This document shows, piece after piece, positions 1 to 64,000 of a DNA stretch of 64,000 nt. The notes beneath the pieces were generated by a model. It saw only the letters and a program-made list of their open reading frames with translations, made no database searches and had not been told where the DNA came from. The translations under genes and the position numbers were made by a program. Source of the stretch: Stegostoma tigrinum (lineage: Eukaryota); the NCBI RefSeq assembly GCF_030684315.1, contig NC_081370.1, positions 20,977,578 to 21,041,577 of the forward strand. Direction: 5' to 3'. Position 1 is the first letter of the stretch. Each line of letters starts with the position of its first letter.

Positions 1-207
1 ATTTCTGACAGCTATAGCATAGTTATTGAGATAGCACTGTGCAAACTACTAGGACAGGCAAAGCCATATGGAAAACATACACTAAGGCATGCACAAGGGT
101 GATTATTTGATGATTGTATGCAATATGGTATAATTTCATTAACAAGTTTGTATTGGAATGTTTATTTTGTGTTGGATTTTATGTTTACATTGTTGCCTAG
201 AGAATGC

Positions 208-1622
208 TGTAATAGTCAAAGACAGAGTTTAGTGCTGTTGGTGAGTGGGCAATTGGAGTTGCATTCACTGGTACCACAGTGAGCTGAGTCAAGCTTGTAC
301 AGCCCAGACATAGGGGAAGTGAATTCTAGTTGAAACAGGTACTTGAAGTGGTTTCAGAAGAGCGACCAACTTGGAAGAACAGCAAATTACAGTGCAAGAG
401 CCCGAAATACCAGGTGCCTGTGTTTTGTGATTCCACACAGAGAAGGAGCTTAATGTAGGATGTAAAGAAGTGGAGAGTGCCTCTCTACTCATAAGGCACA
501 ACTCTCCAATCAGATATTTGAAAGGTAATAGGGTCAAACAGTCTTCACAGCCAATGATAGCAGCGGAGCTCTGGGGATCTGGAGGAAGTGGCACAAGAGG
601 TTCAATAAACCCATGTTGTTACAACTTCTGGTCAGAATTCCAAAATACATTGAGCAGTTTTTCGACTTTCAATTTGAAAATTTAGTTTTAAAGTCAAGAT
701 TGCTATGGAGACAAGGTAATTATATATGAAAAATCAGTGGCTGGCTGGCAAAAATTCTATGTGGGACTGATGGGACATAGTACCTAAAGGTATCAAAGAA
801 ACTTCAAACAGAGTGCTCTGTGATCTCCTGTGACTACAGAGGTAACAAGGGCTGCTTTACCCCTGCTAAACAGCAAAACACTGTAGATGATGTTCCAAAA
901 GGAAGAATACATAAGAGCAGAGTGAAAAAGGCAGTTTAAACTTTGCTGGAGTGTGCTACTGGGGCTAGACTTCTTCTGAATACCAACCTGTGTTTAAGCA
1001 TCGGTGTGCTTTGAAGGTTACATTTGAAGAACTATCCACTCATCACTCCTGTGTTGCAGGTAAAGAATCTCTCACTCTGAGCTCTAAAAGAACAGCTGGC
1101 TAGCATTCAGACAAAAGGGAAACACGGCAACACAACTATCTTACTCTGAATACTAGAATTCAATCATGGTCAACAGGTATCAGAACTACAAAATCCCAAG
1201 TATTCTCGAAAACACAGGAATATGAAACTGACTGTTCAACTATCAACAACAATGCTACCAATAGCCTTCACTGCAATGGTTTCACTTTAATAATTCAGAA
1301 TCCAATCTGCATATCATTTTGTGTGTTTGTGTGTGTGTGTTTATTTGCACAAGTAGTAATTAATAGACTCACTGTATTTGTTAATTAAAGAATGTCTGAT
1401 TATATTGGCTCCTTTTAATACATAACTTAATTTGAGTTTGGGAGAAAGATATCCATAAGACAAAGTTTCTTTATATAATAATCTTGTTGCAACCAAACAG
1501 TGATATAGACAAAAACAGAAAGGGAGCCAGCTGACCTTGTCATCTATGAGCTTAATGATTTGGTTTATCCTATGTCTAATGGTGACAAGTTAGGGAACAT
1601 CACACGGGGTCCGATCATAACA
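208..1622 (+). mobile_element. Possible solo LTR (Gypsy/ERV-like)
   Basis: Starts TGTAATA (208), ends ATAACA (1622), internal (GT)n and AT-rich 3' part, imperfect 4-bp flanks ATGC/ATGA; no coding capacity. Confidence 0.35.
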
Positions 1623-2049
1623 ATGAGTTACTGAATGTAACGTCAAATACCATGTCCCATCAAATGAATCACTCGATGCACAATCTTTATCATTCATGAC
1701 TCACATTCAACATTCATAGCTTCACCTTACTCTCATATAATTAGCAAAACAGCAAGCCTCACAGTCACATCTCACAGAGATTGCACATAAATTTTTCTGT
1801 GATACCTACATCATCCAGATTGCACCTTACTCACAGACACACTCGTTACTCTTGCAGGAGAAGGTGGCACACAACCAAAGACAACAGCACCCAACTGGGC
1901 TGGCAAACATGACTGAATGTCATCGAGTCAGAGACATACAGCAAAAAATCAGATCCTTCAGCCCACCATGTTCTTGCCAACCAACAAACACCAAAGTACA
2001 CAAACCCCACTTCTCTGCAATTTTTCCATTGCCTGTTATTTCCTAGCAT

Positions 2050-5000
2050 GTTAAGTGCTCATCTAGATAATTTGACTACGACTCAGACAGCAAATTCCAT
2101 GCAAATTTCTATCGCCCTCTGAGTGCAAATAAAAAAATCTCAAATCTCCTCTGAGGCGCTTAGACCTTACCTTTAACTTTAATCCTATGGTCTTTGACAC
2201 ATTGCCATGGAGTGGAGATTCTCATGATCCACTCTCTCCACGCCTCACATAATTTTGTATACCTCATTCAGATGTCCCCTCAACCTCCTCTGCTCCAAGG
2301 AAAACTAAGAGCCTACCCAGTTCCTCCTCCTAACAAACTTTTCATCCCAGGCAACATCCTGGTGAATCTCCTCTGTAGTCTTTTGAGTGCAGTCGTGTCC
2401 TTCCAATAATATGGTAAACAGAACTCCACATTCTATGCTCTGGCTAATGAAGTCAAGCATCCCGTATGCTTTCTTTGCCACCCTGTCTAGCTACACTGAC
2501 ACATTCAGGGATCTATGGCCTTAAACACCAAGGTCCCTCTGTTTCTCAATACTCCATAGGTACTGACAATTCATTGTTTATTTTCTTCCCTTATTAGACC
2601 TCCCAAAATGTATCACTTGGCACCTATTGGGATTAAATTCCATTTGCCATTGCTCTGTCCAATTTACCAGCTGATCAAAATCACGCTATAGGCTGAGACT
2701 ATCCTCTTCACTGCCAACAATTTGTATGTCATCTGCACACTTACTGTTTAAACCTCCAGCACTCACATTCAAGTCATTAATGTACACAACAAACAACAAA
2801 AATCCCAGCACCGATACATCGCTGGTCACAGGCTTCCAATTACAAACAACAACCCTTCACCATCACCTTTTGCCTCCTATTTATAAGCCAATTATGGATC
2901 CAGTTTGACAAGTTGCCTTGGATCCCATTGCTTCTTACCTTAAAGACCAGCCTCCCACGTGGGATCTTGTCAAAGGCCTTACTGAAAGCCATGTAAACTA
3001 AGTCAATGGCATTACCCTCGTCAATATATTTAGTCACCTTTTCAAAAAGCTCGATTAGTCAGATAGGATTTCTCTCAAACATTTCAACCATCCCCATTCA
3101 ATCCTTGCCTTTCCAACTATTTATCAATCCTATCCTTCAGTTTTTTTTTCCCAATAATTTCCCTGCCACTGACGGCAGACTAATTGGTCTGTAATTACCT
3201 GACCTATCCCTGCTGCCCTTCTTTAAAAAAGGAGCACATCAGCTATCCTCTAGTCATCTGGCATTTCACTAGTGGCCAATAGGGCATTAAATATCTCTGC
3301 CAGGACCCCAGCAATCTTACCCCTTACCTCCATAGCAGACTGGGATACATCTCATCAGGCCCTGGGGGGTTTCCCACCTCTGTGCTGTTAAAATATCTAA
3401 TACCTCCTCTTAACTAATCTTAACATGTTCTAGAACCTCAAAATCTAAACAACGTCTTTCTCTGTTAATGCAGATGAGAAGTATTCATTTAAAGTCTCAC
3501 CCATGTCCACTGGCTCCAGACACAGGTTGCCCCTTTGGTCTCTGATCTGTCCCACCCTTTCCTGGTAATCCTCTTACTCTTAATACACTTTTAAAAAGCC
3601 TTGGTGTTTTCCTTGATTTACCTCCAAAGATTCTTCAAGGCCCATTTTTGGCTTCCTAATTTCCCTTTTAAGCAACCCCCTACATTGTCTGTGCTATTGG
3701 AGGGCTTCCCCTGCTTTTGCAAGTTGCATCTGACACACACTTCCTTATTTTTCTTTAAAACCTCTCAGTAGCCCTAGACATCCAGGGTGCCCTGGATCTG
3801 CTGCCCTTGCCCTTTAGTCTTAGGGGAGCACATTGTTCCTGAACTATCACTATGCTACTTTCCAAAATGTAGACTTAACTGTAAGTAGCTGTTTCCAGTC
3901 TCTGTTTGCCAGATTCTTTCTAATGCAATTGAAATTAGTCATAACCCAATTTAGACCCTTAATTTTTGCATTGTCCTTATCCCCTTCCATAATGACTTTG
4001 AAACTTACAGAGTTACAGTCACTGTCTTCAAAATTTTTGCCCACTGAAACTTTAACCACTTGACTAGCTTCATTCCCTAGGACTATGTCTCTCACTGTCT
4101 CATTTCTTGTAGGACTATCCATGTTCTGGCATAGAAAGTTCTTCTGGTTGCATTTTAAAAATTCTGTCTTGCTTAATCCTTTCACACTTATGCAATCCCA
4201 GTTAATATTCGGAAAGTCGAAGTCTCTAGAACGATATCCATGTTTCTCTCACTCTTTTCTATGATTTGCCAAAATATCTGCTCCTCAATCTCCCTCTGAC
4301 CTTTGGGAGGCCTGTAGCATAATTCCAGCAAGGTAATCACCTCTTTTTTTTATTTCTAAGCTCCACCTGGATGGCGTGATATAAAGTTCTTTCTACGATG
4401 TCCGCCCTTATTACTGCAGTGATGGTTTCCTTTATCAGTTATGCAATATCCACTTCTGTTACTTCTCACCTGATTACTGCCTGAAATTTCTATACTTTGA
4501 AATGTTGAGCTGCCACTCCTGTCCTTCCCTCAACTGTGTCTCAGCAACTGCACCAATATTATATTCCCATGTGCTGACCAATGATGTAAGTTCATCTGCA
4601 TTACCAATCAAGACCCTTGCATTACAACAGATACAATTTAGCTATCCAGACCTTCCATGTGCCTTGTTAAGTGTATGTTTTCTGTGCCTATTGGATTGTC
4701 CTAGCACTTCTTCTATATCTGATCAAACTTTACTCTTGACCTTACGCCTACTCTGTGCCCTCTCCTTCAGCCAAATCAGTTTAAAATCCCCCCAACAGCA
4801 AGAGCAAACTTCCCAGCAACGATATTGGGCATATTCCAGTTCAAATAAAATTTGGCCGACTTATAAAGACCCCACCAACTCCAGAAGCCTATCTAATGAT
4901 CTAAAAATCTCAAGTCCTCCCTCTTACATTATCCCTTTAGCCACGCATGCATCCAATCTATTGTCCTGTTCCTATACACTGTTGTGTGTGGCAGTAAACA

Positions 5001-5770
5001 TAATGCAAGGATTACAACATTAATAGATTCAGAGATAATTGGAACTGCTGCTGCTGGAGAATCTGAGATAACAAGGTGTACAACTGGAATGAGCACAGCA
5101 GGCCAGGCAGCATTAGAGGAGCAGGGAAGCTGCTGTTTTGGGCCTGGATCCTTCTTCAGAAATGGGGGGAGAGGAAAGGGGTTCTGAAATAAATAGAGAC
5201 AGAGAAGGAGGCGGATGGAAGATGGATAAAGGAGCAGATAGGTGGAAAGGAGATGGGCGGGTCAAGAAGCGGTGATGGAGCCAGGTTCTATAGGCGGGTA
5301 CTGAGAAAGACAATGTGGCTGTAGTACTTGGTTTGCTTCAGGAAGTGGTCGAACAGCTTCAGGCCCAAAGAGATTACAAAAGGGTTGCAGTGGGAGAGAG
5401 ATCCACTGAGGTCTTTCCGGACGGAGGATACAACATTAGTGGTCTTCCTCTTTAATCAAATGCCTAAGTCTCTCCAATGCTGCTGCAATACCACATGTTT
5501 TACCCATGTCATTGTTACCAACATGTAGCAATGACTACTGGCTGTTCACCGTCCCCCTTCAGAATGCCTTGCAGCTGCTTTGAGCTATCCACTATCCTGG
5601 CACCAGGGAGGTAATATACCATTTGAGAGTCTCATTTGCTGCCACAGAACTGCCTGTCAATTCCCCTTACAACTGAGTCCCCTATCGCTAAAACTGTAAT
5701 AATATTTTTCCTCCCTTGCTTTGCATTAGTGCCAACTGTGGTGCCACCAACTTGACTGTCCTTCCAGGTA
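2050..5770 (-). mobile_element. Decayed near-full-length CR1-clade LINE (HER1-like)
   Basis: Minus-strand ORF pieces in the correct order: ORF1 esterase motif 'VLAIGDSVVRGID' (5632-5832), endonuclease C-terminus 'PTRNETVRDIVLGN...SDCNSVSF' (3850-4185), RT 'DLVYMAFSKAFDKIPRGRL...WIHNWL' (2840-3037); many stops and frameshifts. Confidence 0.88.
5031..5428 (-). mobile_element. Penelope-like element fragment (pLTR plus tail) nested in the CR1
   Basis: Matches the terminal repeat of the 20486-23260 PLE, with a decayed hammerhead motif; flanked by degenerate duplication with exact core TACAACATTA (5013-5022 / 5429-5438). Confidence 0.8.
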
Positions 5771-6109
5771 TGGAAGAAACAGTGATCATAATTATTAAAG
5801 TGGCCATGGCCAACAGTGCATGATATGCTCAAATATCATCCTCTCACCCACACTTCTCTTACCGACCATCCCATAATCTCTTCTAACATACGTACTTCAG
5901 ATGGTGGAAGCGCGTACCTCTCACCTTCTAAACTTTCCCTCCTCACAACCTGAGCATTGTGCCTTTCTGCTTTCAAACACCCAAGCGCTGTAATCGAGCC
6001 AGATAACCATGGAAGAGAAAGAGATGGAAGAGTAGTAAGGCCTTGATAAAGAATAAAACACTGCCAACTACTTTCACATATACAGTCACTGGTGGAGATG
6101 TTATGATGG

Positions 6110-6465
6110 TAATGATAATACTATGGACATGTCACTGAACTCACAACCCAGACAGCCAGGCCTAATAGAGGAGAAATGGTGGGTTGAAATCCCACTACAA
6201 CAGCAATGAATAAAACCTGTTATATAAAGCTGGTCTCAATCATGGTGACCATGGAACTATTATCAATTGTCATCATTAGTTCACTAATTTCTTTTGAGGA
6301 AGAAAATTGACCACCTGACATGACCCCAGATCCATAGAAAAGTGCTTAATTCTCAACTGCCCACCAGAAAGGTCCAGCAAACCAAACATGTCAAAGTCAG
6401 TTAAGGATAAACAAAAACATGCTAGCCTTGCCACGGCTGTCCACATACAATGAAATACATTTTTT
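6110..6465 (+). mobile_element. Old tRNA-derived SINE
   Basis: B-box-like GGTTGAAATCCC and 3' end ...GCTAGCCTTGCCA...CCACATAC-AATGAA; homologous to 38485-38820(-) and 54468-54795(+). Confidence 0.65.
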
Positions 6466-7864
6466 AAAAAGGTAATGGAGATTTTGGTGAGACGTTAGGC
6501 TTGAGTGGCCTGAAACTATAAGAATAATAAGAGGTGCCAGCTCACTGGGTTGCCTAGTCACATGTGAGTTTAGCTGCACAGGACACAAACAGGTTTGATG
6601 GGGAAATGTGCCTACATGTGAACTTTCGGCTGTACAATGAAAATGGAGGAAACGCTATTTGCTGTAACAAATATGCCACAGTGCAACAAAGCACTCTCAC
6701 ACATATGGTTCTACGCCCATAAATTAAAGAACAATTCTCAGCCTAATGTTGCGTCTGTAGGGGAATGAAAGTAATTTTAATAATTTGAATGCAGAGAGCT
6801 TGAGTGACCTTGAGCACCAGTAATTCAACAATGTCTTAGGGACCTGCAGAAAGAATTTACTGAGTATTAACAGATTGTGTTGGTGAGTCAGTCACAGGGA
6901 AGGACAGAGACAGATCTTAATTTGAAAGAGCAGCAGACAGGGAACCATCTGTTTATAAAGTTACCCACTTTAATGCTTTAGCAAATTCAAGTAACAAGAG
7001 GCTTGTACACACATGGCATTATTTAATTTAAGCCTCAAAAACACTCATATTAGTGCTTGTATCAATGAATTGAATCGTGATGTACTTTACATGTTGTAAG
7101 GTCATGATTTCATGCATTCTGTGAAATCTGAATTGTAAATAGCATCATCTGAGTAAAAGTTTAACCTTTTAGCGATTAGGGAAAGGGTAGTAAAAATATT
7201 TCAAATATAGATTACAAGCAATATTCTGGGTTGCACTTCATGCTATTAAATGTATAACTCATTCTTTTCCACGCTCTGTTACCTTGAATCAGAATCAGGT
7301 AGAACGACAGCTATCAGCTTGTGAGTTGTGCACTTCCTGTAACTCTCAGTAAAACTTGCACCTTTGATGAGGTTGCAAAGTGTTATAGCTTTAAGCATGA
7401 TAATCTTTTTTCTGAATTTCTAGTTTGCAGACTTAAAAACACTGACTCACTGACCCATCTGAGATAATTTGATTGGCACCCAAAGTCCTCTATATCTTCA
7501 TGTGGTTAGCAGGCTATTTGACAAATGGAATGCTCATAATCCATGCACAATCCTAGTCTTTTGTCAACATTCATAGACGCACACTACCCTGCAAGGCCTA
7601 TTAACACTCTGTGATGTATGAACAATGGTTGTTTAAGTAAAGAACTACAGAATTATTGACATCCGTGGTTGGCAATTAATAAGATGTTTCTAATCAACTC
7701 CTGCCAGAATACAAATCTGGAATAGGTAGGGCATGACCATAGACCTTGTGAACCAAAAGTAGGGACACTACCAGTGCACCATCAAAGCACATTGGATTAG
7801 AAATTCATCACCTTAATCTTACAGTTACCACATTATCTGCAAATTACTTATAATTAAGCTGTTC

Positions 7865-7958
7865 AGGCATGTTAATAAATACTACCAGGGTAGGTGGGTC
7901 TGAAACCTGGATGTTCTGGCCTGGCTGCAAGGACGCTACTACTGTGCCATTGGAGACC
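7865..7958 (-). mobile_element. Short tRNA-derived SINE
   Basis: Reverse complement has A-box TGGCACAGTAGTAG and B-box-like GGTTTCAGACCC; similar to 9565-9667(-), 9168-9250(+) and ~18075-18178(-). Confidence 0.55.
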
Positions 7959-8829
7959 TAAAGCACTGATGAGAGTAGGCATTAAAGTGACAATCCTGAT
8001 CAATTTCAGCCCATAATTTTTCATGGTACAGAATCATTGAAAACAACTGTGGATTACAGTTGCTGCCTGTATTTTTGTTGGACCAGCTGACTCATCAAAG
8101 ATAAGAGTGGAGTTTTAAAAAATTGCTTCAGTTTATGTGGTAAATCATCAAATTGACTTGCAATATGTTTCCTTACTTGTAAAGATTTGATAGAGTACAG
8201 TCGGTAAAAATCAATACTTGGCAGTTAAAGGGATATCTGCATTCATGCAGTAAGTTACTAGCACCCCTGTACTGAATGACATTTCAATCTATCAAACCTG
8301 TGATTAATGTTTAATTGTCTCAAAGCTACAAAGAGTATACTGCAAAATTTGAGTTCTATTCATTTCCGAGAGGTAAAGTTAAACTGGGGATATTGGTGGG
8401 TGGCAGGATAGAGACAAAAACACCTCTCTACCTCACTGTCTGTATCATTTATTCTATATTAACAATTGTCTGTTTAAATCCAATATAGTTGGAGCTCCAG
8501 CACCCTAAATCATTTGGGATTGCTATTACCCCATGGAATGAAGAGGGACTTTACAGCATGCTTCAGTGCCATCTACTGTGAAAGAAGTGTATATCATATC
8601 CAAAATGATAGTTTCCAAAATAATTACGATATTCCTTTTTCAATCTGTGGCGAAAAAGAAGCATTTCTTTTGTTATTTATGAACAAAGCTTTCCAAAATT
8701 CTTTTTCTGAATGCACACTGAAGTACAATTTTCAATAGTGCTGCTAGCCCACATTTGAACAAAGGTATTGTATATAGGCAGAATACTCATATGTTACAAG
8801 CTTTCTCTGGCCTTCATTGGTATTATTGT

Positions 8830-9165
8830 TGGTCCAGTGGTAGCTCCTTTAATTCTGAATCAGAAGTATGGCTGTTCAAGTCACATCCTGGTAACGTAAA
8901 CAAAACATCACAAAGTGCTATGCTTTTGGGGCACCATCCTTCAGATAAGATGCTGTCTAGCCTCTCAGGTGGAAGTATTCCATGTGATTATTTGGAAGAG
9001 CAAAGAAATTATGCTGGTCAATATTTATTATTCAACAAAGGCAATCTAACCACTTACCTCCTAATTGTTAGTACTTCTGGCAATTTGCAAATTGAACCCT
9101 ACATTCAAACAGTAACTGCACTTCCAAAGTTATTCATTGATTTTGAAGAACTTGTAAATAACTTG
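8830..9165 (+). mobile_element. Deu-domain SINE (SacSINE1/AmnSINE1-like), decayed
   Basis: tRNA-like head, then Deu-like core CACCATCCTTCAGATAAGATG...CTCTCAGGTGG...GAAGAGCA...GGTCAATATTTAT, then tail ACAGTAACTGCACTTCCAAAG. Confidence 0.6.
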
Positions 9166-9564
9166 AGGGAATCTTGTGATGCAACGGTAGAGTCCCTAGG
9201 AAATTGAAGTCCCACCAGTCCTAAAGAGTATCATAACATGTCTGAACAAATAATGATGAGCACGATAAGCATCTTGAGGTCAACAAGTGCAAGTTGTATC
9301 TTTGGCACTGAGTGTGCAGAAGATCATGCATTTTGATGGATAACAATACCCAAGGTGTCTGTAATTGTTACCATTGCATTTTCCCATATCACAATTTTAT
9401 AAGGCATAATTTTCCTTTCAATTAACAACATAATTTACCATCAGCTAAAAGGGTAATTTCATTAGTGCTAGCTTAAAGTAAGTGTGATTAGCTTTCTAAC
9501 AGGCTACATCTGCCAGCTTGGCTCACTTCATAAGGCACTCAGCCTGAAGGCCATGTCCTTTAGC

Positions 9565-9667
9565 TGGTTTTCATCAACCTGTTCAGAGATACCTCTGGAG
9601 CAGGTGGGGCTTGAACTTAGGCCTTCAGGCCTAGACATAGGGACACTACCACTCTGCCACAAGAGCC
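9565..9667 (-). mobile_element. Short tRNA-derived SINE
   Basis: Reverse complement GGCTCTTGTGGCAGAGTGGTAGTGTCCCT...AAGTTCAAGCCCCACCTG has A and B boxes. Confidence 0.6.
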
Positions 9668-9791
9668 TGTAGACTGACTTTATTTTTGTCTGCTGAAAGG
9701 TATTTAGCAATAAGCAGAGGCAGAAAACACCTTTCTAATAAACAGATGGAGGCAGAATGCTTATAGGAAACTGCCAATAATGAATTGTTTC

Positions 9792-10023
9792 AGAGATAAT
9801 GGGAACTGCAGATGCTGGAGAATCCGAGATATCAAAGCTTGAAGCTGGATGAACACAGCAGGCCAAGCAGCATCTTAGCAGCACAAAAGCTGACGTTTTG
9901 AGCGTAGACCCTTCATCAGAAAAACTTTTTCTGATGAAGGGTCTAGGCCTGAAACGTCAGCTTTTGTGCTCCTAAGATGCTGTTTGACCTGCTGCGTTCA
10001 TCCAGCTCCATACTTTGTCATCT
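9792..10023 (-). mobile_element. Fold-back PLE mini-element (family 1) with hammerhead motif
   Basis: Tail plus ~95-bp inverted arms around a short A/T spacer; CTGATGAAGGGTCTAGGCCTGAAACGTCAG at 9931-9960; 21-bp TSD CTGCCAATAATGAATTGTTTC (9771-9791) / CTGCCACTAAGGAATGGTTTC (10024-10044), 3 mismatches. Confidence 0.9.
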
Positions 10024-10264
10024 CTGCCACTAAGGAATGGTTTCTAAACTATAAGAATTTTTAAAGTTTTGCTAGCCATCAAAGATGCATTTTAAATCGA
10101 GCATTTTGGAATACAACAGAAAGACTTAACACATTGAATAGAGTCTAATCCTGATGTTTAAGGTGACTGAGATTTCATAAATAATTTTACACTAAAATTC
10201 CACAGATGACAGAAGCTCTGAAGGCTTAGTTGCTAGATATGGCTCAGTTAATAGTCTTATGCAT

Positions 10265-10610
10265 CACTATAAGGTGGCTTTAGGTTCAGACAGCAGTATA
10301 GAAATTAAAGCACAAAATTTACGCTGAAACCTTATTGCTGTATTGAGGGAGTGTCGTGCTCTCTTTTGGATGGTGTTTTAAACCAAATTTTTGCCTGCCC
10401 CTCATGTTACAATTTTGAAGAAGTGCAGGCAACCTACCCCTGATGACTGCCAGTATTTCTCTCTCAATCAACATAACTAAAGCAGCTCAATATGTTTGTG
10501 GAACCTTGCCATGTGCAAACTGACTGCTGTATTACAACTGTGACCACACTTCAAAAGTAATTTGACTGAGAAGCACTTTTTTACATCCTAAGGTGCTAAA
10601 AATTGCGTAA
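10265..10610 (+). mobile_element. Deu-domain SINE, decayed
   Basis: TATTGAGGGAGTG...TTTTGGATGG...AAACC...GAAGAAGTGCAGG...CCAGTATTTCTCTCTCAATCAAC...ACAACTGTGACCACACTTCAAAAG; homologous to 8830-9165. Confidence 0.55.
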
Positions 10611-10939
10611 GTCCATTTATTTTTAAGTTTCAGAAAAAGTTAAGTTAAAGTTCGATCAAAACCTTACATGCCAAGAGTGTTTACCTTCATATCAAGATTA
10701 GTACACCATTGGTCCAAACATGTATGCTACTATATTAAAATAAGAGAAATAATGCCTCTGCCAAATATTGCACAGATGAATCTCATACAATTTTTTACAT
10801 TTCCTAATTTTTGTCCTTGTCTTCCTTTTCCTTTATTCATACCCCAATGTCTCAAGTAATTAAAAAGTCTCCCATTAAAACTATTATGTACTTATTGCAC
10901 ATTTATGTAAATTCCTTGCAAATTTGCTTCTCAACTTCT

Positions 10940-11450
10940 TTTCCATTGGTCTATAGACTATATCAAGCAATGGAATTGTGCATTCTTTATTCCTGCCTTC
11001 TCCTTAATTTGATTCTGTCCTGGAAATCCTTGTGTCATTCTTCCTCTCTTGCAGAGTGATGTACACTTTAATTAATTGTGCCACTTCTTCTCCTTTTCTT
11101 CCTTTTGCATTTCTTGTCACCAACTTGTATCCATAAACATTAATACCCTATCCTGCCCTTCTTTGATATCACAACAGCCTGATATTTTCTCATGGCTGTC
11201 TGTGCCTGCAATCCATTAAAGTCATTTACCAAACTTTACATGCCCATATGTATGCAAAGTAACTAAAGACTTCATTACTTTCCTTCTGGCACTGAACCCA
11301 CCTAAAACCTCACTAATTCTGTTTTGATCCATTACTATCTGTCTCTCCTTCCCAGTGCTCTATGTGCCTGGGTATCCCTCTGCAGTATTGTCTTCTAATT
11401 CCCACACCCCTGCCAAGGTTAATGCCGCTAACAAATTGCCCCCAGAAAAT
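10940..11450 (-). mobile_element. CR1 fragment (ORF1/endonuclease junction)
   Basis: Similar to 4480-4830 of the first CR1. Confidence 0.5.
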
Positions 11451-12019
11451 TAATCAGCAAAGCTGGCGTTTGTCATGTATCTGATATTCAGTGTAAATTT
11501 GGACATTACATTCATCTTCTATTCTACTTTCATCTTATGTCCGTATATCAGTGTACTGGATGACAGTTTAAAACATCAGCACTGGTTAATTATTCCAGAG
11601 TTTCTAGTCAAGGGAACTGAAACAGCACGCTATGGCAGGGAAGTTATCTCAAAACAACTTGGAGAATCAAACTTGTCACTGTTAAACTATGAATATCTTA
11701 GTTTCCAAATAGGCGCTGTACTAATCACTTCGTCCTTTTGTGAACTTCAGACTGCTTCTGTAAAGGGAAGTTGTTGGTTCTCCCCTGTTAGATGTGGTTA
11801 TTCCACGGGATTTATGTGGCAAGAATGTTACTTGTCGTTTGTCTTCTCAAGTCTGAATGTGATCCTGAATTTACTAGCCATGGTACAAACTGATTCAGCA
11901 TGTCTGGAGTCACAAATACTGCAGATCATTGTGTAGACAGTTAATATTCTCAGTTCTGACCTTTCGATTAAGCAAAGGTAATTGATGAAATAGTTGACAA
12001 TGACTGGGCCAATGCAGCT

Positions 12020-12390
12020 AACTGGAGGAACTCCAGACTGACTTCCAACAATCAAAATCATATTCCTTTGCATTAGATATGACAACAACTAACAGAAAGT
12101 TTCCTATGATTCCTATTGATTTCAGTTTTGTTAGGTCTCCTTACAATTTCATACTCTGTCAAGTGTTACCTTAATGTCAAGGGTGGTCACTTTCGCTTCA
12201 CTTCCTGATTTCAGCTCTTATGTCCATGTTTGGATCAAGGCTATAATGAATTCAGGAGCTGAGTGCCTGCTGGTGCCTTGACTAGTTCAGTGAGCAGGAT
12301 ATTGTTGAACAAGAGCCACATGATGACACATTGCATCACTTTGCTGATGATTGAGACTTGACTTTTACGACAGTAAGTGGCGAGGCAATG
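12020..12390 (-). mobile_element. Non-LTR retrotransposon RT fragment
   Basis: Reverse strand encodes 'LDIKVTLDRV' (ALDIKAAFDRVWH-type RT motif); probably related pieces at ~13090-13292(+) and ~16340-16680(-). Confidence 0.55.
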
Positions 12391-14873
12391 TCCTGACACT
12401 TTCTTGTGAGGCTCAATATCGAATGTTGTTTTTATACTGTTACTGTGTGTCATACTGGGGGTAGATTACAGATGCTATATGAATACAAGTTGTTGTAATT
12501 TGATCCTTGGCATTTGTCTAATTCTCAAATGGATTGAACAAGCATATGTCACTGAAATTGAAAAAACACAAGTGATGCCCTGTTTTCTGAACTAGTTTAA
12601 TGCATGGTAAATGAAGAAACAATGTTATATTATGCCTGAAGGTGAAATAACATTTCAGAGTAATAGAAACAACATAAATTAAGAAAATCCAATTTAGGAG
12701 TGAAATGTGAGAAGGTTGTAGATTAAATTCTTGTCATCTGATTTCTTTCTTTCTGTTTACTGTCTGTTTTTTGGCAAGTTTCTCTGTTCTTACGATGACT
12801 CATGTTAACGTACAGCAGAATGTGCTCCAATAACTCTGAAGTAGCTCATGTTGGCAAGACTTTTTCAAGTGTGAAGCAAGCGTGCATGGGCGGGAGGAAG
12901 AAGAAAGGAGAAATAGTCAACTGTTGAGAACATTTTAGCTAAACTTGATCTTAGTTTCGTCTAAAATACACTTACTGCTTTGAGGAGGTATGCAGGTCAG
13001 TAAGGCCAACTGTAAGTCCCCACCCAAACAACACTCATGGCTCTTGAAACCATCCGGGAGAAAACAGCCACTTGATGCGCACAATATGCACAAACATTTA
13101 ATCCCTCAACCATTGATGCTCAGTAACTGAGTATGTACCACCTACAAGTTGCATCACAGAAATTCAGCAAAGATCCTTACACAGCACCTTCCAAACCCAG
13201 GACCACTACCAACTAGAAGGAAAAGGGAAGATACATAAGAATACCACTGCTTACAGGTCCTCCTCCATGCCACTCACCATCTTGACATGGAACACTCTGT
13301 AATATTACAGATGATTAAATATTGATGTAATGTACAGTTACTATACAGTTGAGAGGAATTCTTAAAAGATGATCTGAATAAGTAGAGAAACCTTAGGAAT
13401 CCCCACCATTATAAAGGTTAGTAATAGGTGGACGAGTTGGATGAATGTCATGGTCAATTCCTATTGCCCAGACTAGGGGCTGGAAATCTGGAAACATTCC
13501 TCCTCATCCCTTCCACAGAATGTACTTAGGATGGGAAAATTTACATGTGAACACTTTATTTTCAAGGGTGATATTCTGATCATTTTAGTAACTGACAAAC
13601 ATCCATTCTTTTCTTATACTGTCTGTTTAAAATAAGACATAACACAGTACTGAAATAGGCTATTTTTATTTATTTTGACACAGCAATTTGTTTCAAAGGC
13701 CTGATTTACTGTAAAGGTCTAAACACTTTGTGCCATGCGTTTCATGCTGGGCAGAAGTGAAATCCTTTACATCTTGGATATTGCTGGGTACATTTTTAAC
13801 CCTCCTTTTGTTTTCCAACCTTCTGTCAAAAAAAATTGACTTCAGTTAATAAAGAAATAGACTTGTTTTGGTATAAGTTGCATTATAGCAGTACAATTTC
13901 TTTTCACCCTTTCAAAGTGTCACGATTAATTCTCATTAAATCCCACATCATTGCACTTAACCCACTGAGCTAACCTTTAATAAATGTCTTTCATTATTTT
14001 GTGGGGCAGAGTCTATTTGCTTGCACTTTTTGCTTCTAAAAGAAAAATGCTGGAAGATTACACAGGAGGATCTGGGGCATAGAAAAATAATATTTGAAAC
14101 AAAATCACTCTCTACATATGTTTGTTCTACTTTGTGCAAAATGCCATCAGTTTAGTATTTCCACAATTATTACTCAAAAGAACTGGCCTATTAACTACTA
14201 AGCTGCTGGCAGTCCAGAGATGCTTCTCCCGGCTGACTGATTCTTTGCAGTTTCAGCTTGCCACTGAAAACAAAAACCACTTAGAATACAATTGTGAGGT
14301 TGTTTCAATATTAGGAAAAGCTTTCAGCATCACACGTCGACCTAAAAGTAGTAAATTGAACACACATTTAATCAAAAATAAAAAGGCACCTGAATTTTGC
14401 TTGGTCTATTGACCCTGATTCGCTTCTTCACCCTCCTGTTCACCATGTAATTTTTGTTTCAGTCTGAATTCTGAAATAAAACTCAGAGAAAAGCTAGCAA
14501 GTATATTGTCCTGCAACTTTACTTCTAAAAGAAAATTAGCATTGGTAAAAACAGAAGTTTGTGACATTAAAATTATGCCACAGATGTTATTACTACTAAT
14601 AGAGGAAATAATCCATAGCATTCCTTATCAGTCTTATCACAGTTTTTAGCAATTCAATGAGACTGAATTAGGATGGTTTATCCGTGATGCACCTTGCCTT
14701 AATTTTTAAAAAAAACTGCTCTTTGAGACCATGGCCTGAGTCTGGGCAGCCAGCACCTCCATAAATCTAATGGGCCCATTATCTATAATTGAGATAGTAG
14801 CACAAAATATTTTGTCTCCAGTGTGAGACTATTCTGAAACTCAATCTGAAAAGAAACTATAACCACAACAGGT

Positions 14874-15056
14874 ATACTAGGAGCTGTCGATGCTGGAGAA
14901 TCTGAGATAAAACAGTGTGAAACTGGATGAACACAGCAGGCCAAGCAGCATCAGTGGAGCAGGAAAGCTGACGTTTCAGGCCTAGACCCTTCATCAGCTT
15001 TCCTGCTCCTCTGATGCTGCTTGGTCTGCTGTGTTCATCCAGCTTCACACCATTTT
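14874..15056 (-). mobile_element. Fold-back PLE mini-element (family 1)
   Basis: Tail and arm with minus-strand hammerhead motif at 14968-14997, then a shorter inverted arm; perfect 12-bp TSD ACCACAACAGGT (14862-14873 / 15057-15068). Confidence 0.9.
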
Positions 15057-16729
15057 ACCACAACAGGTGATTTTGTTTTCTGCCACCAAGTTAAGAGCAA
15101 CTGACAAGCACCTTACAAATGTTTTTAGAATCTCACAAAATGAATGCCAGGATAATTCATTAGGAGTGGGACTCTTTGGTCATTGATTCATACAGCTCAT
15201 TTTAAAAGACGTCAATTTTCTATTAGTATGCAAACTATTCTCATTCAGACCACTATGTTCTCCAGCCTCCCACCATATTGGACTTATGTTAGATTTGGAG
15301 TTTTAATTTGAGCAGAAAATTGATGGTTGTAAAATTTTCAGATATAGCATTAAACTATTCTAGCAACATAGACAAAAACATATGTAACACTCCCCATTTA
15401 GAGATTTTATCGTGAGGAAAAGTAACCTACAGATTCTGAAAACTGTTAAATATTTGACTGAAATGCCTGGAGAAAAATTCAAAACAATTTATGTATTAAA
15501 CATGTAAAACCTTATATGTTTACATGTTATGCACATTTAAACTGATCTCAGCCATATGTAAGTTACAAGTGAGTTACTTTAGTACTTAGATGCTTGTTTC
15601 CTCCTAGAGCAAGTTTTGTCATTACTTAATTGCAAAATGATGGTGATGGGTGATAATTCTTTGGATATGCAATAAATAATTTGCATTGTTTATGAGATTA
15701 CGAGGAGAACCAAACTAATTAAATTAATAAATAAATTATATATACTAAATTTGTATGTAGCCAGTTGATAAGGTTGTAATTATTGTTGGGAGCTACTGTT
15801 TTGTGTGGAATATGTGTGGGATTGCTGAAAAACTGATTGTGCACTTTTACTCCTGCCCTCTCTTCATGGAGATGTATCATTGCTCCAGCAATGTTGCACA
15901 CAAACATGCCTTGATGTATTGATCATACCGGTTCTGTCTTTGGAAAACAGCTGCTTCACCTTCAAAGAACTCAGCCAACAACACTATTAAGGAAATAATA
16001 ATTAAGTTGTGAAAAGTAAAATATAATGCCTGTTACCTTGTTTATTGCTACACATTGGATTATATTAGATATCATATGGACTTTTTTAAAAAGTTAGAAA
16101 GAAGTTGCATTACAATTTAGTTAATAGCCACAACTCAGTATGAGTCAAAAATTTTACTAAGACCAAAATCCTTGCTATGAATAGTTTGATTGTTTAATTA
16201 TCTTTAGATGAAGAATTTGTCTAACAAATTCTTAAATTATCTTTTGGAAAAGTTTCTCATCTGAATATATTTAAGTAGTATTGATGGTTAAGTTCTTTGA
16301 AGGTGAAGCAATACCCTTCTGAAGATAGAACTAGTGCAAACGACGGTTCAAGGTAATGAGGTGAAGAACAGAGTAACCCCGGCAGAACCCAAATTGAGCA
16401 CGATTGAGCAAGTTATCTCTTTGCAAGTTGTTAAGTAAATACCAGTGTTTTTGCTACACTGGAATGGCTTGTCAATGGCAGCACACAGCTTCAATGCTTT
16501 TACGGGAATGTTGTCATAACCCGTAGCCTTTGCATTATCCAGTGTCTTCGGTTCTTGATATCATGCGAAGTGAATCAAATTGGTTGAGACTCACATCTGT
16601 GAAGCTGGAGCTCTCAGACAGATGCTAAGATGGATCATCCACTCAGCACTTCTGAATAAAGGTGGGTGCAGATATTTCAATATTAGTGAGTGAAAGTGAG
16701 TTGGCTGCGGCGAAAGCGGCCCATGTGGT

Positions 16730-17430
16730 GACAAACTTCAGGGTTGGAACCAAGGGCATAGGAGAAGGTGTTCAGGCCCTAAAATGATTGAACTCAACAT
16801 TCAGCCCAGGATGCTGCAGGACCCTATGTGGAAAATGATTTCACTTCAATGGAGTGCGACAGCAAAACCGAGATAGAGATGCTGGTCAGGGAGAACGGTG
16901 GTATTTTGAATTGGCAGGCAACCAGAAGCTTGCGGTCATTTTTGGACATTTTGTGCTCCCTGTTTCAAATCTCCTTTTTGAGCTTGCTGCAGAGATCCAG
17001 AGAAGATCAGCACTAACTGAAAGAACAGCATCTCATTTTCAACTTTGGGACTCAATATTGAGTTCAACAACTTTAGGACCTGAACACCTTCTTCCATGTC
17101 GTTCCCCACCCCCACATACCAGGCCATGTCACTGCATGGGCTGCTTTCACCTAAGCCAACCCATTTCCACTCACTAATGACTGCCGTTAGTAGCTTTTCT
17201 TCCTCCCTGGCTCCCTATTACACATTCTTTTGTCTGCCCAACTGTTGTTTTCTCTCTCTCCTTGGCCTCCATCTCCATCTATTGTTTACTCCTCTTCAGC
17301 ATACATGCCAACATTTTCCTAGCTACAGACAGTTCTGAAGAAGATCACTGAATCTGAAACATTAACTCTGCTTTCTCTACACAGCTGCTGCTAGACCTGC
17401 TGGGGTGCTCCAGCAATTCCTGTTTCTTTT
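16730..17430 (+). mobile_element. PLE family 2 3' fragment with inverted 5' arm
   Basis: Plus strand encodes endonuclease C-terminus 'LKEQHLIF...LNIEFNNFR' (~17015-17080); the same region is inverted at ~16730-16950; pLTR with hammerhead motif at 17331-17367. Confidence 0.75.
17331..17367 (+). ncRNA. Minimal type I hammerhead ribozyme motif (PLE family 2)
   Basis: AGTT-CTGAAGA-AGATCACTGAATCT-GAAA-CATT-AACT: stem I AGUU/AACU, stem II AGAU/AUCU; stem III ACGU is CpG-mutated to ACAU. Confidence 0.6.
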
Positions 17431-18330
17431 GCATATGTCAGTTATTTGTAGCTGTGTTACCTGGATTTTGGTTTCTGTGCAGTTTGTCTTGAAAAGGAAC
17501 AGGCTGTAAGATTTTAAGATATTCTAGCATGTAATTTTTAAAAAGTAAAGATGTTACATTTCTGCTGATGCTTGCACTTGTTGATTTGAGACATTTTGTT
17601 TTGCTTCTTACAGCAATCAGATCAGATTCATTGTAAGAAGACGGTTTTGATCACATGATCAATTCTCTAATTGTTCATCCAGAATGATTCAACGTTAGAA
17701 GCCATTTGCTATTCAATTAAGAATGAATTATATACATTCACATCTACTTACGACTTGATTGGTTTCTCTATTGTTCTTATTGATATCTTGGAGACAGTAA
17801 GTTTAGGAGTTCATAGATTTTGGATTACTTACACAAATATACATTTTTCTTTGCATTTTTTTTTAAAAACCTTTCCCAATCCTGGTTGTTTATTTGATGT
17901 CAACTGCCATACTGGATTTGGTTGCTAGTTTTATAGCTGGATGTTTTTCCTGCTGTAAACAATCACAGATTGAAAAACAGAGCAGCAACAGGCTGGAAAA
18001 CTCTTCTGCTCTTACTACCTGCCAAAGGTGTGTTAGAAGGATTTACAGGCTGAAAATCAACATAATTGGCCACATAACAAAAAAAACACATTCCATGACC
18101 ATCAAGTCCCAGTGGGCGAATCAAATCTCAAGTTTCTGGCTCAAAGGTAAGGATGCTATCATTGTGTCATTAAAGCTCTGTGTAACTTCACAGACAATAG
18201 ATGGTGTAATTTAGAAGGATTTTGTAAAATCTTGGTTTGTCCATTCAAGAAGTATCCCACCTATCACCTGTCAATGAAAAACATTCTGGAGGCTTGAGGT
18301 AGTCTGTGCAGAAATTCCTGACAGTCACCT

Positions 18331-19138
18331 CAGGTGATGTGCTGTAGCTGTATGATGTGGGAGCTGGCTGATCCCATTGTGAACGGCTGTGACCACATCT
18401 GCAGCAAGTGTTGGTTGCTGGAAGAACTCCAGATTGACTGTAAGTGAGGCAGGTAGGGGGATTCAGAGTTCAGGAGTGCAGGAGCCTCAGCCCTTGACCT
18501 TGATCAACAGGTATGAGATTCTTGCTCCCTGTACGGATAAGGGAAAGGACTGTGGACTGGATGAGCCAGCTAACCACAGCACCATGGTGCAGAAAGCCAT
18601 TCAAGGGGGGGGAGCAAAAAGAGAGGTAGTTGTTATAGGGGATTCTATAATTAGGGGGACAGATAGTATCCTATGGAAGCCGGATCGGGAGTCCCTCATG
18701 GTGTGTCCCCTGCCCGGTGCCACAATGCAGGGCATCTCCAACCGGGTTGAAAGGATATTGAAGCAGGAGGGGTAGAATCCAGTCGTTGTGGTCCACGTTG
18801 GGACTAACAACATAGGCAAAGCTAGGGTAGAGGACCTGTTCAGGGATTATCAAGCACTAGGAAGGAAATTGAAGTACTGGTCCTCAGGAGTCATAATCTC
18901 TGGATTACTGCCTGAGCCACGTACTAATTGGCAAAGGGATAAGAAAGTTAAGGAAGTAAACATGTGGCTAAGGGATTGGTGTGGGAAAGAGGGATTCCAT
19001 TTCATGGAGCATTGGCATCAGTTTTGGAACCGGGGGGGATCTGCACTGTTGGGACAGTCTCCACCTAAATCTCCATCTGGAACCAGTGTTCTAGCGAAAA
19101 GGATAAATAGGATGGTCAGTAGGACTTTAAACTTCTGA
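18331..19138 (+). pseudogene. CR1 ORF1 (zinc finger plus SGNH esterase), disrupted
   Basis: 'QVMCCSCMMWE...HICSKCWLLEEL', 'VVVIGDSIIRG', 'VVHVGTNNIG'; internal stop and frameshifts. Confidence 0.85.
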
Positions 19139-20544
19139 GCTGGGGGGAAGGGAAAGCGAATGCGACAGGGAGTATGAAGTTAAATGGAAAGATAAGCAGC
19201 AGGATAGCATGTGTGCAGGTGGGTTTAAGCTCGAGGCAGAGTAGGAATACAGAAAAAAGGAAGGATAACCAAGGACATCTAATGATTTCCAATGTCTCTA
19301 AAAATGTTCAGAAAGTTAGCATTAAGGCACTTTACCTAAATGTTCGTAGTATTCGTAACAAAGTAGATGAATTAACGGCACAAATCATCTTGAACGATTA
19401 TGATGTGGTAGGCATCACAGAGACGTGGTTGCAGGGGGTTCAGGGCTGGCAGTTAAACATCCAAGGATTTACAACTTATTGAAAAGACAGGGAGGCGGGC
19501 AGAGGGGGCGGGGTAGCCTTGTTAGTTAAAAATGAAATTAAATCTATGGCACTGAATGACATAGGGTCAGATGATGTGTCGGATGTTGGTGGAGCTGAGG
19601 ATACAGAAAGGCAAAAAAGCCATAATGGGAGTTATGTACAGAGTAATAGTGACCAGGGCCAGGGGCGCAAGATGCACCGGGAAATCGATAGGGCATGTCA
19701 GAAAGGCAAGGTCACGGTGATCATGGGGGACTTCAATATGCAGGTGGTCTGGGTGAATAATGTTACCGGTGGATCCAAAGAAAGGGAATTCATGGAATGC
19801 TCACAGGATGGCTTTTTGGAACAGCTTGTGATGGAGCCCACAAGGGAGCAGGCTATTCTGGACTTAGTGCTATGTAATGAGCCAGACTTTATAAAAGACC
19901 TTAAAGTAAGGGAACATTTAGGAGGCAGTGATCATAATATGGTAGAGTTCAGTCTGCAGTTTGAAAGAGAGAAGCTAAAATTGGATGTAATGGTATTACC
20001 GTTAAATAAAGGTAATTATAGGGGCATGAGGGAGGAACTGATGAAAATTGACTGGAAGCAGAACCGAGCGCTGAAGACAGTAGAGCAGCAATAGCAGGAG
20101 TTCCTGGGTGTATTTGAGGACACAGGACAGAGGTTCATCCCAAAGAAAAAAAAGATTTTCCAGGCTGGAATTAGACAGCCATCGCTGACAAAGGAAGTCA
20201 GGAAATGTATCAAAGAAAAAGAGACAGCCTATAAAGTGGCGAAGAGAACTGGGAAATCAGAAGATTGAGAAGGCTACAAAAACAAACAGAGGATAACAAA
20301 GAGAGAAATAAGGAAGGAGAGGATCAAATATGAAGGTAGGCTACCCAGTTAAATTAGAAATGACAGTAAAAGTTTCTTTCAATACATAAGAAACAAACAA
20401 GAGACAAAAGTAGATATTGGGCCGCTACAAATTGATGCTGTAAGGCTAGTGATGGGAGATAAGGAAATAGCTGAAGAACTTAATATAACAAAGTGTGGAG
20501 CTGGATGAACACAGCAGCCAAGCAGCAGCTCAGGAGCACAAAAG

Positions 20545-20574
20545 CTGACGTTTCGGGCCTAGACCCTTCATCAG
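20545..20574 (-). ncRNA. Minimal type I hammerhead ribozyme motif (PLE family 1 pLTR)
   Basis: Reverse complement CTGATGA-A-GGGT-CTAG-GCCC-GAAA-CGTC-AG: intact CUGAUGA and GAAA boxes, GUC triplet, palindromic ACGU as stem III; stem I only ~2 bp. Confidence 0.7.
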
Positions 20575-20803
20575 AGAGGGGGATGGGGAGAGGGAACTGG
20601 AATAAATAGGGAGAGAGGGGGAGGCGGACCGAAGATGGAGAGAAAACAAGATAGGTAGAAAAGAGATTATAGGTGAGGAGGTAGGGAGGGGATAGGTCAG
20701 TCCAGGGAAGATGGACAGGTCAAGGAGGCGGGATGAGGTAGTAGGTAGGAAATGGAGGTGCGGCTTGGGGTGGGAGGAAGGGATGGGTGAGAGGAAGAAC
20801 AGG

Positions 20804-21308
20804 TTAGGGAAGCAGAGACAGGCTGGGCTGGTTTTGGGATGCAGTGGGGGGAGGGGATGAGCTGGGCTGGTTTTGTGACGCAGCGGGAGGAGGGGGCGAA
20901 CTGGGCTGGTTTTGGGATGTAGTGGGGGAAGGGGAGACTTTGAAGCTTGTGAAGTCCACATCGATACCATTGGGCTGCAGGGTTCCCAAGCGGAATATGA
21001 GTTGCTGTTCCTGCAACCTTCGGGTGGCATCATTGTGGCATTGCAGGAAGCCCATGATGGACATATCGCCTAAGGAATGGGAGGGGGAGTAGAAATGGTT
21101 TGCGACTGGGATGTGCAGTTGTTTGTTGCGAACCAAGCGGAGGTGTTCTGCAAAGCAACCCCCAAGCCTCCGCTTGGTTTCCCCAATGTAGAGGAAGCCA
21201 CACCAGGTGCAATGGATACAATATAGCACATTGGCAGATGTGCAGGTGAACTTCTGCTTGATATGGAAGGTCATCTTGGGGCCTGGGATAGGGGTGAGGG
21301 AGGAGGTG
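20804..21308 (-). pseudogene. PLE GIY-YIG endonuclease domain (open frame, in the inverted arm)
   Basis: 'FTCTSANVLYCIHCTWCGFLYIGETKRRLGGCFAEH...VANHF...H...RRLQEQQLIFRLGTLQPNGIDVDF': GIY-YIG with CxxC/His zinc motif. Confidence 0.9.
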
Positions 21309-21409
21309 AGGGACATCTACCGCCTTAACCTCTCCACCCCTCTCACCCACTTCAACCTCTCCCTCGCAGAATGGGCAGCCTCCCGCAGAATGGGCAGCCC
21401 TCCACTCCA

Positions 21410-22800
21410 ACCCTGACCTCACCATCAAACCCGCAGACAAGGGTGGCACTGTGGTAGTATGGCGCACTGACCTCTACATCACCGAGGCCAAACACCAACT
21501 CTCCGACACCTCCTCCTACCACCGCCATGATCATGATCGCACCCCCGAGCACCAAACCATCATCCCCAATACCATCCATGACCTCATCACCTCAGGAGAC
21601 CAGCCACCCACAGCCTCCAACCTCATTGTTCCCCAACCCTGCACGGCCCGTTGCCATCTCCTTTCCAAAATCCACAAACCTGCCTGCCCTGGTCAACCCA
21701 TTGCCTCAGCCTGTTCCTGCCCCACCGAACGCATCTCCACCTATCTGGACTCCATTTTCTCCTGTTTGCTCCAGGAACCCCCCACCTACATCCGTGATAC
21801 CACCCACGCCCTCCACCTCCTCCAGGACTTCCAATTCCCTTGCCCCCAACACCTCATTTTCACCATGGATGTCCAGTCCCTATACACCTGTATTCCTCAT
21901 GCAGATGGCCTCAAGGCCCTCCGCTTCTTCCTGTCCCGCAGGCCCGACCAATCCCCCTCCACCGACACCCTCATCCGCCGAGCCGAACTCGTCCTCACCC
22001 TCAACAACTTCTCTTTCGATTCCTCCCACTTCCTACAGACAAAGGGGGAGGCCATGGGTACCCACATGGGCCCCAGCTATGCCTGCCTCTTTGTAGGTTA
22101 CATGGAACAGTACTCTCTTCCACACCTACACAGGCCCCAAACCCCACCTCTTCCTCCCTTACATTGATGACTGTATCGGCGCCGCCTCAAGCTCCACAGA
22201 GGAGCTCAAACAGTTCATCCACTTCACCAACACCTTCCACTCCAACCTCAAGTACACCTGGGCCATCTCCAACCCATCACTCACCTTCCTGGACCTCTCA
22301 GTCTCCATCTCAGGTAACCAGCTAGAAACTGATGTCAATTTCAAGCCCACTGACTCCCACAGCTACCTAGAATACACCTCCTCCCACCTACCCTCCTGCA
22401 AAAATTCCATCCCCTATTCCCAATTCCTCCGCCTCCGTCGGATCTGCTCCCAGGATGAGGCATTCCACTTCCGCACATCCCAGATGTCCACGTTCTTCAA
22501 GGACCGCAACTTTCCCCCCGCAGTGGTTGAGAACGCCCTTGACCACATGAGGATCCCCCTCATTCTCACATACCACCCCACCAACCTCCAGATACAACTT
22601 ATCATCCTCTGATACTTCCGCCATCTACAATCCGATCCCACCACCCAAGACATTTTTCCATCCCCACCCTTGTCTGCCTTCCAGAGAGACCACTCTTTCC
22701 GTGACTCCTTTGTCCGCTCCACACTCCACTTCAACCCCACCACACCCGGCACGTTCCCCTGCAACTGCGGGAAATGCTACACTTGCCCCCACACCTCCTC
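21410..22800 (+). pseudogene. PLE reverse transcriptase, frameshifted
   Basis: 'IKPADKGGTVVVW', 'KIHK', 'FTMDVQSLYTCIP', 'NNFSF', 'GEAMGTHMGPSYA', 'YIDD' (~22160), 'LTFLD', linker 'CNCGKCYTC'. Confidence 0.92.
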
Positions 22801-25289
22801 AAGCTTCAAAATCTCCCCTTCCCCCACTGCATCCCAAAACCAGCCCAGCTCATCCCCTCCCCCCACTGCATCCCAAAACCAGCCCAGCCTGTCTCTGCTT
22901 CCCTAACCTGTTCTTCCTCTCACCCATCCCTTCCTCCCACCTCAAGCCACACCTCCATTTCTACCTACTACCTCATCCCGCCTCCTTGATCTGTCCATCT
23001 TCCCTGGACTGACCTATCCCCTCCCTACCTCCTCACCTATACTCTCCTCTCCACCTATCTTCTTTTCTCTCCATTTTTCGGTCCGCCTCCCCCCTCTCCC
23101 TATTTATTCCAGTTCCCTCTCCCCATCCCCCTCTCTAATGGAGGGTCTAGGCCCGAAACTTCAGCTTTTGTTCTCCTGAGATGCTGCTTGGCCTGCTGTG
23201 TTCATCCAGCTTCACACTTTGTTATCTTGGATTCTCCAGCATCTATAGTTCCCATTATCACTGAAGAAGCTAATAAATACTTTGCATCAGTCTTCACAGT
23301 GGAAGACATGAATAGTATCCCAACAATTAAGGAGAGTCGGGGGCAGAGTTGAGTATGGTAGGCATTACAAAAGAGAAAGTGCTAGAAAAGCTAAAAGGTC
23401 TAAAAATTGATAAATCTCCTGGCCCCAATGGGCTATATCCTAGAGTTCTGAGGGAGGTGGCTGAGAACATAGCGGATGCTTTGGTTGTGATCTTTCAAAA
23501 GTCACTGGAGTCTGGGAAAGTCCCAGATGACTGGGAAATTGCTGTTGTAATCCCCTTGTTTAAGAAAGGATCAAGGCAAAAGATGGAAAATTATAGGCCG
23601 ATTAGCCTAACTTCGGTTGTTGGTAAAATTCTAGAATCTATTGTTAAGGATGAGATTTCTAAATTCCTGGAATTGCAGGGTCAGATTAGAACAAGTCAGC
23701 ATGGATTTAGTAAGGGGAGGTCATGCCTGACAAAACTGTTAGAATTCTTTGAAGAGGTAACAAGTATGTTAGACCAGGGAAATCCAGTGGATGTTATCTA
23801 TCTAGACTTCCAAAAGGCCTTTGATAAAGTGCCTCACGGGAGGTCGCTGAGCAATGTGTGGGCCCATGGTGTTCGAGGTGAGCTACTGGCTTCGATTGAG
23901 GGTTGGCTGTCTGACAGACGATAGAGAGTTGGGATAAAAGGCTCTTTTTTGGAATGGCAACCAGTGACGACAGGTGTCCCGCAGGGTTCAGTTTTGGGGC
24001 TGCAGCTGTTCACTTTCTATATTATTGATCTGGATGAAAGGACTGGGGGCATTCTGTCGAAGTTTGCCAATGATACAAAGTTAGGTGGACAAGCAGGTAG
24101 TACTGAGGAGGTGAGGAGGCTGCAGAAAAATTTAGGCAGTTTAGGAGAGTGGTCCAGAAAATGGCTGATGGAATTCATTGTGAGCAAATGCAAGGTTTTG
24201 CACTTTGGAAAAAAGAGTACAGGCATAGACTATTTTCTAAACAGTGAGAAAATTCGTAAAGCAGAAGTACAAAGGGATCTGGGACTGTTGGTCCAGATTT
24301 CTCTAAAAGTTAACTTGCAGGTCGGGTCCGTGATTAAGAAAGTGAATGTAATGTCGTTTATCTCAAGAGGGTTGGAATATAAAAGCAGTGATGTGGTTCT
24401 GAGACTTTATAAATCTCTAGTTAGGCCCCACTTGGAATACTGTGTCCAATTTTGGGCCCCACACCTCAGGAAGAACATAACGGGCACTGGAGTGTGTCTA
24501 GCGGAGATTCACACGGATGACCTCTGGAATGGTAGGTTTAACATACAATGAACAGCTGAGGATCCTGGGATTGTATTCATTAGAGTTTAGAAGATTGGGG
24601 GGTGATCTAATAGAAACTTACAAGATAATGCATGGCTTAGAAAGAGTGGACACTGGGAAGTTGTTTCAGTTAGGTGGAGAGTCTAGGAGCTGTGGGCACA
24701 GCCTTAGAATTAGAGGGTGCATATTTAGAACGGAAATGAGGAGTCATTTCTTCAGCCAGACAGTGGTGGGCCTGTGGAATTCTTTGCCACGGAGCACAGA
24801 GGAGGCCAGGCGTTAAATGTCTTCAAGGCAGAGATTGATAAATTCTTGATCTCACAAGGTATTAAGGGCCACGGGGAGAGTGCGGGTAAGTGGAGTTGAA
24901 GTGCCCATCAGCTATGATTAAATGGCGAGGTGCACTTGATGGGCCAAACGGCCTTATTTCCACTTCTACGTCTTATGGTCTTACGGTCATCTGATCCTCA
25001 TCAGCTTTTTGATGTCTATTTTTAAAAGAAAAGATAATTCTAAAAAATTCTAAATTGAATGCAGTCCATGTTTAAATTTCTAAATATGAGTATTGCTGAA
25101 AAAAGCCACATTTTATTGAAGATATTTGTTCTGCAGTCATCACAACAATGCGCAAGAATACCAGTGAAGGAGAAACAGTCAACATTTGTACTATGTGAGA
25201 GAAAAGCACTGATTGATTGGCAAGTGGACTCTGAACGTTAGAGCTGTTATCATGGAGAATGTGTCAATTAATGATGCTTGACAGTTTGC

Positions 25290-25605
25290 AGCATGGTTGC
25301 TCAGTGGTTAGCACTGCTGACTTACAGCACCAGGGACGCAGGTTTGATTCCAACCTCGGGCAACTGTCTGTGTGGAGTTTGCACATTCTCCCCGTGTCTG
25401 CGTGGGTTTCCTCTCGGTGCTCCAGTTTCCTCCTGCAGTCCAAACTTGTGCAGGCTAGGTGGATTGGCCATGCTAAATTGCCTGTAGTGTTCAGGGATGT
25501 GGAGCTTAATTGGGCTATATGCGGATGGATCTGAGTAGGAAGCTCTGAGGGTCAATGTTGGTTTGTTGGGCCGAATGGCCTGTTTCCACACTGTAGGAGC
25601 TCCAT
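25290..25605 (+). mobile_element. HE1-like V-domain SINE
   Basis: A-box GCTCAGTGGTTAG, B-box GGTTTGATTCC, V-domain TGTGTGGAGTTTGCACATTCTCCCCGTGTCTGCGTGGGTTTCC, CR1-like 3' end GGGCCGAATGGCCTGTTTCC. Confidence 0.9.
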
Positions 25606-26397
25606 GATCAATGAACTGTTAGGCTTTGTTTAGATTTTAAACTGGGCAGGTTGTTTCTGATTGGCCAATGCTGCAATATCCCCTACCATTACTACTTATA
25701 ATTTACATTTAAGATTTGGATTCAGAAATCCATAGCAAAGTAATTAATACGGCGTAATTGGAGGAAGGTGACAATTGCAGAATATGGAGATAAAATGTGT
25801 ATTCTGACTCCATTTGTTCCTCAAATAACAACAGTAAACATGTTTTCTAATTTGTAGTCTGTGTTAGAAGACTGTATATAAATTAGCTGCCCTGCTACAA
25901 CAGTGATTACCTATCAAACATGCTTCATTCATTGTAAAACACTTAGATGTCAGATGTCATAAAATGTCCTAGATAATAAAGTAATTCTTCTGTACGTGTA
26001 GGACACTGGCAAGAGATGCTTAGTGTAGACAGCTGTAAACGACATGGAGGAAGAAAAAAATAAACCATGTAGTTCATTTGTGAATTGTATTAGCATAAAT
26101 AAGAATCAATCCAAAGGAGACCTAGGGATCTTAGTAGATTGAGTGTTCAATGTATTAGATCAATACAGAGCAATAATCAGTAAAGATAACAGAATGTTGA
26201 GCCAAAACAGTAAAATATAAGTCAAAGGAAGCCACGAATAAATTGTGCAGCACTAGAATGTGATTGATTATGTTTGCTAAGGACAGGAAGTGTGAGTTCT
26301 GGTGTCAATATAAGAACATATTAAAAATCTGAAGAAACCACTGGCGTTTCAGCATTGAAAGAATAAATCCAATAGTTTATATTAGAGGTATATAAAT

Positions 26398-26530
26398 TAG
26401 GAAGGCTGATGTTTCAGGCGTAGACCCTTCATCAGAAATTCTGAAGAAGGGTCGAGACCCGAAAAGTCAACCTTCTTGCTCCTCTGATGCTGCTTGGCCT
26501 GCTGTGTTCATCCAGCTCTGCACCTTGCTA
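26398..26530. mobile_element. Truncated fold-back PLE mini-element (family 1)
   Basis: Back-to-back decayed hammerhead motifs ...CCCTTCATCAG-AAATT-CTGAAGAAGGG...CCCGAAAAGTC; lies next to decayed CR1 sequence at ~26100-26390. Confidence 0.8.
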
Positions 26531-27279
26531 GCAATGATTCAAGAATTAGTTGTATGTGCAATGTGTTAATATTTTTATTTAACGTCTCAAAGCAAATAAT
26601 AATCATAAATACTGTACGTAAACTATTTACACTGTTACTTAATGTTCACTAAATTTGTTTTTTTTGGTGTGTAGTCCGAGCTTTGTGATGATATCAAGTC
26701 AATCTTAGAAGCTGTGTAATGGAGCATGATCTCATGCAGTAAAGCAGAGTAGAGTGGCGAGGCTTCTCTGCTTGATTCCCAAGACTCACTGCAATTAGCT
26801 AGGTAATGGAAAATAGAGACACACTTTGGTTCATAGCGAACGCATCAGTTATGAAAGTAATATTTGATTCTGAACTCAAATGACATAGTTAGCATTAAAT
26901 CAGAAGAATGTAACAAGCTATGCATTTGATTTTAAATTTAACGGTGAACTTTGTGCATCTACATTGAAAGCCTCACTTTACACAATTCTGCATAATCTTA
27001 TTAGAAGTACAGTGACTTGTTAATTGTAGAATTTTATTAAACACTACAACCTTTCCAGAGCAGGAGTATTTCTAAAGCAATGAATACAATTAATCACCAA
27101 TTAATCTGTAACCTCATTGATGGCTAGGGAATGAGAAGAGCCCCCCCCCCCCTCCAATTCTATACTGAACCAGGAAGCCAGTCCTCAGTTAAACCATGCA
27201 ACTATAGGCCAGCAGCTTTGTTATGTTGACATTCCCTGGGAGGTTCAGGTCATTGAGCAACCTATTTTACAAAGCAAAA

Positions 27280-28100
27280 ACAACTTGCATTTATATAGCA
27301 TCCTCAACATACTAAAATTTCTCAAAGCACTTCACAAAAGAGTTACTGAATCAAACAAAATTTGACATTGCCAAACTCATTAAGGAATTGTTGGAATCAA
27401 GGACTAATTACTTGGTCACAGAGGCAAGTTGCAAGGAGTGTTTTTAAAGATCAAGGAGTTAGAGAGCCAGGGAAGTATGAAAGAGAATTTCAGAGGTTAA
27501 GCTCCAGCAGCTGAAGATGCAACATGCCAAGCGTTGTAGAGAACACAACAGAACTGCGGAAGTTGGATATAATGGAGGGCGGTAGGATAAGAGAGGTTAC
27601 AATGACAGGCAGACTTGAGATCATGAGGTAATTTGAAAACAAACATAAGAATATTAAAACAAGATGTCATTCACAGGGTAATCAGTAATGGGGTCCTAAA
27701 GTATTATAGAGCTGGAAGCAGGTGGACGGGCAAAGGAATGAATCTCATGGTCAAGCATGACATCAGCCTTGTGAACACTTGCGTTCAGTCTAACAGTTGC
27801 CACGTAGGGGGATAGAGTTGGTGGCTAGCGAATGGAGCCGATAATGAGAACCAACACCAATGGATTTAATTCTGCCAATACTTAACTCCAGGAAATTTCT
27901 ATTCAGATGGAATTGGATGTCAGGCATACAATGTGACCAGTCAAAGATGGTGGAAGTGGTGAGAGAGGCAGTGGTGAGGTAGACTGTGGTTTAGCAGCAT
28001 ACATATGAAATTGTGGTAATGTCTCTGAAGGCAACATATCAGTCAGAAATAGGAATAGGATAAAGAAAGATGTTTGGGCGACATGAGAGGAAATCTTGTG
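27280..28100 (-). mobile_element. Decayed L2-like LINE / SINE-tail fragments
   Basis: AACAACTTGCATTTATATAGCA tail and purine-rich decayed L2-type sequence; no intact motifs. Confidence 0.45.
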
Positions 28101-28135
28101 GAACCAGGAAGATAAGTGTTTGCTTTCATTCCCAG

Positions 28136-28356
28136 AGATAATGGGAACTGCAGATGCTGGAGAATTCCAAGATAATAAAATGTGAGGCTGGATGAACACA
28201 GCAGGCCAAGCAGCATCTCAGGAGCAGAAAAGCTGACGTTTCGGGCCTGGACCCTTCATCCTCTCTGATGAAGGGTCCAGGCCCGAAACGTCAGCTTTTC
28301 TGCTCCTGAGATGCTGCTTGGCCTGCTGTGTTCATCCAGCCTCACATTTTATTATC
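28136..28356 (-). mobile_element. Young perfect fold-back PLE mini-element (family 1)
   Basis: 93-bp perfect inverted repeat (28168-28260 / 28267-28359), 6-nt loop, ~32-nt unpaired tail; perfect 16-bp TSD TTGCTTTCATTCCCAG (28120-28135 / 28357-28372). Confidence 0.95.
28265..28294 (+). ncRNA. Minimal hammerhead ribozyme motif
   Basis: CTGATGAAGGGTCCAGGCCCGAAACGTCAG, catalytic boxes intact. Confidence 0.7.
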
Positions 28357-29869
28357 TTGCTTTCATTCCCAGCTATGATTGGATAGATAAAAATGGAACT
28401 GAATGAGTGCACTGGATGACAGAGGAGAGGAGTTGCAGGAGGATGGCTTTGGACTACTGTGTTCATGCCTGCTTGAACTTTACCATAATTTGCTACATTT
28501 CTGTAGTTTTCCAGAACTCTGTCAATACTGCCACTTTTATGGATTTATGGTAACACTGATTGTTGTGATATTTCTCGCAGCAGATGTGTGAAATAGCTCT
28601 AAGTGACATGCTCAACATGTGACCTAGTAGTAAAAAGCTTTCAACCTCCATCTTATGGTGGTCTGTGAGGTTGCAAAAGAACATGCTGCAGGAAGCATGC
28701 TGTAATACATCCAAATTGGTTACCTTAAGCCCAGGTATGCAACTGTCTGTGACTGTAGTGTACGTATGTAGACATCAGGAGTTGTAAATAAAAATTGAAT
28801 TCTTTGGTACTGGGTGATTCATGTCTCAGTCATATTTATAGGAACAAACAAAAGTATTGGAGTGTGATAGTTGCAGATCACAGATATTAAGTTTTACCAT
28901 CACATCATCCTGGAAGAACAGTTGTAGGTGCCTGTCACTGATTATAAAAGATTCCTCGCTGAAGATCATACAACCCTAAACCATAAAGCATCCAAACAAA
29001 CAATTACAATAAGTTGACATGAGTATAGATCTCCAATTTTAACAGCCAGGAGGCAGATTTAGCTTCTTTCTCATTAAAGTTCAAGGCTTATTGAGCTAGA
29101 AGTCTTCAGTCTTTTTTACAAAAAATAAATCAGTCTGCTTCCTGACATGTAAGTTAAAGTACAACGTTTGGAAGATTTGTTACAGACTTAAAAGCAGAGT
29201 CAGCAGCAAAAAGGCTTCCAACTGACTTAAAAATACATAGATGATCAAAGGATAGTCAGTTTAATTATAGATCTGTCTTGTTTAGAACTGGGTTTTAAGC
29301 AATAGAAAGTGTTTTCCTAACCAAGTCAAGCTTACCTATGTACAGTGGTTGGTAGGACTTGCCATTTCATTTTCTTTAATTTGGCATCAAAGCTGGTATC
29401 ATCACTTCTCATTTGGTGCAAATCCCCTGTAGCAGCTGAAATAGGACCTTTCTTCCTTCAAGGCACAGATTCACACTCAGCAAAGCCTCCTTCTAAGGTC
29501 ACAACCATAAAAAATAAGCTAAAATAGAAGAAGAGTGAAAAAATTTGAATAATAAACCAAATAAAATGCAAGAGCAAACAAGTTCCACACTCTGCATCAA
29601 AAAAAGCCAGAGATCATCAGGAAGAAACTGGAAGCAAGCAAGCATTTAAATGTGGTTTGAGCCATGAGTGACAACTTCAACAAACTACAGCTACTTAACT
29701 AACGTATCCCTTAGATGATCTGTTTTACTTTGCAGTTCGAGTCATAACTATTCAGAGAGAAGATCTGTTATTACCTGTTATTGGCAAGGAGAGGCTTTGA
29801 TGAATGAATACATCAGATATCTAATAAAACGATTTCCACTGGAGAGTGCTTCAGGATTAGCTTAAGGTA

Positions 29870-30650
29870 TAGAATCATTGGAACAGGAGTAGGCTGTTTA
29901 GCCCCTTCAGCATGTTTCAACACTCAATGATAGCATGCCCAATCTGTGGCTGAACTCCATTTGCCTGCCCTTGAACCATATCCCTTAATATTTTTGCATA
30001 ACGAAAATATATCTATCTCAGATTTAAAGTTAACAACTGATCCTACATTCACAGCCATTGTGGAAGAGAGTTCCCAACATCCACTACCCTTTGTGTGTAG
30101 AAGTGCCTCCTAACCTGATGATTGACAGTTATCTACTCGGCTTTGTTTAGATTCCTGAATACTTTGGCCCTAATTCTCAGGCTATGACGCCTAGTTCTCA
30201 TATCTCCAACCAGCAGACATTGTTTATCCTTATCTACTTTGTCCTTTCCTGTTAATATTTTGAAGACTTTGATAAGATCACACCTAAATTCCAGGGAGAT
30301 TAGGCCTAATTTGTATATTCTGCCCTCATAACTTAACCACTGATGTCCAGGTATCATTCTTGTAAGCCTATGTTGTACTCCCTCCAAGGCCTTCGAATAT
30401 GTCCTTCCAAAGGTGTGGTGGTCAGATTTGCTCACCCACATGGGGTCTAACCAGGTTTTTATGTAACTACAGCATAACTACTGCATTCTTGTAATCCAGT
30501 CCTCTAGGTAAGGAGGTCAGCATTCCATTAGATTTCTTGGTATCTTTGTGCCTGTTTCTGACATTTTTCAGGTCTATGCACCTAAACCCCAAGTCTATGT
30601 ATTTAACTTCGTACCATCTAGAAAGTGCACAGACTTTTTGATCCAAAATG
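29870..30650 (-). mobile_element. CR1 3' fragment
   Basis: 'ALEGVQHRLTRMIPG...LSYEGR...LGLISLE...DLIKVFKIL' (30133-30441 minus) and CR1 3'UTR. Confidence 0.85.
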
Positions 30651-30689
30651 AACAACCTCATTGTTCTAGGAATCACTTCTAGGTTAGGA

Positions 30690-30860
30690 GACTTCAACCC
30701 AATATCATACAGACAGAAACAGCAAGAGTCTTTTGATGAGTTTGTTGCTGAATGCCACAGCAAATGCCATGAGTGTGTTTTCTCTAAAGAAGAACTCACA
30801 GAGAGGCAAATTGAATTGGCAATCACCTCTACTCCAATCAAAACCATAAGGAAAGACCCT
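30690..30860 (+). pseudogene. LTR-retrotransposon gag fragment
   Basis: 'YRQKQQESFDEFVAECHSKCHECVFSKEELTERQIELAITSTP' resembles the Q-x3-E-x4-F motif of Ty3/Gypsy gag. Confidence 0.6.
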
Positions 30861-31561
30861 AGGGTAACAAAGAAAGGTACCAGCAAACAGGTAGTGAATT
30901 ATCATAACCAGACACTGGACAGTGAGTGAGGCAGAAATCCAGTCAGCAATATTAGGATACCAGCAAAGGTCTGTAAGATATTCAACCAGCCCAGGCCATT
31001 ATGAAGACATTATCAATCATATGCTCCATTGTGAAGGAACAGAAGCTATCTCAGATTAATTTATAATATAATAAACATGCAAGAAAAGAGAGAGGAAGAA
31101 AACTTCAATGATTATAATTGTGCAAAACAATTATACAACAGTGGCAAAACAATTAAGTTGTCAGCGAAAAGTAACTGAGAATAACACCTATTTCTCAACA
31201 TTAGTATAAAACTACCAAATCAGGATGCATTGTCAAATACTTCAATATGACATTTTGGTTTGAATTATTAATCTTGTTAACTTTTAAATGTCGCTATAGT
31301 TGTTGAATTGGCAGCCTTTGCCAATGTTCAATGATGCAGACCTACTCAAAACTACTTTCCTTCGGAAAAAGAGAGGTGTTATGTAATGACTTGCAGCAAA
31401 CAAAATACCTTTAAGTGACATGCTCATGATATCATCACTCTATCACAGCGAGTGACCTTATGGGACAAAGCTCTCAGACTCCGTCTGATGGAGTTCTGTT
31501 CTTCTGCAACATGAAACAGCAAGGGAATTGCTTGAGCGCAGATGACACACAAGTGCTTTTG

Positions 31562-31644
31562 GAACAAAAACAGACTTGCTGAGCTTTTCCAGCAACTTCG
31601 GTTTTTGTTCATGATTTACAGCATCTGCAGTTCTTTCGGTTTCT
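31562..31644 (+). mobile_element. 83-bp fold-back PLE micro-element (family 2)
   Basis: GAACAAAAAC...TTGCTG / CAGCAA...GTTTTTGTTC hairpin plus tail GATTTACAGCATCTGCAGTTCTTTCGGTTT; perfect 14-bp TSD CACAAGTGCTTTTG (31548-31561 / 31645-31658). Confidence 0.85.
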
Positions 31645-32149
31645 CACAAGTGCTTTTGATTGTAATCCACGTATGTAAATACCAGAAGCTGCTACAAAGG
31701 TTCACTGAATTCTTCAGGAATATGTGACCCACGCCTTATTCATATTTATGTTAAGGGAGTTAACATAAATATCACTGTGTGATAGTTGCAAGCCATCAGC
31801 TGTCAAGCCCTACCATCACATCACTGACCTATCATAGCAGCATCCTGCAGGCTCTGTTTACCTTGGCATGGTTCAATGAACACTGCTTTTGGTTAAGCTG
31901 ACAACTTCAAAGTGCACTAATGTAAGTGGACAACTGACCTAAGCCAATGTACTTTCAGTTATTATTAAACAGCATTGCATACACTTCACAGCTGGAATTA
32001 TCAAAGCCAAAAAGTGACTAAGATAACAGCCAAGCTGGAATAAAGTTTCATTCAGTTTCAAAAGATAAACAAATTGCAGGATGAATAATCTCTTGGGATT
32101 AATAAATATCTGATTAAGATGATGAAAAGATCAGAAACTCCAATCAGAA

Positions 32150-32310
32150 ACTGAGGCACAAACTGATCAGGTGATGGATGGGTCATGTGACTAGGTTAAT
32201 CTTATTGATTGACAGGGAGCTCTTCAATTGCATTGGGAATCAGACACATCATGCATACAATTTTCACCCAGTTAGTCATGGTCTGTCCAGAGAAATGAGG
32301 AACCTCTGAA
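32150..32310 (+). pseudogene. Highly decayed retroelement integrase remnant
   Basis: ACTGATCAGG (T-D-Q-G) followed by a GIRH...HPxSxGL-like stretch; frames are broken. Confidence 0.35.
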
Positions 32311-33278
32311 AGCTATACTGTGTAACGTGCTGTAATATTTTAAACTCAAGAATTGTGGAGTCATTGTGGCAGTAGAGACATGTGGAAGGAGTAACCTCCT
32401 GTTTTTTCACACTTTTCTGGAGATCTGGTGGACATGATTTAAGGAGTAAAATAGTTGCAGTGTTATTTGCAAAACCACAGTCAGGAAACGTAGAAGGAAG
32501 TAGCTGATGGGACCAATGTCTGCAGCATCAAAGACCTAGGTTCAGAATACACAAAAATGGTCAATCATAGCCCAAGTGGAACAAGATCAAATCTACCTTT
32601 GCATCTGTCCATATCTCTATGGCTGCCAATAACATGCAGTCAACCCCAACCATTTTTGACAGACCACACTAGATATTCACAAGGGCTCATGACAACAACT
32701 CACATAGCAGCAAACAATAACAGCCTCTAATAAATCCACAGATAAAATATGGACGAGCGGCAGGGTATTGGTAATACTCTGTTACACAATCTATTTTTAT
32801 TTTACCAACCTACCTATCAGAAAGTCATTAAAATTGAGCTGTACAATAGACCTTAACCGTAGCTTATAGATATCTGGTCTGATTTCTCCTTTCAATACTG
32901 AGAATACCTGTACTTCTCAACTGGCCTGTGGTATTTGGTCGATCATAACTGAGTATGCTAAGTTTGAAACAGTTCAAAAGTTTTCCCAAACAAATTTCAT
33001 AGCTCAGCTCACTCTAATTATTTTTTCTTCATATCTCCGTATCTTAATATCTTCATATCACTGAACTCTGATTGGACAAACAGGACTAGTGTTTCTTGCC
33101 CCTTTCCTTCTACAGCCAATGACTATTCAGCATGGAGACGGGGGCATACCATAGTAAAGATGGAAAAATTCTAATAGGGTAGACAAAAAAAGAATGTAAG
33201 AGTGAATTGGTCCAGAATGTGGCTATATAGATTCTTTGTTCTCAACGCCATTCTGGATCAATGAAACATAACCAGCTT

Positions 33279-33350
33279 TCCCTGGTGGTCTAATAGTCAG
33301 GATTCAGCACTCTCACCACCATGACCCAGGTTTAAATCCCAGTCAGGGAA
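33279..33350 (+). pseudogene. tRNA-Glu(CTC) pseudogene
   Basis: 72 nt, colinear with vertebrate tRNA-Glu-CTC (TCCCTGGTGGTCTA...CTCTCA...GTCAGGGAA); about 14 substitutions, mostly CpG transitions; B-box GGTTCGATTCC changed to GGTTTAAATCC; no CCA. Confidence 0.85.
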
Positions 33351-33372
33351 TAAAAGCCCTGCTCTATTAATT

Positions 33373-33685
33373 TGGGGCGGCACGGTGGCTCAGCGGCTAG
33401 CGCTGCAGCCTCATAGCACCAGGGACCTGGGTTCAATTCTACCCTCAGGCAACTGTCTGTGCGGAGTTTGCACATTCTCCCCATGTCTGTGTGGGTTTTC
33501 TCTGGGTGCTTCGGTTTCCTCCCACAGTCTAAAGGCATGCAGGCTAGGTGGATTGGCCGTGCTAACTTGCCTGTAGTGTTCAGGGATGTGTAGATTAGGG
33601 GGATGAGTCCGGGTGGGATGTTCCAAGGGTCAGTGTGGACTTGTTGGGCTGAAGGACCTGTTTCCACACTGTAGGAATTCTATGA
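33373..33685 (+). mobile_element. HE1-like V-domain SINE
   Basis: GGGGCGGCACGGTGGCTCAG head, GGGTTCAATTC B-box, V-domain, tail GGAATTCTATG. Confidence 0.9.
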
Positions 33686-35789
33686 AATAATGCACAGCTT
33701 ATGTGAACAGCTAGAGAAGGATTTGGAATTAGTGACAAGGGTGAAGAAATGTGATAGGCACTAAAAGGAAGATCTTTCATTTTCCTAATGCTCAACCTTA
33801 TGAATTTCTGCTTCATTTATCATTATGTTAGAGAGGCAATAAGACAGAAAATAGATGATTGTGGTGTTTTTCAGTCAAGTGCTGGAGAGAGATGAACAAA
33901 TGAAAGCTGATTACATCAACCATTGTTAGTGTCACGAAAGATGTTGTAGTCCATCAACAATAATTTCTCCATGACTCAGGCTCAAGTGACCTATTCGACA
34001 ATTGACCTATTGAAAATATATTGGTTTAATAACTATTTGTAGAGTACAGTAAATGGCCAGCAAGAAAATTACATTAAATGATACAACTACAGAGCGATTA
34101 GTTACAGATTCTTAGGCTGCCTGTGGATTTCCATTCTTTTTGAGAAGTCTAACTTTGAAAGGTGGAAAACTTTATTGTCAGCTGCTTTAGGTTTCATGTA
34201 ATTAACTACTGTTCTTCAGTTATAAATTTCCCTAGCATTCTAGCTTTGTTTTATCTGAATCTGTGATCCCAACATTTCAGCAATGCAAGTAAGAGTCAAA
34301 TATCTAGTAGCTAAGACTGCCCTATATGCAAGTGGTTTGCAATGATGCTCTTGTAGATCTCTTACAGGTAGCTTTCTGGATAAGAGTCACTTCTTGGCCT
34401 AGAATTTACAGCTAAGAGAATGTCAGCTTTATGCTAAGCTTCCTTTGTCAGATAATTCCAAGAACAAGATTCCATTCCCACTCCAATTGCTTTCACCTAA
34501 ACTGTTAAACACAGCCTACAGAAATACACAGGCATTTAAACCATTTTAATACATCATAATGGGTATTGTTAGTGTAGCTATAGTTAATGTCTATAGGGAC
34601 AGATGGTAACAGGGTAACACAGGGAATACAAGAATAGACCCTTGTTATATTCTAAGATGACTGTAGAAAATGAAGGAAGAGTTTTTTTTTTCTGGAGGTA
34701 TGTGATTATATTGAAATTGGATGAAGGCACAAAAAAGGTTGTACCGTAAGTTGGGAGAAGTTAAATGCTACATGCAGATTAGAAAGGGCAGATAATTCAT
34801 TGCTAATTGTTTCATTCAATAACCCCTAGTACCAGATGGAAGCCCACTAACTGAACAAACACTGTGCCTCTTTGCACCTGAGACACCAAATCAACAGGAA
34901 GTTAATGTGCTCTCCCCACATACAAGCAGAGTATCAGTTACTGCTTTGATGCAGTTGTGTGCAGCTGACTGTGATATCCAGCTAAGTCTTTCCTATCAAG
35001 CCTTGGAAAGAGCTTGACATTTTTACATAGACTCTCTGTCATTAATCCCACAGTGCCTCCCTTGAACACAGCTCCTACTGTACTTGCAAAGGGGCAGATC
35101 AGGGTGGTAGCACTTTGCATGTACGGCTATTGTGGACGTGGCTGCCATTTGAAACTGCAGCTGCTTTCAGCCAGGACGGATCTTTGTCAACTAGGTGTGA
35201 TAAACATGTCTCGTACGGATTAGACCTGGTAAGAATAGGTCAAAGTGTTGTAGAGATGCTCCAATTTCTTTTCAAAGAGGTGCAGAAAGATATTTGGAAG
35301 ATGCAGAGAAGTTGCATTAACTACTAAAGAGCTGGCAAAACTCAATCACCAGCATCTGGCTTTAACCCAAAGGAATAGGCGGATGCAAAATATCGTTTGG
35401 CAGCACAGTTTTTCATTGTGCCTGCTGTCACAAGTACACAGATACCAGGAAAGAAAATGTATGAAAGAAGGAAGCATGGTGCATTTTGTGCCCAAAGAAA
35501 GGTTAAAACGCCATAGAAGCCTCAGGCATATGTGTTATACTCACATGTGAACATGGCTCCAGGCCAGCAAGACGGTCTGGTGACCGAAGCACTTCAGTAC
35601 GGACAAGGACAAGAAGTAAGACATCCAGGTATTACCTATAGAACAGGTGTATGGCCTCAGAATCCATTCGTCAACATGACAGAAAACCAACATTGAGAAT
35701 GATGGAAATTAAACTGAGAAGTCGGCATCAACATTTGTGGCATGATACAGCACTATCTTGAGTCCTAATTTGTTGATTTCCATGCCCTG

Positions 35790-36668
35790 CCTGTGGCTGT
35801 TGAGGTTTCTGTGACTTTGGATTTTGATGTATCAATCTTTTCCCAGAGCGAAGTGGGAGAATTAGTCAGGAGATCACGGTCAGCTGTACACAGCCATATC
35901 AAGCCTGTAATCGATGCCCTGTTCGCAAATGTTAACCACCTGGGCTGATTTAAACTAAACTGGACCAAAATAAAGAAAAAGAAGAACTGTTTTAAAACCA
36001 AGGATTGTGGAAGGAATTGCTGTACTTTGAAAAAAAAGTTACTACAGTCAGAGTGTGTTTACATTGTTTAAGTAGTGGCAAAGAAGTTTGTTACAGCCTG
36101 GCATCAAGGAATGCATGCAGACTGATATTTGACTAGCAACAAGTTGCTAATTAGTTTAGGTCATCAGCCTGATGACAACTCTCTGGTACTTCAGTGTCTC
36201 TGTGTGCGTGAGCGTGCGTAAGCACGTGTGTGTGTGTGTGTGTACCTGGATAAAGTAGGTGAAAGAACTAAAAGACTTGGCAAGCAAAAAGAATATCTCA
36301 ACTGAATCTGTGGACTCCATTTCCAAGATATGACTTCTCTCCACCTGTATAACTGAAGTATTTTCATTTATTTTTCTGCGTCTGTCTCTGTATGTGTGGA
36401 GGGGTTTTTTAAAGGAGTTAGCGTTTTAGGTAGCTCAACTACTTGTTGAAGTGCTTCGGTCACCAGACCTTCGAATTTGTTTCTTTGTAATAATAAATAG
36501 TTCTTGTTAAGTACAGGAACCTGGTCACTTTTTTTACTGTTGACTCGATCCCAACGTATATTTGCACTGGGAACTTCACATACTTTGATAAGAATGGTTT
36601 AAGTTCTACAATGACCCTGAGAGTATTGGGGCCTGAGAATCATTGCATTTTCCAAGTGGGTCAGAACA
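35790..36668 (+). mobile_element. Possible solo or 3' LTR
   Basis: TGT start, internal (GT)n, AATAAA at ~36492, ends ...CAGAACA; architecture similar to 208-1622; no clear TSD. Confidence 0.3.
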
Positions 36669-37149
36669 AGAGATACAGAATCAGGCTTCTATCGTATACT
36701 GGGGGTTATCAATTATGTCACCATAAAGACTTCAAATCAGCACCTAGACACATTCAGAAACTAAAAGTCCTTTCACTCCCTTAATGTTCAAGTGGTTTAT
36801 GACCAAAACAAGGCTTACCTTCAAGTTTGTGCCAAAGATCTCCTGGTAGTTGCCGTAATAGAGTTCCCAGTTGCTCAATATTTTCAGCCATCTACACAGA
36901 TCCTTATCTTGCTTCTGAGCAGGACAAGAGGTACCCCTTAAAGATTTAACCAATCACCTTGTTTAAGTGACTGCAAACTGAGCAGGAATAGAATTACAAC
37001 AGCAGCCATGTCATCACACAGAGCACAACAGCAGACTACTGGCATTCTCAAAATGTATACCAGATGCCTTGACCGCTCAGGTGGAGCTATGCAGGATTTC
37101 CCCAGCAAGGGTTTTCAGAATAGTAGTAGTAGTATGCTGCACTCTGCAC

Positions 37150-37790
37150 AAATCAAAGAAAGGGTGCTGTGAACAGCTGTGGAGGAGCTTGAATCTGAAG
37201 ATTCTGTCCTCAGGAAGCTGACACAGAGGACAATCAGGAAGGAGGGCAGTAACAGAGAAGCTGGGAGGCATGCCCACATAACCAGCGCTGATTCTGTGCA
37301 AAAAGGGCTCACTGCCAGACAAATCCTAGCACAAAACAAATTTACACACTGCACTTAGTGCTGGCAGATAGGTGCCAAGGACCATTTGTGTATGTGCAGA
37401 TGATCCCCACGACATCAGTCAGCCACGCATGACCAGAGCCTGTTATGCCAGTAAGCCAATTGTACATGTGGTTGACATCAACACAAATACCAGCTCCCCT
37501 TCACAAGTTTGCAAGAAAAGCAGCCAGTGAAAGAACCAGCAGCCAAAAAGCAATTATTAACAATAACAGCAGTCCAGAAATTCAAAAACTGCTGGCAAAG
37601 GTAAGAAAGGCAAATGTTACTAAGAAAGCCGTAATGAAGAAGCCCGAGCACAAGATCAAAAATACTCAAGCCAAAATCAAATCGAAACTAGCAAGAACTA
37701 AGAAAGCCGCAGCCAAACAGAAATGATTACAAAGTCTGAACTCAAAGGCTCTTCTCCAATTTTCCACATCTATCTGAACAGAACTGAACC
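37150..37790 (+). pseudogene. Probable replication-dependent histone H1 pseudogene
   Basis: Lys/Ala-rich C-terminus '...KKAVMKKPEHKIKNTQAKIKSKLARTKKAAAKQK*' (ends 37726), KGSL-QT-like globular remnant at ~37300, then AAAGGCTCTTCT (5' half of the histone stem-loop, 37744-37755) and HDE-like GAACAGAACTG. Confidence 0.55.
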
Positions 37791-38061
37791 CTCAATGAAA
37801 TGATACCTGTCCCACAATCAATAACATTTTGTAAATCCTTACTTTCTCTGTGGGTAGATTCATTGAGAAGCTGTGATAGTGTAACATCAGCAGATAAAGG
37901 CCACGTACAGCTTCAGTCTTACCACAGGAGTTTTCCCCAGACAAATCTAATCATTGTTTGTAAGCTGCTGGGATAGTATGTGTATGAGAATGATGATATT
38001 ACTGAGGATGCACTCCTCTGATAGAATGCATAGTGTCTACGTTGACACAATGTTTGATTGT

Positions 38062-38357
38062 TCAACGGTGGCTCATGGTTGACACTGCTGTCTCACAGAA
38101 CTAGGGGCCCGGTTTCAATTCCACCCTCGGGCGACTGTGTGTGGAGTTTGCACATTCTCCCTGTGTGCGTTACGTGGATTGGCCATTCTAAATTGCCAAT
38201 AGTATTCAAGAATGCATTGGTTAAATGTGTTAGCCATGGGAAATGTAGGGTTACAGGGAAAGGGTAGGGAGATGGATCTGGATGAGATTCTCTTTGGAGG
38301 ATCGGCATGGTCTTGTTGGGCCAAATGGCCTGTCTCCACACTGTAGGGATTCTGTGA
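38062..38357 (+). mobile_element. HE1-like V-domain SINE (internally deleted)
   Basis: Head, V-domain start and 3' tail GGGCCAAATGGCCTGTCTCCACACTGTAGGGATTCT. Confidence 0.85.
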
Positions 38358-38484
38358 CCATATATAAAGGTACCAAGTTTGTGGAAACTCTTGAATCTGA
38401 ACATATAGTTTGTGTGTATAGCTGAGTTTCAGTTACATATTGCCAGGGAAGTTCATGTATGATTCCAACATATGATTGTTTTTC

Positions 38485-38820
38485 TCTTTTTTTTACTCAT
38501 TCACAGAATGAGGGCATCACTGCCCAGGCAACAATTATTACCTATCCCTAATTGCCCATTGCTGTGGGTCTGGAGTCACATGTAGGCTAGGTGGGTAAGG
38601 ACAACAGATTTACTTCCCTAAAGGTCATGAGTGAACCAAATTTTTTTTCCCAGCAATCAAAAATGGATTCATGGTCATCTTTAGATTCTTAGGTCCAGAT
38701 ATTCATTGAATTCAAATTCCACTATCTGGAGTGGCAGCTTTCAAACCTGGGTCACCAGAACACTACCAAGGTCTCTGGGTTTACAGTCCAATGATAGTAC
38801 CACTAGGCTATCACCTCCCC
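38485..38820 (-). mobile_element. Old tRNA-derived SINE
   Basis: Reverse complement GGGGAGGTGATAGCCTAGTGGTACTATCATTGGACTG...CAGGTTTGAAAG...ATTAGGGATAGGTAATAA...; homologous to 6110-6465. Confidence 0.7.
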
Positions 38821-40284
38821 ATATGAATACATGAATAGCACTATCTTTGTGACAAGTAGCTGGCATTCTGTCACTTGCCAACGATGTCGAACAACAACAT
38901 TCTGTTTGGCGCACATGCATGCGAGTTGTGTCAGCTCATTCTCATGTTGTTGATAAATGCAGAACCTCAGAGCCAGCACAAGCCATTAACCAATCTCTGG
39001 GGAGCAACTTCCAAACAAAAAGTCTGTTATATTGATACTCAGGAAAATATCCATACCCGACAAGAGAGAACAGCAGCATTAATGATTTTGATTCAGGTCC
39101 ATGAAAAATACTTAAAACATCACCATCAAAACCATTGGTCTCAAAATATTGCAAGAAACAACATGAAAAGCCATTCAATATCCAAATTTTTCCATTACTG
39201 CTAATGGCTGTAAGTGCCATTACTGCCACAACTGAAACTATGCCCAAAATTCTGACAGAATCAATAGTAATTGCCCACCCACATGAAAGTTATTCTCATT
39301 GCACAGTACAAAACATCTGTGTTGGACCAGCTCTTTGAATGAACTTGGCAATCACCCTTCACTCCCAATGGTTCACTTTTTGGAATGGGTATCTGTTGCA
39401 ACATTAATTGCTCCCAGGCACATTGGCTTCCTCACAAAGCACAGCCTATGCCACCTGGAATGTGAAAGCTCTCAAAGTAGTAGAGACAGTCGATGAGCAA
39501 TGTTCCCCAGAGCACATATGGTGACTTGATCTGTGTTGCCTGAACTTGATTGTCAAATGCTCTTGTGCTGAGAATAACCTGAGAAACTCCATCTATTTAT
39601 GAAATCTATCACTAAGCCTCCCTTAAATTCAAACACAGATGGACAATGAATGCCACAAGGATCATCTCAATACTCAACTCATTGCTTACTACTGCTGCAT
39701 ATGAAAGGTTCAAAGGAGTCTTCAATGCTCTTAGATTACTATGACTCTATATGATAGAATGAAGAAGGAAAAAGCATTCCTAAACCTCACAGATCTGGTC
39801 ATACCCTTGCTGCCAATGACAATGCTGTGAGAAGCCACTTTCATTATCACTGGGAAGAACACCTTTGTTACGTAACATTCTTATTGGTGTTTATAGTGTA
39901 CAAACACACACTAAAACAGCTATGCATCTATGTGTTTAAAAACTGCGCAGATGAGGTATCTGACAGTGTTCATATATGATTTCAAAAAGTGCTTAACTGT
40001 CATATTTATGAAATGAAAAGTGTAGGCATGATGAATCCATTCATACTCTAGGCAAGATAGTACCTTGCAGTCATGCACACTCCTTCAAAGTGTCACTTTG
40101 TTCCTTGAGAGGAGGTGGAAACAGGCTGTACGCTACTCTAAGACAATGAGAGGCCAGTAGAGCTGATAAGGACTCTGGCAGAGGTAGATGAAAGAAAATG
40201 AAAATGCTGAGAAAATCTTGATACTTTCCCTATGTCATGGGCTGGCATTCAAGCGGGCTTAATGGTCCTGACTGTTGTTTAACC

Positions 40285-40858
40285 AGGCATTGAGATACTT
40301 TTGTTTATTACCTGAGGCATAGAGTTTAAAAGCAGGGAAATGATGCTAGAATTGTATAACATGTTAGTTACACCACAACTAGAGTATTGTGTACACTTCT
40401 GGAATCTATATTATAGAAGGGATATGATTGCACTGGACAGGATGCAGAGGAGATTTATCAGGATATTGCCTGCACTGGACAGTTTTAGTTATGAGGAGGG
40501 ATTGGTTAGACTGAAATTGTTTTCCTTAGAACAGAGGAGACTGATTGGGGGAGCGGGGAACATGATTGAGGTATATAAAATTACAAGGGGCGTAGAGTAG
40601 ACAGGAAGAAAATGTATCCATGATAAGAGGCAAGAGTTTTAAAGGGAATGTGAGGAAAAATGTTTTCACTAGAGGGTTATGGGAATCTTGAACTCACTGC
40701 CTCTGGGGGCAGAAACCCTCATAATTTTAATAAAAATTTAGATGCTAAGGCATTCCAAGTTATGAGCCAAGTGCTGGAAAATGAAATTAGAATACCAATT
40801 CAGAATATGGCCTGAAGGGCCTTTTCCTGTGCTGAAGACCTCTATGTCCCTTTGACTA
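40285..40858 (+). mobile_element. CR1 3' fragment
   Basis: 'LYNMLVTPQLEYCVHFW...LDRMQRRFIRILP...SYEEGL...LFSLEQRRL' and 3'UTR GGCCTGAAGGGCC. Confidence 0.85.
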
Positions 40859-42254
40859 TTTTACCCACATCTGCTTCTTATGTTGAATTGCCCCATCAGG
40901 TATAAGTACCCTGTTGGAGGCAAAGCTTACATCACGATGGCAGTTCAGTTACAAGCCTGACCTAACCTGCCCTTCTGGTCACTGTGCATTTTAACACACC
41001 ATCCAAAATCTCCTGAATTTCCGCAGCAGTTTCTGTTTCCATTTCATAATAATTTATTACATTTCTGCAGAGCAGCTTTAGCAGGTAGTGGAACCAAGAA
41101 GCTGCCAGCTCATTTGCTCTCTCTAATGAATTCTTCTTCATGCTTTCATTGGATCAGTGTATATTTTTGGCAAAAGGTGTGTAGACACTAACAATGACTA
41201 TTATTTCCTGTGGAAAGCCCATGATGGATCATCTGTTCCGGGGTCACCAACTAATTAGATATTTAAAGAGCTTGTACTTACTGGACTGCTCAGTGACATT
41301 GTCTCTGGTGCTAAACCACTGACTTGCATCCTCACAGATGGGCCTACGTAATGACCTTTTCTTATACCTTGCTAAGTCGCCTTAGCCACCAGGTTCCACC
41401 TTTGAACCCATATGACTTCCAGGAACACCCGCAACAATTCCCATTATAATACACTCCTCAACCTTGGATTGAAATTCCAGAACACATGCAGTATTCGGAT
41501 TTGATGAACTGGGAATTTTTCCAATGCAGCAGATCCGACAGGAGAGTGGAACTTCGGGCCTCAGAGTTTCAAGGAGAGAAATTAAATCCAAACAGGAGTT
41601 CCCACTCATTAATCATGCATCAGTGTCCCCTGCATGAAGAGTCAAAGTCTGTAGAATGTCAATTGGCAGCAAGATAACATTGAGTATTGTGATTAGCACT
41701 GCGGAAATCACACAGGATGAGGCCCTAAAGTACGGTCAGTATCACTGAAACCTGCAAGCTGCAAGAGTCAGCATGTTTAGGAAAGCAGAAAACTCAGTCA
41801 CTTGTTCAATTATGATGAATGCAACAAGCAGACCAGCCTAATTTTCTTTTTGACACTTTGTTAAATTTCTAATTAATATTGATTGCGACCTTTTCGTCTG
41901 CATGAATTCAGTTGTTAATATAAGATGAGTGAGGCCAGTGGAATGATCATGATCTAGATGATATTGAGTTAAATATTAGAAAATTAATTCAAAGCAGCAG
42001 TATCTATAACCACTCTCTAGAGAGCACAGAAGACCTGTTGTCCTTAATGATCTGTCGACATTCAGCCACCATTAAAATGTCAGTCTTTCTAAAATGTGTC
42101 ATTGTTTTACCTTGTGAAGGGCAACTTTTCTCTTATGCCTCATCTTCTCATGAAGATGATCCAGTCTTAATGATTTCAAAATACATGTTTCAAGTTAAAA
42201 AGTAACATTTCTGCTGCCAAAACTTGTGATCTCAATGCAGTGAACTTAAGAGTA

Positions 42255-42530
42255 TTAGAATCATAGAAATGTGCAGCACAGAAACAGATCCTTTGGTCCA
42301 AGTCATCCATGCTGATCAGATACCCTAAACTAATATAGTCCGATTTGCCAGCGTTTTGCCCATATCCCCCAACCCCTTCCTTTTCATTAACCTAACCAGG
42401 TGTGTTTTAAACATTGTAATTGTACCAGCCACCACCACTTCCTCTGGCAATTCATTTCATACATGCACCCTCTGCATGAATAAGTTTTCTGTTAGGTCAC
42501 TTTTACATCTTTCCCTTCTCATCTTAAATC
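42255..42530 (-). mobile_element. CR1 3' end
   Basis: TAGAATCATAGA tail and CACAGAAACAGATCCTTTGGTCCAA 3'UTR motif. Confidence 0.75.
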
Positions 42531-43002
42531 AATCCTTCAACTTCTCTATCTTCATTCTAAAAGCATTTCCATATGCATCAAAACATATTTCATGGATATT
42601 GGGCTCAGCACATTGAAGAAAATGCAAATATAGACATTTTCCACTTCCGGTGCCAATCCTTCTGATATCATGTAGATGCATTCAAAGATGCAAAAATTAT
42701 ATTTTGCATCTCAGTGAGGAAAGATAAATAAATCTCAGAATAAAACAAAATTCATAAGTTATTGCTTCGACATTTTAAAGTATGAAATTTATAGCCGGAT
42801 TAGCACAAGTGCAGAAAGAACATGTGAACTGCATTTTCGCAATTATGTCATCTAGCTTTTTGGAAATTAGGGCATGGGATAACAACACATAAATCCATAG
42901 AAGTTTACACCAAAAATTGATGTCAAGCTAATTTTCCTTTACAAAAGATGTAGAGGAACTTTTGTGCCATTATGTCAGAGATGAAGTTTCTATTTACACA
43001 GT

Positions 43003-43130
43003 AAAACAAATCCAAGAACTGCAGAACCTGGAAATCTGAATCAAAACTGGAAATTGCTGGAGAAATTCAGCAGAACTGGCAGCATATGTGCAGAGAAAAC
43101 AGAATCAATGTTTCAGGTCCAGTGACCCTT
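43003..43130 (-). mobile_element. PLE family 2 pLTR/tail fragment
   Basis: Reverse complement AAGGGTCACTGGACCTGAAACATT...CTGCCAG...CAGCAATTTCC...TCTGCAGTTCT; homologous to 50937-51071. Confidence 0.75.
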
Positions 43131-46100
43131 GGAATTGCTGTTTTAGTTTAATATTTGATTTTTTTTCTTAAATAAGATTTTGAGATTATTTTCTGATTGA
43201 AGACAATCTGAGAGGAATTAATACTGGTCACAGCAAATATGGTCTGCAACAAAAGTGTTAGTATTGGAAACAGGAACAGAATAAATACATTTGTAGCCCC
43301 AGATCTTGCCCCTGTTATGTCAGAGATAGGTGAAATCGGAGAGCTTTTTGTTGAATTGAGTGCGCAAGTTAGACCAAAGCAATCTCATAGCACCCACATG
43401 TGGACAAATCTCAAAGCTGCAATAATGCTTTTGCATGATAGAAAATGATTTGCAGTCGTATTAATGTCAGGAAACTGTACTTGAAAAAATACGTTTTGAG
43501 CTCTAGCAACTGATACTCAGCAAAATATGGCAGTTGTTTTGCAACTTTGATATTCTAAGATCAACTAGATAAATGACCAGCTAATCTGCTTGAAGATGAT
43601 GTTATTAGAGGATGCAAACTTAGGTCAGGGCAATGAGATACCTTCTTACTCTTCATCATCTAGTATCATGGAATCTTGAGTAAACAGATCATTTTTAAAG
43701 TCCTCCAGACAGTGCCGATGCAAAATGTGGTTTCTAATTTCCGATCAAAATCGCAGCAAAGCTTAAGAGGGTTAAGAGTTATCCCATTCGTCTAGTGTAA
43801 CTGCAATAGAAATGCTGAGAAATGCCATAGAGATACTGCCATAATCAATCAAATTAGTTGTAATCTCTGACATTGATAAGGTATCAATCAGTATACTGGC
43901 AGGACAGGAACATGCATCACTGGAATTCACAAATGGAGTTGAAAGAAAGTTTGAAACAAATGTGGGAAATACGATTTTCAAGGCATTTTAAAGGAATTGG
44001 AAATTATAGCGGGGTAGCAACGTTTTTAGGATAGAGAGGCAAAGATGTTTGTTTTAAGAGATGGGGAATGACGGCAGATTTGTAAAGGGATGGGGCCATT
44101 ACCTGTATTAATAAAAACAGCTGATGTATGGACCAGAAATCAAACTTGTGTGGCCAACAGCTTGGTAGGACTAAAATGAAAGGAGCAGGTGGTCGATCTT
44201 GTGAGCTCAGAGAGGGTGTGGTGGGAGATAGGAGAGTAACGAGGGAAACATGTCACCATACAGAAGGGAAAGAAAGCTTAGAGACTTTCGATTCAGTGCC
44301 TTAGGGTTAGGGTGGAAACAACAGAGCCAGTTGAATGAATATTCTTAATCTTTGTGAGAAGAGATCCATTTGTTGTTGGAAATGTGGGTGTAGGATGCAA
44401 TGGGTGAGAAGTTTAGAAAGGTGTTTTTCATAAGTTGTTTAAAGCAAGACATTGTGAGCATATAAGTCAGTAAAAACTGTTTGTTCCTGTAGCAGGTTCA
44501 ATAACCACTGGACGCAGAATCATGATAATTGGTAAAAGAATCACAACAGAGCTGCAGAGACCTTTCTCCACAGCTGGCTATTTTGATCAGGAGTGCATTA
44601 CCTGACCAGGTAGTAGTCTAATAACTCTCAAAAGAAATTCAAATAAATGCATGAAGGTAAACAAAACATTGCGGGGCGTTCGGGAAAGAGCTAGGCAGTA
44701 GGGCTGTATGGACAGTCTTCTGAAGAGCTAGCATAAATACTTCAGAATAGCATTCTAAGTTGGAGGATTCCATTGATGTACATTTCCTCAGATTTTGTAT
44801 CAACAGACAAACAGTACGTAGATTCTGAACTTCTATAGAGAAGAATTTAACTTTTCCATGTTTCTTCGGCAGCTGCTTAGGCAGGTCTTCTGATCCAAGA
44901 ATAATTTTCATCCATTCAGAGTTGTGAGGCCTGAGGTGACTAATTAGTCCAAGGTTGGATCCACAAACCCTGCCACAGATGAACCTGCTCATGTTTGAAG
45001 TGACAGTGGGTGGGATGCTTCAGGTTTCACATAGTCCTTCCACTGTTGATACTTGACATCTATCTACCTGGACTTGTTGGAGATGCTGAAAATGGTCAGC
45101 ACCTTCATAAATGCTTCTTTTTCAGTTTGGACAGTCTTGGTCAAGAAATTCCCATGAGTTGATTAGAATATTGCATTTTCCAGAGTGCCTTTGAGTCTGT
45201 TATTGAAGTATTTCCCCTGATCTCTCAGTAACCACTTTCTATGATGTAACTCAGGGTAGAGACCATCATCAGGAGGCTTCTGCTAAGCATGTCGATGATA
45301 TGGCTCAACACAGCTGATAAACTACATTCAGTACTTCAATGTTGGGGATATTGGCCGAAGGGATGACATTGATATCGGACCACCAATCCTGCCATTGGAT
45401 TTTACAAAGGCATGGCTGGTAAATTTATCACAGCATTTGAGGTATCTGCTGTACATTATCCATATAGTCAATGTACACAGAAAGGCAGGTAGCTCTACTG
45501 CCTTTTAAATAATGAGCGTAGTGCCAGGTTTGAATATCTTGTTTCCATATATTCTATTCATCAGGCATCTGATGGCTACACTGACACACCTGCAGCAATA
45601 TTGAATTTCATCATTGATATCTGCCCACACTGAAAAGAGACTTTCACAGTAAGGGAATTGATTCATGCAGCCCAATGGCTTGTTGTGAACTTTGATAGTT
45701 GGGGACAGTGTTGCATGGCAGGAGAAAGCTGGTACAGCACATTTGACTTCTAGTTGTTTCACTTGTCCCATTCTCTCATACACCTCTGTGAATGCATTGG
45801 TAATGATTTGGAGCTCAGCCTCTGAGTCTGAGCACATGCAAGATCTGTCTGCGTATTTCGGGGACTTTGATGGCAAAGCTTGAGGTGGACTTGGCCCTGA
45901 GCTGAAGATGATGCAGATTGAACAGTTTCCCACTCTTCATGGGTTGAAACCCACCTGCAGAGGGGTGATTCATGGATTTGAGATGGAGTGTTGCGTTAAT
46001 GTGAGGAAGATAAAGAATAGCTTTCATTCTCCATTGGTGAGGATCATGGATTCCATACTATTGTGTGGGAGGTGGAGGACGATGACAATTTCAAGAGTTG

Positions 46101-47667
46101 AGAGGATGTTCCAAATTTCCTTCCAGTTGACAGAATCAAAGGTTTTTGTGACATCAAGGAGGTCATGTTTAAAGGTTACTGTTACTCTGTGCATTTTTCT
46201 TGGATTGATTCACTGTGCAGGTCATGTCCATTGTGTTGCATTGAATCAAAATTATGGCTCCTAAGAGGAGCTCTTCAACTATTAGTTAGATGATACTGGA
46301 AAGGATTCTTGTAATGACTTTCCTTGTGGTTGGCATAATGGAGAATTCTCTGTAGTTACGCCAATCTGCCCCATCTCCATTCTTGGAGATGGTTAAACTA
46401 TTATGTTTATGACATACTTGCTTCCATCCACATGAAAGAAATGAGGCCATGTCGTCATGCCAAAAGTGCTTCTCTACTATATTTCATTCTGGCTTAGTGG
46501 CTTTGTTGGTTCCCAGCTGGTGCGGATATGTCTTTTATCTGACCTAGAAATATTTATGTTACCCTTAATAATACGAAGGAAATTGGGAATGGATATTGTG
46601 ATGTTGAAGAATCTAACTGACATGTATCACGCCTAAATAGTATATGCAAACATTTCATTTCTCAGACACATGAGTGCCTGGCTTGCATTAAGCTATTAGT
46701 TTATAATCGTGGTGCATGATTTGAGGAGTGTGAGATGCTTCAAGTAATCCGTGTAAATGGGCTGTAAGGCTTTGATTCCATCAGGTCATGTGGAATGATG
46801 CAATAATAGTATAATGAGCATGTCTCCTAAAGGTGTGCTGGTACACTGACCATAAGACATAACACAGCATCATACACATTATTCCAATTCTTATGGAATT
46901 AAGATTATACTGAGATGGTGTAGCTTGCTTTGAAAAGACATAAAGGGCACTTACATTAATGACTGAGTCTCATTTGAGGAGATGCTCAAATGCTCCTTCC
47001 ATTGGGCACTGACTGATTCAGTCATTGATGAGTTCTACTCTGTTCTTTGTTCTCATTGGGTTAGATCCTTGGATTTTGGGCCATAGATAGTTTTGACTGC
47101 ACTGAGGAATTGAGGCACAAGTGGTTGTTGGTGACTTGCTGAGTTTCCTGCTCTCTTTTCACCAACTCTTTAGGTCACAGATTTTATGTTGAACCTCACT
47201 TTTGATTTGTCTGTGGACCTATTCTCTTTCCTATGGGTTTAAATGAAATTTCCATTTCTGCAAACATTTTGCACTTGCAATTTAGAGACATCCTGCATTT
47301 CTTGGTCATTGTCGTCAAGACAGTCTTAATGTTTCTCATGCTGGGATGTATATGCTGAATGGCTGTGGCTATACTGTTTTACTGTTAGAATTAGGGGATT
47401 ATTTATCCCATTGAGATAGTCAGCTAGTTGTTATTTTATTGGTGAGACCTATCCTGTATAATCAGCATATTTCTTCTGTCTTACCATTTGAGCTCACACC
47501 AAACAGGTGGATCAGCTTCTGGAAAAGTAATCTACCCAACTGTCCCCACCAACTGCACTTCCTTCTACTTGTTGGCATTAATATCACAAATTGAGCTCAT
47601 TCACACAAAACTGTCACTCTGAATCTAATCACATACCCAAATGGTTTTATCGTGCACAGAATTAAAC

Positions 47668-48187
47668 TCTGAGGTAACAAGGTGTAGAGCTGGATGAACA
47701 CAGCAGGCCTCACAGCATCAGAGGAGCAGGAAAGCTGACGTTTCGGGCCTAGACACTTCTTCAGAAATGGGGGAGGGGAAGGGGGTTCTGAAATAAATAG
47801 GGAGAGAGGGGGAGGCGGATGGAAGATGGATAGAGGAGAAGACAGGTGGAGGAGAGACAGACAGGTCAAAGAAGTGGGGATGGAGCCAATAAAGGTGAGT
47901 GTAGGTAGGGAGTTAGGTCAGTCCAGTGAGGACGGATAGGTCAAAGGGGCGGGATGAGGTTAGTAGGTAGGAGATGGGGGTGGGGCTTGAGTTGGGAGGA
48001 AGGGATAGGTGGGAGGAAGGACAGGTTAGGGAGGCGGGGATGAGCTGGGATAGTTTAGGGATGCGGTAGGGGAAGGGGAGATTTTGAAGCTTGTGAAGTC
48101 CACATTGACACCATTGGGCTGCAGGGTTCCCAAGCAGAATATGAGTTGCTGTTCCTATAACCTTCAGGTGGCATCATTGTGGCAGTG
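47668..48187 (-). mobile_element. PLE family 1 (CTGAAGA variant) 3' fragment
   Basis: Endonuclease C-terminus plus pLTR homologous to 20486-21040; hammerhead-like motif in reverse at ~47735-47764. Confidence 0.9.
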
Positions 48188-48201
48188 TGGATTTCATGAT
48201 A

Positions 48202-48422
48202 GCAAAGTGTGGAGCTGGATGAACACAGCAGGCCAAGTAGCATCTCAGGAGCACAAAAGCTGATGTTTCGGGCCTAGACCCTTCATCAGAGTTCTCTGGT
48301 GAAGGGTCTAGGCCCGAAACGTCAGCTTTTGTGCTCCTGAGATGCTGCTTGGCCTGCTGTGTTCATCCAGCTCCACACTTTGTTATCTTGGATTCTCCAG
48401 CATCTGCAGTTCCCATTATCAC
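48202..48422 (+). mobile_element. Fold-back PLE mini-element (family 1)
   Basis: ~90-bp inverted arms, short loop, tail ...CAGCATCTGCAGTTCCCATTATC; 14-bp TSD TGGATTTCATGATA (48188-48201 / 48423-48436). Confidence 0.92.
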
Positions 48423-48899
48423 TGGATTTCATGATATCCATGATTGAAAGCCATTGGTGTGCCTAGCGCCATTTCAATCACTCTCTGCATACCATTAACA
48501 TTGCCTATAGACTTCACTAACTGTAACCAGCTCCTCAAAACATGCAACATTCACACATACTCATTCAGAACAGGGAAATGAGATTTGTTTTGTTTAGGAA
48601 ACCTGGTCAGCATGGATGGGTTGGACCAAAGGGTCTGTTTCTGAGCTGAATGACTCTATCACTGTATAATATTGGTGCTCATATTAAACAACCAGCAGTT
48701 GTTTCTCCTACATGTTCAGCTGTACACATTTAAGAAAGGATAGGACCTAAACTGACAAGATCTGTCGCAACACTGGCAATAGTGTTTGATATTGACTGGC
48801 ATCAGAGCCTGCATACATCCAACAAATATTCTCTTAATGCCATTGCTAATGATCTCACAAAGATGGTGCCAGCCACACTGAAAGTGAGCGCCAACAGCA

Positions 48900-50278
48900 A
48901 GGACAACAATTCAGTTCTGAAATGACACCACAGAATGAGAAGCATCATTTCCCCGTACCCAAGAAAACACATGCAGTGTGCCTTAATGACTACCACTCAA
49001 TAGCTCTGATTTCAATAATCATGAAGTGCTTCAAGAGGCTTGTCATGACCCAATCAATTCCAGTCTCCCAATCTGCCTCAATCCCCTACAATTAGCTTAC
49101 TGACATAACTGGTCCACAGAGGATGCCATACCCCTAACCCTGCACTCATCTCCATAACATCTGGACAACAAGGACACTTACATCATACTCCTGCTCATTG
49201 ATTACAGCTCCGCAGCTCTATACCATTATCTCTTCCAGACTAATCTCAAAACTGTGTGACCATGGTCTCAGTCCCACCCTCTGCAACTGGATACTCAGCT
49301 CCCTGACCCACAGGCCATAATCAGTGAGGATAGGTAACTGCACCTCCTCCACAATAACACTTAACACTGGAGCCCCTCAAGGATATGTCCTCAGCCCCCT
49401 GTACACCTACGACTGTGTGGCCAAATTCCGAACAAACGCCATTTACAAGTTCACTGATGACACCACCATAGTGGGACAGATACCTAACAATGAGGAGTCA
49501 AAATATAGAAGGGAGATAAAGAACTTGGTGTCATGGTGCAATGATAACAATCTGTCTCTCAACGTCAGTAAAACAAAAGAACTGGTCATTGACTTCAGAA
49601 AGAAAGGAGGAGAAAATGTCCCCATCTACATCAACGGTACTGAGGTTGAGAGAGAGTGAAAAGCATCAAGTTCCTTGGAGTGACGATAACTGACAGCCTG
49701 TCCTGGACTTCTCACGTAGATGTGATGGTCAAGAAGGCACAACAACACCTCTTCTTCCTCAGGCAACTCAGGACATTTGGCATGTCCATGACATCCCTCA
49801 CCAACTTCTCCAGATACGACATTGAAAGCATACTGTCTGGGTGCATAATGGCCTGGTATGCCATCTGCTGTGCCCAGGACCATAAGAGACTACAGAAGGT
49901 TGTGTGCACAGCCCAGACCATCACGGAAGCCAACCTTCCATCCATGGACTCTATTTGCATGGCTCACTGCTGCAGAAAGGCAGCCAACATCAAAGACCCA
50001 TCACACCCTGAATTGACCTTCTACAACCTCTTCCAGCAGGCAGAAGATACAGAGGCTTGAACACAAGTACATGCAGGTTCAGGAACGGATTTCTTTCCAG
50101 CCCTTATCAGTCTGTTAGATGGACTCTAACCTCAAGCAATGTAACTTGAAATGTAGCCTGTATGCCATTAAGTCTTTTTGATCTGTACATCCTTTGCTTG
50201 CTGTGATCTGCCTGTACTGCTCATAAACAAAGCTTTGCACTATATTTTAGTACACGTGACAAGAAGTCAATCAATCAA
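48900..50278 (+). mobile_element. Rex1/Babar-clade LINE, 5'-truncated
   Basis: '[10 protein letters not shown]...MKCF', 'NTGAPQGYVLSP', 'YKFTDDTTIVG', 'LNVSKTKELVIDFRK', 'KFLGVTITDSLSW', 'IESILSGCIMAWY'; (TCAA)n tail. Confidence 0.9.
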
Positions 50279-50936
50279 CCTACATTAACTTATCAATAGT
50301 TGTGGTTGATTTCACTAGATTCTCTCATTTCTGAAAGTTGTTTCAACGTGTATTTAATCTGCAGCACAGGCAAGCAACTCGAAGGAGAGTTGTGTTTTTC
50401 TCACATGGTATAGCAGTTGGCAACTGTGTTGCTGCAAGTTAAACATATCATCATTGCACTCGAGAACAAATAATCATTATAAGCAGAAATAAAATGTGAA
50501 CTTTAAAAGCAGCCTCTAAATGTAAAGGCGCCCACAAATCACAGTGATGTCCGTGGCATTTGGCATCACTATTAGTGAAACATGCACTTAAGCCACTTAT
50601 TTGTTCCAGATGTCACATTGAGTGGCAGTTGACCTTCAATCCACATTGGATTGTCTTTTCTGTAGAGCATCAGTTTGTTACGTTATTTCACACATAATAT
50701 TTAAAATGAAGGAATGCCAAAGAGGAGCATTTTTCATTTATAGTGTCCTTCCAAAGTCCGTTATTGCAATAATAGTCTGTATGCTTAAAAATAATTCCAG
50801 CTCCCATTATGGATGACTCTAGTTATGTTGTATCATCATTGGCTTTATTCATTTTAATCAAGATTACAAGATCAGTCAAGCCTTCATGCTTGCCCAGAGC
50901 ATAAAACCCGCTTAAACCAAATAATATCTGGCCAGT

Positions 50937-51071
50937 TCTGAGGAAGGATCACCTGACCCGAAACTTTAACTCTGATTTCTCTCTACAGATGATGCCAGAC
51001 CGGCTGAGCTTATCCAGAATTCTTGTTCTTGTTTCTGATTTACAGCATCCACAGTTTTCTCTGTTTCTATT
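50937..51071 (+). mobile_element. PLE family 2 pLTR/tail with hammerhead motif
   Basis: AGTT-CTGAGGA-AGGATCACCTGACCC-GAAA-CTTT-AACT; degenerate 15-bp TSD TAATATCTGGCCAGT (50922-50936) / TAGTACCTGGGCAGT (51072-51086). Confidence 0.8.
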
Positions 51072-51412
51072 TAGTACCTGGGCAGTAATGTTTGACTGAT
51101 TGCCAAGCAGCTGCATGATGTTCCTATGATCATTTACACTCAATCTTTGGAGGTGCCCCCAGCTTCACATTAGCAGAAAGGTCAAATTTATTCAAAATTC
51201 TGACTAGTCCTCCGTGGATTATGTCAATTACAACTGGGCTTTGAATATGACAGTATAATGTAAGGGCCCTTAACATAATCTCTCCCACCTTCCATACTAT
51301 AAATTATCCAAGGATTTCATGTACATTAATGAGTAAAGCAAAGTTACACTTCAAGTTGCAGTTGCAATCCTACACATCAATTTAAATTGACTTTAAATGA
51401 AGCGTTGCTTCC

Positions 51413-51644
51413 TGGAATAACTCCACTCTATGGTATCCTGTGACCAAATCACCCTTTATTTACATACATAATACACAACACTGACCCAGCTGGATCAGTG
51501 CCAGCTCCCAGAGTCAGCAGAACCCCTGACACTCCAGTTTATATCTAGCAGCCAGAGCTCCCTGACTGGACCGGATTAACAGTCCCGATCAAGGAACTCA
51601 TATTCTATGAGGTCCACCTGGCTGATACCATTCCAATCATTACA
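51413..51644 (-). repeat. Gypsy 3' LTR (~230 bp)
   Basis: Reverse complement TGTAATGA...GATATAAA...AATAAA...TTATTCCA; homologous to 61359-61586. Confidence 0.85.
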
Positions 51645-53890
51645 CTCCTTTGCCTCTAAGTTGTGGGATGTAGGCTCGTTCTTTATCCTGTAACTTCTCT
51701 TAGACATTTTCACGCAAGTTTTCCTCCATCTCAGCCTCAGATACCGACTGCATGCATTGAACCATAGCCCACCTCTTGCATCAGGAGCTTCACGGAAGAA
51801 ATTACTCTTTGTCAGGTGGAAATGGCACTAAATCTGCAATATCTGCCTTGTCTACCTCATCCTCAAATGTTTCTTTGGGGCTAGGTGGAGAACGAGAACC
51901 CATGGGTTCTGATAGCCTTTCTGGCTGCTCCGAGGGGTCAGGTATGTTTTGCTCCAGATCCATTTGCAAGGTTGCAGCTGTCACGTGATCCACGTGCTTG
52001 TTCAAGACCAGTTCTCCTTCCCAAACTTTGTACCTCACAGGGTTTAACCTCATGCTGACCATGTCTGTTATCCATCCAGGGCCATTCCCGTGACTTTGAC
52101 ATCAAACTTTGTCTCCTGAAGTAAACTGCCTCTTACTTAGAGGAGTTTTGTGTCTGGTGTTAGCATTCCTGATGCCATTTTCACTTTCCCAAAGCCCCGG
52201 CTCAGGTCCAGAAAGATCAAATTTAACCTGGTGCAGAGTCTTCTCCCATTAGCAACCCTACTGGAACTGTCCTTGTAGTTGTGTGGAGGGGTAGGGCGAT
52301 AATCAAACAGAAACTGGGACAGTATAGTATTGGGTAAAGCTATAGGCTGTTTCTTTAAGCCCGCCTTCAAAGTTTGGACTGCAGCCTTCACCAGATCATT
52401 GGGCGTTGGATGGTAAGGGGCTGACCTCACATGCCAAATGCTATTCAACTTTAGGAAATATTCAAAATCCCTGCTGGTAAATGATGGCCCGTTGTCTGCG
52501 ACCAAAACTTCTTGGAGTCGGTGTATTGCAAAAAACGCTTGTAGCTCTCCAGTTGTCTTCCCTGTGTTTGACAAATGAATTCTATGCACATCCAACTACT
52601 TTGAGTGGGCATCCACAATGACTCAGAGCACTGACCCCATGAAAGAATCAGCATAGTCAATGTATAACCATTTACTTGACCATTTCCACAAATGTGGGGG
52701 TGTTGTTGGCAGTAATTTTTGTCCTTGTTTGCATTCTGGGCTCTGCCCCACCAATATGGCTATGTCAGCTAACGAACCTGGCCACCAGACATAACTTTTT
52801 GGCAACAACTTCATTTTGGAAACCTCTGGATGACCTTGGTGGAGTTCAGCCAGCATCTGGCGGCGACATTTGCTCCGGACAAACACTGGTGATCTCAACA
52901 AGTCCGGGAAGGATTCAGTTCTGAATGTGATGGCCCTTTCTCTTCTCCCATCACACCAACTGTATTAGTTTTGCAGGGATATTTTTGCGTTCACAGTCTG
53001 ATATTGTCAGCAGTGGCCAGAAGGGTGTCCAAAATGTTTAAAGCTAGAATGGACTCTTCTAGTGGTGGCACCACCAGTGGTGTATCTGCCAGTGGGAGGT
53101 AGCTCAGGGTTTCCACATTTGCCACTTGGCCTCTCAGACAGTGTTCCAGCTTGTAATTGTACACAGTTACAATTTTAACCCAGCACTGAATTCGACCTGA
53201 AGCAATGGTTGGCATGGCTTTGCCCTCTTTAAGTAGACCTAACAAGGGTTTGTGACCTGTTACTGTTACAAATTTATGTCTGTAAAGTAATGGTGGAACT
53301 TTCTCACACAGAATCTTCCTTCTCTAGCTGGATATATTTTCGTTTGGCCTCAGCCAAAGTCCAGGAAGCATATTCTGTCACCTGTTCCTCTCCATTTGGC
53401 CACCAGTAAGCTAACACTAACACTACCCCAAGGCCACAGCATTGCATGTCAGCATCCATCTTTCTTAGAATTGTAGTGTGCCAACTCCTTAGATGATAAT
53501 AACTGTTTCCATATTTACCTAAAGGCTACATCTTGGCTACAAAGATTATGATTTCAAAGGCTGACCCTTTTTCAATGGCAAATACAAGGGTGCCAGACAG
53601 AGACCAAGTTATGTGTGAATTTTCTATAATAATTTACCAACTGAAGGAAAGGCCTAATCTCTGATACAGGCATGGGAGCCAAGCACATTTGGTTGCCTTC
53701 ACCTTCATTTCTGCTGGGTATAACCTGATCTTGACGACTCTGTAACACAAATAGATCATTTGGGGTACCTGGAACACATATTTTTCCCTCTTAAAGCATA
53801 CACCTACCTTGAAGAAATGTTTAAGCACTATGTCCAAGTTCTCTAACTTTTTTTTATGGGTTTTCCCAGTTATTGGCACGATGGTGATCT
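51413..53890 (-). mobile_element. Ty3/Gypsy LTR retrotransposon, 3' portion (RT end, RNase H, integrase, 3' LTR)
   Basis: 'ASGRIQCW...YNYKLEH', 'LHQGHPEVSKMKLL..SYVWWPG...C', 'LVADNGPSFTS...SAPYHPTPN'; PPT abutting the LTR. Confidence 0.9.
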
Positions 53891-54039
53891 GACGTAGACT
53901 TTGTGAAATATTCTCCTTCGGCTGCTGAAAATGGCACAGACTGCATGCTCTTGTAAACCACACATTTAAAGCAAGTATGTAGGTCCAGCAAACATTCAGA
54001 ACTGCAAGCAATATGTTAGTCCTCATTGCAAGAGAGAAA

Positions 54040-54905
54040 GGGTGTCATCTCAGGATGCAAAGCATTGCTGAGATTACATCTGCAATATTGTGTGCAGTTT
54101 TAGTCTCATTATCTAAGGAAAATATACTTATCACAAAGGGAGTGCAGCAAATATTCACCAAACTGATTCCTGAGACGGCAAGTTCTTTCATGAAGAGAGA
54201 TTGGGACAATTGTGACCTTTATTCACTGGAATTTAGATGAATGAGAGAGGATCTCATTGAAATGTATTAATTCTGATGGGGCTGAGCAGACTAGATGCAG
54301 AGATGATGTCTTCCCTGGCTGGGGAGTGCTGAGAAATGAATCGTGATTTCATGATACTCAGTAAGCTATTTTGGACTGGGATGAGGAGAAATATCTTCAC
54401 CCAGAGGATAATCAAACGGTAGATTTTTTTTAACTATAGAAGGCTGTAGAGGCCAGTCAAATAGCAGTCAGGGTAACGTGGCAATGTCATTGGACTGATA
54501 ATTGAAAACACCAGACTAACATTCTGGGAACACAGCAGATAATGAAATGTGAATTCACTAAAAATCTGGCATAACTGCCAGTTTAATGTTGTCAACTGTC
54601 ACAGAATCCCATCTGGATTACTGTCATCCTTTAGGGAAGGAAATTTGCAATCTTTATTCTGTCCAACCTCCTTATGATTCCAGGCGCACGGCAATGTGGT
54701 TGACTCTTAACTGCTCCCTGAGCAATTAGGAATGGATTATAAATGCTGTTCTAGCCTACAACACACATATCTCATGAATGGATACAAAAAGAAAAAATAG
54801 ATTTCTAAAAGTGGAGATGTAAAAGCGGGGTATTTGCTGAGAGACAGGGTCAGTCATGTCCACCTTGAAAGGGAGGGTGGGCTCGAAAGGTGTACTCTGG
54901 TCTAA
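54040..54905 (+). mobile_element. CR1 3' fragment interrupted by a tRNA-SINE (54468-54795)
   Basis: 'KGVQQIFTKLIP...LYSLEFR'; the SINE is homologous to 6110-6465. Confidence 0.7.
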
Positions 54906-55929
54906 TATCCTGTGGGTGGAATCTTCTGGGGAGGGGGTGCGCTAAGTGATGTAGGCTATTGTGAGGTTGTGTCAAAATCAGATAAGATGTCAGCTCATTG
55001 ATATTTGCAGCACCTTGCTCCATTGTTTATGCTTTTGCTGAGCAGTAAGCTAGGTCATTCACTTGGTGAGTTGCCAATTATGGGGAATTATTGCTTGTTA
55101 AATGTTTTATTCAAGGGCCAATTTGCCCTGTTAATATGTAGCTTCCTATTTTGCCAAACATAATGTGCCACTTAATTTAGATGCCAAGCAATCTCAATAT
55201 AGCTATCAGAGCAGATGCCTGGTGACTTCAGATCACTGCTTCTGGCAAAAGTTCTTATCATTGCTTTGGGCCATGTCAGGGCTTGATCAATGGGCACCTG
55301 TCACCCCTCATTCACAGATAATGGCAAGTGACATGTGCCAACTGTGTGTGATCATCATGGCACCTTTCCAATCTACTTATAGGCCATTCAGGTAGCACAG
55401 ACTTTCATTACACGTCTACATAGAGTAATATTCTAAGAAAAATAGATGCAAGTCAACAGCTGTGAGTTGAGGTGCAGTACCATTGCCAGCCAATTGATGT
55501 CATTAAAAGCATAAAGTAAAGCCTTTTCCTATCGGTCAGTGTGACAGAAATAGTTAGGTTTGGATGTGGTAATGGGAGAAGTGCTTCAAGTTTAAGAGTT
55601 TGAAAGTTGGTTACATTTCCCTATGGATAAACTCACCTGTGGAGACACCAGTTGAAGATCTCTCTGTATATTTGGTATGAAAAGTGCTTCTGGTGCTGGG
55701 GTACTGCTCCACTTAAGTCCTTTCACCAATGGCCAGAGCATCATTTTCCAGAACGGGCTGCACTTTCACATGGGTCCCTGCAGAATCCCTGAAATTACAG
55801 ACTCTGAAGGAATGGCCGAGGAAACTCAAGATTCAACTCAACAATTTCCTTCATCTTAGAACCTCCCCAAAAGTCTCTATTTAAATCAGGAAATTCAGAC
55901 AATTCAATGGAAATTAAATAAATAGGTAC

Positions 55930-56880
55930 TTAGGAGAAACTTCCACTGACACCCAACATACATCATAGCCCTGCAACTACACTTCCTCAAGATGTTTACC
56001 ACCACCCCGTCCTCTCAGACTCTACCCAACAGATCTCACTAATCCTGGGGTTTGACACCCACTACATCATCCTCACCACCAAACATTGGACCCGATGTCT
56101 GCCCCAATCTTGGGATCTGACAGTGCCTCACCAATCCATGACAATGTCATAGGACCAAACTCTCTCCCATCACTCAGATATATCTCATATCCCCATGATA
56201 TGATTCCTCCGATTACAGACCTAACAGCCCTGTCCTAACATTGGGCCCAAACTTCCCGCTACCCTTCATCTAGGACTCAAATGGCTTTTCCCCACTCTGT
56301 TGTAGTCTCCTCCGTTTTCTCTGTTGTAAGGCCCAAACACCTGCCTCACTAGAGATCCAACCCCTTCCCCACTCTGGAACAAACCATCCCCTTCACTGGT
56401 TCCACATCTAAGTGCCCACCATGCCCTCCACCCCCTAGCTCCCTATTCTGGACACAAGTCACACTCCCTTGCCCTGGAACAGACCTTCCCTTTCCCATTC
56501 TAGCCCATGCTCCAGACCCATTCACCACTATTCGTATTCTGAACTTGACCCCTTCCCCCAACTCCAGACAACACCCCCTCCCTGCTCTAGACACCACCTA
56601 CACTTTTCTCTGGAATCTGACATACCTCGTCTCCTATGCCTCACTGGACCTACTCACTCACCTGAATCTACCCTACAAACAGCACTCACCTGGCTCTTAC
56701 CACTTTACACCCTGGCACTCCACTTCACTGGCATTCTATCCATCTGCCTCCTATCCTTCAATGCCCTCCCCTTGGCACCCTATCCCCTACTCGCTTAGCA
56801 TCCTATCCACTCAGCCCCCACTAATTAGCATCCTAAACCCTACCCACCAGGATTCCTGTCATCCCACCCTCTTAACATTG
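55930..56880. repeat. C-rich low-complexity / degenerate repeat tract
   Basis: Strong C-over-G skew with recurring CCCC/ACCC blocks; ORFs here are compositional. Confidence 0.5.
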
Positions 56881-57577
56881 AACATTTTATTTACTGTTTC
56901 AGCAGCTGCCAAGTTTCTGTCTGGACTTTTAAACAGTTCTGAGCAATGAAAGAACTGTCAGAATGGAAGTACATCTTTACATGTCTGTAGAAGCTCCAAG
57001 CAGAATTTCTTCTCAGAAATGCTGTTTCATTGTTTCGAAAAGGAACTGAGTGGCAATTTGTGTCAAAGTGTCAGTCCTTGGAAAATGTTAGACCTTATTG
57101 AAGTTCTGATATCTATGATTATCAACCATATCTAATATGTTTGATAAAGTTATTTGTGTTTGCTTAAAATTCTGCTGCCTATAACTCATACATTATTAAG
57201 TCATATTCATCCATCTCATGTCCTTGATGATTTATGTTGGCTTCTTGCATTTACGATTTTAAAATCTCATTCCATATTTAAATTCCACTGAGGTCTCCTT
57301 GGCCTATATCTCAATAACCTTTGCTACTGAACTCTCAGTTCTTCAAACTGAAGCTTCATGTGTCCCTGTTCCGTTCAGCCTACCATTGAGTGCCATAACA
57401 TTCAGCTGTTTCACAATCTAGAATTTCCTCTCAAAAGTCTTGCCTCAAACTCAACTTCCTCCTTTTTGGGCACATTTTGAAATATATATTTTCATCCAGT
57501 CTAGTACATGCTTCTTTGACTTACTATTTGTATTCCCTCCCCAAATATGCACATGAAGAATTTTTAGAATGCTTTGC

Positions 57578-58120
57578 TAAGATACTGTGTACAGTTCTGG
57601 TCACCACTTTACCAAAAGGATGCGGATGTTTTGGAGAGGGTGCGAAGGAGGTTCACCAGGATGTTGCCTGGTATGGAGGCTGTTAGCTATGAAGAGAGGT
57701 TGAATAGATTAGGATTATTTTCATTGGAAAGACAGAGATTGAGGGGGGACCTGATTGAGGTCTACAAAATCATGAGGGGAATAGACACAGTGGATAGCAA
57801 AAAGCTTTTTCCCAGAGTGGGGGACTCAATTACTAGGGGTCATGATTTCAAAGTGAGAGGAGGAAAGTTTAAGGGAGATATGCATAGAAAGTTCTTTACA
57901 CAGAGGGTGGTGGGCGCCTGGAACGCGTTGCCAGTGGAGGTGGTAGACGCAGACACTTTAGCGTCTTTTAAGATATATTTGGACAGGTACATGGATGGGC
58001 AGGGAGCAAATGGACACAGACCGTTAGAAAATAGATGACAGGGTAGACAGAGGATCTTGATCAGCGCAGGCTTGGAGGGCCGAAGGGCCTGTTCCTGTGC
58101 TGTAGGTTTCTTTGTTTCTA
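57578..58120 (+). mobile_element. Young CR1 3' fragment
   Basis: Uninterrupted ~150-aa ORF2 C-terminus 'YCVQFWSP...LERVRRRFTRMLPG...RLRGDLIEVYKIM...FFTQRVVGAWNALP' plus 3'UTR and tail. Confidence 0.92.
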
Positions 58121-58424
58121 AGATAAAATGAAGTGTTATTTTACATGGATCATTTTTTAAAACCATCTCTGCTCTTTCCTTGAATCAGGAAGTTGAGTTC
58201 TGTTGATGTATGATAATACGTAAGACCCATTGCGCTAATGAATACTATACTTTATCAAATCTTGCTGTTGTTGAGACTCATTCGGAAATCAGACCTAGCC
58301 TGGGAGGTTCTCGGAATGTTATCTCCTACTCATTTATGCATATGGTGCAAATAGTTCAATTTTATTCAGCAGTGCTAAGACAGACGCACTTGCATCTATA
58401 ACCTCCGTGTGATCTCACAATATA

Positions 58425-59217
58425 AAGTCTCAGAGTCATACAGCACAGAAATAGGCCCTTTGGCCCAACTGTCCTACTGGTCCAAATGTCTTTTAAATGT
58501 TGTAATTGTACTTGCCTCTACTACTTCCTCTGGGAACTCATTCCACGTACATACCAGCCCGTGTGAAAACGTTGCTCCTCAGGTCCCTTTTAAGTCTTCC
58601 CCTCTCACCTTAAACATATGCTCTCTAGTTTTGGACACTCACCCTGGGGAAAAGACTTTGACTATTCACTTTATCTGTGTTCCTCATGAGTTTATAAACC
58701 TCACACAAGGCCACTCCTCAGCCTTCTAAGCTCTAGTGTAAAAAGTCCCAGTCTATCCAACATCTCCTTATAACTCAAACTTTCTAGTCCTGGTAACATC
58801 CTTGTATTTCTTCTTTGTATCCTTTCCAGATTGATGGCATCCCTTCTATAGGAGAGCAACGAGAATTGTATGCAGTATTCTAAATGTGGCCTTATGAATA
58901 TCATGTACTGTCATGACATGACATCCCAACTCCTGTACTCAACTTTTTAACTGATGAAGGCAAGCATGTCAAAAGCCTTCACCACACCCTGTCTACCTGT
59001 GATGCCACTGTCAAGGAACTATGCACCTGTACCCCTAGGTCCCTCTGTTTGATATCATTACCCAAGACTGTACCATTACCTGTATAAGCCCTGCCTTGGT
59101 TTGTCTTACCAAAATGCAACATCTTGCATTTATCTGAATTAAACTCCACTTGCCTTTCCTTGGCCAACTGGTCCAGGTGATCAAGATCCAATTGCACTCT
59201 TAGGTACCCTTCTTCAC
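58425..59217 (-). mobile_element. CR1 3' fragment
   Basis: 'IRPHLEYCIQF...LERIQRRNTRMLPGL' and 'FNSDKCKMLHFG...QRDLGVQV'. Confidence 0.88.
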
Positions 59218-59510
59218 AGGCTGAATCCAGTGGTGGACTCTAATACTATATGTGTATAATTACAGGCCAGAACACAGTGCAGGAGGTCAAGCAGCAAATG
59301 CTGATGCATTGAGCCACCTCCTGTTCGCAGAAGCACCACTGGTGGTATTGCCAGTGGAAAAGTCTATAATGGTTTTACATTTTCTGTACACACTTCCAGT
59401 CACAGCTGACAATATCAGATTTTGGATGCAAAGAGATCTACTCATGGCAGAACTAAAACAGTTGGTGGTGATAGGAAAAGCAAATGAGCCATCAAAACCA
59501 GAATTGAAAC

Positions 59511-59601
59511 AAAAATAGAGATTGCTGGAAAAGCTCAGTACATCTGGCTGCTTCTGTGGAGATAACATTTTGGTTGAATGACACTTCCTCTGAATATCCT
59601 T
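59511..59601 (-). mobile_element. PLE family 2 fragment nested in Gypsy
   Basis: ATTGCTGGAAAAGCTCAG...TCTGGC; degenerate 17-bp TSD AAAACCAGAATTGAAAC (59494-59510) / ACAACCAAAATGGAAAC (59602-59618). Confidence 0.75.
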
Positions 59602-60243
59602 ACAACCAAAATGGAAACCTTTTTGGACCCAGAGAGACCAGATCACAGTCGAGGATGACATGTTAGTACAGGGAACAAAAGTGATTTTCTTGTGCAAATG
59701 TTGCCACCAGATACTGGCTGAACTCCTCTAGGGTGATCCATCGGCGTCCAAAATGTCGATGTTGGTGGTTGGTTATGCCTGGTGGCCAGGACTGGGTGCA
59801 GATATAGCATATTGATGGGGCAATGCCCAGAGCGCAACAAGGATAGAAATTACCAATAGCAGCTCCCCCACATTTGTGGGAATGGCTGGGTAAACCCTGG
59901 ACTCAGTTACACGTTGACTATGCCAGTCCTTTCATGGGCTCAATGTTCTTAGTCATTGTGGACACCCAATCAAAGTGTTTGGATGTGCTTGTTCGTCAAA
60001 CACAGGGACGATGATAGAAGAACTACATGTATTGTTTGCAATACACAGTCTCCTGGAAGTGTTGCTCACAGATAGTGGGCTAACATTTACAAGTAGGGAA
60101 TTCGAGTATTTCCTAAAATTGAATGGTGTTCTTAAAATATGAACAGCTGTATACCATCCATTGTCCAATAGTCTGCCAGAAAGAGCAGACCAAATTTGAA
60201 GGCAGGCATAAAGAAATAGTCTACATCTTCACACAATACCAAA

Positions 60244-60399
60244 TAGTACTTTGGGTACATTTAAGTCGTCATTGGATAAGCATATGGACGTACATGGAAT
60301 AGTGTAGGTTAGATGGGCTTGAGATCGGTATGACACGTCGGCACAACATCGAGGGCCGAAGGACCTGTACTGTGCTGTAATGTTCTATGTTCTATGTTC
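60244..60399 (+). mobile_element. CR1 3' tail nested in Gypsy integrase
   Basis: GAGGGCCGAAGGACCTGTACTGTGCTG followed by a (TGTTCTA)n tail. Confidence 0.85.
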
Positions 60400-60536
60400 A
60401 AACTGTCATAGTCCCTATTTGATTTTAGGACCACCTGCATGCAACTACAGGGACAGCTACAGCAGATGGGAGTGGGGTGGGATGGTTATGAAATGGCATC
60501 AGGAATGCCAATGTCAGGCACAAACTCCTCTAAATG

Positions 60537-60871
60537 AGCGAGACAGGGAGAGAGAGACGGGGGGGGAGAGAGATGGGGGGGAAGAGAGGCAGTGGGGAGA
60601 GAGACGGCGGGGGAGAGAGACGGGGGGGGGAGAGAGACGGGGGAGAGAGACGGGGGGAGAGAGACAGGGAGGGAGGGGGGAGAGGGGCGGTGGGGGAGAC
60701 GGGCAGTGGGGGAGAGGGGCGGAGAGGGAGAGGGGCGGAGAGGGAGAGGGGCGGAGAGGGAGAGGGGCGGAGAGGGAGAGGGACCAAGAGGGAGAGACAG
60801 AGGGAGATGGAGACGGGAGAGGGACAGAGGGAGAGGGAGAGACAGCCGGAGAGACAGATGGAGAGACAGAG
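60537..60871 (+). repeat. Purine-rich G/A tandem and low-complexity expansion
   Basis: GGAGAGAGACGGGG units and a 16-mer GGAGAGGGAGAGGGGC repeated ~4 times (60721-60783). Confidence 0.95.
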
Positions 60872-61358
60872 AATTTATTTCAGGAATGACGTTTGATGTC
60901 AAAATCACAGGTGTGGTCCTGCATAAGTAAGAGGCAAGGTCAATGGAGGTTGGGTCCCATGACATACAAAGTTCAGGTGGATGAGGCAGTCCTGAACAAG
61001 CATGTTGACCACATGAAAGCTGCAACCTCTCAAACGGGGCAGAAGCAAACATACCTGGCCCCTCAGAACATCCAGCAAGTCTGTTTGAACCCATGGCTTC
61101 TCCCACTCTGTTTAGCATCAAAGAAACTTCAGAGTCTGAGACGGACACAGTGGATGTTGCAGCCTTGGCACTTTTACTATCTGAAGAAGAGAATGAATTT
61201 CTTCCAAAACGCTTTGGGCCCAAGAGGCAGGCTACGGTCTGTTCAACGGCACTCGTATCCGAGGCTGTGGCAGAGGAACTAGACCCAGTGCAAAAACACC
61301 CCAAGTGAGACTACAAAATAAAGAACACCTTATGTCCCCAGATTCAGAGGGGGAGGGA

Positions 61359-61586
61359 TGGAGTGTTTTGTCACAAGGTCAGCCAGTTAGATCTCAGAAT
61401 ATGAATTCCTTGATTGGAGCTGTTAATCCGTTCCAATCAGAGAGTCCTGGCTGACAGATATAAACAGGAGTATCAGGAGCTCTGTTCACTTTGAGAGCTG
61501 GCTTTGATGAAGTTGGGGCTGTGTCACATACTACACACATGCAAATAAAGGGTAACTGGGACACCAGTTTCTGCGGAGTAATTTCG
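61359..61586 (+). repeat. Gypsy 3' LTR
   Basis: Follows the PPT; GATATAAA, AATAAAGGG, ends ...GTAATTTCG; homologous to 51413-51644. Confidence 0.8.
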
Positions 61587-61766
61587 CTGTCCACCTTGGT
61601 CTTAATAATATTCAAAGACCCTCCCTCCACCATCTTCTAAGGCAGAGAGTTTGAAAGTCGCATAACCCTCTCAGAGAAAATATTTGTCCTTGTCTCTATC
61701 CTGAAAGGGCAATTCCTTATTTAAAGTTTGCATCTTTCCCCTCCTTGTCAGTGACAATGCCTCTAA

Positions 61767-62195
61767 GGGCAGAAATCTTATTCCTCCTTGTAGCCTGATG
61801 TGCGAACCTGACAGACTTCAAGCTGGGATAATAAAATGTGAGGCTGGATGAACACAGCAAGCCCAGCAGCATCTCAGGAGCACAAAAGCTGACGTTTCGG
61901 GCCTAGACCCTTTTATTATCTTGGATTCTCCAGCATCTGCAGTTCCCATTATCACAGACTTCAAGCTGGGTCCCCCGAACTCAGCCAGCTGCCAGACTTA
62001 CAGTCGGACAGAAGTATGCCTCTACCTTAGGTAGACTACTTATCTTCTCCCACATTGCGCATATTATTGAATTCATAGAAGGGCAATTATCGCCTGGAAA
62101 ATGCACCTAGAGCATTACACCAAATTATTTGCCCCATTCGTAGTAAACAACTACTAATCTCCATATCCCAACTCAAGAATAATTAAATTCTGCCC
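61767..62195. mobile_element. MITE, PIF/Harbinger-like
   Basis: Terminal inverted repeats GGGCAGAA / TTCTGCCC flanked by TAA and TTA. Confidence 0.55.
61828..61953 (+). mobile_element. 126-bp PLE micro-element (family 1)
   Basis: Inverted arm plus 43-nt sense 3' end/tail; perfect 17-bp TSD ACAGACTTCAAGCTGGG (61811-61827 / 61954-61970). Confidence 0.92.
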
Positions 62196-62199
62196 TTAG

Positions 62200-63700
62200 T
62201 GCCTTATGAAAAAACAAGAACATTGTGCAAAATGTCAGTGGAGAAACAAAAAAGCAGCTCCATATTAAATGAACAAAATGAAACTAAATATCTGCACTCA
62301 GCCATAAATGCAATTATTTGAAAACAATTTAGATAGCTATAATCAAAATTTATGCATCTAACTTTACAAATCTAGCTTCAATTGTCAAATGGGTTCATAC
62401 TTGTCTCATTTTATATGGGTAAAATGACTATCAGACTCCCAGTTTACCAGAAAAATATGAAATTTGGCATAATGCATAATTTAAGTATGATAAAACTGTC
62501 ACTGGCTCACATTGTGGTCTCAGATTGACATACACAACTCTGTGTTGAAATTTGGTTGTACTCATTGTCACAAAGATGGAATCAGAAACAATGCACTATT
62601 CCACAGTTAATGCTATATCAAGCTTTTTAACTCTTAACTAGCTGAATATAATTAGACAAATAATGTGGACTGCCTTCAAGACATTAAACATAATCAATAA
62701 GGTTAGTGACAACTCACAGTTTCAAAATATCATTGGAAAAATAAAATGCAAGTTTGTAGCAACTCTGTCTCATTGATGTTAAAGGTTATGCTTCAGATTG
62801 ACGGGCAATTTAGTTTCAAGGGTCTCAACAACCATTCACAAAGAATAATTCAGTCCAAGATGTCTGATTTGGAATACTGGGACTTCAGAGGTTTTTAAGC
62901 CTAATTCCTAGCAGTCACCTGTACAGTCCATCATAATAAAGAGGAGGATTATTCACAAGCATGAAGTTAATGCAAATCAGAACATAATCAAGGATGGAAG
63001 GACAATAGTTTGCATTTCAAACACTACTTTGATCTCCCATATCCAAAGGTGTTACAAAATTATGCTTAAAATTTAAAACTACATGCACTATACAAAATGC
63101 CATCTATCACTCCTGATCTCAACCACAATTAGTCCCTCTTTTCATTCCAAGAGTAATTGTATCTTTGCGTACTTTTCTAGATGAAGTAATTAAGTTCAAA
63201 ACTTTAGCTCAGATACAGTGATGGCTTTTTTCTTTTCTTGATAAATGAACAAAATTGTTTTAAATAAGTTTATCTTTTGATCTTCTTCCTTTGATTCTAT
63301 AGACTTGTCCCTGTCATACGGCTTCCGACAATTTGGATCCAAGATTTCAGGCACCACTTTAACAAACCAATTTAGCTCAAAATCTTACTGTTCATTTGCA
63401 AATTCAGCAATGTCGCAGTCTATTTCAGTTAAACAGACCTAATTTCTTCAATTTCGTAAAGGACTAGATTATGACTCTGTTTTACCATACAATTCTGACC
63501 ATGTCCTCTACAACAGGGACAAAGCTTCCAGTGATCTACTTTCTTAAGTTCTCGAATTTGACAATTTTCTCCCATTCACAAATTCCTCTTCAAGCTCTTT
63601 CTATCCTCAATTTTTTCTTTCTTTGATTATTTAACCTCTGAGGAGGAGTTTGGAGCAGTGCTACATGAATTTGTGTTGTATAATTTATTCCCTCTTATAA
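62200..63700 (-). mobile_element. Very decayed LTR-retroelement gag/RT-like remnant
   Basis: Scattered reverse-strand peptide hints ('CPCCRGHGQNC', 'IDY..N'); no open frame. Confidence 0.25.
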
Positions 63701-64000
63701 GCAAAGTCACCAAAAGAAAGGAATATGGAAGCAGAAAAGGAGAGAATCAGAAAATAAATATTAAAAGAGAAATAGAATCATGAATGCATATGATTCCAAG
63801 AAGAAGAAAAGAAAAAGGAAAATGAAAGGAAAAGAAAGTGAGGAAGGATTGATTTTTACACGCAGAACGAAAGATCTTCAGTAACTTCAGTATTTTCAGA
63901 ACTTGCAACTGTTCTCTTCTGATCAGAAGACAGTTATAAGCAAAGTGGGTGAAATTAGAAGCTTCTATCCAGTGGGGCCCCATAGGGATCAGTGTTAGGA

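Follow-up and report, generated by a model that had tools for sequence, protein, structure and literature searches.

The insertion at 28136-28356 of the window (the whole stretch of DNA analysed, 64 kb in length, from which all the copies described here come) is a fold-back, whose arms, 28168-28260 and 28267-28359, are complementary at 93 of 93 positions and enclose a loop of 6 nt. The flanking TSD copies (28120-28135 and 28357-28372) are identical (16/16), and the final 3 bp of the right arm lie inside the TSD. The original prediction, a 93-bp inverted repeat with a 6-nt loop, a tail of ~32 nt, a 16-bp TSD and a hammerhead core, is matched exactly. In 20 shuffles of the window, the longest perfect stem was 9-13 bp, compared to 93 bp at this locus (folding z = −26.7).

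Read from left to right, the left TSD copy, the last 3 nt of which are the element sequence just past the tail end, is followed by the unpaired PLE tail (28136-28167, 32 nt, 'tail' being used as in PMC11167929 and PMC8557442), in which the element sense is the minus strand and the outer end is the putative first RT start. Next come the tail-bearing pLTR arm (28168-28260, minus strand), which begins at +3 of the hammerhead core and lacks the first two core bases; the apex loop (28261-28266, plus strand), made up of the first 6 nt of the right, sense arm, from −4 of the core; a minimal type I hammerhead motif (28265-28292, plus strand); and the tail-less pLTR arm (28267-28356, plus strand), which is identical to the other arm at 90 of 90 positions and the outer end of which is the putative second RT start. 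Placed in register with the start of the tail, the right TSD copy matches it in the first 3 nt and at 7 of the first 14 positions.

Hammerhead motif and hairpin structure

The hammerhead motif was identified by a descriptor scan, with features as described in PMC4209133. Starting from 28265, it comprises the core, a helix II of up to 5 bp, one extra base (A) after the core and a helix I of 2 bp; the extra base before helix II, the G-C closing pair and the palindromic remnant of helix III that characterize minimal type I hammerheads are all present. Helix I, for which 4-5 bp would be expected, has 2 bp in family 1, to which this insertion belongs, and 4 bp in the family-2 copy at 17330; a 2-bp helix I has been reported for D. 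virilis (PMC4209133). A search against Rfam yielded no hammerhead at gathering score in the window, nor any at E up to 10 around 28136-28356, so that the motif rests on the descriptor scan. Cleavage would be predicted after 28292 (+28/+29). In the predicted fold of the hairpin, the core is paired, the probability of helix II is about 1e-22, and opening the core and forming helix II would cost about 43 kcal/mol; the same calculation does not favour the ribozyme fold in an isolated arm either. Thus, in the modelled structure, the hammerhead is buried and its cleavage appears unlikely, so that the fold-back would be hammerhead-bearing only as sequence. The label 'hairpin-ribozyme' that had been applied to these elements is misleading, given the paired core and an opposite strand that lacks two core bases.

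A motif resembling a 3' splice site follows a long pyrimidine tract 22-23 nt upstream of the core and is conserved in both family-1 subfamilies (at approximately 20596-20606, 23103-23113, 47789-47799 and 5184-5194). At −22/−23, this motif lies off the apex. In D. virilis Penelope, an intron ends at the hammerhead (PMC4209133).

Parent element and family inventory

The arms of the short fold-backs continue into a long insertion of ~2.8 kb at 20486-23260, which bears out the assignment of the arms to pLTR sequence. This insertion consists of an inverted GIY-YIG part with a tail-less pLTR (20486-21309), followed by a forward RT part, the 3' UTR, a pLTR and a tail; it is flanked by a 15-bp TSD (13/15) and broken by frameshifts, one stop and a 5' truncation. 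Its outer ends are those of the short fold-backs, with a tail-less arm on one side and a tail on the other. The pieces 21309-22816 (plus strand) and 20948-21301 (minus strand) tile residues 259-887 of a single 889-residue homologue that spans RT and GIY-YIG, the forward RT piece stopping at residue ~768 and the inverted endonuclease piece beginning at residue 769. On the strand with the tail, the endonuclease region is missing, and the sequence continues exactly where the copy on the other strand ends, with an 8-nt overlap (22792-22820 and 21301-21309), as if one cDNA had taken over the template from the other. The short internal repeat of the 3' UTR (20823-20949 and 22816-22890) differs in copy number between the two arms of this same insertion, and has fewer copies in the old subfamily. 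The host of the long insertion is a LINE (18383-24813) with a GDSL esterase-like ORF1 piece, an AP endonuclease and an RT.

Among the best 120 of 181 matches in a homologue search, the PLE pieces were closest to sequences of Chiloscyllium punctatum (79% and 76%), with Mobula at 70%, which points to a cartilaginous fish as the probable host. The local Pfam scan did not score the RT and endonuclease fragments recognized by that search (PF01541 is the GIY-YIG entry). The PLE-type RT followed by a C-terminal GIY-YIG endonuclease in one ORF homologue, together with a pLTR with a type I minimal hammerhead, an inverted pLTR and a 30-40 bp tail on one side only, identify the parent as an EN+ PLE; an inverted pLTR with a tail of 30-40 bp is the canonical form of EN+ insertions (PMC8557442, PMC3846280). 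A Cys-rich linker at about 22760-22790, aligned in the homologues, is of the kind common to Neptune and Nematis (PMC8557442) and points to a parent probably of the Neptune/Nematis type, an assignment that is based on the linker, as the 120 of 181 matches listed include no named Neptune or Poseidon reference.

Family 1 accounts for nine insertions in the window, namely six short fold-backs, the long inverted insertion and two single-arm copies. Short fold-backs are thus the commonest form of this family (6/9), in line with the suggestion that they are the dominant product. The single-arm copies are both 5'-truncated members of the old subfamily on the minus strand: one (5033-5283) has a tail and reads about 125 nt past the core, and the other (47668-48187) lacks a tail and extends some 470 nt beyond the core, reaching into the endonuclease end. 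Family 2 has five insertions, one of which is a clear micro fold-back (31562-31644); the others are a single-arm copy that starts at the hammerhead 5' edge (50933-51067, plus strand) and similar copies at 17330, 43007-43130 and 59505-59593. No clear second arm is present in two of the nine family-1 and four of the five family-2 insertions, and inverted second arms sought at 17330, 43044 and 50933 were not supported (chance 0.84, 0.13 and 0.62, respectively; 43044 is doubtful). The family-2 arm at 59505-59593, which has a weak possible partner at 59682-59731, sits within an LTR-retroelement remnant (59217-61564). Altogether, the 13 PLE pieces counted amount to 5,103 bp, or 8% of the window.

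The original prediction listed seven copies of the same design. All seven are real PLE fold-backs; they are uneven, and the design of the insertion at 28136 fits the other six loosely. Three of the seven have a stem of about 90 bp or longer; the stem of a fourth measures 69 bp, that of a fifth about 40 bp and those of the remaining two about 10 bp. The hammerhead core is complete in five, and a TSD is present in six. Two copies are near-symmetric, an older one at 9792-10023 (stem 99 bp, 87%; tail on the left; 21-bp TSD, 18/21) and one at 48202-48422 (stem 102 bp, 93%; tail on the right; perfect 14-bp TSD). An asymmetric copy of the old subfamily (14874-15056; stem 69 bp, 12-bp TSD) has the core in one arm only, and its short arm begins somewhere from +27 to +31, an interval that contains the predicted hammerhead cut. 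A remnant of the same subfamily (26399-26530) has its left arm cut to about 40 bp, and neither a tail nor a TSD was found there. The strongly asymmetric copy at 61828-61953, from the same subfamily as 28136, combines a tail-less arm of 85 nt with a second arm of about 10 nt and a tail, has no intact core and is flanked by a perfect 17-bp TSD. The family-2 micro fold-back at 31562-31644 (83 bp, plus strand, 14-bp TSD) lacks a hammerhead; its inverted arm of 10-12 nt, which is accompanied by a short arm with a tail, has a chance probability of 0.001. The young fold-back at 48202 lies directly against an older PLE arm, at the end where that arm is 5'-truncated (47668-48422 in all); PLEs have been reported to insert into or beside earlier copies (PMC6765202).

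A Pfam scan of 127 ORFs of at least 70 aa (and 9 others), the scope of which leaves out small exons, detected no host-gene domain. Two protein searches with a 61-residue read-through of the 48202 apex, aimed at apexes in other sharks, returned no match. No stray copies of a conserved 21-nt motif were found in the bacterial and archaeal genome contigs scanned.

Inner and outer ends of the arms

When the 5' ends of the family-1 arms were compared, 10 of 16 were located between −6 and +7 of the first base of the core (p at most 0.0012, assuming geometric lengths with a mean cDNA of 60 nt or more); counted per insertion, the clustering holds for 6 of 9 (p at most 0.015). The long arms of family 2 likewise start at the hammerhead 5' edge in four of five cases. 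There is about an even chance that this clustering is caused by the template RNA's 5' end, located near −4 of the core; the alternative cause is stalling of the RT at the C-rich tract. Initiator-like motifs place a start exactly at −4 in four of the five sequences scanned, which is a lead only, as these motifs are of low information, have 6 to 10 further upstream matches in two long tracts and draw part of the match from the core itself. Hammerhead cleavage can be rejected as the cause of the apex for most copies: the cut would fall at +28/+29, yet only 1 of the 12 fold-back arms (that in 14874) starts there. A built-in 4-bp palindrome as a hard-wired joint of 28136 would require a C-run that is 3 nt shorter than the one in either of the two parent arms observed, and is unproven.

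At the outer ends, the overlap between TSD and element amounts to 18 nt over 10 family-1 ends, compared to 7.8 expected (p = 0.006). This count covers 10 of the 12 TSD-bearing family-1 ends and omits the tail ends of 9792 and 14874, for which the template further out is not known. In the six family-1 ends that lack a tail, the target sequence is similar, in register, to the tail missing there, with 40 of 84 matches over 14 nt compared to 21 expected; registers slid against each other give 19-24 of 84, and positions 15-28 show no excess (24/84, 20.7 expected). When the contiguous overlap is left aside, 29 of 67 positions match (16.9 expected, p = 0.001). The resemblance was spotted post hoc in 28136 and 48202; after removal of both, 20 of 48 positions match (12.1 expected, p = 0.011). 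It is near chance at 61828 and 14874. The family-2 copy at 31562 shows no such resemblance (3/13 beyond the junction, overlap 0), and its inclusion gives 32 of 80 (20.4 expected, p = 0.004). Because the target of the long insertion lies inside a LINE, its tail match of 9/14 is not an old PLE remnant. These observations suggest that the tail may be the binding site of the second primer, and we infer, from sequence comparison, that the second target end would anneal to the RNA tail and prime at the base of the tail. According to PMC11167929, no primer-template homology is seen in vitro in a PLE of a different clade, which counts against the generality of tail pairing.

Origin of the fold-backs

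Taken together, each fold-back is fairly probably the outcome of a single PLE integration event that involved twin priming. Under this model, the PLE protein would nick both target strands 12-21 bp apart, as reflected in the TSDs observed; two-strand cleavage and extension have been demonstrated in vitro for an anole PLE, with two RT start sites that bound the tail (PMC11167929). One target end, paired over 1-3 nt or more, would then start cDNA synthesis at the distal end of the tail, in keeping with the overlap seen at the outer ends. The other target end would form a loose pairing with the tail's first ~14 nt and prime at the tail base, and one arm would lack a tail because its primer starts there. 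Both cDNAs would usually end at the hammerhead 5' edge, the template RNA presumably starting about 4 nt upstream of the core, and their ends would be joined head-to-head by end-joining, the junctions observed showing either microhomology of 0-4 nt or a small number of added bases. Longer cDNAs from the same process would give the long inverted insertion at 20486-23260, and the layout of the latter, with RT up to residue ~768 and the inverted endonuclease from 769, supports twin priming. Re-priming on the same RNA would account both for the identical arms and for the hand-over between RT and endonuclease in this insertion, the one case of its kind. The hammerhead would be a passenger, inactive in the hairpin.

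A different origin, which we consider unlikely, is copying of the whole hairpin, which would be either a non-autonomous SINE-like element or derived from master PLEs with a fold-back 5' end; the apex would then be inherited, and several masters would give several apexes. Length and ends are very uniform in three of the seven copies, fold-backs make up two thirds of the family-1 insertions, non-autonomous PLE derivatives such as retrozymes and Chlamys elements exist (bioRxiv 10.64898/2026.07.22.740005; PMC8557442), and each subfamily could own its apex. However, the apex junctions differ in all seven short fold-backs, including both pairs from the same subfamily (28136/61828 and 14874/26399). 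Compared to its nearest relative, 61828, the insertion at 28136 has only four differences in the arms, but the apex is entirely different and so is the identity of the longer arm; the two arms of any one element agree in their subfamily variants. In a tree of 14 arms, from which the left arm of 26399 (40 nt) and the shorter arm of 61828 (10 nt) were excluded, short copies fall together with long copies in old and young groups alike, and a single clade of short copies, as expected of a lineage apart from the autonomous element, was rejected (p-AU = 5.7 × 10−6); no branch of this tree reaches the strict support level. The tail-less ends overlap and resemble tail sequence, which would be absent from that position in a fixed hairpin template. 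Among classical SINE features, no tRNA was called in the window, and no tRNA head or Pol III A-/B-box pattern was found on either strand. A minor point is that the absence of arm mismatches in 28136 leaves no trace of an A-to-I edited dsRNA template.

Thus, of the two options that the original prediction offered, integration by-product and self-propagating SINE-like class, the former is favoured and the latter is unsupported, and its own test for a propagating family, uniqueness of the apex in each copy, came out against such a family. The power of this test is low, with one window, nine family-1 insertions, about four subfamilies and two same-subfamily pairs; the test is also incomplete, as a fixed RNA 5' end would give similar apexes without self-propagation. 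Several independent origins of the short copies are possible, and some apex types may recur genome-wide, which is compatible with the data from the window. The fold-backs are most likely integration by-products, rather than a new class of element or a self-propagating SINE. A more far-reaching scenario, in which some fold-backs are re-copied whole in trans by the PLE enzyme and make up a non-autonomous class with near-perfect 90-bp hairpin RNA, thousands of anti-parent dsRNA sources in shark genomes and targets chosen by pairing between DNA and the RNA tail, appears improbable.

Snap-back, whereby one strand folds and primes itself, with the endonuclease cutting back one end so that a tail persists on one side only, was proposed on an antisense template for rotifer PLEs (PMC3846280) and, with respect to the tail, in PMC8557442. 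Here, it seems a doubtful explanation. It would yield arms identical at birth and is compatible with the tiny near-symmetric loops at 9792, 48202 and 26399, and folding back at a microhomology of 3-4 nt would suit 14874 and 31562. However, snap-back of a single cDNA requires that the longer arm be the one made first, with the tail, whereas in both 28136 and 61828 the longer arm is tail-less. Furthermore, the RT and endonuclease pieces of the long insertion lie on opposite strands and do not overlap, and a likeness of the target to the tail is not predicted by snap-back. These points bear less directly on self-priming with an antisense RNA as template.

Even less probable is central deletion, i.e. 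that longer inverted insertions subsequently lost their centre, as unstable palindromes often do. Longer arms do exist (at 5033, 47668 and 20486), the apexes are heterogeneous and 26399 underwent a later deletion; but the youngest copies, with perfect TSDs and no arm mismatches, are short already, and the family-2 single-arm copies that start at the hammerhead edge (4/5) are not palindromes. The reading of the fold-backs as DNA-transposon MITEs or microRNA hairpins retains a negligible probability: the inserts are short, non-coding and hairpin-forming, and there are microRNA-family scores in Rfam around 28136-28356, but all of these are below the gathering threshold and reflect hairpin shape only, the termini are not mutual inverted repeats, the TSDs vary from 12 to 21 bp, and the arms run on into PLE RT/endonuclease sequence, which effectively refutes this reading already and bears out the earlier statement that these are not DNA MITEs.

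Comparison with known systems

In L1 twin priming, two target ends prime two cDNAs, which are joined by microhomology. The break between RT and endonuclease in 20486-23260 is alike, whereas L1 pieces are non-overlapping and have a poly(A) end; here, both primers would copy the same region, giving a palindrome.

With canonical EN+ PLE insertions, as described in PMC8557442 and PMC3846280, the fold-backs share the head-to-head inverted pLTR, the one-sided tail, the TSD and a palindrome at the junction; they differ in that two pLTR ends without an ORF are the majority product in the window and that the ends of the arms gather at the hammerhead edge. PLE remnants of Schistosoma mansoni contain pairs of minimal hammerheads on opposite strands, 100-700 bp apart (PMC4209133). 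Two opposite-strand minimal hammerheads in truncated PLE copies are thus common to both, whereas in the fold-backs the two cores abut at the apex; PMC4209133 devotes a single sentence to these pairs, with no analysis of junctions, tails or TSDs. The fold-backs are real and abundant, and represent a minimal version of an insertion structure already known for PLEs.

The anole element PAc (Poseidon, Anolis; PMC11167929) shares the two RT start sites bounding the tail, the cutting and extension of both target strands and an initiation for which hammerhead cleavage is not needed. It belongs to another clade, the shark parent having the Cys-rich linker of Neptune/Nematis. The study of PAc did not resolve the joining of the second strand, and describes as unvalidated how PLEs complete their integration and why the tail is left on one side only.

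Non-LTR retrozymes (PMC7229834; bioRxiv 10.64898/2026.07.22.740005) are, like the fold-backs, short, non-coding and PLE-derived, with a type I hammerhead. As described there, they form head-to-tail tandems that yield circular RNA, in contrast to the fold-backs, in which every pair is head-to-head and the ribozyme would be sequestered. In transgenic Drosophila, Penelope inverted repeats give rise to siRNA (PMC3681739); inverted Penelope copies as a source of dsRNA are a shared feature, those in Drosophila being long and rearranged, with inefficient silencing according to this report. If transcribed, at most four of the seven fold-backs (stems of 69 bp or more) could, judging from stem length, act as a dsRNA/siRNA source, and such hairpins are likely to be mis-annotated as MITEs or microRNA precursors.

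In the open-access literature, which excludes subscription papers, Repbase and Dfam, we found no account of a minimal fold-back in cartilaginous fish, nor of twin priming in PLEs. Previous publications already report inverted pLTRs with a tail, hammerhead pairs on opposite strands and the production of siRNA from inverted Penelope repeats. The location of arm 5' ends at the hammerhead 5' edge and the in-register resemblance between target and tail go beyond the published accounts found. The value of these two observations is mechanistic, as both bear on how PLEs integrate. Fold-back stubs would be the smallest product of PLE integration, and a shark genome may hold very many such read-outs of priming and joint. 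If the tail does bind the second primer, the asymmetry of the tail would be explained and PLE targeting would be partly RNA-guided.

Other repeats in the window

Two related LTR-retroelement remnants with integrase and RNase H (51440-53199 and 59217-61564) lie in opposite orientation. Old, degenerate long inverted repeats of other families, with arms 72-83% complementary and no hammerhead core, are located at 16682-17178 and 15931-16331. Finally, three copies of an interspersed repeat of ~320 bp, with about 80% identity, are present at 25288-25607, 33377-33685 and 38065-38357.
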